Assembly: GCA_021432655.1 (NCBI GenBank) | Contig: MU271355.1 | Coordinates: 1 to 64,000 of the forward strand | From: Atractiella rhizophila | Taxonomy: Eukaryota | Length of the DNA stretch: 64,000 nucleotides | Direction: 5' to 3' | Shown: piece after piece, positions 1 through 64,000 of the stretch | How positions within the stretch are numbered: the stretch's first letter is position 1 | Layout: each line of letters begins with the position of its first letter | The notes under the pieces: model-generated | The model's database searches: none | What the model was told of the DNA's origin: nothing | The model's input: only the letters and a program-made list of their open reading frames with translations | Program-made: the position numbers and the translations under genes

Positions 1-506
1 ATGAAGCAGGCAGGGAGAAGGGGGAGTAATCCCGGAAACCACCTCCACCCAGGCTCGTACCACGCGGGACCATCAGATTCCTCCAAACTCAGAAACGCCA
101 GTAAGCGACCAGACAACGACCTACCATCGAAACCTAGAGAAGGAGGTCGACCCTCCAAACACGACTTCTGCGCCAGGTGTGGCAGAGCCCCATCCAACCA
201 CGGTTGGAACAGGTGCGAAGAGGAAGGAACAGTCGTCGGAGGCTCCAAGCGGTAGGTCACAGCTTCAACTGCACGGCGCTCACTTAAATGCTCCCCTCCA
301 GACTCTCAGGAAGGCATCAGAGACCCAAGGCACTTGTCGTCGCTTCAAGCGGTGAACAGATTTGCGCAATCTTTAACCTGCGAGAAGACGGATGCAAGAA
401 CCTGCTGGCAGACGGAACAGCCTGCCCTAGAGACAAGCACGTATGCTCCCTGCACGGCAGCAAGGACTGCAGAGCTCGTCAGCATGCTCCCCGATCCTCC
501 AGATGA
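1..506 (+). CDS. gag: Gag C-terminal part (CCHC knuckle plus CCCH/CxxH finger); predicted exons <1-251 and 302-506
   Basis: CARCGRAPSNHGWNRC in 1..255 and ICAIFNLREDGC...CPRDKHVCSLHG in 288..506. A GTAGGT donor (252), GCTCAC branch point (278-283) and CAG acceptor (299-301) join the two frames exactly. Confidence 0.7.
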
Positions 507-2277
507 GAGGATCGAAGTCCCTCAACCGAGAATCAACATCACGAACCCCAACGACCCAGCACGAACGATCATTACCCCCTACAGCGCATCTAATTTCCGC
601 AAGCAACTAAAGAAGTATAATCTCCTAAACGAATTCCAACACGTCGTGCACGGCATCCGAAATGGCTTCAACGTCGGCATTGCGACACTACCTGAACTAC
701 ATACATTCACCCCACCCAACACCCCAGTCGACGATGCCAGGAAGCGTTTCATCCATGGCTACATCCAGGAGGAGAACGCCAAGAAGAGGAACTTTGGGCC
801 CTACAACCGGGAGGAAGTCTCCGAAATATTTGGGGGCAAGGGCTGGAGGTCGAATCCGCTCAATGCCGTCCCAAAGGCCGGTGCCATGGACGAATTTAGG
901 CTCATAGAGAACGCCTCCAGAGGGGGTCTAGACGAATCCGGAGAAGACTGGCCCTCGGTAAACGACCTCATCGACTCTGACGACTTTCCCACAGAATGGA
1001 CTGCCTTCTCACAGGCGCTCCTCGACTTTGCACAGCTCCCGAAAGACGCCGAAGCAATGACCATCGACATAGCGGAAGCCTTCAAAACCATCCCTCTCGA
1101 CGAAGAGTCAAGGCGGGCCTTCGTCATACAGGACTACAACGGCAACTTCTGGATCAACGTGGTAGGATCGTTCGGAACCTCATCCCTACCAGGCGTATTC
1201 GGTAGTGTAGACGACGCTTGGGTAGCCATAGCCAGGAAAAAGAGGTGGAAGAAGATCTGGAAGTGGGTAGACGACCACGAAGTAATCTGGTCGAAATCAC
1301 TCAAGGTCTGGGGAACAGAGGAAGACTTCTTCAGCGACCTCGACGGCCTAAGGATACCATGGCACCTCAAGAAATGTGCGAAGTTCTCTCATCTCGTCAA
1401 GTTCATCGGCTTCGTTTGGGACTTCCGCGAACACACCATTTCACTCCCGAGAGAAAAATTCATCAGAACACTCCTCACGGTCCAAACGTGGCTCCAACCG
1501 AACTTCAGAGCGACCTTAGCGGAAGCCACCCACCTCCACGGCTACCTCCAACACGTCGCCTTCGCCATGTTCCAGTGCAAGCCATATCTCACGAATCTCA
1601 TAAACTTCATCGCCTCGTTCCCGCACGCCTTAGGGGAAGACAATCCCTGGCTCCTCAAGCGCGGTACACTACATCTCCCCAAAGGAGTCCGGAAAGATCT
1701 TCTCTACTGGCACGAACAACTAACGAAGGGACCACCCATCCGCAAAGTCACCAGACTCGACAAACCAGTCTCATTAACCTGGTTCGGAGACGCCTCCCTG
1801 GCGTACGGCATAGCGGTCCAGATCCACGAACACTGGAGCGTCTGGACTTGGACAGAAACCACCAAAGAGGAAAGGAAGATAGGCTGGGGTGAAATGCTAG
1901 CCGTAGAACTAGGGGTACTCCTACTCGAATGGCTCCTGAGCAGGAACAGAATCACTCTCAAGAAGGACCATCGAGCCGTCATAGTCAACACGGACAACCA
2001 GGGAGTCGAAGGAATCCTCCGTAAGTGGCGAGCAAGGAACCACGAACAAAACCAGTCACTCAAGAGATTGAGCGAAGTTACACAACGACTCGACGTTACC
2101 GTAGTACCCACATGGATCCCTTCCGAAGAGAACCCAGCGGACCGACCCTCAAGAGGCTCCTTTTCTCATCTCAAATACCAACTTTTCGTCTCCATACCGG
2201 TTCCACAACCAGTATCCAAGTTCATTATAAGCCACTCTAATCCTTCTTCCCTTCCAGTACCTAGTACTTTAGCATAG
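334..2277 (+). CDS. pol: Reverse transcriptase-RNase H of a YR retrotransposon
   Basis: Uninterrupted 647-aa ORF. RT motifs PLNAVPK, SVNDLIDSDDFPTEW, DIAEAFKTIP, FGTSSLPGVFG, KWVDD, FIGFVWD. RNase H motifs GDAS, EMLAV, TDNQGV, WIPSEENPADRPSRG. Confidence 0.95.
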   Translation: MSSLQAVNRFAQSLTCEKTDARTCWQTEQPALETSTYAPCTAARTAELVSMLPDPPDERIEVPQPRINITNPNDPARTIITPYSASNFRKQLKKYNLLNEFQHVVHGIRNGFNVGIATLPELHTFTPPNTPVDDARKRFIHGYIQEENAKKRNFGPYNREEVSEIFGGKGWRSNPLNAVPKAGAMDEFRLIENASRGGLDESGEDWPSVNDLIDSDDFPTEWTAFSQALLDFAQLPKDAEAMTIDIAEAFKTIPLDEESRRAFVIQDYNGNFWINVVGSFGTSSLPGVFGSVDDAWVAIARKKRWKKIWKWVDDHEVIWSKSLKVWGTEEDFFSDLDGLRIPWHLKKCAKFSHLVKFIGFVWDFREHTISLPREKFIRTLLTVQTWLQPNFRATLAEATHLHGYLQHVAFAMFQCKPYLTNLINFIASFPHALGEDNPWLLKRGTLHLPKGVRKDLLYWHEQLTKGPPIRKVTRLDKPVSLTWFGDASLAYGIAVQIHEHWSVWTWTETTKEERKIGWGEMLAVELGVLLLEWLLSRNRITLKKDHRAVIVNTDNQGVEGILRKWRARNHEQNQSLKRLSEVTQRLDVTVVPTWIPSEENPADRPSRGSFSHLKYQLFVSIPVPQPVSKFIISHSNPSSLPVPSTLA

Positions 2278-2408
2278 CAATCACATTAAATGTATCTATC
2301 AGACATAGCATCAACATTCAATCATTCAATTCACAAGTGTAGACTGAGACCTCCAAGAGCGAGGAAAGCAAATAGGCACGTGCAAGTGAAACCCATCTTG
2401 AAACCACC

Positions 2409-3053
2409 ATGAACAATAAACGGAAGGCAAGCATCTCTAAACGCAAACCCAAGGAACGTGGCCCTAGGAGAGCAAAAAGGCCTAATCCTCCACCATGGGG
2501 AACGCGAGAAGAACTAGACAGTGACCTCACAGCCTACGAGACCTTCGCTAGACAGAATGCTTCATTCAACCAAGAGTTGGAGGATAGGTTCATCCCCTGC
2601 CGAGCTGGAGATCGACTACGCTTATGGCGCGGCGTCGACAACTTCTCCCATCTCCTACTCGACGTGCCCGTATTCAGAGCCATAGCGTACGCTGCAAACG
2701 AGACCTCCCTCACCGAATCCACCTGGAACTCTTACGGCTCGGCACTGGCCAAATGGAACTATTTCTGCAACAAGTTTTGCATACCCTTCGAGGACAGATT
2801 TCCCATCAAATCCCAACAACACCTCGTATCCTTCTGCCTCTGGGCAACGGGCCCTCCGGATATCTACCCTCAGGCGTTCCGCCCCCTCACAACCATTGGG
2901 ACCCAAACCCTCGAGAACTACATCAGTTCACTCAGATCATGGCATGATCTGCACGGTGCCCCATGGCCCTGGGAGAAGGATAAGCCCGTAGTGTTAACGA
3001 AATGGTTGCGAGGAATAAGCAATATCATGGGTCAATCGCACAAAAAAGAGTAA
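2409..3053 (+). pseudogene. Tyrosine recombinase, N-terminal core-binding part only; catalytic domain absent
   Basis: STWNSYGSALAKWNYFC...TLENYISSLRSWHDLHGAPW is typical of fungal Ngaro/DIRS YR N-termini. The ORF stops at 3053 and no catalytic R..HxxR..Y motifs follow. Confidence 0.8.
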
Positions 3054-5732
3054 GCAATTCCAACCCAAAGTCACATGAAGGCGCAGGTCGTGGTAAACGA
3101 GATAACCCACCGCGGCTTCGAGGCCACGAATAACCGCCAACACTCAGACATCCATGAACATGAGTTCAGTCAACCGAAAAGAGGCAAACCAGTTGCCAAA
3201 GCCGCTCCTCGTCGCGGTGTGGTGGTCGGTACAGCATCAGGACGAAACGGCTAGTTTCTCCTCCTGTTAGGACTTCGGAACTGCTTTTGGGGTGAGCCTT
3301 TCGTCTTGCTTACCACCTCATTTGGGGTCCTTTCAAAGCTCACAAGCTCTCGTTGGCTCGCAGAACCCTCGCAAGCCAAACCTCAACGCGTGAGCCTAGA
3401 AACCAAACACAACCACGGAGCAGTTTGAACACCTGAGTGCTCAGAGCGTTGGCAAATAGAAAAATGCGTTCGAATTTCATATAGACCTCGACTCACAACT
3501 TCGAACGCACTCCCAGTCAGAGCGATACCAGAACTGGATCAGCGTGCTTGGACAGGTCACTTCCCGCCTTTAACGCTTTCCTAATTTGGAATTCACCTTT
3601 CGTGATGTACTAGACTGCCAATTCACGAATTCACAGTTGTTTTGAGAATTGGCTGGGCCACGGTCTCGAAGGCCGTGAATCTGGTCTTCATTTCTCGGTC
3701 TCGTAAGCCTCAAAGAGAGCCGACTGGGGTGGTTTGCCCCCATATCTCCGCATTGTCACGAGGGCACGCCTCTGACAAACTTGGAAGGCGGCGGGCGCTC
3801 TGTTCTTTAGCTCGTGCGGGATCACACTCTGGCAGTGTAAATATCTCCTTGGGTTCCTCAATCAGTCGTCCTTCGCCTGACTCGTTTGATTTCCGTCCGT
3901 TGGGATTGCTTGGCAATTGCAGTGGAGGAGGGAGGATGGTTAGCCTTTGCGGGATCTTGTTGACGGGTGTCCAGTGAATGGCAGGAACCCCGGAAAGGCG
4001 TGGTTTGGTGAGGACAGGTTCACCTAGCAACATGTTTCATTATCCACACAGGAAAATAATGGAAGAGTGGATCAGTTCACCATCCACCACTCCGCAAATC
4101 CAAGATACCTTATCGCATGCAATCCTTCCGTCTATACCGCTGGACAATCTATCAATCACCCATCCTACAACGTCAATCGCTCACCATGCAGGCAGCACTA
4201 CACGACCAATCATCATTGACGATCCACCAACGGGGACGATGACACCTCCAGTCAGCCTTATGTTTTGCGGATTTGTCGTTCGATCCACCATCACCGTCAT
4301 CTCTTCTTGCATGGTGAAAGGAGTGGCAGTGGACGCAAGGCATTGCAGGAAGGCAAGGTTTTATACCACAACTTGATCTAACCGTGCATCAGTTCTTCTT
4401 TCGGGGCGATTGTTGTATATGTTGAGGTCTGAAATGAGGAAGGCGGCGCTGAATCCTAATCATGAATCGCAAATGCTAAGTTTCCTCTCGCATGGGAATC
4501 CGTAGAATGCCTATACTTTAAGAAGCCGCCTATACGGGTTAGCCCCGTGGGTAGCGCGGGTACATGTGGGCCGTGTCGTGATGTTGTGGTTAAGGCGCTT
4601 CCAGTTTGATACGAGGATTGGACCAGGATACCCGGCCTTACTTCTTGTTTGGGGCCCTCGCTTAGGTGACGACGCCAGCTCTATTTCCCGCATGTCTCAG
4701 GTTCCTGCTCGTAACTGGATGCTAATCTCGACCATACCACGCTTCGAACGTTCTTTGTACAGTACACGGCCCTTCATGATTGTGTAATCATAACGGGGAT
4801 AGAGCCCCGAACAGGAGCAGAGGTTATGGCTCCACCACCTTTCGGGATCAGAGAGACGCCATGGAAGCCCATACACCACTTCTTACCGCACACGACTGTC
4901 ACTTATCCCCCTTTCCAACAGGTGTCGCTTTGAATGGTTTCCTCAATGTAAGCCTCCTTTCCTTGATACTCTCTTACATTACTGACTTAAGGGCAAGGGT
5001 AAGACCATGTTTTGGGTCTCGCATCGAGTCAATGAGCTGAGATGTCAGTCAGATGCCAAAGCCCTCATCGTTGACTTCGATGTGAACTAATCTCTTTCAT
5101 CGATAAGGTTAACGCAGTGCGTAGGAACAAAGCCACGAAAGCAAAAATAGAGGCAACGTCGCGGCTTAGCGAGCCACCCCTCCATTCTTGCCTTTGCTAC
5201 AAGTGTTGTTCAAGCTTGGACAGGAAATGTGGCCGGTATATCGCCTATTCGAGGCCCACATAGCACATTTTGCCAATGATACCATACGTTCAACTTCTCA
5301 AGGATCAAAATGGATACACCAGTGCCAATGTGTCTATCGAGCTCTGAGGTGAGCGTAAAGGAGTCAAGTGAACTACATATCCACCTCAGAAATACGAGAA
5401 GCGGAAGAGTTGATTGATTGATTGTGCAAGCTGAGATTCATGTCATTCCGCCTTTTTCGAATTCGCTAACCAAAATCTTGACGAGCACTGTAGCTTATCC
5501 GCCGATCCACTGTTACACCTAGATGACCTACAATGTCTGTCGTTGCATGTCAAATGAGCGATAACGTGAATGATAACAGAGCCTTTTCATGCTTTCCTGC
5601 TTGTGATCTGCATATGTTACCACTCGTGTTATCGCCGATTTCAAATCTATCTTGAAGATGAAATACATTCTGGCCTATCTGGATCTAACGTTGATCGGTG
5701 CTGGAAAAAGGATTGCTCGTCGAGTTTTTGGT

Positions 5733-6211
5733 TAGCTAATTGGAAATGTGGGATGAGATGAATCTCATGTTAGGATGGACAACTCACACCGCCACCTCAC
5801 TTCAAGTTCAGCGTTCTATAGGCATCCATTGGTATTTATGTCGATGGCCGATAATGGCCTGGCAATCTCGAGTGTGCGATGACACGCGCCGCAACAGAGC
5901 AAACTGATATCAAGATCTTCGATCGACTACAATATGCTAGTCTATTCAACAATACGATAACTGCCCCAAAGTTCTTCTTTCACGCTGCTTTTCCGCAGTA
6001 CGGCCAAACCGTCTCACTGCGAAAATATGAAAGCATCCTGATGCGCGATGAATTGAATCCTTCAAACGAACGACATCAACTTGCCTTCTTTCTCTTTCGA
6101 AAATGGATGTATGACCCCCGCCTATCCATAATGCAGACAAGGCGTTAAAGTTTACTTTGTCCCCTGTTGTTTATTGGCCATTCGAGATCTGAATGATTCG
6201 TATGACTGCTG
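5733..6211 (+). repeat. Left arm of a ~480-bp inverted repeat (pairs with 10169-10642)
   Basis: TAGCTAATTGGAAATGTGGGATGAGATG...GATCTGAATGATTCGTATGACTGCTG is the reverse complement, with scattered differences, of 10169-10642. Confidence 0.93.
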
Positions 6212-8467
6212 ATGTACATCGCGCATCAACCACGCATGGATAAGGACCCCAGTAATCTAATTGAACAATGGCTGAGTATAAAAGACCACACCCTGGGGCT
6301 CGTCAAAAACCGCCTTTCTTCCCCTTGGTCAGCTCTTTAGGCAGACAAACTGCCCCTGGTCTTTGGTTTGTCCTTCTCTCTTCACATTCAACGGCGGTCT
6401 AAGAGGGCTAATATTAATGGGGCATGCTTTAGCAGAGAAATGATCCCATTCCTCATTGTTTCCCTTCTGACGGCCATATTCAAAATCTCCGACTGGACCA
6501 CGAGCCACATCATACACCAACAAGAACAGCAGGAGCAAATGCTCAAAAAGCAAGAGCACCTCCTCCTGGATTCTACTAGTACTCTTTGCACTGGTGTTTT
6601 GTTTTTATTTGTATATTTGTATGTTTTCCTGGCGGCCGTGCTAAACACTTTGACACTTGGTGTGCAGAGGTATTGTGAGGGAGGTTACAGGTGGAGGACA
6701 GTGAGTTCCCTTATTATTCGATTTCTTCGACTTGATAGACGAGAATTTTTAGAGGGTTGAAAAGCCGAAAGAGAAAGAGGAACCTGGATTTTGGTCAAGC
6801 GCAGACATCAGAAGTTAAAGTTTACTCCTTTGTTCTCTGGTGTTTATCCACCATCGGGGATCTGAATGATTCGCATGGCTGCGCTCGTTTATTTAGGTCT
6901 ATACGGAGGCGAACGGTAACCGAGGTGGACATCAGAGCTTTCGGCCGCTCGTGATGCCACTTTGGCAATACTGACGACAAAACTTGTCTGCCCCCTGGGA
7001 GTATATCGAGTTTGCGCAAAATGACGGAGGCGTCGTCTTGCCTCAGTCTAAACTTTCCTATTTGTCATTCTATATTGGATGAAGCTGAAAATACTTTCGT
7101 TGTTTGTGTAGAATGTAATAATGATTATTTCGCTTTTCAGAGGCTTTATATACTTGTGGATACATTGTTCTAGACATGTCAAGACAAGTAAGATAAGAAA
7201 AAAAGCGAGAACTTGTGGCAAAAGAGGAATGTGATAGAATTACCACTCTAGTGAGATGGCAGGATGAATCATGGATGACAACAACTTTTGTTGCCCAATT
7301 CACGTTATATAATGTTCAGTCAGAAGAGAAATGCCCTCTTAAGGATAAGATTGGTCAACGGAGCAGTTTCAATTGATTGCGATGGGTCGCGGTCTGAGCT
7401 TAGCTGTCCTTGAACACGACTGTTGACGCTCCTAAGAGCCAATCCTAACTTGTTACACTCTCCACTCCCTGAGCATTCCCTGCAGTCCGGGTTTTTGTTT
7501 GACTTAGTGGCGAGAGCGGGTTAGCGATGGTTTTCACCGGTTGTCGACAACCCATCTAACATAATTTCCAGCGAAAACAAGGGATGTTTCGTCAGCCCAA
7601 AAAGTTCAAACCCACGTTGAAACTTTCATCTCACTTCTTTCTCTTTCACTTCAAAATAGCAAGTGAACTTCAACCCATTGACGGCATGACTCACGTTAAC
7701 CCTAATCCCATTATACCCACACCGTCGATGGTTGGAGGATATTCAGGCACTCCATATTTTGTTTCTTCACCTTGCCGGGTCCGACAGGTCTTACAGAGTG
7801 TTTGGGGATGGCAAGGTGCTTTTAAACCTCATTTTACCTCATTTTGAACATTGGCCACGCCACAAGATCCGATTTTTGACAGCTCTCAGCATCCGATGGG
7901 CTCATCAAGTCTCGGCGAGGGGAGGAAGGAAAGAGAGAGCCAGCGTTACTCGGGTTGACTGTTGGAGCATATGCCAAAAGGTGCAATACTTGGGTCTTTT
8001 GGTTAGCGTTAGGGTTATCGTCGTTAGAAGAGGCGCCGTAGCGTAGTCACCAGAAGTCGCGCTTTTGTCTGTGCCCATGTTCTCCGTGTGAGTGCTGTCG
8101 CTATTGCATGGCACGCTCGCGCCATTGGCGCCGTTTGGTCCCTCATCTTGCATCCTTGGCTCCTGTACGTAATAGAACGCACGTCCTTAAACAGGAAGTT
8201 TGCGGTTTTTAAGGAGCAGCGCTAGCTTGGCCGACAGCGGCGGGCTCCAGAGCTTTATTCTCCGCTGTTTATCGGCCATTCGAGACCTGAATGATTCGTA
8301 TTGCTGTGCTTTATTTAGGTCAATACGGAGGCGAAGGGCAATCGAGGTGGCCATGAGAGCGCTAATGGTAGTAACCGGTCAAAACCGGCGATAAATTTTC
8401 AGTTGCACGCGAGTCACGTAGAATTCACTGCATTAAAAACGAAGTGTAGTCTTTTGTTGCAACAACA

Positions 8468-9179
8468 ATGCAAGTTATCCAGGTCCTTGTTTTTTTTGTG
8501 GTGCTCGCTGGACGAATCTACGATGTCCACTACGATGTCCAATCTCACAAAAATGTGTGGGCGTCATATCCCATCCTGCTCGCCACCAAGATAATTGTGG
8601 CTACATCTATTTTGGCTTTGCGATTGTGGGCTTTGCGACATCCTGAAAGACGCCAGTGGACTTTGGCCGTGTCCGTCTTCGATTGTGCGAATATTCCTCA
8701 CAGAGTGAATGACATCTGGATCCTCATTGTGTTTCTGCCCTTCTTTCTTTTCAATGACCCGATGTGCGCTTTTTCTCTTGTTTTTGAGTGGTTATTGAAC
8801 GCTAGTCGCCTTCAGCACGTTGTCTCTGAAGGACGGATACATTCAAGTTCCAGGACGTTACATCACATCCGAGACACACTTCAACGAAGTTGGGGCGGGA
8901 GAGGCGACGGTGGCGGAATTGCCTGAAGGGGTGACGGTGGAAGGAGGGTTGTCCGAAGAAGAGGTGGGAGAGTCCGAAGAAGAGGTGGGAGAGTCCGAAG
9001 AAGAGGTGGGAGAGTCCGAAGAAGAGGTGGGAGAGTCCGAAGAAGAGGTGGGAAAGATGTTGTCTCCTTCTCCGAAGAGGCGGGAGCAACGCTGTAGTGA
9101 GTGTCATAGAAGTGGCAATAACAAGCGGGGATGTCCTCGTTTACGTGCTGCTTCCAACTCCTCCCACATCTCCGCATAA
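8468..9179 (+). CDS. Hypothetical, probably spliced or fragmentary protein with an acidic repeat and a degenerate C-terminal zinc knuckle
   Basis: ORF 8820..9179 ends in RCSECHRSGNNKRGCP after (SEEEVGE)n. Upstream exon structure is uncertain. Confidence 0.4.
8951..9055 (+). repeat. 21-bp tandem repeat x5 (GTCCGAAGAAGAGGTGGGAGA)
   Basis: Directly visible; four perfect units plus one nearly perfect. Confidence 0.97.
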
Positions 9180-10168
9180 AGAGCTTTTGTACGTCCTTCT
9201 CAATCCTTCTCATTTTTCTTATGGGTATTGTCTAACCAACCAACCAATATCCTAGTTTAGTATTTACAATAGTGGACGACTTTCCATTTAAAAAAATGCA
9301 GCCTGCGCGGAAATCAATTTAAATTCCGACTGACTAGAATTCAGGCAAATTTCCGGGCAGGTATAACCTTCCCATCGACATCTATGATGGATTCTTCCCA
9401 ACAGCGTTTCAGTAAGAGGAGCAATGGAGATGCCCGAGGTCGTTATCAATGGCTGTCGGCCGATAAACCTTCATTCCTGGCGCTGATTTGCGATCCTAAA
9501 TATTATTGGCAAAGCTGGAATAGTTGGCAGGTTTATGCTTTCTAGAAATTGATATCCTTCCCGAGGTTATTTGGTCAGTGTGGCGCGCTTGGGCAATCAG
9601 CGCTTTTGCTCTTTCATCTTCCATTATGCTGGCGTTTATTATTTTATTGCCTCGGCGTAATAGAAGATGCCGGCCGGACGCGTCCTTGAACAGGATGTTC
9701 GCGGTTTACGGAGCAGCGCTACAGCTGGCTCCAGAGGTCCGTCTGGCCTCAGCCTCACAGGGCCATGAATCGTGGACTGGCTCGACCCAGCCGCACATCC
9801 CCTAATGCCCCCTCAATTTGAGACGTCTCGGTCTGAGGCGCTTGCAAAAAGCGATCTCGCTTAAAATGGTGCTTCAAAGAACTGCCTTCAACCTGCTCCT
9901 CCCTGCACCCGGGTATCTTTTGAAGAAGAGAAGTGCTCATAAACGTTATCCGCATGCAGAAACAGTCTAACGAACTCTGCGCGTGTGCTGTATATATTCG
10001 GCGGAACCGTTCTCAATCGATACTATGTTCAAAAACCAGCGCAATACGCATGCAGTACCGTGATCCACTTTAGAATCGATGGCATGTGAACGTCACGAAC
10101 GTTCCCGAAGACTTGCATGAGTTTGCCGCTTGGCAGTTACAATCAAGCCGACGACACCAGCGCTGAGG

Positions 10169-10642
10169 CAGCAGTCATACGAATCATTCAGATCTCGAAT
10201 GGCCGATAAACAGCAGCGGACAAAGAAGTAAAACTTTAACGCCTGATGTCTGCATTACGGACAGGCGGGGTCATACATCCATTTTCGAAAAAGAAAGAAG
10301 GCAAGTTGATGTCGTTCATTTGAAGGATTCAATTCATTGCGCATCAGGATGCTTTCATATTTTCGCAGTGAGACGGTTTGGCCGTACTGCGGAAAAGCTA
10401 GCGCGAAAGAAGAACTTTAGGCAGTCATCGTATTGTTGAATAGACTAGCATATTGTAGTTGATCGAAGATCTTGACATCAGTTTGCTCTGGTGCGGCGCC
10501 CACTTGAGATTGCCAAGCCCTTATCGGCCATCGACATAAATAACACACCAATGGATGCCTATAGAACGCTGAAGTGAGGTGGGGGGTGTGAGTTGTCCAT
10601 CCTAACATGAGATTCATCTCATCCCACCTTTCCAATTAGCTA
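10169..10642 (-). repeat. Right arm of the ~480-bp inverted repeat (pairs with 5733-6211)
   Basis: Reverse-complement match to 5733-6211. Confidence 0.93.
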
Positions 10643-10730
10643 GGGCTTGTCAACGACTTGCCAGAAGACTTGTTGCTTTGTTAATAGTCAACAACCTTGT
10701 CGTGGCGCTTGTCGGAGCTTGTTCAAAGGA
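10641..10730 (+). mobile_element. Possible hAT-like terminus
   Basis: Starts TAGGGCTTGTCAAC, followed by repeated CTTG(T/C) motifs. No partner end found. Confidence 0.35.
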
Positions 10731-10820
10731 CCGGTCGAAGCATGCTAGTGATCCTTATCCCATTTTCATGCTGCGTTGTTCCTTATCCGCCGCCTGAAGG
10801 CGACGCTCATAAGGCGACCC

Positions 10821-11488
10821 ATGGCCAATCCTCCTCTCTCTCCACACGTCCTAGAAATCATGAAAGCGATTTGGTGTGAGAGAATCTCTCCCTATCAACA
10901 AGTCGAATGTGAAGTGGAATCCAATATATCTGTGCATTTTTCACCACCAGATGGAGAGATAAGGTTTAGGATGATATATAAGCCAAAGACGGGCGATGGG
11001 GGAGACTGGATGGAGGTAGATGAAGAGGATGGGAGACTTCGAGGAAAGGTGCGTTTCCTTTCTGTACGAGGTTGCGAGTTTAACGCTATCACCGTGCCAG
11101 AACGACGTTCTTCAAGGGCCTGCAAGCGTGACATTCACAAACATCGGCTTTACGAAAGTCTTGCCTCCTTGCCTTCTGAATCCTCTCATTCATATTTTTT
11201 TTCAGTGCTGTCGTCCTCAAAGCAAGGCCGCATGTAACCCAGTCGTCCACCGAAGACTCCGAACATGACTCTGAATACACCGAAGAGTCTGGAGAGGATG
11301 GAGGGGCAGATGTAGATGGCGAAGCAGAGACAGTGGGCAAGGAACAACGACAGATGCCTCACCACCCGTTCAAGTCGCGGAAGCCTGATTTAGCATCGGA
11401 CCAGAAGTTCAATGTTCCACAGCCAGCCACCGTTAACTTTGCAAACACTGCCTCTACGTTTGTCTTGTCTCCTGCACCCTTCGTTTGA
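10821..11488 (+). CDS. Hypothetical multi-exon protein
   Basis: ORF 10776..11237 contains a GTGCGT...TTTAAC...CCAG intron-like stretch (~11049-11100), followed by an acidic segment. No recognisable domain. Confidence 0.35.
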
Positions 11489-11953
11489 CCTATTGATCTA
11501 TTGCAGTGCTCTCATCTCCTCTGCAACATGCATAGGAACTGAATCCTCCTCAGTAGCAGCAAAAAGAAACCAGGACCGGTCGAAGAGTCAGTGGTGATGC
11601 TTTTATTCTTCATTTCGAAATATCTCTTGAGATTTTGCCAGGCTCAGTGCCAGTATGTTATGAGGCAATGCGAGCATTCAACAATTCCACTTTCAGGTGA
11701 ACCACGTGATGGTGGAGAAAAAACCAGCGCGGCTCCCCGATGGCCAAAGCTATCTGCAGTCAAAACATGAATGGCGTTGAAGTGACAAACTTAAACATAT
11801 TCTGATACGGGCTTGATGACTTGATGACGTGCATGCTAGTTAAGGTTAGAATCCTAGAATGTCATGAAGTGTTCAGATTTCTCGAATTAAAAACGCTCGT
11901 TGAATACAATTTCTCTAGTGCTCCAACAAACAATTCTAGCACCCCTTTTTATA

Positions 11954-12241
11954 CCTTGAGGAACTCGGCAAAATGAGAGAAACGGCAAGGGGAAAGAAAA
12001 CTAGAGCCACAAATGAGTGACACAATGCAGCTCAAAACGGCGCCAAACTCTGACAGCGGTGTTGAAACTGTGCAACATCGAACAGATAGTGAGAACTTGG
12101 CCTAACTCCACAATTCTCGTACTCCGTGTCGAAAGTGTCAGAGTTTGGCACCGTTTTAAGCTGCATTCGTGCCACTGTCATTTGTGGCTCTAGTTTTCTT
12201 TCCCCTTTGCCGTTTCTCTCATTTTGCCGAGTTCCTTAAGG
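11954..12241. mobile_element. MITE with ~100-bp terminal inverted repeats and TA flanks
   Basis: CCTTGAGGAACTCGGCAAAATGAGAGAAACGGC...AAACTCTGACA mirrored by TGTCAGAGTTT...GCCGTTTCTCTCATTTTGCCGAGTTCCTTAAGG. TA on both sides; the symmetry extends to 11945-12250. Confidence 0.88.
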
Positions 12242-13211
12242 TATAAAAAGTCCATTATAACTTCATTGTAATTCATTCCTTTCGACCCTTGGAATCAACA
12301 GAAAGGATCATCATTCCAAACTTGGCATCTGCCACCTCTGTCACTGAATTTCCTCCTGAAATTGGCAGGCTCCTTCGTAATTGTCACCTTCAGCATCACT
12401 TTGTCGGCACGGCCGGTCCGTTGAAGGAAATTGGCTGAGGAGCGCAAATGCGAAAGTGTATGTGCCCTCTCTGACTTCAAAGCTAGAAATAAATCAACGA
12501 TCTCCTTCCTTCTGTAGGCTAATCCATTCGAATCCTCTGCATGCTAGAAGGAGATTTACAAGTAGGGAGGGGTAGAGTTATATGGGAGGACTAACACCCA
12601 AGTCGCCGTGCGTTTCTTCAACTGTTGGCCCTCCTTTTAAACTGACAAATGTTTGGCCCTTATGTCACTTACTGTATACCTCAGTGCTCAATATCATAAT
12701 GGTCATTCACAATTCTCTTCGCCACTCTTGTTGCGCTTTTACGTCGGCCGAACGATGGCGAATTTTACATCAACAAGGCCTTTGTCCTTGAGGTCATCAT
12801 AGGCCTTGTTGGCTTTGCTTCTTCCTCCTGATTGGAACAAGGTCATCGAATGAATGGCTGGCAGCATCCACGAGTTGTTTGCTTCTCTTTGCTTTCAGGT
12901 CTTCCAAGGACCTAATCTTTGCCACTTGCCACTGTTCCCTTATCAAAAACCGCGCAAATCTCCTTCCTTTGTCAGATCAGTCTTATATAACCAACCATCA
13001 ACTCATCTCCCTTACTCCATCACTCCATTGCCAGGATTTGGCTTCACTACTATTTGATATGGACCAAAAGTATATAGGCAGGAAGAAGAGGTCCCCCGTT
13101 ACCTCGACTCCCTCACCATTACACCTAGTCCTTCGAACTTCAGAAACCACGGTACCCAATGGCCACGGTATCATCGTTTCACGTTGCTCGGCCCTTTCCA
13201 TCGCAGCCTCC

Positions 13212-13493
13212 ATGGATTCACTTTCACTCGCTGCCGTCCGTCCCCACTTCTCGATGCAACCACGTCTCCCGCCAATCTCAACCTTCGACCAGCCCCCCGC
13301 TTTCTTGAGGAAGAGGAGAAACGCGATTGTGGACGCGTTGGAAGGAAATAGTATCTTTGTCGCTTGGCAGAAAGCAGCGGATATGGAGGAGAGGAGGAGG
13401 ATGCTTAAACTGAGAAGGGTAAGGAATATGCGGGAGTTGAGGACCAAAGGTTGCGTTGGTGAAGTGGTGAAGAAGGTTGGATTTGCTAAATGA
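13212..13493 (+). CDS. Small basic hypothetical protein (93 aa) containing RKRRNAI
   Basis: ATG at 13212 within ORF 12879..13493, with a TATATA-like box ~140 bp upstream and a helical, charged C-terminus. Confidence 0.5.
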   Translation: MDSLSLAAVRPHFSMQPRLPPISTFDQPPAFLRKRRNAIVDALEGNSIFVAWQKAADMEERRRMLKLRRVRNMRELRTKGCVGEVVKKVGFAK

Positions 13494-16400
13494 GTATATT
13501 AAAGGGAAGAAAGATGGGAAATTGTTGTAAGTCGAATCGGTCGGTCTGCCTGGCCAAGGGATGCTGATGCCCTTCACGTCACAGATATCATTACTCCACC
13601 ACAAGCTGTGTATACTGCCAACCCCACCTAGATCCCATTCCACATCATGACTTCTCCATCTCCAAACACGCTTGATCACTTTTCTATGCTGTTCTCATCC
13701 TATTTGTGCAGACCAATCTTTCCTGTTCTGTAGTTACAAACCTGCCTCATCTGAAAGAGTCAATTTGTGCACGATGTACAGCGCTGCAGGCATCCCAGTC
13801 AAGTCCAGGTGCAAAAGGTGAAAGTCTAATTTCATGCGAGTGCCTTCAGGCAGTGAGGCAATGCGAGCACCACTCAAGTGATCGGTCAACAGTTTGGCCA
13901 AGTTCAAGTTGCCCTCCTCTTCATCACTTGCAAAGGTACTGTGTTGGTCTGCAAAAAAAGATTGGAGAGGGAAATATCCTAACTATGTACAGGTGAAATA
14001 CATTACCTGTGACGTGTGAGACCAAACTAATGAGAATGTGGTCTCGCACTCGAGGGCAATTCGCTTTTATCAGAGAAAGGTGCTGAAGACTGAGAAGGTG
14101 CAATTGGAAGTAAAAAGAAATCTTGAGCACACACTAAAGTAGGGATACTAGGAGACGTGAATGCTCCCGGAAAGTAGGAGGCGTAAGTGCTCTGGTCACC
14201 ACCTCAGTCAAATCAGTAGATCATTGCTCACCTTGCACATCTCTCTGCCTTAGAAACATTTCAATGAAAGAAAATAAAGTGAGCAAATAATCAACGCAAT
14301 ATTCGGACCAAGCAGTGGATGCACCGGATGACAGAGTCGGCGCGCAAGGAACAGCGGGAAGGCCCAGGTCGAATTCCAGTTATTGATGTTAGTCATACTG
14401 CTCGTTACCTCCGCAGAGAGAGGAGGTGGCAGAAGGGAACAGACTTGATACGACAGGAAGAGCGTGCTCATTCTGTAGCCTCGGCTCGCTTTGTCACGAT
14501 CCCTCGAGCCTAGTCGTCCGGGTGGAAGGACGGTCCAGCCATGGAACCCGAAGCAATTACCGTCACAGAGGAATCCGACCTTCGCGTCGGAACAATGCTT
14601 CAGATCAACGGTTATGAACAACGGATGTGGTGGCCGGCTCTATCTATGAGAGCGACCAGGCTGAGCCTTCTCCTCCTTTTGTCAGCCCATCAAGGGGTGG
14701 GTGAACTGCCTCGCACTCATTCCAGCTCCGTTCAGGGCCTCAACCTCGTCAGCTCTTTGAGGTTGTTGTGACCGCTTTCCTGTAGTCAGCAGTCGTGTTC
14801 TTCTCTTCCAACACTCGAGGCTTCTTGACAGACCATGATGTAATCGTCGCAGTCGGCCGGCCTTGAGCAATCTTGGTTTGTTGAAAGCTAAAACAACCCG
14901 CTTTCTCATGTTTGAATACCATGATCGAGCCTTCACGTCTGAATTTGGGGTCCAGTTCCATGTCATTGTCTGAGACAGATGCTCCAAGCTTGCGACTGAG
15001 CTAATGAATCAAGTCACTGATCGGTATCATTGAAACGCCCTGATTCTTCTCTTCCAGTTTTGTTTCCCCTCCTTAAAAGGAGGCCATTCTTAGTTTCGCT
15101 TCAGGGGCTCACTGATTTCATCTTTAATCAATCCGTATCTTCATTTTCCAGGTACTTTCTGTGCCATTAGTCTTCGCCAGAGATGAATGCAACGGAGGAA
15201 ATTTACATCTGGAGGAAGGCATTGAGCAAACTTTATTTCCTGGCAGATTTTGCGGTCCTACACGGGTCGAGTTCTCCTGACGAGGTGATAGTAATCCGTA
15301 AGTTAAGCACCCGATCCACTCTTGCAGGCTAGCTCAACCGGTCCTCTTTGTCCTCTTAGTTTTCCCCGCAGGTTTGTGAGCTACCCACTGACACAATGAT
15401 CTCTCAGCGTCGTATCAAAGGGTATTGGACATGAATGGTGTAGAGTACTTTCCTTCATCGAGTGATGGACTCGTGTGGCTTCGAGGTCAGTACTGGGTTT
15501 ACGTCTGGCATGCCATTCAGCATCTCCTCTATTTCCTCTCCGCTCTCCAGTTCTGAGCCCGGCCGGATTAACATATCTGCGGTCGTTTTTAGGTCAAGCA
15601 TTGGTTTCCCATTCCCAAGGCAACACGTGAAATAATCTGATGAAGTCGGGGGAAAAGATGTGTCTGCCAAAATTTCGACATTCAAAATTAATGTGAGTTA
15701 CATCCTCTGTCTCTGGCTTTGCTGTGGTGGGTGATGGGTGAATGCTTTAGATAAGCGCCTTGCCGTCATCAGAAAACACTTCATTTCTTGCAGACTCAGG
15801 GCACAACTGGTAGGCGAATTCGACCCATCAAAATGTGTTGTTTGTTGTGGGACACTGTATGATATCTGTGATTCCAGCGGTTCCAATCCCCCAAATTTTC
15901 ATTACAAAAGCTTTCTGTCATAACCGTTCTGTTGCGTTGCTTTCTTTCTCAGCCTTTTGTGCATTTGCGCCTACGGAAGTTTGGTGCCATCACAAGTGCT
16001 ATTGTCCACTCTACTTTCCTCACAATATTCTCTGGCTACAATACCTCTGAAACGTCACTCGCGCTCAGTTATCCAGTACTTTGCTTCAAATGGTGAAAAT
16101 GATGGACAGAGTGGACGAATTTGGTCGGTGATCGCGGAAGGACGAGTGAAGGACCTTTCCAGCGTCTCTTCGACTCTTTTTCGACCTCTGCCATCTCTTT
16201 TTGCTGCACTTACCCACTGCGCCAAGGTTTGCCTTTCATTTCGCATTCCGCCAACCCCTCCGCCTTTTTTTTCATTGTGGCCTCGTGGGGGCTTTCTTTT
16301 CTGTTACCAGTGTCTTCTCTTCCTCCCCCCTCTCTCCTTGCTTCTAGTGTCCTAATTGACATGTGCCTTAAGTCCCTTGCCCGCCGCTCCCTGTCTGCTA

Positions 16401-18116
16401 GCCTCACTCCCTCCCCGCACTTCACCGTCCTTCACGCTTCCACCAAGCCTGTGAGCGCTCTGCAGTCAAATGTGGACTGGAGGTTTGACGTCGGCTACCG
16501 AAAGCGAAGATGTGTCGAGCGGCCAATAATCAACATGGGATGTCAGCGGGACGTGTAGCACTTTCTTTGGCACCTTAGTTCGCACTCCATCTCCAGTCCT
16601 CACCGTCCTATGCCTCTCCCGTATTCCATGCCCTCCCATTCTCTCTCCCACGTCATCCCCCACCTTCTATCGCACTCGGGCTCGCACTCCATGGCTCCCT
16701 CTCCATCGACGCTGGCTTCGTCACATCGAGATCAACAATGAAATGGCTGATTGAGAAAGAGGATGGCAATGGTGACAGTGTTGGACCAGGAGGACGTTTA
16801 GGTCGGCCGCTCTCGTCTCCTAAGCCTCTACCCTCCATCCCTCTTGTCTCCCGCTACCGACTCAAGTGTCATCAATATTCTCGCAGGTGGCCACCTCCGC
16901 CTCCTCTGTCATCCTGATTGCTAACTACCCTCCCTTACTGTCCCAGCCACATCTAGCTAGAGATGCCAACGAGTAGTATGTTCCACTCGCCTGCGATTGT
17001 CACTAACACTATGCAGAGGACGGGAGCCAAAATGAACAGCCTGATCCTACTCCAGCAGCTCAAGTGATTCCTTCCATACGCACAGGAGGAGAGTAAGAGG
17101 TATGTACATACCCATACATTCCATTGCCTTCTCAAATTTTTATAGAGGGATCACTTGAGAGCAATATTTCCCGTCCCAATGCCAAAAGGGCAAAGTTGCT
17201 CCGACCGAATGCGATACCCCAGCTTGAAAGCGACTACCTTCCAAAGCAGTGATTCAACCTTCAGAACCAATCCGTAGCCTGGAGAATGCACGATTTGACT
17301 TTGGAAGCATAATAGGTGAGATTGTGATTTGTGCAACTTAGTACCTAACTACAAATAGCCCCTGAACATGACTGGACTCATAAGTTATCCTGTTATTTCC
17401 TGAAAGGTAATGTCACTGATGAGATTAAATGTCGCTTAGATCCCTCAGTTCGAACAGAGGGAGATATGCTGCAGCCTACTTTGCCTTCTCTGATTAGCCC
17501 GGTATCACCAAAACGAGCATCTAAACGTGGCGAGTTTCTCATCATTGTTGTTTGATGGCCTTCTAAGTATCCTTTTTCCGTCTAGCTCTGTCAGTAAACA
17601 GCATTTCCAGTACCACTTCTCGACGATCTCTCTGAATAAAAACCCTAAAGGAGCGTGAAGGAGACTTTGGTGTTTCAATGGACATGGAAGATGTTTTAGG
17701 TTCACAGTCATGGTCTCTCTTTCTATGGTTGTAAATTAACCATATGACAGATACAAATGCGATGCCAATTGAAGGTGAGTCTCCAGTTAGCTCCATGCCA
17801 CCGATTCGGTTCTGTTGTAGTTGAGCGTGTGCAAGAAACTAAATCTCGCAGCGATTCTCCATCAAAAGGGTCGGTTAGTCGAAGAAGAAAAGTGCAAGAA
17901 AATAGAGCAGACCAAAACAACGTCAGAAGACCTGTTCACTCTCCAGGTATGCAGCAATCTTATGTTCATAGCTCTAGGCAACTTGTGTTACTAATGGGCT
18001 TGTGAAGGTTTCATTCAAAGCGGACTGGCCGAAGTCAAAGCATCAATGATGCCATTGCGGTTAATTCGCAGTAGTGGTACGCAGGTCCTATATTAGTGTT
18101 CTTAGCAATTCGTGTA

Positions 18117-19822
18117 TGGCAGATGAAGCCCAGCCAATGGAACAAGAAGGCAACGAAGCGGCTCCTGTAACGATAGAAGGAGAGCTGAGCACTGTTTCAG
18201 CAGTTTCTTTCGACTTCGATGCGGTCACAGATTCGGGCGCCAATCATGACACAGTTCCTGCAGAAGACAGTGGTGGAGCAAGCAAAAGGAATCCCAATGT
18301 TTCATCAACAGGTTTGTCCATCATGCACATAACTAGAACCCAACTCCAATTATTCACTTCGTCAGGTTCTGCTAACACAACTACGACAATCGACTTGTTG
18401 ATCGAAAGGCTCAACAACTTGGAGCTCCAGCATGCTGTCCAAGCAACAGCTTCAACAAGAGCAAATCAAGGCCTTGAAGAAGACACATGAGGAAAACAAT
18501 CTTCTTAAAGCTAGAATTTGCCAGCTAGAAGCAATTCCAGAGGATGTGCCTATGGAGGAGGATAACAGTACGTTGTTGATAAGTATTCAACAGACACTTA
18601 CACAGCTCTAGTTCCGGCTCCTCAGACTCCAACAGTTCTCCACTCTGCAACTTCTATTTCCATTATCCCTGTTGCCGAAAGACGACGAGTATTTCAGCCA
18701 GAGATGATCCTTAATCCACCACCTTTGTTCCGCAATCAGAAGCATTGCCGTTGAATTCCCAAGCTGCGCGAGGACCTGCTACTCATGAAGGTTCTCCAAT
18801 CAGAGCAAATCGAAGCCCTCCAACTCGAAAAAAGTCTGTTCGCCGTTCACCGCCAAAACAATCTCCAAATCGGAGTGCTCGCCGTGAGCGAATTGATGAG
18901 AGGACAGGGTCTTCTCACTCTAACGACGAAAATGATCGATTATCACCGAGTCCTGGGGCCTCAAAGCGACGGAAGGTCCGGATGCCGTTAAGAGAGAAGC
19001 TCCTCTACAAGCATCCGCTTGCGGAATACAACAACGGGAAGATGCCTCGCGCAGCTCTGAACACAAAGGTTAGCATTCCATGATTTTTTTAGGAAGGTTT
19101 GCTGAGTTACAGTCTTCTAGACCGCTTTTTATCACCACAAGTGTGTCAGAGGCCTTCGTCCCTCAGGCCCCCCAACCCACTCGCAAGGGGCATGGCCCCT
19201 TGAACCCTACTGTGACTGTTGTGTGGGTTCGAGTCCAGTATGAAACGAATTTTTTTTACCCCCTTCAGAACAAATTTTCCTCGCGGCTTCAGAAAGGCGC
19301 AAGCATATGCAGTAAGATGGTGTAATTCATTTCGTTTCAATGTGCCTGCTGAGGGAGGTGTGAACGCTCAAAAGTGCGTTTTATGACTCATGCCAAGAAC
19401 GGATGGCTTTTAGAGGTAAGGATCGAGGTAAGGATATGCGCCTTTGTGCCGGAATCTTGCTTACGACTGACGTTCTTACCTGCCAAATCCACAATGCTGG
19501 ACTGCTTATACTGAAAATTTCAGAGCGGATGGTAGCTACCTCAAAGTTGGGAGAGATATCGATCGAGCGCCATTCCTCGTCCCTGCCAACAAGGTTCTCG
19601 CTTACGATCGTGGTAAACTGCAAGCTCGCGGTGTTCCGTCGACTTTTAGGAAAATTGACGATCAAGCATTTGACTACATGCGGCACATGTTGCAGCGTTT
19701 TGGTGTCGAGGAGCTTTTCCCTAACGTCGAGGAATCGAGATTCTCGCGGTTCAACAACTTTGTTCGCCATGTTATTTGTTTCACGTTCACTTGGCTATGC
19801 GACATTAAAGCCTACGCTTTTT
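18117..19822 (+). pseudogene. Multi-exon hypothetical protein gene, interrupted at ~19823 by a repeat insertion
   Basis: Low-complexity N-terminus (18074.., 18745..) followed by an ordered segment MRHMLQRFGVEELFPNVEESRFSRFNNFVRHVICFTF that runs into the repeat. Confidence 0.45.
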
Positions 19823-20171
19823 CGGCAAACTGGTCGCCCCCAGGGGTTTGCGTAAGCGGCCGGAGGCTGCAAGCGAAAAATGGTTTTGCGCTTCAATTTG
19901 AGAATATTTGCAGCCAAAAAGCAGGTCAAAACTGGTCGACCAGTTTTATCGCTGACCAACTCCGACCCCTCAGCAGACCCGTCGCCGAGTTTTAGACCTG
20001 TTCTTAACCCCGACACCGCCGACCCCTGAGGCAACGGGTCTGCTGCCCCAAGAGGTCGGAGTTGGTCGGCGATAAAACTGATTGACCAGTTTTGACCTGC
20101 TTTTTGGCTGCAAATTTTCTCAAAATTGAGCAAACCCCTGGGGCGACCAGTTTGCCGCGACGGGTCTGCTG
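19823..20171. repeat. Palindromic cluster of MITE-like ends (CAGCAGACCCGTCG family); second copy at 53174-53340
   Basis: 19823-19970 is inverted relative to 20050-20157. Three CAGCAGACCCGT(C/T)G ends; perfect palindrome AAAACTGGTCGACCAGTTTT at 19928-19947. Confidence 0.85.
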
Positions 20172-21335
20172 GGTTCCTTGCCGTCTGTACCCGCTTGAGG
20201 ACGCAGGACGACGTCAACGGCAATCTTGCTGTGCATTTGGGATATTTCATTGAAATATTCACAACCGAGAGGCCGGAAAACCGGCGTCCCAAAATGGCGC
20301 AGAGGTTTCTACCTTGGCCCTCAGTCATGCCTTCTCTTGAATGAAACATGCTGCGTTTAATGAATGTGTGAATGCCCAGACGTTTTTATGCAAACCGTCT
20401 GTGCCATGGAGCGCACGGATGTTGTTGCTTGATGAGGCAATGAGTGGTTCCCACGTGCAGGTCCATCCAGATCTTCTTCCCATCATGTTGTAATTGCCGC
20501 AGCAACACTAAGTATCGGGTTACAGAGCATAATTATGATTTTCAATGTTGACAACCATCTCGGGTCGTTATGAAGTCCCCTTCCTCATCATTCAGATCTT
20601 GAAAGATCTCCGTTTCATGCTCCTTCATAATTTCATGCGCATCCCTCATTTTTCACCCAACTGCCGACTTCCTCAACACTCAGCGCACGCTCAACCTCTG
20701 ATTCGACGGTTCCTGGGTCACGCGAGCGAAGCATATGCTCTGGGGGAGATTTAGGATTTGTGCAGTCCCAAACTGTGGAGGCAACTGTTGGCCTCTTCCA
20801 AACCTTTCTGCATGGTTATGTGCCGCTCTCACTGGAGCCTAGCTAGGGACTTACCTCCGACCAGAAGCTTGAAGCAGAGCTCGTTGTCCAGCTATGTCTT
20901 GTCCACGTCAAAGAATGAACGGGTAGCTATAAAAGCTGCTCTCCAGAGAGACAATAATACCTCAGTTGAGATTCCTGTCCACTTCACCCAAATCCTCTCG
21001 GCTCGTCACATTTTTTTCGTGTACCCAGATCTGCTCATCTTCACCTTTCGAATACTAGTTCTAGAATACTCGTTAGTCTCTGGTTAGCCTTCCATTTTCT
21101 GCTTGGCTCATCCTCTTGCTAACACAGACACCGATCAACATTTACAGAGCAGACTGTTGGAATTAACTTCCATTCGCAAAAAAGCAAGGTGAGTCTGAAA
21201 TCTACGTCAATCATCAATCATTGCAGCTGAGAGCGCTGAGATCTGCGATGTTTCTCTTTCAGCTACATTAAATGAATCTTTCGTACATATTCCACGCTCC
21301 TTCCGACCTCTCTCACCTGTGGTATTAGGACTGGT

Positions 21336-22395
21336 ATGATACCCGTCAGAACTCCTACGTTGAACGCTCCTCGAGGATACAAAGTTTATGTGGGAAAAAC
21401 TCATGTTGTATGTTATTTATCCGCCTTGGTCATTCCCGTTATGCTGGAATGTGACAAACGCATAGAACACAACCTGGGAGACCGTACGGGGAATCTTTTG
21501 GTCGTTTGGCTCGTGCGTTCCGGCCGTATATCCCTTTAGACCGTCTCACTGAGATAGGTGGTGCAAGTTTGATCGAAGTCTTTCGAATGGATCCGATGGA
21601 AGGCAGCGACGAGTGTTATTTTTTTGTCACCTTTCGCGAGCAGCAAACAGCGGAAGCAGCAATAGAGCATTTTCACAATCTTGGTGGCCTACTTATTGTA
21701 GGTAGTTGGCTTCCTTTTTAGACACATACCCATTCATTGTCATTAGGATGGGAAGGTGGCAAGTGTTGGCTGGGCCAAGGTAACTGTGGTCCCAACACCG
21801 TCTGAGAGAGGGGATCGGCCAGGGAGTCGGTATGACCCTTTCTACCTGTATGCCTCTGCTTCGCTTTGCAGACGACCATATCTTGATTATGTTTGGCAGG
21901 AAGCACAAAGGCACCCTGGCACCGGTCAACAACATGGCAAATCGGATAGTGAGCAACAGACGACGGGCAACCTAGTACGCTGTCTCAACACCTTCATCAA
22001 ACCCTCCACTTCCGAGTCGAGTCCCCTCTGCTACAACACTCCAACCTGTTCCAACGTCTACCCTCACAGTAACAAGCGTCAGCCTTTCTAGTCTCATTGA
22101 CTCCCCCACTTTAATTACGTCCATATTGAGAAATCCTGTTTTTGATGACCCGACATTTCCCAATCTTACTCTCCTCAATAGGCTCGTGAACGACGTTCTT
22201 CAGCTTTTTGTTCGCGATCAGGAATTGGCGCAAGCAGTCTTGCAAGCGCGTCCTCAAATTGAGAGACTCCTCATGAGGCATATTCGTTTCACTGCCCCGA
22301 CACTCAGCAGCACATTGGAAGTCAACGGCACCAACTTTCCCCCCGCTTCAAGATTTACGCTGTCTCCCGATGTTCTCGCTCTCCGTCAAGCTTGA
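21336..22395 (+). CDS. RRM-domain RNA-binding protein (multi-exon)
   Basis: Splicing at canonical GT-AG sites gives YKVYVG (RNP2)...NTTWETVRGIFWSFGSLIEVF...YFFVTFREQQTAEAAIEHFH (RNP1)...IDGKVASVGWAK. The 3' exons are less certain. Confidence 0.8.
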
Positions 22396-22949
22396 TCATG
22401 CCATTTTTTTCTTGCTTCTTGCACACCAATGTGCGTCGGGCTAGGCTGCTGCTTGCACTGGTCTTTCATATGCTTCCTTTCCTGTCAGCTCAACCTCTCC
22501 GATGCACTTGCGCTGTTCAGTTCTACTGTATCATTTCATCATTGCAGCGCTCCTGTTACAGTGTACTCTGAAAGATGCGGAGCGCCATGGTCTGTATGTT
22601 TTCAAGCATCGATTCGCCGGTGTTATAACCTTCAGGTTATATTTCAGGATGCCTCTCAGTTAGTCCAGCATTTTTCAAATAACAAAGATGTGTCCTGTTC
22701 GAGTAGCTTCGGCGATTATAGCTTGTTGCAATCTACGTACTTTCCCTTGTGATCAAACTATGCAGCGTTACTCATTGGTCACTGAACTGATCTAAAATGG
22801 ATCACAAGAGAAATCACGGAACGTCAAGTATCATGCACACAACTTTCCAGCTGCCAACGCATCCATCCACAAAAAGATTTCATTCAAAACTAGCTAGCTA
22901 GAACACGGAACACGACAGGGCAAGTCAGAGTGCATACACTACCTATTAT

Positions 22950-25001
22950 TAGGGAATGTATACGGGTCACCCGTGACCCCATGGGGAAATCCGCCACGGG
23001 TAAGAGACACAATCCATATCCCTACCCCTCCCTGTACCCGCGGAGCATTCACCCGTGCTCCCCTTGGTTGTACGGGGTTTCCCACGGGTAACCTGTGGAT
23101 GCTCATGGGTGAAAGGGGCACGGGTTAGACCCATGGATATCATAGCTGAACCAAAGTTTTCAATGTATTTCGGATCATGTAACTCACAAATAGTTCCTGA
23201 CCAATCAATGACAATCTCAGCAACACCTGCCGTCCTCTTCCGCTGCTGCCTGCCTCCTTTTGTTCACCATCGCTGTTCTCCAGGAGGACACAAGCTCCTT
23301 CACATCCGCTAAGAGCCCATCCTCATCCCAAAGCTTCAGCATCAACAAGGCACAGAATCTGGCATCCAAAAGTCGGTGACGAAGGTAAGTGACTGTGAGG
23401 CGCCCATCCAAAAAAGCCCTCTCAACATCAGTTGAAGAGCCTTCAGAAGATTTGTCAGAGTGATCACAAAGAGCCTTGAGGAAGGGACTAACACGGAATG
23501 GCGGAAATGTCCATCGCAAGCTCCCAGAATTTCCTCTCCTGCTCTGATCCTGCTACCTTCCAAGCCTTGTAGTGGTAGCTCAATGCATCTAACTCATTTG
23601 TTGACCCGTCCTCTCGCAAGACAATGGCTTCTGGTTTTGCATCCAAAAACTCCATAAGGAAGTCCACTTCAACTGGTGCCCCATTCAATTGCTTGATCAT
23701 CGGATCATACGATGCCATTTTCATCTTCTTTCGCAGATGCCGGTCCTAACCATAATTCATTCAGGATTGTTGGTAACCAGGACATACTTTGCGGCTCATG
23801 TCAGTCTCTCCTGTCATGGTTACTGTGTAATACTTTTGATAATACTCTTTCAGGCTGTTGACTGCATCGGCAATCCAAACTGTTTCCCAATCTAGCAACT
23901 TCAAATAAGCCATCCTTCGATTTGAATGAAGAACTGTGACAAGTCGGGCAATGAGACAACAAAAAACCAGGAGCATATGAAGCGCCCAAGTGCATATATG
24001 TGCCTCATCTGTTACCTTTGAGAAGTACTTATCAAGCAGCTTGTGGGCATGCTCTGCACCATTCAGAATAGCCATATGACCCTCAGCAAAATGCCACTCA
24101 CCATCCAACTGATAATCTTCATACAGCCGGGATAGGTGAATGCCAATGTTATTGAACATTGGTATCACACGAGCGAGATTGGGACTGTCAGATTGTGACA
24201 TTTTGTCGCTCGTCTCCTGAAAGAGCTGGAGCACATTTCAGCACATTGCGTCATGATTATCACAAAGGCAAAAGACTTACATCAAACGACGGAACAAGCT
24301 CATCCAAGATCGACTAGTCCATTCCTGTCAGTCGGCATTTCTCCAGCTTCAGCCTTGGCTTCCGGCAGACATTTGCGATGGGCTCCCTCAGCTGCAGAGC
24401 GCGATTGACCATTGCACCTTCACCATTCCATCGGGTGGGGCAAGCACGAATGAGGTGGATTGGCCGCTTGAAGTGCTTGAGCACTCCGGCTGGGTCGTCT
24501 TTCTGCGCTTGCAGAACTTCGGTCTCCAGGCTTGTGCGTATTGCATCGCTGTCTTCAACCCTCTTGGCCAGATTAGTGACCTGATCCAATGGAGTGGCTG
24601 TGAGAAACATAAGTTGTAAGTCAAAACAACTAATCAAACCTTCGTAAGTGTGAAGCGAGCCTCACGTTCCTGCTTTGCGGAACATTCTGTTGCCATGGCC
24701 TGGTTATCAATTGCCATGATGGCAGCATCATCAGCCTGCGCTTCGTCCGAAGCCCCTTTAATCTGGTAAGCGCAGAACTGGACTCCGGGACCACTCACCA
24801 ATGATGTCTGCCTCATCTCCAAAGTCCGTCTCATTGATTTCATGATCCAGTTCTGCCAATGCAGCTTCATCCAGTACAACAGATGTTCCGACTCCATGCA
24901 CTGAGGACTTCTTGGTTACCGGACATTTGAAGCATGAGATAAATGCCTGGTGATGGCATTGGTTTGATAATTAACACAAAAACATTTAGTAACGCAACAT
25001 A
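22950..25001 (-). mobile_element. hAT transposon, 3' half (degenerate transposase), truncated at 25001 by a foldback terminus
   Basis: CPTRWNG, LDKYF, AMDISAIP and SSTDVERAF (C-terminal dimerisation domain). Terminus TAGGGAATGTATACGGG at 22950 with ACCCG/CGGGT subterminal motifs. Confidence 0.9.
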
Positions 25002-25189
25002 CTACTAACAGTACTTTAGGGTTCAACCCTGCCTCTTTCAGGAATGAGATCCAGGCTGAATCCTTGCCTCCTGGGGACCTAGGGTACAACCCTGCCTCTG
25101 TCAGGAACAGGATCCTGGCTACACCCTTGGTTTAGAAATCTGTTCTCTGTACGTTATTAACTATAAGTGCAATTTTGCAAAACTGCACC

Positions 25190-25355
25190 AGATCGATAGG
25201 TTATCGACATCAGGTATAGAGGAGTCTGAGGGGTGCAATTTTGTTGAAAGTGGCCCATGTCGATAGGTTATCGACACCTCGTGTAGAGGGGTCTCATGAG
25301 TTCAATTTTGTTGAAAGTGGCCCATGTCGATAGGTTATCGACACTACGTATAGAG
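25190..25355 (+). repeat. ~67-bp tandem repeat (type B) carrying hairpin GTCGATA-GGT-TATCGAC
   Basis: Three copies; period 67 (25257 to 25324). Confidence 0.92.
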
Positions 25356-25984
25356 GGGTATGAGAACCAAAGTTTCATGAAACTCGGCCAGGCAGCCGCT
25401 TCAGATTGGCTACAGACATGGATAGATTTATACCCTGCTGAAAGTAGTGCATGCATTGGATGTATACTTGAGCAAGCGAGGGGCTGAATTGTGTAGAATC
25501 AATTTGGGGTATGCACAAACTTGAATGTATGACCAATGATCAAGATAATGGAGCTGTTTAAAATAGTAATACCATTAAAATGAAAAAGTGTTAAGAATGA
25601 TTTAACAAATGTGACCTATTAAAGAGCTTGTTTCGAATCATTACGGTCGAATATGGCGATAAGCAGATGATCAATAATGGTTTTAGTGACAATGAACAAG
25701 ATCATTGCTAAACACTCCGGAAGACAGGCGCATGTGAAGCTATTCTAAACCCTTTATAATTTTTAAATCTTTTAGTGATTGTAACATAAGTCTGAGCGAC
25801 ATAGTAAAACATGCAATGATGACGGTGGTTTGCAGGAACATTTTCAAGTGAAGCATATGGAGCTAGAGGACCTCTGTGGAAGTGATATATCATTCATATG
25901 GAAATTGCATGTATATATGAACTTTGTCGCCACATCCTCATTAGCCACCTTTGGTGATGAGCAAGACATTAGAATGTTTGGAGC

Positions 25985-26850
25985 AAAATTGCACTTTCCA
26001 CACCCCCTCTACACCTGTGTGGATAACCTATCAACTGGGGACGTTTTGAGCGAAATTGCACTTTCCACACCCCCTCTACACCAGCGTCGATAACCTATCG
26101 ACTGGGAACGTTTTCAACAAAATTGCCCTGCAGTGACCCCCTCTACACCTGTGTCGATAACCTATCGACTGGGGACGTTTTGAGCGAAATTGCACTTTCC
26201 ACACCCGCTGTACACCAGTGTTGATAACCTATCGACTGGGGATGTTTTCAACAAAATTGCCCTGCAGTGACCCCTCTGCTCAGAGAGGTTTTGGTTGCAA
26301 CAACCCTAAAAAAAAAAAAAAAAAACCTGTGTCGATAACCTATCGACTGGGGACGTTTTGAGCGAAATTGCACTTTCCACACCCCCTCTACACCGGTGTC
26401 GATAACCTATCGACTGGAAACGTTTTCAACAAAATTGCCCTGCAGTGACCCCGTGGGAGTAATATATCATTCATATCAAAATTGCATGTATATGTGAAGT
26501 TTGTCTCCACATCCTCATTAGCTACCTTTGGTGATGAGCCAGAGATTAGGATGTTTGGAGCGCAATTGCTCTTTCCACACCCCGTCTACACCAGTGTCGA
26601 TAACCTATCAACTGGGGATGTTTGGAGCGCAATTGCTCTTTCCACACCCCGTCTACACCAGTGTCGATAACCTATCGACTGGGGATGTTTTGAGCGAAAT
26701 TGGACTTTCCACACCCCCTCTACACCTGTGTCGATAACCTATCGACTGGGGTCGTTTTCAACAAAATTGCCTGGCAGTGACCCCCTCTACACCAGTGTTG
26801 ATAACCTATTGACTGGGGACGTTTTCAACAAAATTGCCCGCTGTGACCCC
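25985..26850 (-). repeat. Type B repeat array in opposite orientation (GTCGATA-ACC-TATCGAC), with an A18 tract and a duplicated core block
   Basis: About ten hairpin copies; poly(A) at ~26308-26325; the ~25875-25990 block is duplicated at ~26453-26570. Confidence 0.92.
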
Positions 26851-27050
26851 CTCTGCTTGGAGATGTTTTTATTGTCACAACCCTTTCTTCATCATTTACA
26901 CCCTTTTTCTGCAATGTTTCTGGTGCCTCTCTACATGCTCCACATGTTATCAATGTGCAGTATTCTTCTTAACAACTTTAAATCCCTTTCTGACACTAAG
27001 CTGTTACTTCCCTTTCTGATGTCTGGTGCACAAGCCATTCCTGCATGCTT

Positions 27051-27205
27051 ACCACACATCCGGCAGGCTCCCCACACATCCGGCTTACCACACATCCGGC
27101 AGGCTCCCCACACATCCGGCTTACCACACATCCGGCAGGCTCCCCACACATCCGGCTCACCGCACCTCAGGCTGGCCACACATCCGGCTTACCATACATC
27201 TGGCT
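27051..27205 (+). repeat. 36-bp tandem repeat (ACCACACATCCGGCAGGCTCCCCACACATCCGGCTT) x3 plus degenerate units
   Basis: Directly visible; built from a CACATCCGGC core. Confidence 0.93.
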
Positions 27206-27477
27206 CCTAAGCTTCACATCTGTTTGTTGTTGTCTTACGTGCCCACATCTGTGGCAACAGGGCACGTTGTGTCGAATAGATTGATCGCTCTTAGAACCGA
27301 TCATCCCCACATGACTTGCATTGCAACCTTGATCACCAAAAGTTATAAAAGACCCTGTTGCCTGCACTTGTTCCCCAGACAGATTGTCACCCAAAGCGTT
27401 TTTCCAGAACACATCAAACACCTGAGCATTAAACACCCCCCATTAACATATGAAATCCAAAAAAAAAACAATCGAAA

Positions 27478-30400
27478 TGGCTTTAGTTACAGCTGCGTTT
27501 CCTTCTCACTCTATTTCATTCGGACCCGGATTGGCTTTCGGTCCCCAATTGGCTCACAAGATCAACTCCTACCCCAAGGTAGACGTGGCGAGACCTACCA
27601 TCATCAAGTTTGTGCCCATCCACGTGAACAATATAGACCCATCCAGTGGGTCATTTAAAGGTAGAACTCCTAGCCCTATAATGCCTCAGTGATCATCATG
27701 CTGACTCAGATATAGGACAAGCTCAGTCTGGCCCAGCTAAGAAAAGGGTGCCCCATACAAAGCCCATCTCCAAGCTTGGGGCATTCAGAGCAGGTGGCCA
27801 TGTGATCAGCACTGGCCCTGACAATGAAGGCTGGCGAACCATCATTGCACACCCACATCTACAGGCAAAGCGGGCGAGGGAGGCAAAGCTAGCAAGGCTC
27901 GCTCTGAACAAGCAGCCAAGGTTCAAGGCCCACCCGATCTCTCCTGCATCAGCAGGACCAACAAAGTTGCAGAGACCAGTCGGTCTACGTCATATCAGTC
28001 TGGGTATGCTGAAATCTGCAACGCGACAAGCTAGGCCCCCAGAATATGGTCGTCTTCACTCACTCCCATTGAAGAGCTCCTGTCACAATTTACCCACGAT
28101 TTCGAAAGCAACTGGCACGGTCCCTTCCAATGCTCCAAGTTCAAAGGTAGTCACTGGAACGAGTGGGAGAAACAAACCGCAAAAGAGTGCAAAGAGAAAC
28201 AGTACTTCTGTTGACCATGGAGGGAAGAGACATGGAGGGACATCCGCTAAGGAGGGCATGAAGGAATGTCAAGGAAGTGGAGAAGTGGAGGGGCTGGTGG
28301 GGGGAATCGAGCAAGGAAGATCGGCACCCGAGACAGAAACGTGGGATTACGGACGTTGATGTTTCAGAGGAGACATCGTCAGAAAGCGAAGCGGAGAAGA
28401 GAGCGAAGGAGAAGAAAACGCCAGCCACAAAGAAGAGAAAGACTGAAGGGAAGAAGAGGGTAGGGAAGAAACTGGTCAATTATGGGCTGGGAAGAAGCGT
28501 TATGGTCAGCAATATTCATCCTCATTGGGCTTGCTGACCATGGTGCAAGTGTCATGACACCAGAGACAAGCAAGGGAGGGACAATCAAGCTCCCATTCAA
28601 CTTCATGTCTCCACATCTAGGGTAAGTAACACCGTCTGGATGACAAAGCTAAGAGTGCTGCAGGAGGATCACGTTGGAAGATGGAAGTGTCCGTCTACGC
28701 CAGTTCACAGACTTTCCCACCTTGGCCCCACTCTTCTTGTGGTACGAATTTGGATATGAGCCATCGGTAGAACAAGCGAAGAAACATGCGTTATCCCAGG
28801 CAACAATCGATTCGCTTGCAAATGGAGCCGCCTTCATCAACAAGTACAAACAAAACACGGCGGTGGCCATTGATCGTCGAGGGTATCAACTTGAGGACCT
28901 GCCTCCTGCCCTTCGCCAGGCCAAATTCGGCAAGGAAGTGGTCAAATCCATATTCTACAAAAAAAGCAAACCAGTCCGTGTCGAAATGCTACGATTGGCA
29001 CACGAATTTGGAATGGTACCCTGGGCACACCTCCATCACTACACAGAAACCACCAAAGTGGATCAAGCGATTTATGGGAACCCCGCTGGAAGCTTTGTGC
29101 ACATTGATAGGCTTGACCCCACCATGGCAAAGGTGACCGCTGAGTAAAAATCACATTCAAGTGACTGAGAAAGATCACAGGCCAAAGTCATGCTGAACAA
29201 CTGCCAACCGAAAACAGCAGATCAGGCATGGAGCACTTGTCAAGCCGGAAGGATCGCCATCACGAAGCTCTGGTTTGGTCACGAAGGTGAGTCCTCACAT
29301 CTTTGAGACAACAGGCTGACCCACTCGACAGCGGAAGACAAGGAAGGCAATCTCGACAGGTACTGCGAGAGAGCAGCTCAGGCCGCGTTCGCAAGAAAAG
29401 TGTTCGAACCGCTGGCTCTCACGTTCCGTCGAAAATACAACAGGGCTATGGAGAACTGGAGAGACATCACCATCGTCCTAGATAGTATGCAGCCCCAGTG
29501 CTTTTAGGCAAACTGACGATGAGGACAGAGTTGATGCCTAGCTGGGACAAGTCAGACGAGGAGAAGACGTTGGATGCAGAAACTGTCAAGGCAGATGTAA
29601 GGGATCCTCACCAAACAAGCACAGATCGACTCCATGAACAGCAAGCGATCGAACTCCTACATCTTTGCCGACATGTCATCTCAACATACTCCACATGGGG
29701 TCTTGATCTCCGTCAACATCCTGTGGCTTTTCGAGAGAAGACCATCGCCTTTGTCATGGATCAGATCAAGGGATTCATCATGGACAAAGGAATAATCCTC
29801 ACATCGTTGCAGAGCCAGGAACGTGCTGAGTGTATCTGCTCCATAGTGACCATATATGGAGAGATGGACAGGTACGTCGGCGCTCATGGCCAGCAACATG
29901 AAGTTTGAGATGGAGGACGACGAGAGGAGCGCCTTGGCCATGGAGTGGAACTTTGGAGCCAGTACGAGCAATGTGGAGGAGATTGTCACTTTGATGGAAA
30001 GCCCATCCTTGGATGGTGTAGCAGAGAAGACAGTGTAGGCGATGGAGAAAGCTTTGGCCGAAGATCCCGGAGTGAATGAAGTTGCCACGCTCATGAAGGA
30101 TGAAGTCATGACGGACATGGGTCTAGAGACAGACAAACCATTCCCTGGTTTCCGGTCAACAGTCTACCCCATCAAGGACCAGAAAGAAAAGAAGCTGGGG
30201 GACCTGGGGGAAGGGGAACCCTTCGATCTCTTCGGACACCAAGTCGAAGGAATCCACTGCATCGTGAAAGGACTCCATTCTGCCACCGACTCACAGTTGG
30301 CGTGGGCAGAACATCAATGTCGGTTCCTGTGTGCTTCGGTCAGTCTCGGAAGACCATGACTGCAACAGGGACCTTAGCCTATCTGCACCACCTTTACAAA

Positions 30401-33400
30401 AACACCTCCACTACCCCAAACCTGGACAAGGTCTGCAAAGCGGTAGTGCATGGAGTCCTCAACTATCAAGGAGAATACAATCCTCCAACAGGAACAGATG
30501 CTGTCAAAGTCCTTACCAATGTTTTGGAAGAGATCTGCGACCAGAAGTCTCGAGAGATGTAAGGAGAGGTTTCCCAAGATTACTTTGCGCTCGTCAAGTC
30601 CGCAGTCCATCACATCGCAATGCTTCTCAAGGACAAGCCTGACTGGATCGACCCTTTGAAGAGACGAGGCGAAGACACCCTCAAGTACACCGCTCTTTTG
30701 AAAGAGAAAGCCAAGATAGCACTCACCGGTTACACATTCCCACCATTTCTGAGTAAGCCTCCTGCAAACCACATCTAAGCTCATGTTTCATTCAGGAGAC
30801 ACACTCGTCTTTGCAGGGGATGGGCGGATGAAGAATCTTCCCTCATTACTCATAGTTCCTCATAACCTCATGAACCAATGGAGGATAGAAATTGAGAACA
30901 AAATGGATCCCTCCCACCTCTGATACCTCGTCTATGGCGATGATGTCCGTTCTCGGGCCACCTTTCACAAGAGTCACAAGAATCTCTTGGAGGGAAAAGA
31001 GAAGGACACCTCCAGCATAGTTGTCATCATTTCTGACAACACCTTGACAACAGAAGTGGATTGGCTGGAGGGCAAGAACAGGATCGACATCCACCGGGTA
31101 CGAGAGAAGTCAGAGCTCACAAGATAACACCTTCCATCTTTGACTATCGCTTTTGTCTCACAGTAGTGGACGAACATCACACCCATCAAACAAGGGGGAA
31201 CTCACAGCAGCTGTTCACCAGGCATGCTGCAGGGTCCAGGCGGTGCTCGCCATCACCGCCACTCCACTCTTCACACGTGTGGAAGTAAACACGCTCTTTT
31301 TATAAGATGCAGCGAACAACCAGAAAAGGACATATTCGTGCAGGTCCTATCACTAGGACTTGTCCTCACGACTTGAGTCATGTATTTGACAGTCGCAGAA
31401 CTGGCGAGACGGATCTGTTCAGCCGGAGGAGGGCAGGGACGATGCAGGAGAAGAGGACGTTCAACTTCGATGAAGAGGAGATTCCCATAGGTTTCGAACA
31501 GCTGAAGGAACAAGAGGCCAAGAAACTCTTAGAAAACAACAAGAAAGTGCCCACCAGGCAGCAGATGTCTTAGAGGGGATCAGCGGGATGGAAGCAGAGT
31601 TTGAGACCACAAAGACAAAGGCATCTGAGGGACAAGGTGTCAGCATCGCGGAGATGGAAAGGACAGACATCAAAGCGATGGCTGAGTCTGTGAAGAAGGC
31701 TGCAGGATTCCTTGAGGCTCTGGGAGGAAAGAACATCACACAGAGGGAGGAGGAAAGAAGACATCGGAAGTAGCAACCATGCTAGCCTAGAAAATCTTTC
31801 ATCCCCTTATAATCCGGAGGACTCAAGCATCAGTGGACAAGAATGGCAAACCCATCTCTGTCCAAGAGCCCATCAAGATCAAGAAAACGACAACCAAACT
31901 ATTGAAAGCAGAAGCCAGTGTGCACAAGGACATCGTCAATGCTGCAAAGAGCGCACCTTCAGATGGAAAGGGAGACAGATTCTGGACCCAATATAGGACG
32001 ATGCTCAATCATGTCTGCTTCCCAACTGACCGCCCCGACGACTCTACTGTTGCCTCCTTCTGGGGATTCCTCGGTGTCCAAACAGAGAGAAGAAAACCAA
32101 ACAGATCATTTGGAAGACCAGATGGAGGTGGATGCAGTCACACAGCCAGAGCCCAGTTCATCCTGCACTCAAGAGGGCGGCATGTAAGCCGACAGCCAGC
32201 AGCCACGTGCCTCAGATGCCTCCATCGTACCAGAGGATGATTCCACAGGTCCATGGGGGCAAGCTAGCAAGGTGGACAAATGGACATGGATCCCACGTGA
32301 GGTACCAAAAGGGTGGATACCAGAGAGTCCAGCTGAGGATCCTTATCCATCGACAAAGCTCATGTCCTTGTGTCACCTGCTCAGAGAACTGGTCACAGAC
32401 AAGGATTGGAAGGGGAAGATCACCGTATATGTCTCCTGGCCAAGCAGGAAGCCAATAGTCCCAAAGGCAAGTAAAATGCATTCCGATAACCAGGTTGACT
32501 GGTTTCACAGTATATGGAGTGGTATGACATCCCAACACTGTGGGTGGATGGCACCAGTGTGAAGGATTCAGAAGATGGCCACAAAGCGATGAGGATGGTA
32601 AACATGGAGGCGCCTTACTTAGCAGATGATGGCTCACTCCTTCAGAGGTGGTGGTCTTCTTGCCTGTAAGCAATGTGGGCATAACCTTGTACCGATGTTC
32701 TCACTTGATCCTGCTGGTGAGTTGTGGGCTATTTCAGATGTAACAAAGCTAACACTGTCAATCCAGGATGTTCAATGGTCAGCCTTCGAGATAGAACAGA
32801 CCATCGGAAGAGTCTACAGGTACCCCAACCCATACCATGTCACCGTCTGGCGCTTGGTCTCCGAAGGGAGCACCGATGTGCCAATGTCAATCATCGCCTC
32901 CACCAAGCGCTTCCTCTCCCATACGCTCCTCAATCCACAAGACATGACATTGCTGGAATCTTAACTTCCAGAGATGCTCGACCTCGTTCAGAAGCTCATG
33001 GGAGTCCAAATTCCATGGCTCGATGCTGAAGAAGTGGACTCTGATCCAGAGGAGGTGAAGAAGAGGGAGAACGACGACCCGAAGGGATTGTTGGGAGATC
33101 GCCAATTTCAAACGTCCAAACGTGTGGAGAGACTAGAAGAAACAGAAGCCATCAAGACCAAGTCCATAGAGAAATATAGGGCAAAGGACATCGAGATTCA
33201 GAGAGCATCCGTGTTGTATACACATTCCATCAAGGCCGAGGAGGCAGACATCCCGAGGGAAGCCAAGGGGAAGAAGGTCCAACGGGACAAGTGTGAGGCT
33301 GAGTGATCTAAAGGTGATAGGACTACAATCTACATGGCCCCACTTACCTAGTACGACCCCCCCAGATGATGTCATGGTCGCAAGGCGCGCGCATTACGCA

Positions 33401-33791
33401 ACCTGCATCCACTACTTTCCTTGATCAGTGGAAGTCTTCAACAGTCGCTGACGATGATCTGGACGATGATTGAGAGCCTTCGGTGGGTAGAGAGGCTTGG
33501 GAAAGTGAGTTCTGAGAGGAGGCGACAGAGGAGATTACGCCGGAGATGGTGAAGAAGGTGAGGACGAGAGCTAATAAGAAGGCGGACAGGAGGATTAAAC
33601 GAATGACGACTCATAGGTTTATGTCACAGGTGTTATTGAAGGCTCTCAAAGATGAGAAGGGATTATGGGAAAGTCAGCGGGATGAGCCAGTGCCTATGGA
33701 CGACCATGCTCATGGCTCAAGTAACAAGAGGAAAGGATGGGCAATGGTTGCAGATGGGCTCAAGAGGCTCAGGAGCTCTGGGGCCCGATAG
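27478..33791 (+). pseudogene. SNF2-family (SF2) helicase/ATPase pseudogene with a long basic N-terminus
   Basis: LFGHQVEG (~30230), frameshifted Walker A SLG/KTMTA (~30345), LLIVPHNLMNQWRIEI (~30850), VVDEHH (~31165), ITATP (~31252), STKL...ITVYVSW (~32350-32440), EQTIGRVYR...VTVWRLVSEGSTD (~32795-32877). Many stops and frameshifts; boundaries approximate. Confidence 0.87.
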
Positions 33792-35343
33792 TTCGGATTG
33801 TATTCCTCGTCGATAGAGAAATAATAGAACCAATATATTCAGCTTCCGCATGGACGGACAAGGAGCAAAGTCGAGCCACCAATGCAGTATGAAGCGAGCG
33901 AAGCAAGCACAACTCTGATATATCTGAGATGCTTCATCACTGTCAGGCTTGCCCCTACGCATTACCGAAATGCACCATTTGATGTCACGTGACCTACTTT
34001 AGTACGTTGTAGGATCACGTGCCTACCCGTTACCGGTTTGCGCACGTTCGCGCTGACCGCCGCCTTCCCCCATCTCACATGAATCGCCGCTCAGCAAACC
34101 TTATACATTTCGCCGGTCTACACCGTCGCCATTATTGCCTTATTATCCTTTCTCACTTGTACTGCCCAGTATGTCTTATTTCCGAGTATTTCCTTTATTG
34201 CTTGCCTGATCTAGCTATCTTACATGTTTCAGGAAACGTATGTTACAGTTTATGGCAGTACCTTTGCATATGTATATATACATTGAGATGTAGTGGTGGT
34301 GACCTCAGAGTATTCCCTTAGGTTTACCTCCACTACAGGTTAGTCTTCTCATGCTATACTATCCACTTAGGTTTACCTCCACTACAGACGCATCGCCCGT
34401 CGGCGACCGCACATAGTGTCAGCCCTAACAATCACATCGCGGTACCATCTCTATCTCCATCGATTCTGCTTGAAAATAATGATGTAAACTCCAAGTCCTG
34501 ACCTTGTTCACTGATCCTTGGTTCTTTTGCTTCATTCAGCACGAGTGGCCACAAGGTTAGTTGATCTGCGAAGTGTCACTTCTTTCGCACCCCTTTGTGT
34601 CTTTCTACCTTCTCGTTGACAGGGCTGTTCAATATCGCAATTGACATAATAGGCGGGCATGATTGGAAAATTCCAAGAGTTCAATTCCTCTGCATGGTAC
34701 TGAGAATTAAACAAAATATAAGTGCATCGCGACACAGGCTAGCACGAGCACCTGCTCTTGTGCTATCCTGATACCTTTCTAAATCTGAAAATCTGGGTTC
34801 TTCCGGAAAGGAGAAAGGGACAACCACTTTATATATACCCCCCAATCATCTTTGTCCTTTCCATCCCTTTGTACAGCTCCTAGCCCGACCGATGTATAGA
34901 GAACATATGTCTCAACGGTTATAAATTAATTTTGCAACTTTGAATGTACTTTGTTTAATTGGAGATATATGCCAAATATCGACCAGAGCAGTCTAATGAA
35001 GCAAGCATTTCAATGGATAAGTGATTTAAGATGTGTCTTAGAGAGGACATTGCCTGTGCCTATGAGTGTTTATGTGGACATGACATTTAGACTGGATTGT
35101 TATTCCTATTTGTGGCAGGGTTCTACCCTGATTGACTAAGAGCCAACAGTTTCGTGATGATGCTGTTTTTATTGGAGGCAGGGTCGCACCCTGGGTGCCT
35201 AGGAGGCAAGGATATAGCCAGGATCCTGTTTGTTATAGAGGCAGTGTTGAGCCTAAAGTACTGTTAGTAGAGAGGGAAATAGACTGTACAACTTTCTCTC
35301 TCGTCCTCTCTAGAATGCGAGTCAAATATGAGTATCTCCAGCA

Positions 35344-35897
35344 TCATTCCTCCCCACCCTCCCGAACCCATAGGTTATTTCCCTTGCCCACCCTCAACTC
35401 TCTCACCATGCTTCTAGCTGTACGTATTGCTTCCTCAAGCCACCCTCCAAAGAACAGCCGAATCATCAACGCACGTTTTCTCATTGTCTTAACCTTTTCA
35501 GCTCCATCCACCATATCCCTCTCCTCCTTCACCCCCCTGTCCCCAAAGAACCAGCAGATGAAGTCTGAGAATACTAATCCTGTGAATTCCCAGTCGAGCA
35601 TACAGTACCGAACATCTATGGTTAGTATCGCTTTTGCATTTCGGAGGGTGTGGAAGAACTGAGGGGAAACGAGGTTTGAAGTTTCCTCACCACCGTCGAG
35701 GTAGAGTCCGGTCAGATGTTTGACGTGTGATAGGTCGAGCGGAGTGGGTAGGATGGAGATCTTTCCATCAGGCGAGTAGGGGGCGAGTGTGATATTGAGA
35801 TATTCGAGGAGAGGCGGCAGACAGGTGCCTGAGACGGAGGGAGGGAGGGGACACAGGTTGGAGAGAATCAGGAATCTGATGGGAGTGGGAGAGGCAG
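35344..35897 (-). pseudogene. 3' fragment of an F-box/LRR-like lineage-expanded protein gene, cut at 35897 by a foldback terminus
   Basis: LSNLCPLPPS...LDLSHVKHLTGLYLDGGEETSNLVS...DFICWFFGD is paralogous to 43679-44250. The ORF's apparent N-terminus is only foldback repeat. Confidence 0.7.
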
Positions 35898-35914
35898 CTA
35901 CTAACAATACTTTA

Positions 35915-36520
35915 GGGTTCAACCCTGCCTCTTTCAGGAATGAGATCCAGGCTGAATCCTTGCCTCCTGGGGACCTAGGGTACAACCCTGCCTCTGTCAG
36001 GAACAGGATCCTGGCTGAATCCTTGCCTCCTGGCAGCCCAGGGTACAACCCTACCTCTGTTAGGAACAAGATCCTGGCTACATGCTTGCCTCTTAGGCAC
36101 CCAGGGTATGAACCTGATGCTGTCGGGAACAGGATGCTGCGTACATCCTTGCCTCCTCGCCGCCTAGGGTACAACCCTGCCTATGTCAGGAACAGGATCC
36201 TGGCTGAATCCTTGCCTCCTCGCGGCCCAGGGTACAACCCTGCCTGTGTCAGGACATGATCCTGCCTACATCCTTGCCTCTTAGGCAGCCAGGGTATGAA
36301 CCTGATGCTGTCAGGAACAGGATGCTGCCTACATCCTTGCCTCCTTGTCACCGAGGGTACAACCCTGTGTGTGTCACGACACGATTCTGCCTACATCCTT
36401 GCCTCCTCGCTGCCTAGGGTACAACGCTGCCTCTTTCAGGAATGAGATCCAGGCTGAATCCTTGCCCTCCTGGCTGCCTAGGGTACAACCCTACCTCTGT
36501 CAGGAACAAGATCCTGGCTA
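35915..36520 (+). repeat. 63-bp tandem repeat (type A) x10
   Basis: GGGTACAACCC-type motif recurs at ~35915, 35978, 36041, 36104, 36167, 36230, 36292, 36355, 36417 and 36481. Confidence 0.95.
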
Positions 36521-36589
36521 CACCCTTGGTTTAGAAATCTGTTCTCTGTACGTTATTAACGATAAGTGCAATTTTCGCAAAACTACACC

Positions 36590-37770
36590 AGATCGATAGC
36601 TTATCGACATCAGGTATAGAGGGGTCTCATGAGTACAATTTTGTTGAAAGTGGCCCATGTCGATAGGTTATCGACACCTCGTGTAGAGGGGTGTCATGAG
36701 TACAATTTTGTTGAAAGTGGCCCATGTCGATAGGTTATCGACACCTCGTGTAGATGGGTCTGAGGGGTGCAATTTTGTTGAAAGTGGCCCATGTCGATAG
36801 GTTATCGACACCACATATAGAGGGGTCTGAGAACCAAAGTTTCATGAAACTCAGCCAGGCAGCCACTTAAGATTGGGTACAGACATGGATGGATCGATAC
36901 TCTGATCAAAGTAGTGCATGCATTGGATGTATACTTGAGCAAGCAAGGTGCTGAATTGTCTAGAATCAATTTGGTGGATACACAAACTTGAATGTATGAG
37001 CAATGATCAAGATGATGGAGTCGTTTGAAATAGTAATACCATTAAAATGAGAATGTGGTAAGAATGTTTTAACAAATGTGACGTATTAAAGAGCTTGTTT
37101 TGAATCATTACAGTCAAATATAACGATAAAAAGTGATCAATAATGGTTTTAGTGCCAATGCGCAAGATGATTGCTGAAACATATTACAGGACAACAGGTG
37201 CATATCACGCTGTTCTAAACCCTTCGTGACTTTTACATCTGCTAGTAATTGTAACATAAGTGTGAGCAACATTGTAAAACATGCAATGATGAGGGGGGTT
37301 TGCAGGGTTTGGGTTTCATGTGGAGCATATGGAGCTAGAACACCTCTGTGGGAGTAATATATCATTCATATTGAAATTGCATGTATGTGTGAAGTTTGTC
37401 TCCACATCCTCATTAGCTACCTTTGGTGATGAGCTAGAGATTAGGACGTTTGGAACGCAATTGCTCTTTCCACACCCCCTGTACACTAGTGTCGATAGCC
37501 TATCGACTGGGGACGTTTTGAGCGAAATTGCCTTGCAGTGACGCCCTCTACACCATTGTCGATAACCTATCGACATGGGATACTCTCAACAAAATTGTAC
37601 TGATGAGACCCCTCTACACATGGTGTCGATAACCTATCGACATGGGACACTTTCAATGAAATTGCACCCCTGAGACCCCTCTATACAAGGTGTCGATAAC
37701 CTATCGACATGGACCACTTTCAATAAAATTGTACTCATGAGACGCCTCTATACCTGATGTCGATAAGCTA
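36590..37770. repeat. Type B (67-bp hairpin) arrays in inverted orientation flanking the AT-rich core
   Basis: GTCGATAGGTTATCGAC copies at ~36590-36810 and GTCGATAACCTATCGAC copies at ~37490-37770. Confidence 0.92.
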
Positions 37771-37849
37771 TCGATCTGGTGTAGTTTTGCGAAAATTGCA
37801 CTTATCGTTAATAACGTACAGAGAACAGATTTCTAAACCAAGGGTGTAG

Positions 37850-38442
37850 CCAGGATCTTGTTCCTGACAGAGGTAGGGTTGTACCCTAGGCAGCCAGGAG
37901 GGCAAGGATTCAGCCTGGATCTCATTCCTGAAAGAGGCAGGGTTGTACCCTAGGCAGCGAGGAGGCAAGGATGTAGGCAGCATCCTGTTCCTGACAGCAT
38001 CAGGTTCATACCGTGGCTGCCTAAGAGGCAAGGATGTAGGCAGGATCATGTCCTGAAATAGGCAGTACCCTGGGCTGTGAGGAGGCAAGGATTCAGCCAG
38101 GATCCTGTTCCTGACATAGGCAGGGTTGTACCCTAGGCGGCGAGGAGGCAAGGATGTACGCAGCATCCTGTTCCCGACAGCATCAGGTTCATACCCTGGG
38201 TGCCTAAGAGGCAAGCATGTAGCCAGGATCTTGTTCCTAACAGAGGTAGGGTTGTACCCTGGGCAGCCAGGAGGCAAGGATTCAGCCAGGATCCTGTTCC
38301 TGACATAGGCAGGGTTGACCCTAGGCGGCGGGGAGGCAAGGATGTATGCAGAATCGTGTCCTGACACACGCAGGGTTGTACCCTCGACGATGAGGAGGCA
38401 AGGATGTAGGCAGGATCATGTCCTGACACAGGCAGGGTTGTA
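37850..38442 (-). repeat. Type A 63-bp array, right arm (continues at 42289-42606 after the Tc1 insertion)
   Basis: Reverse complement of the 35915-36520 units. The unit GGGTTG-TA-CCCTGGG is split by the Tc1 element. Confidence 0.94.
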
Positions 38443-41400
38443 TGGTGCAGGACACCTAGTCCCAACCTAAAATATGCAACGGAAAGTCAGCGGTGAAAAA
38501 AGCTCCAATGCACTATTTGTCTTACAGATAGCTTATTGAGGCCTATAAGATGCAAACTGTAAGACAGAATTTTGATAACTTGATTTCCGGCTGAGCACTT
38601 TCAAGTCAAATTCTGAACATTTCGGAAAGATGTGAATTGCTTGCAAATTGCTGAAAGTAGCCGGTTCGGCCCGTATATAGCCGAGGAAATCTCGGCTCCG
38701 AGCGGCTCCGGCGGTCGGATATCGGCTCCGAAACACCTTTTGCAACCTTGGGACAAAACTGTGTCGCCCACTTTGCATTCCTTGCCTTTGAGTAGCATAT
38801 TTACGATGGGCAAAGGACGCCCAACCCTATCTCAGAAAGCCAAAATCCTCAAGCTTCAAGCCGGTCGCCAAGCAAAACGAAAGGAAAAGCAGCAAATACT
38901 TGTTGCAAAGGAATTTGCCCCGCAGGAAGGCTCCCCTGGAACAAAGAAGACTGTTGAGAAGCGTGTGAGGACAAAGTCCCCATCCTTGCCCCCATTCCCG
39001 CATCCTGTGTCTCCCAACCATCCTCCACACTTCACAATCCCTCTGCCACCTCCAGACCTCCCTCCAACACCCAAAGACCTCCGAACGACGCCTTCACTCC
39101 CTTCAACATCCATTGACTGCCCACCACCTCCTGATCCACTTTCCATAGCCGAAATCGACCGCTTGCTTGGTCTGGTTGATGGCGATGACCTTGTGTTCTG
39201 TTCTCAGATGATGGAAGACACGCTGAAGGAGCTGGAAGCAGAGGGGGATGACGAGATGGAATTAGACGATCTGTATCATGCTGGACAGGTAGTCACCGAT
39301 GGTTTGGCTTTTGAAGACGATGTTGAAGAGCAAGTGTATGATGAATCCTTGGAGCATTCAGAGTATGTCTTCTCATTCAATAGTAGTTTCCAATAAAGTA
39401 ACATCATGTCCTCAGCCATGCCTCAGAAGAGACCGCCCAGGAAGAAGAATTGGAGTCGAGTAATGACGAATTGGTTCCTGCTGCCGCGTATGGATTGAAG
39501 CTGCTTGAGCGGGCTGAAGAGGATCTCCTTCGGAGGGTCTGGGAGGTGTTTTCAGAAGGAAAACAGCCCGATAGGGGATGGAGAGCGGCTGAGAAAGAAT
39601 TGAAACAAAGCGGAGGATATGGTGGAACCGGCAAGATGGCAAAGTCCACAGCTTGGGACAAGAAACAGAAGGAGGAGGCAATGAAAAGGCATGTTGTTCA
39701 CTGCTCCCCAATGTGGTTCTAGCTCTAGCTAACCAACTAAAGTCGGTGTAGAGCAGCAGAGAATACGAAGTCCCTCTACTCCTTTCTCCACCCCATCCCC
39801 TGCCACCCACTCCGATCAAGCTCGTCTTCCACCATTTCCACTCTTGATGACCACAAAAATGTAATCGAAGCCCACAATCCCCTTCCCATATCACCACCCG
39901 AGCACCATCCTCATCCTCCTTCTCCCATCCTTCCAGTGGACATTGATATTTATGTCACCTCGGATTCTAGTGGGTCAGAAGCTAGAGATGAACCGAAGAA
40001 GATGCGAGGAGGTCGGGTTAAGCCGACTCTTCTTGAACGACAGGACAAGCCACCTGCTAAGAAACCATGCCTAAATCGAAACGAGAACAAGCAAGCTCGG
40101 GAGGTGAAACTTGAAAGCTACGAAGAATTTGCCAAGGTGCTAAGGAAGGTGCTGGAAGGCAACCAGTTTGTTAGTGAGCTTCAAGCACGCCGCACTCGTG
40201 CATTGGAGTCATATTTCAATCTCCTCAAAACTGGGAAGTATACTCGCGTGATGGCTTTGGAAACAGCGGCTGCGCACATGGATTTGGTGCTACTTACGGA
40301 GGACGGAGTGTCAGGAGCTGGGGCAGTCACTTCATGAAGACAAGTGAGCTTCCTGCATCAGCTCGAGGTTTGTCTGGTTCCAGTTCTCATATCTCCATCA
40401 AGCCTTATGTGGCTACTACAGGTTGTCATCCAAAATCCTTCTCATTGTTACGAACTCCCGAAGTCAGAGAAGAGTTACGAGCTTGGATGAGAAATGAAAA
40501 GTTCAGCATGGATCCCAGTAAAGTCGTTGATTATAGTCTGGTGCACATGGTGCCGACTGCGCTTGAGAGTCATGCCAAAAAACAGGTTAACAAGGATCTT
40601 CCAGACCGACTAAAGAGTTATGTCAACCTCGAGCTTTTTCCTCGCATTGAATGGAAGCCGACTAAAGGTATTTCAAAGAGAACAGCACGTCGGTGGCTGG
40701 ACACTGAAGGGTTCAAATGGACACGTTATAAGAAAGGGCTGTATTACGAGTGTGTGTTTTTTTGTGGAAGAATTGTGTTCTAATTTCAACAGTGGGCATG
40801 AGCGGCCAGATGTTGTCAAATATCGTCAAGAGGTCTTTATCCCAACCTTTCTCTCTTTTCTTCCCCGCCTGCGCCAGTACTCGCTTACTGATGACCCACA
40901 AGAAGTCATCAAGGTGCTGCCACCCAGTGTCAAACCGGTTGTCCTTGTTGTCCATGATGAGACAACGTGTACAGCTAATGATGGGAAAACCCATTCTTGG
41001 ATGCTAGAGGGTCGGGCAAAGCTTAGGAAGAAGGGACAAGGAAGAGGAATTCATCGATCGGATTTTCTCTGTTCGACATTCGGTCATCTTGCAGATGCGG
41101 GTGTACAGATTGAATATGGGAAGAACCATGATGGATTTTGGACCGGAGAACTAATGTTAGATCAGGTCACCTCTCCTTCTCTACTCTGCTGTCACTGCGA
41201 GATTAACAATGTCGGTGAAACAGGTTAAAACCAAGTTGATTCCGCTCTTTGAACAGCTGTATCCTGGCCAACAGATGTTGTTATTACTTGACAATTCTCA
41301 AGGGCATAGCTTTTTTGCCAAAGATGCTCTGAGAGCAACCGAGATGAATCTCAACCCAGGCAGGTATTTTCAGTTAAAATACATCGGAATAATAGCTTAT

Positions 41401-42286
41401 TCAATTAAAGGAGGAGTTCAAGCAAGACTTCGGCCGGGCTGGTATGAGAAAGACGGTTTGAGGATTATACAGCCTATGGTTGATGTCAATGGCACTCCGA
41501 AAGGAATTAAAACGATACTAAAGGAACATGGGCTTTGGATTGATGGCCTGAGAGGTTGCTGCAAGAAAATAGCAGAGCATCATGATGACAACAAGTGTTG
41601 TGCCCGTAAATAATCTCAATCTTTCCTTCTTTTTGTGCATTGCTAACCGGACAATAGAGCGGTGGATGGCAGCTCAACCAGATTTTCAAGCTCAAAAAAG
41701 TGCTGTAATTGAAGCAGTAGAAGCCGCCGGTCATTATGCCATCATGCTTCCAAAATTTCATTGCGAGATCAATTATATTGAGTTTTTTTGGGGTCGAATA
41801 AAGTACTATTGCCGTGGTAAGCCTTCTGCCATTTGAGCTGCTGTTACTAAATGATTTGTTGTTAGAGAACTGTGATTATACCTTTGAAGGACTGAAGAGG
41901 ACCATCCCTGCGGCATTGAAGTCTGTCAAGCTGTCTACAATACGGAAGTTTGAACAAAGGACCCTAAGATGGGTGCAAGCATACTCGGAGGGGAAGAATG
42001 TGGTTGATGCATCTTATCAGGTTAAAAAGTACTCTTCTCATCGTAGGGTTCCCGAAAAGGCAGCAAGTAGGGATGATTATTATTTTGCAGATTAATTGGA
42101 ATAATGATTTGTAACAATGCATGATGAAAGACTTGCAGCACATTTGACCTGTCATCCTCACTTTTCTTGACTCAAAATTCACAAAATTTGACAAAAAAAA
42201 AAAAAAATTGGAAAAAAAATTTCGGACCTCCGCAGCACTATGAGTCATGCTGCGTATTTTAGGTTGGGACTAGGTGTCCTGCACCA
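38443..42286 (+). mobile_element. IS630-Tc1-mariner superfamily DNA transposon
   Basis: Perfect 32-bp TIRs TGGTGCAGGACACCTAGTCCCAACCTAAAATA (38443-38474 and 42255-42286); TA TSD at 38441-38442 and 42287-42288. Confidence 0.95.
38806..42095 (+). pseudogene. DDE transposase of the Tc1/mariner-type element (multi-exon, probable frameshift near 40275)
   Basis: GHERPDVVKYRQ, VVHDETT, KKGQGRGIHRSDFL, YGKNHDGFW, LLDNSQGH, LPKFHCEINYIEFFWG. Frame switches between AAAH and GFGATYGGR at ~40275. Confidence 0.88.
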
Positions 42287-43274
42287 TACCCTGGGCCGCG
42301 AGGAGGCAAGGATTCAGCCAGGATCCTGTTCCTGACATAGGCAAGGTTGACCGTAGGCGGCGGGAGGCAAGGATGTACGAAGCATCCTGTTCCCGACAGC
42401 ATCAGGTTCATACCCTGGGTGCCTAAGAGGCAAGCATGTAGCCAGGATCTTGTTCCTAACAGAGGTAGGGTTGTACCCTGGGCTGCCAGGAGGCAAGGAT
42501 TCAGCCAGGATCCTGTTCCTGACAGAGGCAGGGTTGTACCCTAGGTCCCCAGGAGGCAAGGATTCAGCCTGGATCTCATTCCTGAAAGAGGCAGGGTTGA
42601 ACCCTAAAGTACTGTTAGTAGGTTATGGTGGTAGAAGGCAATTTGCAGCTGGAGCAATGGGTTACAAAGGAGGACAGTGGAGGCGAATGGTCCGTGCTTC
42701 CTTTTCAGCGTTCTTAGATTCTTCAACAAAACTGACACATTGAGGCTGCAGCTTATGAAACAAGACGAGCGCTCGCACCGATAACACATCCTTCCTCTCC
42801 TCAAACATATAAACGTCTTCGACTCTCTTCGTTCTCGATTATCTCGCTTCTATCGGTCATGGTCCAAAGGCGGGAGCGGATGAAAATAGAGTAATGAAGG
42901 AAATTAACCATCTCTTCAAGCATGTAACCCTGGCTTGGGAGCTGATCCACTTTCCTTTTGGAAGTAAGAGTCAAAGCACAACTTGCACACCTTGTCTTTT
43001 CTGGCTCAAGATATTCTGGCTATTTCAGAACGTGTCTCCCCAAAGTGTTCTCACTTGTTTCAGGTTTTTCAGTGCTATCTGTTGTGCTGTGGGAGTCAAG
43101 CACATCTTCTCTGGTGCTCATGATAGACGGAGGATCACATTGCGCGCTTCCTTCGGAAATCTCAGCTTACAGAGTTTGCAAATAGAGCTGATGACATTGT
43201 AGGATGACGTTGCAGAGCTGGTCAGAAGCGACAAAAGTGTGACACGTGACACTTAAGACGTGATGAAATTGCTA

Positions 43275-43435
43275 TGTGCCATATAACCCGTAATCCGTCG
43301 TATTCTCCCGTTTTCCGCCGTACTCATACGTATCTGACAATGGAAATTTGTTACGGTACGATACGAGCCGAGAGAGGGACACGTACCGTCCGGAAGTGGT
43401 GCTGAGACGACGATACGGTACGATAGCCATCCCTA
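43275..43435 (-). mobile_element. hAT-like terminus (TAGGGATGGCTATCGTACC on - strand)
   Basis: Ends ...ATCCCTA at 43435 and is preceded by many TACG/CGTA subterminal motifs. Confidence 0.55.
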
Positions 43436-43678
43436 CATGGAATGGCCCCCAATGTACCTGGGGCAAAGTGTGAGTCATACCAAAAAGACTTTCTATTTCT
43501 GCTTCTTCTACCCTTTTTAGTGCAACTTGTGGTACTCGTACACGAGTACCCACAAGCCCCAACGTTGGTTGAGTTCTCTAGAGTGGAGACTGAAGGGCTC
43601 GTACATCTTCTTGCAGTGTTGCCACAGCTGACTTACCAGTCATGGCTTCCTTGGACCCAAATTGCAGTGCCATATACA

Positions 43679-45202
43679 TCACTCCTCAATTTCTGAGGTG
43701 ATCTCCTTGCTCCTCAGAGTGTTCCCATATTCTTTCATTATCCTCCTGGCAAATATGATCTCCTCCTCGACCCACTCTCCAAAGAATAACACAACGTCGA
43801 GATGATACCCGATTGACTCACCATCCACCCTGTCCCCCCACTCAGCTCGCCTCACACGCCAATCTGCAAAGAACCACCAGATGAGGTCTGGGAAATCAAC
43901 TGATTCCACAACACAATACTGCATCGTCATTGAACATATTGCCGTTGCATTTCTGAGGGTGCTGAAAAGCCGACAGGAAACAAGGTTTGAAGACTCCGCC
44001 CCCCATCGAGGAACAGCTTGGTGAGGTTTGTTAGGTGTGATAACTCGAGCCCAGCCGTTAGGAAGGAAGTCTTTGCTCTGGCAAGGAAGGGGCAGAGTTG
44101 AACTGTAAGCCATTCCAGATTCGGTGGCAGAGGGGAATCTGAGATGGAGAGGGAGAGGTGGCCCAGATTGAATAGATGTAGGTGCCGCAGGTTGCCCGTA
44201 GCGAGAGTGATGTGAGAGGTGGGTATTTGTCGAGCGTTAGGAATCTGAGGCAAGGAGCTAATTGAAGGCCAGCTGATTCCGAAAGGTTAGATTGGGCAGA
44301 AGAGTTCTCCACGTCCAAGGCCTCAAACAGTCTGATCCTCAAGCTCATCCTCTTCATAAAGGTCTCAATCTCGCTCCGCCTCCACCTTCTCAGGCCCTCA
44401 TCCCCAAATGTTATGTCATCCACCCGATTTAAGCCTTCAATTGCATCCAACACCATTTTTGCCTCTTCTTCGTTCCAGAATGCATCCACATATACTCTCT
44501 TAACGTTTGACGAGCCCGCAATGACAGCTTTAACCATCCCAATGCTCATACTGTCATTAAACCTCAGTTCTCTCCACAAACGTCCTGCAGCAGGATAGAG
44601 CTTCAAGCACTCGTACTTTTCAACCGCAGAATCAGGCTCCCTCCAATAAGGCATTGAAATAAACCTCCAGAGCCGGCAGACACCACAGAGGATGGAAGCC
44701 GTGTGTCGTGTAATGAAACTAAATGATGGAGAGGAGCTCGACAGGTAAGCACAAAATTGAGTGTGGAATACACCCGAGAGGTGGGTAACCCAACAATTGA
44801 ATAATGCTCGTCCCGCTGTCAGGGAGTTGTGACGGTGATTCGTCATCACCTGTAGGGACGAAGCAATGTTCTTCTCTGGCTATATAGGGCGATGGGGGCA
44901 TGGATAGCATTCTCTCGACAGATTAGGAACATGCGACTGAAGGGTTCTGGGTGAATAATTGAATTGATTTCTGAATTGGTGCATGAATTGACCTCTGATT
45001 CAACATCTGAGCACTCATCGGCACCTATTTCAGATTCGACAATTGAATCAGCAGACGAATGAACGGATGCAGGCGCTCTGCCGCCCAGAAAGCTGATCGC
45101 GACATTATTGTGGTTGAAATTGACACTAAGGCTGGCTACCCCATCATTCACGACCACATTTTCGAGTGAATCAAGTGATAAATCGGACAATTTCGAGGTC
45201 AT
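43679..45202 (-). pseudogene. F-box/LRR-like lineage-expanded protein, frameshifted
   Basis: LPVELLSII...ILCGVCRLWR (F-box-like) and LELSHLTNLTKLFLDGG, spread over several overlapping frames; paralogue of 35344-35897. Confidence 0.75.
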
Positions 45203-46465
45203 GCACGCAGGAGCTTGCGGTGTGAAATCACAAGCTAGGACAAAAGTAATCCGGAGTGAATAGATTGAATGAGGTAGGCGAGCTAGGAAAGATGGAAGAA
45301 TAGAGAGGTGGAGCGATTTGCTGAGCAGGTGTCTATGGGTGATGACATCGACCAGCGCCAGTAAGTTTGATTCCTGAGAGCTTTGGTGTAAGGGAGATGT
45401 TCCGTGCTCAACCCTAACCGTTTTGAGTGAAAATGTGCCAGACTAGGTCATAGTCTACATTAGTCATGATGAAACTTGAAGCTCAGAATAGAATAATCAT
45501 GCCTGTGGTGCATCGGCAATCGAAGAAAATTGAGCCATTGGGAGGTGAGACGAAGAAAATCGAAATTGAAACGTGGCGCTGCCTAAATGAATCGTTGCTA
45601 GGAGAACCGTGATGTCGAAAGGTGATATCCACATTTCTCAGGATGGAAGTACTTTGCCTGCCTTTATGTGATGTGGAGAACTGCCTGTCAAGCAAAGAGT
45701 TGGGCAGATTAACCTTCTGTTGATGAAGCGATTCAAGCACCTGATGTGGGGAAAGGTGTATGTTGTGTTTCGCTTTCGAACTTAGTTCTGGAGACGTACC
45801 CGTTTTGGTCTGAGGTTCGTGTCAGGCATAGCAGCTGATTGATAGCATGATTGGTCAACGCGAACCCATTCAACTGTTATGAAGGAGGTGATCATTCTTC
45901 CAACAAGATTCCCATGCTCTCGTCCAACTTTCTTAGTGAAGGCCGGCTAGTCAGAATGGGCGTCTGGAAGTTTGTCGACTTTCCAACCGAATCATCATCC
46001 TCCTTGTCTCCCGTCCCACCAGATCCACTCAGGGTCCTCTTTACTACCATGCCTTTGGCGAGACTGCGTCTAGCAGGAGATTGAGTCTGAAGCAAGACTG
46101 ACTTTGGCTCGTCTCACTCTGTTGGAACTCTTTTGCGCCGGTTGGAGTCTAACAGGAGGGGCATCCCGAATGGGAGAAGAGGCCATGATCCTGATGAAAG
46201 GGCCTTCACTGAGTCGATCAAGGCGACGAGGATAATGACGTAGGAGAGCGCGACCGTTCCCGACTGTGATTCCTGCTTCTGTCTCTACCTCGCCTGCGGC
46301 TAAGCGGGTTCGTAAGCAAGAACATCCCGCGGAGAACCACGGGACGAGTGCGAGCGTCATGATACAAAGTCTTCGCCTAGGAGCATGAGAACAGGAGCAT
46401 GAGAATGGGAGCGCAGAATTTTGAAAGGGTTGTTGTGGGTGTGGGTGGTGACATAAATGCTCAAA

Positions 46466-47774
46466 TAGGGACTCGCGTGAATGTGAATAATTCATGAACA
46501 GTCACCGTATCATTCACCAAAAAGTCATGAATAAGGCATTCATGAACTAGTGAACTGGTGACTGTGGCTGTGACATGAACTGTGAACGTCAGGCCTGAGA
46601 AATTCTTGAGTCATGACTAGTCATGAATAAGTCACCGGGCACAACTCATATCGGCCGAAGTTACAGCCATCATGATTTCCACGAGCCTCGTCTTCGCTTC
46701 GTGATCGACATTCATGGATTCGGCTTCAGCCCTTGCTGGACCGGCTGAGGTTTTTGAGATGGGCTTTCCTATGAACCAGCGAGAAGAGGCTAAATGACTG
46801 CTCTGACTGCTCAGGAGGGCACTGACGCTGGTCACCCAATCACAATGGACGAGGCTCTGACCAGCAAGCGGTCAAGGGGGGACTCCATCTCTGGTAAGCT
46901 TTTTCTGCTGTATTTCCAACTTTCTCATACAACAGAACCTGTCATTGCTTCGAAGAAAAAGCAACTCCGTGTCAAGAAGGATAAGTCGCATTTGGACGAA
47001 GAGGCACGCTTGTAAGTACCTTGACTCTCCATTTGCTTCTCTGAACATAGATCAGGGAAGCCAATATCAATTATTGGAAATCCTCTGTCTACACCCATTA
47101 CGATGCTCTGACGCTTGTCAAGAAGGAAGAAGTGGAGGAAACGAAAAGAAGTAGGTTATTTATTATCGGTTTACTTGTAAGGTATTTAAAGATCATGAAG
47201 TCAACCGGAAAAGGGATGGGTTTGCAAGTGGGGCTGCACCGACATCGCAACTTTTGGCAGGCGTTAAGGCATGTGAGGCAAAGCATGCGAAGTCCGGTAA
47301 GCGTTCAACAACACTGAATGCATGCAAGAAGCCAAGAAGTATAATATGGATATGCAAGTTGCTCCACCTCCAACCATTCCCCCCATGCGTAGCCATGTCC
47401 AGTTGGCCTCTTATGATTTAGAGCCGCTTTCAGATGATGGAGTGACCACTTGTCCTGTAGTGGAGCATGAGTATGATCAATTTAATAATAGGGCAGATGT
47501 AGCCTTGGGCAGTAGTCTTGGGTTTTGGAAGGTAAGCCTTTTCTGTGCTGGACCCCTTGCATGACTGACTGTCTTCTTGTTGAAGGAGAACGGATCTCTC
47601 TATCCGATATGTCAACACATGGCTCAGAATTATCTTGCGATCCCAAGCTCAAATGCAGCAGTTGAGCGGCTGTTTTCATGGGGAAAATGGATTGCCTCAG
47701 ATGTGCGTGCCTCCATGGAGGATCAAAGATTGACGGAAATGATGATACAAAAGCATGGCTGGTGGAAGGTGTGA
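46466..47774 (+). mobile_element. Internally deleted hAT element (BED-like N-terminus joined to dimerisation domain)
   Basis: TAGGGACTCGCGTGAA terminus with TCATGA/GTGAA repeats. WKSSVYTHY...YRFTC...TSQL...KAC is followed closely by FWK|ENGSLYP...YLAIPSSNAAVERLFS. The DDE core is missing and the right end was not found. Confidence 0.8.
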
Positions 47775-48028
47775 AGGTGCCGGAGGTCTGGTGAATTCGG
47801 ATACAGATACCTTAGTTATTTTCTTATTTCTACCCTTTTTAATTGTTCGCTCATTACTTTATTGCAATGCTAAGTATAACGGACTGTCAGTTCTTTTAGC
47901 TCACAGTAATTTATCTTTTTGTTCTAAAGCAGTTCTTTATGCATTGCATTTTGACTGTCTTGAATATCCGTTCAATCATGTAAAAATACTACGGAAACAT
48001 CGTAAACTGTATTGCCGCGAGCCCTGCT

Positions 48029-48930
48029 TTCCAGACAATGATGACAGAAATTCCCTGGGATCTGATCTCAGCCAGTAAAGTGGAAGTCTATATTGACAAT
48101 GTTCCAATGCACACCTTTCATTGATACCTTACCCATGACTAGAAGATCCAAAGAAATAGAGTATCTCTCTCTAACAACATCAAACAAGCTATGAAGAGCC
48201 GTCACATTGCTTCCAGACATGATGGAAAGTCTTCAGATGGATGGAGAAAGGCCACACAGAGCCAGAGCAGTTATATATCGATCTCCCCTGCCATATGGAG
48301 CCATCGCTTATGCAGCTTAGTAGAAGCTCCTCACAGCCATTCAGGCTGAGTTTTCGGCCATAAATCAACACAGTGGAGCAGTGTGGATGCCCCACAAAGC
48401 AGGAGCTCCACCTGTTAGCCTAATGAATTGAACCATCACATCATCTACTTAAGACCAGGTCAGCGGCTGATGAAATGATGCAAAAAATAGTGATTTCCAC
48501 AGCACTTTGCCATCGAGAATGGGTGGAATAGACGGCCTCGGAACTCTTCACGACCTCTCTGAATCATCCAGAGCATCCCCATTTAGCACAAGGAGCATAT
48601 GATGCGCTGCCGCCTCATATCTTGAGGAACAGGGAAACGCAGGAGAGGCAGCCCATAGAGGGGGTGTCAGGACCCTTTAAGTGACCAAAAAGGCAACACA
48701 AAGACCACATTCCACCCTATTACCTTCCACATAAGGACTCAACATTGCAATGGATAAAGAAAACACGAGAAAGAACCTCAGCCTATGCTGAAGTGCAGAT
48801 AACAACTCTGCATGATATGATGGGCAATCCCCATCAATTCCTTCACTTATATACCACCTAGAGCGCCTCCCAAAGAGCCCTCACCATCACCAGAACTGAA
48901 GAAGCCTTAGCGAGAAGAAGCCTTAGTGAA
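48029..48930 (+). mobile_element. Highly degraded Ty3/Gypsy-like pol remnant
   Basis: FQTMMTEIPWDLISASKVEVYIDN resembles Gypsy RT FQxxMxxIxxDLI...VYxDD, with a later GPFK. Many stops. Confidence 0.5.
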
Positions 48931-49171
48931 ACAGGATCTAGCCAGTCTTATCTTCTGGCGGAACCCCTCATCTCACACCCTACTATCGCTCCTCCCCCTC
49001 CTGCTCCTAGTTATTTGCTGTTTGGAAGTGCCTGAGAGGAACATATCAAGAAGGGAGAAGCTACACTGTGAGTGTTTCGTCTTTGGTTCGCTTTGGAGTC
49101 CCACGTTGTTGGACTCTGATGGTTCTGCCCTCTCCTGTTGATGTTGGTCCCACCTTCATCCCTAACCCTTA

Positions 49172-49680
49172 ATGGTTTCCTACCTGCACCATCAACTGTC
49201 CGACCCCGTCTTTCGATTAGCAATGCTGCTCAAGCTATGGGAGCAGGATGGACTGCTACCCACCACAAAGGAGCTGTTTCAGGCTGTAAAACAGAATGAC
49301 AAGCAGAAGAGGAGGGCTGCGGAAGCAGCGAAGAAAAAGGAGCAGGAGGAGCCTAACATGGTGGCAGTAGGCATGTTGATTGACTGAGAGAAAGTGTTAG
49401 GTCAAGAAAACAATATTCATTTCGTTCTTATCATAATTACATGTCCTTTTAAATCTTGCACCTCTTTGACACTTTTGACACACATCCCAGATATACCCTT
49501 TGTCCCATGCACAACCCTTCAACTAGTTGACTCCCGTGCAGTCCCAGCTATCCTGCGGGTTACTCCATCGAATGACGGGAATCCCTTGCAGGTAAGGGCA
49601 CGGGCACGGGGCAGCCCTCAAGGCACAAATCCCCTGCGGAAAAACCCGCAGGACGACGGTTAATCCGTGTACCAAGCCTA
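49172..49680 (+). mobile_element. hAT 3'-end fragment related to the 22950-25001 element
   Basis: AMLLKLWEQDGLL matches LLMLKLWDEDGLL at ~23330. CGGG/CCCG-rich subterminal region ending ...ACCAAGCCTA. Confidence 0.7.
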
Positions 49681-49983
49681 GCTAAGATGATACAGGAGAC
49701 AGAGGTGATTGTGTAACCCTAGACTGAAGAAGATTAGGAGAAGGGAGGGAAACAAGAAAATGAAGGCCGGTTCAAACTCTGAGTGAGAGAGACCCAGATT
49801 CGGCGGAAGCGAGAAATCATCCTACAGGGCAACTAATAAGCATGAAATATAAAGGAAGAGATAATCGCTCAAAGTGGATCAACGGTAAGACAGAATGCCG
49901 AGGAGATGGAGATGAAAGAGAGTGATAGTAATAAGAGAAAGGAAAGCGATGATAATGATGTGCAGAGTCGCTTGCGTGTATGT

Positions 49984-51772
49984 TCAGAAGCTGGTGCGGC
50001 CAAAGTCAGCGTAAGGATACTGGACCAAGATCTGCTTGATGAGCCACCACGCAGGAGTAGCATACGTGACATGGTTGTGAAAGCCTTTTGCCTCTCCAGA
50101 GTGGAGCATACCGAGCATGCGCCCCTCGCGAGTCCAGACGAGTGATCCAGAGTCGCCTTTGCTGGCAAAGGAACCAATTATCCGGTCGAAGTTATAGATG
50201 CATGCTTCTCTGGACTGCTTACCGAATTTGTCGCGGATGTAGGCTTCCAAGCCGGCATAACGGCCGATCGTGAAGTCAGTGGTATTTCCGTCCTTGCCAA
50301 CAATGTAGACGGGGACCATGTTCTCGTCGATATCGTTGGGATTATCCATGGCCTTAGGGTCGACAAAACCGCTGATGCGGTGGACGCGGTTTGAGGCGAA
50401 CTTGGCTCCCGACCGACAGACAGGGTTGGGCCAGAACATGGCGTTGAGTTCGCTAGGGTTCCACTTGCTCCCTGATCGCTACTTTCAATAATCGGGATAT
50501 GAAAAGAATGAGACAAGACGCACCGAGATCGACGAGGTTACCCTGAAAGGCGTCTTTGAACTTGGCATCGTTAAGCCTGAAGGTACCGATATCCCGCGTG
50601 TAGTGGTTATGCTCATCGATGGAGATCTTGGGGGCCCAATGGACGTGACCGATGTTTCGGTCGTCCATGGCGCTGAAGTTGGTCGTGACGTCCCTCAACC
50701 ACGCCTCAACTATGCCGGTGTCCTCACTCAGCTTGTCCGCCTGCTCTTGCTTCCTCCGTAAGGCCCGCTCGTTCCGTTTGTCAGCCGGCTCGCCTTTCAA
50801 ACGCTCCACTTCGGTAGTGAGACGGGTTATCTCGTCGTGGTAATCTCGTACTAATTTGTTGCTGTCGGTGAGGACCCGGTCAAAGCGACGCGCACCACAA
50901 ACGCGAATCGGTCGGACAGGTGCTCCTTGACCCGTATACAAATAGTCAGTCGAGCTGTCAGAGTCGAGGACGTGCTTGCACGTCACTCCCATGACCTCGG
51001 TGCTTGGTTGGCCTTTGTTGTCCCTATTGACGTGGAAGTAGAATCCCAGACTGCCCTGGACGTCGGGTTTCTGACGACCCTTGCCCTGGACCTCTTTCTC
51101 TTTGGGAGCAATGGGTAGGCCGAGAGCGGCAGTCAAGGCGCGACGGACGGAATAGGTGGGGTCAGTTTCGTCCACGACGCTCATCAGACCTGCAAGCTGC
51201 TTCACGCTGGCTTCGTACCACTCGAGCACCACACCGTTAACTCCATGATCCTCGAGGACCTTGAGGACGGCGGGAGAGATGTCACGGCATTGCTCGGGAG
51301 TGGTTGACCCCGGATGGGTCGCGATCCAGAGTGTGACGGGAGAAAGCGTCTTCTTCCCCTCGTCATCGTAGGTGGAGAACCGAGCGCCTTTCAGAGAAGA
51401 GTAATCGATGCTGTTCTGTTCGAAGAGGTCAATGATCAAAGGCGCAACGATATGCCAGATCGGATTCAACGCCGTGTCGAAAACACCCTCTGCAGTCTTG
51501 AAGGGAAACTTGAAGAACCTATGTCCTCCAGGCGAAGGAAGAACGAACGGATTCGTGTCGCGATCAGTACGCCAAACGAGATGAGGAGGGTCATCGGAGA
51601 CGCCATTCCAAAAGTGCACCCGTTCGAACTTGCAGATAGAGGTGTGGGGCGGTGACATCGTACCACTCCCCGGGGACGAAGTCATCAGAGAGTTTCGCAC
51701 TATCATAAGAGGGTCTCGCACTAGTTGTCCAGCTGGTGTACCTACTACTGGAAAAGCCGCCATCGGATCCAC
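49984..51772 (-). CDS. Trypsin-fold serine protease-like protein (fungal S64/Ssy5-like); exons 51772(?)-50524 and 50471-49984
   Basis: Triad-like motifs VTCKHVL (H), RDIGTF (D) and SKGDSGSLV (S), plus VGKDGNTTDFTIG. A 52-nt GT-AG intron (50523-50472) joins the two ORFs in frame. Start codon uncertain. Confidence 0.82.
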
Positions 51773-52827
51773 TCAAGTGTGAAAGGTCGTCCTCATTGTC
51801 CTCCCCCCTCGACTCCGGATCTTGCCAATGCGGCGTTGATGTTTGCAAGCGAACAGCAGAGGGGTTCAACGCTTCATGCGGAAAGTCTCGGACGTCGTCC
51901 AACATGCGAATCGCTCTCAGTACACTTGATCGGATGAGGTCTCTTGTCGGAGACATCAGGATATTCTGTTCGAGGAGGCCCTGCAGCAAGAACTTTGTTT
52001 TTGTGAGCTTGACGTTCAGCTCGATGAACCCTTCGTCCATGCAAGCCTGCTCGTTTAGACTCCACCTAAAGGCGCCTCAGTTACCTTAAGAGCAGGTAAT
52101 AGAAAGATCCGTACTGTCGGTCCACCAGACGCCCTGTATGATGCCATAAATAACGGCGTGAGGAAGAAACAGACAGAGACCAACGGATGTCAGAGAAAAG
52201 GCCATCAGTGTCATCGGAAGAAATGACACTCGCAACGTTGAGGTCATCTAGGAACGAGTTCTCGGTGTCCTTCCTCTGACACTCCGCTTGCATTAGATGA
52301 AGAGTTTCCTATCAAAGACGTACACAATCAGGTTTTGGGCACTGGACAGGGATGGAGAGCTTACCCGAACGCTAGGTGGAAGGTTAGAGCTTGCCCAAAG
52401 AAGGAGAGCATCGTTCTCTCTCCTCAACTCCTCCTTAATGGACGGTTGATCGAGCGCAATATCGATCGCTTCTCTTCGCAAGAGAGCAGTGAAGATGCGC
52501 ATAAACGATTCGGTGATGCTTCACAAAGCAGTGGTAACACTCACGCCCATTTCTTACAGGTGAGAAAAAGGGAACGTACCTTGTGAACCGATGCAACTGT
52601 GTATCCTCCAGACCTTGATGAACCCAAGCAACAATCCCCTGTAGCCTCTCTGCCAAACACATAATCACATTGGAGTTGAACATGAGACTTCGATGCTGCG
52701 TTAGGACGGCCACAGTAGCAAGCGCCGCATGTACACTTTGTACCCTAGCGTGAAAATCCATTGCGGAGAGTGCATTTCGCGTTAGTTGACCAGCGTCAGC
52801 ATCCGACTTCAGAATCACCAGGTCCAA
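51591..52827 (-). CDS. Hypothetical multi-exon helical protein whose 3' end overlaps the protease ORF start
   Basis: Successive - strand ORFs 52827.., 52502.., 52293.. and 52040..51591, with GTACGT/GTAAGC donors. No recognised domain. Confidence 0.45.
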
Positions 52828-53173
52828 GTCACGGTTTCGTCAACATGAGAAGTGCGCAGAGAGTTGTAGTAGGCCATTGGAGAACAGAAAGAATCAAGGG
52901 ATTAGGAAGAGATGTCATGCGATCCACAGGATGAACGAGCAAGTCGAACGAGGTAGAAGAGTAATGTGGCGCTCACCGTAGACATGACAGCGTTATCGGA
53001 ACTTGCGACAAGCTGTTAGTGACTCTGTTTGAAGACTTGGGAGGCTCTTGACCCTTTTGTTCTGTCTAGCGTATATAAGTTTTGACAGAGATGAAGAACA
53101 CAGAAGATCAACACGCACGATGAGCAAAGTGCCCTGATCTGTCAAAGGTTCCCAAGTATCTAGCAAAAGAATA

Positions 53174-53340
53174 AGCAGACCCGTCGCCTAAGGTGTCGGA
53201 GTTGGTCGGCGATAAAACTGGTCGACCAGTTTTGACCTGCTTTTTGGCTTGCAAATTTTCTCAAAATTAAAGCGCAAAACCATTTTTCTGCTTGCGGCCT
53301 CCGGCCGCTTGCGCAAACCCCTGGGGGCCACCAGTTTGCC
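53174..53340. repeat. Second copy of the CAGCAGACCCGTCG-family end
   Basis: Reverse-complement match to 19823-19970; the same 20-bp palindrome lies at 53214-53233. Confidence 0.85.
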
Positions 53341-53529
53341 ACTCACAGCGATTGTTCTTGGGATTCTGGCCAACACGATGGAAATATTTTGCAGTGAGTG
53401 GATACTCTTGTTTTGGCATTCTCGTAGTGGGGTTGATTCGAAAAGAACACCACGAGACAAAACAATTGCAATAAAAATACACCCCCTCAAAAAAAAATTT
53501 CAAAGTTAAGCTCAAAATTAAGCTCCCAA

Positions 53530-53654
53530 ACGGCATGGCAGCTAACCGATGTGGCCGCCTGCCTGGCAGAACAATGGCAGAACAAAAAAATTGCTGTGGC
53601 AGAACGTTGGCAATACCGTAATGGCAGAATGGTAAGGTATTCCCCCGCACGCTA
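53530..53654. mobile_element. Possible hAT-like terminus with TGGCAG(AA) subterminal repeats
   Basis: Several TGGCA(G) motifs ending ...CCCGCACGCTA. Confidence 0.35.
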
Positions 53655-54050
53655 TCCGATACACTTTCCTTCCCTGAAAAAAAGTCGAATAGTTTTGGAC
53701 AGGGCTAGTGGAAACAGGTCATAACAGTCAGATAACAGTAAACCTTGTGGCTCAAGTGCCTTCTGTGCCCTTGTAGTAGCTCAACTGAGGGCAGCTAATG
53801 TGAACTTACACTTGTGGGTCGGTCCCCAAAATCTGTTCGACTTCAAGTCGCCATCCCTTTACCATAAAACGGCGCACACTCTATTGACCAAGAATTGCCA
53901 ATGTTCCTCGAGACGGACAGAGAGACAAAGAGCACGCCAAGCTTTTAAAATAAGATTACAGAGAAACATCAGCGGCTAGCGGGGGTCATCCACTCGTTGT
54001 TATTGGAAAAGATAATTTGAAAGTAAATAAATTTGGAATGTGATGAGAGC

Positions 54051-56097
54051 CTAGCTTGTCTTCATGCCACTCCCAGAACCTCTCGACTTCTTTGAGGCTT
54101 GTGTAGATGACGGCAACTCCTCTCCCTTCCTCTTTCGCCTTCTCTGACCAGGACGCCTAGCCTCGTAATCGTAGGCCGCATCCTCCTCGTTTCCCCAGTT
54201 TCCCGACACAAGTGAACTCTCCAGTATCTCGCGCAAGTACTTGTGAGTCACCATCCTTCCTCGTATCGTTTTTTCCTCTCGAATCGCAGTCGCCTCTACA
54301 TCTGCCTCCGTAAACGGCCTTTTAACTGCAACCTGATGATCTGCTTCTGATTTTTCTTCTCCTCCCTACTCCATCCAAGAATAGAGTGTCTCAAGACAGT
54401 CATCACTTCTTCGAGGAGCTCCTCGAATGCTGGCGCAGCTCTAAGTTGGAGACTACTGACAGCCTGCTGTGACCCGATCACAAGCCTTCTTGCATCGACG
54501 GATGCTGCGAGTTTGTCGAGCGGCACTCTATCAAAGTTTGAGAGGAATGTCCGCGTTGGTCGGGAGCCATGTCGCTCGCCGCATAGGAGGCAGCGATCCA
54601 CAAGAGGACATAGACGAACGACTCCATGTCGTCCTGCACTTCATGTCTTACAGGCGAATCATGCACCATGCTCTCCAGGAGACGCAGCGACATGAATTCC
54701 TCTGTGCCCTGTTAACAAGTCAACAGCCACATTCACACCAAACAATAACACCTACAGTTCGCTCATTCGCGTCAGATGAATCCCCTCCCACCTTAGCCAA
54801 TTCCCAATCACCTAGAAAACCTTGCCCCTTGTCGTCAAACAGGATATTTCCCTCTGAAATGTCTCGATGAAGGATCGAAGGTGCGTCATTGGAAGCATCG
54901 AAGGCTTTTTCATGAGCTGTACACATTCATTTACATGAGAATTACATGTGTCAAAAAATTTTCGTACCTTCGAGCGCGTCAGCAAGGGCCTGAACCAGGA
55001 ATTTCGTGGATGGAAACTCCCACAGCGGACGGACAACTTTGTCTAAAACTAACCGATAGTGGCGGAGTGATTTCCCCCCAGGCCCAAGAGCAACTTGGGA
55101 CGGCCCCGAACATCCCCATGGGCGACAAGTTTCAGGACATGCGGTACCCCTTTCTTTTTCAGCGACTCGTAGACTTCGCCTTCCGCCTGAGTGTATCCTG
55201 TGTTGCGCCACGTATCCTTCAAGAAAACACGCTGTTCTTCCTCATTCGCTCCGGCCGGGTCAAACGCCCGAAAACATCTTGTTCCGCGGCCGATTGGGGC
55301 GTTATGTCGGTAGTTGAACGGGGTGGAGACATAGAAGTGTCTGGTTTTCGTACCCGCGCTCTCGACTGAGACCATGAAGAGAGACTCGTTAGGGCTGAGG
55401 TTTAGAACCTCTCGAGCCCGATTGGATACTTTGTTTTCTGGTGCTGGGACAAAGGTCGTGTCATGTCCGCGCTCCTGTTGACTGGCGTGCGTATACCTCC
55501 TCTTGAAGGTAGTAATCCTTGGAGTAATCGAAAGAATGCGTGACTTGAATTCCGGCTCGCGAGTGGCAGATCAGTATCGCGTGATGACCTCGCACGTAAA
55601 ACGAGAAAACTCGAGTTCGCTGCTGAGTCGACAAAATCATCGTGCTGTAGATAATGATCTGGCCGCGTGTCTGTCGTCCCGTAATGCTGTCTGTCTCCAC
55701 AGTCCGGACAGTTTCCGTCCCCTCCTCAACTGCGTCTTCGAAAGGATCGCTTTCCTTCCTGACTTTGAACTCCCCAAAACCTTCAGCCCGCGCCATGTCC
55801 GCCTTGTCACCCTTCATTCCCTTCGTTCCATCGGTCTCTTTTCACCGTACGATGAATGGTAAAGAGTGACATCCGGTTTACCACGATCGGATCCACAAAC
55901 TGGTGCAAACGACCAGCCCTCGTTCGACTGGCTCGTATTTGCTAGTTTCCAATCCCTCAGAAACGGAGCCATGTACTCGATCTAGAGAACTGCTCATCAA
56001 TACTTGTACCTGATAATGGAGGGAACACCTACGAAAGGAACATAATGGTCGAAGTTCTCGTGGTCGGAAAGGGTTGGAGGTGGCTCCGGTGTCGGCA
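54051..56097 (-). pseudogene. FunK1 fungal-specific protein kinase, 3' part (gene split by the MULE)
   Basis: GEFK...DPF, RGQIIIY, IGRGTRCF, FLKDTWR, HYRLVL, ILHRDISEGNIL, LGDWELAK, HEVQDDMESFVYVLLW. Confidence 0.9.
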
Positions 56098-59000
56098 ACG
56101 ATCCCTACCCTGGCCCCACAACTTTAACACTACAATTCCGTCTGGCCCGTGACTAGGAATGTAACCAGAGCTGTTCCCGATTTCTGTTCAGACCTCGCAA
56201 AGTGGTCTAACTTGCTCTTTGCATTCTATGGCCTTCTGTGCCATGAAAAACCAGTATACCTCACAAAGTAAAGCATTATGCCTCCTTTCCAAGCAACTCA
56301 GTGTACTGTATGTGGTACTCGACGCACCCAAAGCAGCTACCACCCAACTCAGCTTCCGCACAATGTTCTTTCTACCTCAAAGAAACAGTGTCACCTTGGA
56401 GTAATTCTCACATTAGATGAGTTGCGAGAGGAGTTAAGAGAGACAGCAAATTTAGATAAGGTGGAGAGGGATTTTGTCTTTGACTTGACGGAGTTGAAGA
56501 GGGAGTTGGATGATGGCGAGACAAAACGGATTCGAAGGGGAAAAGGAGATCGAGAGCTTACACAAGAAAAGATACTGCAGCATGCCATTCAAGAACTTGT
56601 GCAGGAGTGTACAGGCTACTACTTCACGTAGGTTTACTCTCATTCTGAGTCTGGTTAGCAATGCTTACATTTATGAACTTCAAGATACTTTGATGCACCT
56701 AATCATGGTACCTATTGCAAGAAAGCACGGTTCCATTGTTCTCAGCAGTCACAAAGGAGAAGTAAAGGCAAATCCCATCAGAAAAGCTTGAAGATTGGTG
56801 TGAAAGGAAGGGATACTATCGGAATGCGAAGATATGATTGCGAGGGTTCTCTCAACTTCAACATCTATCACTCAGGTCCGAGCGATATCCAGAAAATAGC
56901 ACATCTGAAGCTGTGGCATCAATGTCAACATGAGCCTTATGTGGAGGTGGGATTGACCAAAGCGCAGCAAGACTTCATCAACACAAACTTCCGCCTTCTT
57001 CCTCCTCGTGTACTCTTTCATGCAATCTCCAACAGCAAAGATATGCACATCAAACCGAAGAAACACGAGCCACTTAGTCAAGCCTCTGTTTACCGCTATT
57101 GGATGGAGAGATCGACAGATGAGTGGCAACTGGATCCTGACTCGCGCACATCCGCATTCAAACTCCTTGAGGAGCAGGAGGGTATCGATGTGTTGTCTAT
57201 TGGATTGGAAGCAAATGGAGTAGAAGCATATGCTTTTCTCGATAGAGAGATGGTGAAAGAATTGGGACCAACACTTGTAGAAGCAGCTATGGATGCAACA
57301 TGTGTGTGCTTCTAACGTCTCTGAACAAGGTGAATCTGACAACAATATGCAATAGATAAAACGAATAAAGAGAACCTTGAGCTCTTTACTGTTATGGCAG
57401 AAGTCGATGGCATGGGATTTCCGCTTGGCTACATGCTGCTTTCAGCCACCGAGAAGCTTGTACCACATGTCAAAACCGAAGGCATTCGTCGTTTCTGCAA
57501 GGGACTAAAGGAAAGAAGAATCAACCCTCGAATCATGCACGTCGACAAAGATCTCACAGAAATCAATGCCATCAAGCAGACTTGGCCAGATGCCAAGATT
57601 TCTCTGTGCCTCTGGCATGTAAAGGATGCTGTGAAGAAGCGATTGTGCCGAAACGATCCAACAAGGGAATATGACTCAATTCGAGCGCACGCTTGCCACT
57701 CCTTCATTGACCCAACTTTCTGTCCTGATCCCTCCAATGTTTCGGAGTACTCCTCTGCTCCATCAGGGGCGGACACCATTGCCAAAATGGTGACAGTGAA
57801 ACGAAAGCTCAATACAACTTTTTGCCCGACCGAGGAGAGGGAAAAAGTGCTGGAGATGATGTTCACTCACTATTGCCAACATCACACTTTTCCAGTTCAA
57901 GACAAAGACGAGATTATCTCTGCCCAGGAGATACACCTCCGTGCAGTCTGGCAAATGTATGAGTTCTGTCATGAGCGAGACTTGCGCGAGTGTTGGGCAT
58001 ATCTGTGGAATGAATGGTACTGTCCGGAGAAGTGGGTATTGTGGGCTCGCAGTGCTTTTGACGAGATCCCATTCCTTCGGACAACAACGATCGTTGAGGC
58101 ACACTGGAAGGTTATCAAGCACCAATTTCTACATGACTTCAAAGCACCACGGTTGGATCTCATAGTCCACATACTTTGCTCCGCTATCTTTCCACACTTT
58201 CGGACCAAATTCTACAACCACAAGTCTTTTCAACAACGACCTCGTGTGGTTGCGCCATGGCGATCTGAATTCAAGCACTATTTCAAGAAGTGTCAAATGG
58301 ATAACCCTTCTCCTGCAATTGGCGACCGCATCAATGGCAAGTACTTCACCTGCTCATGTGGCGCATTTTTGCGATCCCGCTTTTTGCTGTGCAAGCATTT
58401 GATATATGTCCTTGCTGTCTCCGACATCAAGCTGCCGGATGACTTCTTTAGGACAATCCAGCGGAGCAGGACTGCACCATACTGGAGACACCCTATTCTT
58501 GCTGAACTTGCAGAGAGGAGGGAGTATGCACGCATGAAGGTGCCGATCGATGCATACCGTCGATGGAGTGTGGAAGAGGCAGCCAGTGCAGAAGCAGGAG
58601 AGAAGATGATGGAGATGGAATTGAGAGGAGAAACGTCAGATTCACAGGACAGTGAGGAGTATCAGGATAATGTGGACTGGGAATGGAGGACACCGTGGCC
58701 ACAGCCTCAGGCAAATGCAACAGGAGCCTCTACAACAACTTTGTCCGAAGACAAGCAGGAACGCTTGAAAAAGATCGAAGCAATAGTTCTAGACTATCTC
58801 CACCTCATCAACACATTCCAACAGGATGGCGGAGTGCACAGCAAGCAGCTTGACCACATGGAGGCCACAGTTTCCAAATTGGCAAAAGACTTAGATGAGG
58901 TGGATACACATCTAGGGAAGCGGAAGAGAGATAATAATCAGCAATTATCTCACAACAAACTCGTTGGGTACAACCTCCCTGAAACGTACAGTATGTGTTC

Positions 59001-59563
59001 CTCTTAGTCCTATTCCTCAGGATTGATTTGAAGCAGAGCGCAGAAGAATCGAATAGGATTAAATGCAGATAACCTGTGACTCAACCCACATAGTCTTGAC
59101 TATCATACGGCCATTTTAATAATAAGTTTCATTCATATTTGACAGCTGTATAAGAGAGAAAGCGCAGACAAAATCCATCGCTCCCATCGCTGAGGAGTAA
59201 AATACCACAGCACCAATTACAAACAGAAACACTCACCTTTTAGACTGAGTCGATGTATCCTCTTACACATCCTGTTAACTCAACTAAACGTGACAGGTAC
59301 TCCACCCAAAGATCACACCATCGACACCTAAGAAGCATCTCCCCACCCATTCGCGAGGCCCGGGCAAGCGCACAATTCACAACTTCATGTAGGAAGGGTC
59401 GGGAAATACGTGAGACCATTGAGGGGAGCGAGAGCAGTGGGAGAACAGGAGGAGGCGTCGTTGATCTTGGTGAACTTGTCGTGCATGCCTCTCTAGTTTC
59501 GTTGTTTGGGCAATGCCGAACGGCGCTGTAGTGTTAAGGTTGTGGGGCCAGGGTAGGGATTGT
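56098..59563 (+). mobile_element. Mutator-like element (MULE), full length
   Basis: ~37-bp TIRs AC(G/A)ATCCCTACCCTGGCCCCACAAC(T/C)TTAACACTACA; perfect 9-bp TSD GTGTCGGCA at 56089-56097 and 59564-59572. Confidence 0.96.
56278..59056 (+). CDS. MULE transposase with SWIM finger, apparently intact (exons ~56278-56627, 56685-57301, 57356-58990, 59037-59056)
   Basis: After splicing: MDATYKTN (D1), HVDKD (D2), LCLWH, TTTIVEAHW (E) and TCSCGAFLRSRFLLCKHL (SWIM). No stops in the spliced frame. Confidence 0.92.
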
Positions 59564-59801
59564 GTGTCGGCATCGTTGATATCGAAGGATAAGGCAGCAT
59601 GTCCAAAAACTTTTTCGCATCGATGTAGACAAAGCGTCCTGCCGTCTCTTGAGCTGCGCGAAGTTTTGCTTCGTCCGGCACTTCAGGCTGGGAGGCTTGG
59701 CTTCGGAAACTGGTGCGGCTCGTGGTACGATGGGGGGTGATTTTTTGTTGATTAGAAGTGGGAACCAGACCAGATTGTGGAGGAGTGGGAGGAGAACTCA
59801 T
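59564..59801 (-). pseudogene. FunK1 kinase, 5' part
   Basis: MSSPPTPP...KKFLDMLPYPSISTMPT continues in frame as PEPPPTLSDHENFDHYVPF on the other side of the MULE once one TSD copy is removed. Confidence 0.85.
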
Positions 59802-59969
59802 GTTGAGAGTCTGGTAGTGGTTACGAAAGCAAAATGTCACATTCATGGAAGTGAGCGGGGCAGAAAAAGATCTTGGAAATGGAGAGGTGTGTTTTTCTGT
59901 CGCTTCAAATCTGACCTGATGTGGTCTAGAGCATCATTTTTCGAGATGTCACGGTAAAATTCACAAACA

Positions 59970-60362
59970 ATGGCCGCATGTTTGCGTTGTCCTTTGCTCC
60001 CTTTCCTACCATTGATAATTTTTTATAGTCCCATCGACCTCAACTTTTGGCATCATGACGACGGAGAGCCACACGGTTCATGTTCTGAGTATGAATCGGA
60101 ATCCTCCCTGGAGCCAGAAGTTGAAGGTTCCGAGTATGATGACGACAACTCATCCGGGGTATCTGGGAGCACGATGGATGGACATGAGGAAGACGAAGCT
60201 ATGAAGGAAGTAGAGATGGAGGTGGATGAGGAAGTAGAGATGAAGTCGCGGAGTGAGGCGGATATGGCGGTGGATGAGGTGATACCGACACCGGGTTCGA
60301 GGAAGAGAAAGGTCTCAGAAGGTGCACAGGTTCGTGCGGCGAAGCGTGCACGAAGTAGCTAG
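59970..60362 (+). CDS. Acidic low-complexity hypothetical ORF with basic NLS-like end (possibly first exon of a decayed gene extending to ~61900)
   Basis: E/D-rich stretch followed by RKRK and KRAR. No domain recognised. Confidence 0.3.
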   Translation: MAACLRCPLLPFLPLIIFYSPIDLNFWHHDDGEPHGSCSEYESESSLEPEVEGSEYDDDNSSGVSGSTMDGHEEDEAMKEVEMEVDEEVEMKSRSEADMAVDEVIPTPGSRKRKVSEGAQVRAAKRARSS

Positions 60363-61998
60363 AGCCCCGAATTGAGCTTGGTGCTTCCATTTAAGGGCTC
60401 TGTGGAAGATCATGAGAGCATAAGTAGTGCTGATCCAATCTTGTACTATCATTCGCGTTCAAATCAGCAGTGCATGCAGTTTCCTCAATGCTTTATTGAT
60501 TACGGCAGTTTGACACGCACAAGAGCCGTGAGATACTGTATACAGAGCCAATAGCGACTTGACGTGCGCCTTCTCCTTTCCCCACTTGCGCACTTGCGCG
60601 TTTAGTTTCCTTCGAGCACGTTCTGGAATTGTGGCCAACACAGGGATCTCTCTGTTTCTGTGTTATAAAAGCTTGTAAACCTGCAAGTGCGAGACTTATA
60701 CTCAGTGTTATCTCGCACTTCGCAGGTAATGTAGTTTCTTTGCATACTGAAGGCAACATATACTTATCACTTATCAGGATAGCTTTTTAATGATGAAGGA
60801 GAAGACTTCGAATACATTACGATCCGATTCTATCATCATACTTCACTAATTTTCGAACGCCTACGTGTTTAAGGCCCCGGAAGGTCCACCAGAGCGGAAA
60901 CTGCGATCATTGAGCGATGCGCACAACTCTGAATGTTCGACGTCGACAAGGGCTGAAGATTTCAGCCGAGGGTGGGTTCGTGGATGTCGAACATTCATTC
61001 ATCCTTTCGATGATGTTATCACATCAAGTCCACTCTTCAAACAGTCATTGCGGTTTACCTAAGTGTGTATTGCATTGGGACAAGAAGCATGTAAGGTATA
61101 GACATGGAAGCGAAGAAGGATGGATGTTTCCTGAAGGAAGGAATCTGTGGCGGGACGGCTGCGCTTGGACTCCCAGGAGACTGGTCGGTGGACTAGGAAA
61201 CATGTCGTTATCGGCGTTGAGAAAATGTCAAGCTGGACGAAATGGAAGTTTCCAAGCAGTTTTGAAGGGCAAGAGGCGGTAAAAACGAGACGGGACAAGG
61301 AGAGGACTGCGGATTTAATCACGACTTTGAGTCCGTAGATAGAGAAAGAGTGGCAACTTGGCCAGCACTCCTTCTGACAAGCAGAAAGGTATTCAGCCTC
61401 GTGGTTCTGACTTGCCAACTGACCAAGATTGAAGAAGTTCATCTGGTCCGAGTAATTTATTCAAGAGGGGAGTATCCGTTGTCTGGAACATGGAAGATTT
61501 TGCCCTACAACCTCGCTCAGAAGTTAGTCGTTACGTGTTGGTTACCTTTGAATTTCACGTCATTGTTTTGTGAAAAGTTTTAGAACATGATGGAAGCTGT
61601 CTTCCGGCCCGTTTTGTTCCTTCATTCTCCACACGGGATTGAAGGCTTGAATGCCTTTCAATCGGTAAGAAGGATCAAGGAAATGGCTTGCGTTTACGTC
61701 CTTGTTCTCAATGGGGACCGAAGGTCATGAGGCACATTCCCTTTAATGGCCAACAGCACCTTTGTTCTCGAACGTATAAAGTGGTCAGACGAGGGCTACC
61801 AACCGTCCAGTCGCCCCTCACCCGCCGTGCCTTCCGTTGTCGTTGAATTCGAAGAAGCCTGGGGAATCCTCAACATCACTATCACGACAGGCTTAACTGA
61901 CTACTGCTCAAAGAATTGTGACAATCGCTGACAAAGTTTATATCCTCATCAGAATAGTCCTCCCGCGAAACCACAACCCTTTTGTTCTTGTTCTTCAT

Positions 61999-63376
61999 AT
62001 GACAGAGATGGCTAAAGATGGGTTCCTCGAGCAGCGCGGAGTCGGAGGTTCGTCCAATTTTTGTGGCCTGCCTTACGAAGTTCTGCTGTTGATCCTCACA
62101 CAACTGGCCGCTTCCGCCACTGGCCAAAGCGACCTCAAGTCTATTTCTATGGCTTCTCAGGCCATGCACAAACTCGCTGTCAGGATCTTATTTCGCAAGC
62201 TCAGAATGCCAACGCCATATTTTTTGCGGCTCTCCCCCACTGAAATGTCGAAGCGAGAAAGCCCGATAGACCTCAACACGCTTCCCACTTTGTACCTGCG
62301 CTTCGTTCGATCCATAAATATTGCTTTGGAACCAGTCTACCGCTCTCCCCCCCACAGTGACCACCCACATAATCCGAAGAAGTGGTTGAAAAAATACTTC
62401 AGTCAGCTTCGGCAGCTGATGATAACCATATTTCGTCACTCGAAACCAACCCACTTGACTTTACTTATTGACAGAACATTCTTTTATGGCACAGAAGGTA
62501 CCATCCAGAGACCTGCGGATCTCCCCTCTCGATTCGCACACCCCTTTCGTACCACCATCTGTCCGACACATCCACCCCTTCAGCTCAATGTCCACTACAA
62601 GCATTCTCCCTACATGGACTCCCCGTCGAACTTTGACAGTTTACAGAATGGTAATTTGAACCTAACAAAAATTTGTCTTGAGCTTTTACAGTATCGAACC
62701 GGACCTGTTTGCAGATCTGGCATCCTTGAAACATTTGGTCGAACTGGACTTGTGTGTCATCCTACGAGGTTTCTGGTTGTACTCTGCTTCGCTTCCAAAG
62801 TTGTCAGCTCTAAAATTTTTGACCATCCGTGGACGCAACAATATTCTTCCGCCTACCTTTGACCCAATAGTTAAGGTCTTACAGACTTGCTCCTCCACCA
62901 TCGAAAAGTTCCACCTGGACATCCCTCTGAACAAAGGCAACGACCTGCCATGGTTTAATGAACTTGATCTTCCCTGTCTCAATTCCTTGGACATTGGCAA
63001 TAGCTGTGACACCTTCTCCCCACTCCAGCTCAAGCGCTTTATGTCCACTCTTTCCGCTTGTCCGATCCAATTTCTTAGCTTCGACGTTGGGCGAGTCGTG
63101 CCGGAAAACAGTGATGCCACTGTCGAAGAAACTGTTTACCAGTCAACATTCGCTGCCCTTTTGCTGGAAATCGTTTGCAATGAATGTAAGGAAGGGAACT
63201 GGACATACCTGGTAGAACTTTGGATACCGGTGCCAAAGGATTCAACCGGCTTCCAAACGGCTGCTACCAAGAACAATATCAAAGAGTTGGCAAGTGGCGC
63301 AGTTCATATTATGGTTCAGGAGGAGAGAGTGGCGCAGAGGCAGAGGCAATGGGTGGAATTGGATTACAGTTTTTAG
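61999..63376 (+). pseudogene. F-box plus LRR-like protein with one apparent frameshift
   Basis: F-box-like LPYEVLLLILTQL...DLKSISMASQAMHKLA, then LxxLxL repeats in 62678..63376. Removing one A from the A5 run at ~62667-62671 fuses the two ORFs. Confidence 0.72.
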
Positions 63377-64000
63377 TCGTTGCAGGCAGCTCCTTTGCAC
63401 GAGAATCATGATGAATATTGCTTCAGTTTACAGATGTATATACTTCAGAACTGGTTATTATAGAAAGCTCAAGAAAGATTGAGATAGGGAGCAAACTGAA
63501 AAGCAAAGCTGGTTGGATGTTTAAGGGACCTTTGTGAACTTGTCGGGAAGAGGTTGGAGAGCCGTGGGAGGACAGTTTGAGAGTGTGCGGCGAGCCTTTC
63601 GACTGGTTCAAATTGGAGTGGTGGTTGTTGAGGAAGCGTTGACGAGCCGCTCTCCCGCCTTCCACGCTTTCCAGAGATTGGAGTGTCACTGTATCTTTAC
63701 TTTCAAAACGACATTCTGATGATTCTACACCTGTATTTAATGTGCAATGTCATGCAAATGGCAATATTGAGCGTCCACACACCGTCCTCCCTCTCCTCCC
63801 CTTCCATCCTCCGCTGTCGTTCAGATTCCCTTCCGTTGACCTCGCGATTCAATCCATCCTTCTGATCGTCGCTCCTTTTTCTGTTCGCCGACACTGACCT
63901 TCCATCCTCGTTCAGCTCCTTTCCCTTCGCCTCCCGTTCAGCATTGCTGCCAATTTTCGTCCTCCACTCGTCCTCGCTCTCCTCCCCCGTTCGCCTCTCC

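Follow-up and report, generated by a model that had tools for sequence, protein, structure and literature searches.

The window analysed here, a 64-kb stretch of Atractiella rhizophila DNA, does not show a foldback element carrying the SNF2-like gene that lies between two foldback termini at 25002 and 35270. The explanation that we favour, and to which we would give about an even chance, is that this region is a nest of independent dead mobile elements. Three results can be regarded as solid. This Atractiella-like genome contains a new foldback family whose subrepeats measure 63 bp and 67 bp; it contains an SNF2-like gene family, repeated, orphan and now dead, for which Atractiella gene models are the only known source; and the two are recurrent but irregular neighbours.

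A non-coding foldback family

With up to three mismatches allowed, the 20-nt terminal motif CTACTAACAGTACTTTAGGG has four matches in the window, at 25002 (+), 35251-35270 (-), 35898 (+) and 42602-42621 (-), and no match was obtained in any of 100 shuffles. Behind these termini, 63-bp units are arrayed first and 67-bp-spaced arrays come next. Each 63-bp unit possesses a palindromic core, AGGGT(A/T)CAACCCTG, and the core GGGT(A/T)CAACCC is found 27 times in the window against an expectation of 0.18.

The complete foldback at 35898..42621 (+) serves as the family reference. Its left arm starts at 35898 and its right arm comprises 37557-38442 plus 42288-42621, the arms being 99.5% alike over the terminal 190 nt and 94-98% over 253-432 nt. 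With long matching inverted arms of tandem subrepeats and a short non-coding middle, it belongs to the foldback class. It has no coding capacity of its own, contains no SNF2 sequence and, like the left piece described below, offers arm ORFs (three in all) for which no Pfam family was accepted at E <= 0.01; a match to RepB_primase_C (E 0.0012) scored 19.1 bits, below the cut-off of 26.1, and was taken as chance. Nested in the right arm is a Tc1/mariner-like element (38443..42287, +) with 39-nt inverted ends (97%) and a TA duplication that sits inside one 63-bp unit (GGGTTG-TA / TA-CCCTGG). The transposase frames of this element are decayed or broken and its Pfam DDE_3 match is weak (E 0.018, below cut-off).

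The first-pass annotation had placed foldback ends at 25002 and 35270, and both are real: the motif begins at 25002 on the forward strand and an inverted copy ends at 35270. The two ends are, however, unequal. Three of the termini (25002, 35898 and 42621) are 97-100% alike over their first 63-128 nt, whilst the 35270 end is 74-78% like these three. In a unit-by-unit comparison, the best match of the 35270-end units to any other unit averages 0.66-0.71 (maximum 0.83), and the remaining arrays match one another at 0.93-0.99.

On the left, the terminus itself (25002..25129, +) consists of the 20-nt motif and two 63-bp units, 97-100% identical to the termini of the neighbour. The rest of this piece (25130..26857, +) begins with a spacer, after which two arrays spaced at 67 bp (25180-25479 and 25876-26857) enclose a unique middle (25480-25875). 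The whole of 25002-26857 is colinear with the neighbouring foldback at 85-93%, and agreement with the foldback consensus stops at about 26857. Complementarity between the two arrays is only ~75-78%, and the second aligns in direct orientation with 37348-37556 of the neighbour. The left piece lacks its true right arm, the remaining arm (67-bp units and spacer) being absent on the far side of the gene. What is found there is a right terminus (35084..35270, -) made up of three divergent 63-bp units and the terminal motif with one mismatch. The left piece and this right end appear to differ in age or subfamily, and 25002-35270 fails as a single foldback element: its ends are 67-78% alike, its right end is the outlier among the four termini (about 72-78%), and the inner right arm and spacer are absent.

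No target-site duplication of 2-12 nt is seen at any pairing of the four termini, 35898-42621 included. Since the intact neighbour itself lacks a duplication, this test can neither discriminate between pairings nor count against the pairing of 25002 with 35270.

The SNF2-like pseudogene

As the first-pass annotation had claimed, an SNF2-like gene is the only large gene between the two termini, and its DEHH box and motifs III and VI are recognisable. The pseudogene (27477..33336 at least, +) has its start ATG at 27477 and would have spanned ~1950 codons when intact: its N-terminus is of low complexity, an orphan domain of ~450 residues comes next, and the SNF2-type ATPase core (~30200-32960) is followed by a charged tail. 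Its 5' flank (26858..27476, +) is common to other genomic copies and holds a 16/20-bp tandem repeat at 27047-27208, the repeat number of which varies.

Inactivation of the gene, including the proposed single-nucleotide loss in Walker A, is borne out. There are four in-frame stops (30560, 30921, 32962 and 33304) and about a dozen frame changes; proteins of the paralogues described below align colinearly as far as 30640, with shifts of frame, and once more across 32604-33336. Walker A (motif I; 30342..30359, +) reads S L G R P stop where the paralogues have GLGKT: the sequence at 30345-30359 is CTC GGA AGA CCA TGA, paralogues P0001 and P0002 have GLGKTMTATG at the same site, and the tblastn alignment switches frame at 30350-30353, within the motif. 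One A has been lost and, with this frameshift and the stops, the ATPase of the window copy is dead.

Several lines of evidence point to a core of SNF2 type. Motif II (DEHH; 31169..31180, +) is followed by a frameshift and then by motif III (LAITATPL) in the next frame, and the best PDB alignment over motif VI (QTIGRVYR; 32797..32820, +) is to 1z5z, a 'Helicase of the snf2/rad54 family', with an E-value of 0.52. Pfam SNF2-rel_dom (PF00176) matches 30753-31124, read through one stop, with 25.1 bits (E 1.1e-5), a marginal pass of the curated cut-off of 24.9 bits that covers profile positions 53-123. A weak match of P0002 residues 731-763 (E 0.059) falls at positions 17-49 of the same profile, so that the two matches run in profile order. 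Helicase_C (PF00271) scores below cut-off on paralogue P0005 (E 0.03). As leads only, 26 of the 30 matches listed in an Atlas feature look-up were Helicase_C clusters at 0.94, and a fold look-up gave 'Snf2 family' clusters at TM 0.55-0.62. Counting the GLGKT of the paralogues and the DEHH of the window, the SNF2 signature of a Walker A GxGKT plus a DExH box is present.

No Pfam family was found at E <= 0.01 in other ORFs of 25002-35270 on either strand, nor did Pfam find a transposase family anywhere in this interval. The N-terminal region gave no nuclease, integrase or transposase signal by Pfam and nothing usable in Atlas look-ups (best score 0.76, TM <= 0.31). Downstream of the gene lies a 3' segment of uncertain ownership (33337..35083, no strand assigned) with no clear coding. 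Nested within it is a solo LTR-like insertion (33941..34430, no strand assigned) of 490 bp with TG...CA ends, flanked by a 5-bp duplication (ATCAC at 33936-33940 and 34431-34435) and marked by very high contig depth and loose ends at both borders. The 8.2-kb gene-bearing segment as a whole has no terminal inverted or direct repeats (best 14 nt, E 1.1) and no similarity to the foldback middles (best E 0.13).

Seven distinct degenerate paralogue gene models are found in Atractiella rhizophila, at 48-96% identity, all of them short or partly read in wrong frames. A search of 1.84 billion representatives revealed no relatives beyond this set (five matches, four of them family members). The SNF2-like gene thus belongs to a repeated family, seen so far in Atractiella gene models alone, and is not a single-copy cellular gene, which sets aside the possibility that the window holds a syntenic cellular orthologue.

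Junctions between gene and foldback

The two junctions of the gene in the window, 26857 and 35083, correspond to non-adjacent positions of a foldback arm. A third comes from one contig, seen in both runs, in which 34892 is joined directly to an inverted, inside-out 67-bp arm (joint 25233/34892), which places the 3' segment, at some other locus or allele, immediately inward of a more complete foldback right arm. All three junctions are at different positions. One contig with a joint 25072/35225 hints that 35270-type units exist in other copies, as a subfamily that could own the gene. In the 5' flank of the gene, contigs show variants at 26892-27031 and a joint 27036/27144; those at 26892 and 26943 indicate that the sequence common to other copies comes within ~35 nt of the junction with the foldback. 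Summed contig depth, which is not a copy number, is 2-12x that of contigs matching the window copy exactly over the gene and ~16-37x over the foldback arms.

Foldback sequence is reached by one of the seven paralogue models, a weak test given that gene models rarely extend past a unit. That model, P0002, exits the SNF2 frame at the equivalent of 30508 and continues into 63-bp units, its tblastn matches being all + on left arms and all - on right arms. P0002 therefore meets these units outside-in, and its gene copy lies outside that foldback.

Comparison with known systems

In Drosophila melanogaster, FB-NOF is a foldback family with tandem subrepeats and many non-coding copies, a few of which possess one large coding segment (NOF) next to or within an arm. 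The likeness to the present case lies in the tandem-subrepeat foldback family and the large coding segment near an arm; here, however, the gene has two unlike flanking ends and junctions that vary from copy to copy, and the SNF2-like ATPase is unrelated to NOF.

The Tetris element (PMC4079207) is laid out like the foldback here: an outer terminal domain, inverted arms that contain tandem repeats, an inner domain, and a middle that is non-coding. Few structurally complete copies and no autonomous partner are reported there, and the idea is cited that foldback structure may arise independently in different transposon lineages. Tetris units are ~220 bp, compared with 63 bp and 67 bp here, and its copies have 8-10-bp duplications; here the termini, those of the intact neighbour included, show none. 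In the Muta1 element (PMC5499845), subterminal repeats strengthen transposase binding and excision. Muta1 and the type-2 foldback MULEs share with the present family subterminal repeats with a palindromic core (GGGTCTACCC in Muta1, GGGT(A/T)CAACCC here), but this is resemblance only: no 8-10-bp duplication is seen, and the interval between the 25002 and 35270 termini holds no MULE transposase. The MULE-domain ORF of the window (57340-59007) is not flanked by the terminal motif.

The KDZ and TET/JBP elements embody the same idea, that of a DNA transposon with a chromatin- or DNA-modifying enzyme beside its transposase, the TET/JBP enzyme possibly aiding transposition or escape from silencing. 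Those elements encode the transposase within the unit, and most of their TET/JBP frames are intact, whereas the SNF2 unit has no transposase and every copy seen is broken. The term 'SNF2' does not occur in the main text of the TET/JBP paper.

Does the foldback carry the gene?

The first-pass annotation had proposed that the foldback mobilises the SNF2 ATPase. Part of this stands, in that the gene is a repeated family that adjoins foldback repeats more than once, but the reading of 25002-35270 as one element does not, in view of the unequal ends, the non-adjacent junctions, the SNF2-free neighbour and the outside-in orientation of P0002. Flanking by two independent insertions fits the window copy better. 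In the nest of dead elements that we favour, the foldback family (20-nt motif, 63-bp units, spacer, 67-bp-spaced units and short unique middle, intact at 35898-42621) would move only in trans, as it has no coding capacity, and the palindromic cores of its subterminal units would, by analogy with Muta1, be the likely transposase-binding sites. The SNF2 unit would be a low-copy repeat of ~7-8 kb with a single long ORF in which an orphan N-terminal region is fused to an SNF2-type ATPase. Its left bound would be a young foldback now without its true right arm, and its right bound an old or different-subfamily foldback end; because these differ in age or subfamily, the apparent enclosure would come from two foldback copies, and nested insertion, or else ectopic recombination or deletion involving foldback repeats, probably placed them side by side. 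The solo LTR and the Tc1/mariner-like element would be later arrivals, and their 5-bp and TA duplications demonstrate nesting in the region directly.

Several points weigh against this: the gene lies between outward-facing left and right termini in the correct relative orientation, the joint of 34892 to the inside-out arm recurs in both runs, the two or three adjacencies to foldback found in so small a set of copies are, in our judgement, more than unrelated repeats would be expected to give, and the 25072/35225 contig hints at an owner subfamily with 35270-type units. The first two equally favour an FB-NOF-like composite, possible if doubtful, in which a foldback subfamily carries the SNF2-like unit internally and the gene was spread by foldback transposition. 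The window copy would then be old, its right end decayed or of the owner subfamily, and its left end taken over, through replacement or conversion, by a young foldback that has a near-identical copy just 10.6 kb away. The adjacency of P0002 to 63-bp units, the sequence shared by other copies almost to the foldback junction and a rough excess of foldback over gene copies, as expected for non-autonomous derivatives, all fit such a composite. It is harder to reconcile with termini that are unequal, with junctions not contiguous in the arm, with short foldback middles lacking any remnant of the SNF2 unit and with the orientation of P0002; moreover, the joint-bearing 34436-35083 segment is of uncertain ownership, the 490-residue tail of P0005 has no counterpart in the window and only the one paralogue model, in what is a weak test, reaches foldback sequence. 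We consider it quite unlikely that the SNF2-like unit represents an undescribed kind of mobile element that entered a foldback arm and cost the arm part of its sequence, with DNA cutting supplied by the orphan N-terminal region or an unseen partner. The unit is repeated, confined to Atractiella gene models and decaying in all copies seen, as a transposon family would be, foldback arms do take other insertions, and one sentence of PMC3627910 names SNF2 helicases among transposon-encoded proteins ('Inton', 'Enton'), but the unit is bordered by neither terminal repeats nor a duplication, the arm sequences to its left and right do not form a continuous stretch, and the Pfam and Atlas results for the N-terminal region lend no support. 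We would likewise give only a small chance to a helicase-like family spread, like telomere-linked helicases, by segmental or subtelomeric duplication, with foldback repeats in the same duplicating neighbourhood. In one contig (CCCTAA)n directly abuts a foldback arm, at the equivalent of 37787; P0001 starts with part of another gene (P0007), suggestive of a duplicated mosaic; and the window is repeat-rich and almost without Pfam-recognisable cellular genes (a MULE domain only among 20 long ORFs scanned). That telomeric joint is, however, a single contig and concerns the foldback rather than the gene, and the flanks of the window copy are other repeats with sharp borders.

Implications

The fight of mobile DNA against host silencing is illustrated by transposons that carry chromatin- or DNA-modifying enzymes, fungal TET/JBP among them. 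It is unlikely, but would be of some consequence, that an early-diverging basidiomycete has a foldback family the full-length form of which carries an SNF2-type giant protein as its own mobilising or silencing-evading factor. If so, the window copy would be a decayed, half-converted relic, and the giant orphan protein, in which an unknown N-terminal domain (~450 residues) is joined to the SNF2-type ATPase, would belong to a fungal counterpart of FB-NOF and to the first SNF2-bearing foldback described at sequence level. An SNF2 remodeller on a foldback would add a new example to the enzymes deployed against silencing and would provide a handle on the poorly understood movement of foldback elements.

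The SNF2-like gene and its paralogues

The first-pass annotation described a large, inactivated SNF2-family gene between foldback ends at 25002 and 35270, and both its account of the gene and the placing of that gene between the two terminal motifs are borne out. The SNF2-like start codon (ATG at 27477) opens a long plus-strand frame that runs through many frame changes, about twelve between 28482 and 32666 as counted from the chain of ORFs, two of which were checked at the nucleotide level; some of these could be small introns. Walker A has lost one A, the window reading GGA AGA CCA TGA where the paralogues have GLGKT, and a frameshift separates DEHH (31169-31180) from the ...ITATPL stretch. 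Motif VI (QTIGRVYR) is found at 32797-32820, and in-frame stops lie at 30560, 30921, 32962 and 33304.

The SNF2 assignment is marginally backed by Pfam. SNF2-rel_dom matches 30753-31124, read through one stop, with 25.1 bits (cut-off 24.9; E 1.1e-5), and further matches are seen in the paralogue models P0002 (SNF2-rel_dom, residues 731-763, E 0.059) and P0005 (Helicase_C, E 0.03), with the matches keeping the profile order along the protein. Among PDB sequences the C-lobe is best matched by a 'snf2/rad54 family' helicase (E 0.52), and look-ups in the Atlas, a resource of protein clusters searched by feature and fold, agree with the assignment as leads only. The N-terminal 700 residues have no match in Pfam, and in the Atlas this region gave feature matches of at most 0.76 and fold matches of TM <= 0.31; the AlphaFold2 model of P0002, built with 11 aligned sequences, is unusable (mean pLDDT 39.5). 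About 270 nt upstream of the start codon lies a 16/20-bp tandem repeat (CACACATCCGGC core, 27047-27208), the repeat number of which differs among genomic copies (contig joint 27036/27144).

Protein searches with two fragments of the gene returned Atractiella rhizophila hypothetical proteins only, with 80-96% identity to the window translation for P0001-P0004 and 89% for P0005. HMMER with P0001 against 1.84 billion representatives found five proteins, four of which (P0002, P0004, P0006 and P0008) are family members; the fifth, P0007, aligns to P0001 only over a foreign N-terminal stretch of that model. With P0003 and P0005 included there are seven distinct paralogue gene models, all of them short, at 339-874 residues where about 1950 would be expected, and several containing wrong-frame stretches, whose proteins are colinear with the window at 27477-30640 and 32604-33336. 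Of the 354 pattern matches from a scan for P0002 relatives, none was confirmed. In the contigs of a single sample (two runs), the summed depth of the gene is 2-12 times that of contigs exactly matching the window copy, a ratio that is not a copy number. Because there are several degenerate paralogue models and contig depth is raised, the gene is not a syntenic cellular orthologue. Separately, residues 1-113 of P0001 are ~83% identical to part of P0007 (640 residues), which suggests that the model is chimeric or that the P0001 locus is a duplicated mosaic.

Foldback elements on either side of the gene

The window is eukaryotic and rich in repeats. A 20-nt terminal motif, CTACTAACAGTACTTTAGGG, occurs four times in it with up to three mismatches (none in 100 shuffles): on the plus strand at 25002 and 35898, and on the minus strand with ends at 35270 and 42621. 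Tandem 63-bp units extend inward of all four termini, each with a palindromic core, AGGGT(A/T)CAACCCTG (27 matches found against 0.18 expected), and beyond them, deeper inside, are arrays with 67-bp spacing. However the four termini are paired, they show no target-site duplication, a test that is uninformative since the intact neighbour (35898-42621) also has none. The 32-nt terminus gave no matches in a metagenome scan. The architecture is like that of Tetris and other foldbacks (PMC4079207), and the subterminal units, with their palindromes, are reminiscent of the Muta1 units that bind transposase (PMC5499845).

The neighbour at 35898-42621 is a textbook foldback without coding capacity, its arms being 99.5% alike over the terminal 190 nt and 94-98% complementary over longer stretches. 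An element of 3845 bp (38443-42287) interrupts its right arm, with inverted ends of 39 nt (97%), a duplicated TA within one 63-bp unit, and broken or decayed transposase frames with DDE-like stretches and a weak DDE_3 match (Pfam, E 0.018); this is a Tc1/mariner-like insertion nested in the foldback arm. A repeated ORF family (35347-35895 and 43682-45442, both minus strand; 44-52% identical in translation, without a Pfam match) has its first member stopping exactly at the terminus at 35898, with the upstream part of this ORF absent beyond 42621, and contig depth near it is ~100 times the single-copy level. In an empty-site test the paralogue at 43682-45442 aligned only up to 35880 with no continuation right of 42621, so the flanks of the foldback could not be joined. 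Elsewhere, a 555-residue ORF at 57340-59007 (plus strand) carries a MULE transposase domain (E 1.9e-7), without the terminal motif of the foldbacks on its flanks. In one contig, from another locus (run X2), (CCCTAA)n is fused straight to a foldback right arm at the equivalent of 37787; this could represent a chromosome end, either healed on a foldback copy or next to one.

To the left of the SNF2-like gene, 25002-26857 is a close relative of this neighbour (termini 97-100% alike, inner parts 85-93%), the match to the foldback consensus breaking off at about 26857. The array at 25876-26857 is not an inverted copy of the left arm and instead matches the neighbour's 37348-37556 in direct orientation, so the true right arm of the 25002 foldback is missing. 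In the left flank, a protein search with the minus-strand ORF at 23764-24237 gave no match, and Pfam (E <= 1) found nothing beyond chance-level matches in 15 flank ORFs. Broken minus-strand ORFs at 23220-24970 have no Pfam match; from their motifs …CPTRWN… and …ERAF… we tentatively read them as hAT-transposase-like. Their depth is like that of 42387-43000 and points to a repeat present in a few dozen copies.

To the right of the gene, three 63-bp units remain (35084-35270) and nothing more of the arm. Compared with the other termini, they are 74-78% alike across the outermost 63-128 nt and 67-72% when 190 nt are taken, and their best matches to any unit in the window average 0.66-0.71 against 0.93-0.99 among the other arrays. 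The missing inner arm has left no trace in 34700-35100, where alignment scores were no better than those of shuffles. The termini at 25002 and 35270 do not look like both ends of one transposed unit, and it is improbable that they are.

Association of the gene with foldbacks in other copies

In P0002 the SNF2 frame is abandoned at the position equivalent to 30508, and a further 83 residues run through 63-bp units. All of its foldback matches are on the plus strand of left arms and the minus strand of right arms, that is, outside-in. From a gene enclosed by a foldback the arms would read inside-out, so this copy is either outside a foldback or interrupted by one. Foldback translation is found in none of the other six paralogue models, which tests the point weakly. 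Each run contains a contig in which 34892 is connected, inside-out, to an inverted 67-bp arm; at another locus, or in an allele, the 3' segment is therefore bordered directly on its outer side by a fuller right arm. Contig variants at 26892 and 26943 bring the sequence shared with other copies as close as ~35 nt to the left junction. Adjacency to foldbacks is thus recurrent, at differing positions and in both orientations.

Origin of the arrangement

The first-pass annotation proposed that the foldback mobilises the enclosed gene, by analogy with FB-NOF and with KDZ elements carrying TET/JBP genes. What stands of this is a repeated family with recurrent adjacency to foldbacks; against it, the termini are unequal and the positions and orientations of the junctions differ. 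A rearranged FB-NOF-like composite is possible but the lesser prospect. Transposon-borne SNF2 helicases ('Inton' and 'Enton') are mentioned in one sentence of PMC3627910, the only paper found for these names, and PMC12730594 describes fungal transposons with TET/JBP in Pucciniomycotina. Literature searches found no paper on an SNF2-bearing foldback, judged by title or the start of the abstract, and none on Atractiella repeats or A. rhizophila transposable elements, although Table S1 of PMC12730594 could list some.

That the SNF2-like unit is itself mobile would fit its repetition, but seems unlikely. The segment 26858-35083 is without terminal inverted or direct repeats, has no similarity to foldback middles, and on both strands the SNF2 matches are its sole Pfam family. 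A 490-bp solo LTR-like insertion (33941-34430; TG...CA ends, 5-bp duplication ATCAC) is nested within it, with loose ends at both borders and by far the highest contig depth of the stretch covered, pointing to a retroelement family of very high abundance. Nothing in the window corresponds to the 490-residue tail of P0005, and 33337-35083 may therefore lie outside the SNF2 unit. No RNA record is listed as containing this 8.2-kb stretch, a result that is no evidence either way on expression. A duplicating family of subtelomeric type would likewise account for repeated copies, and we give it an equally small chance.

We lean, at about even odds, towards a nest, in which a dead SNF2-like repeat unit would be bounded by fragments of two foldback copies; this region holds two direct cases of nesting. 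The SNF2-like gene itself belongs to a repeated family in decay, with no members known beyond these Atractiella gene models.
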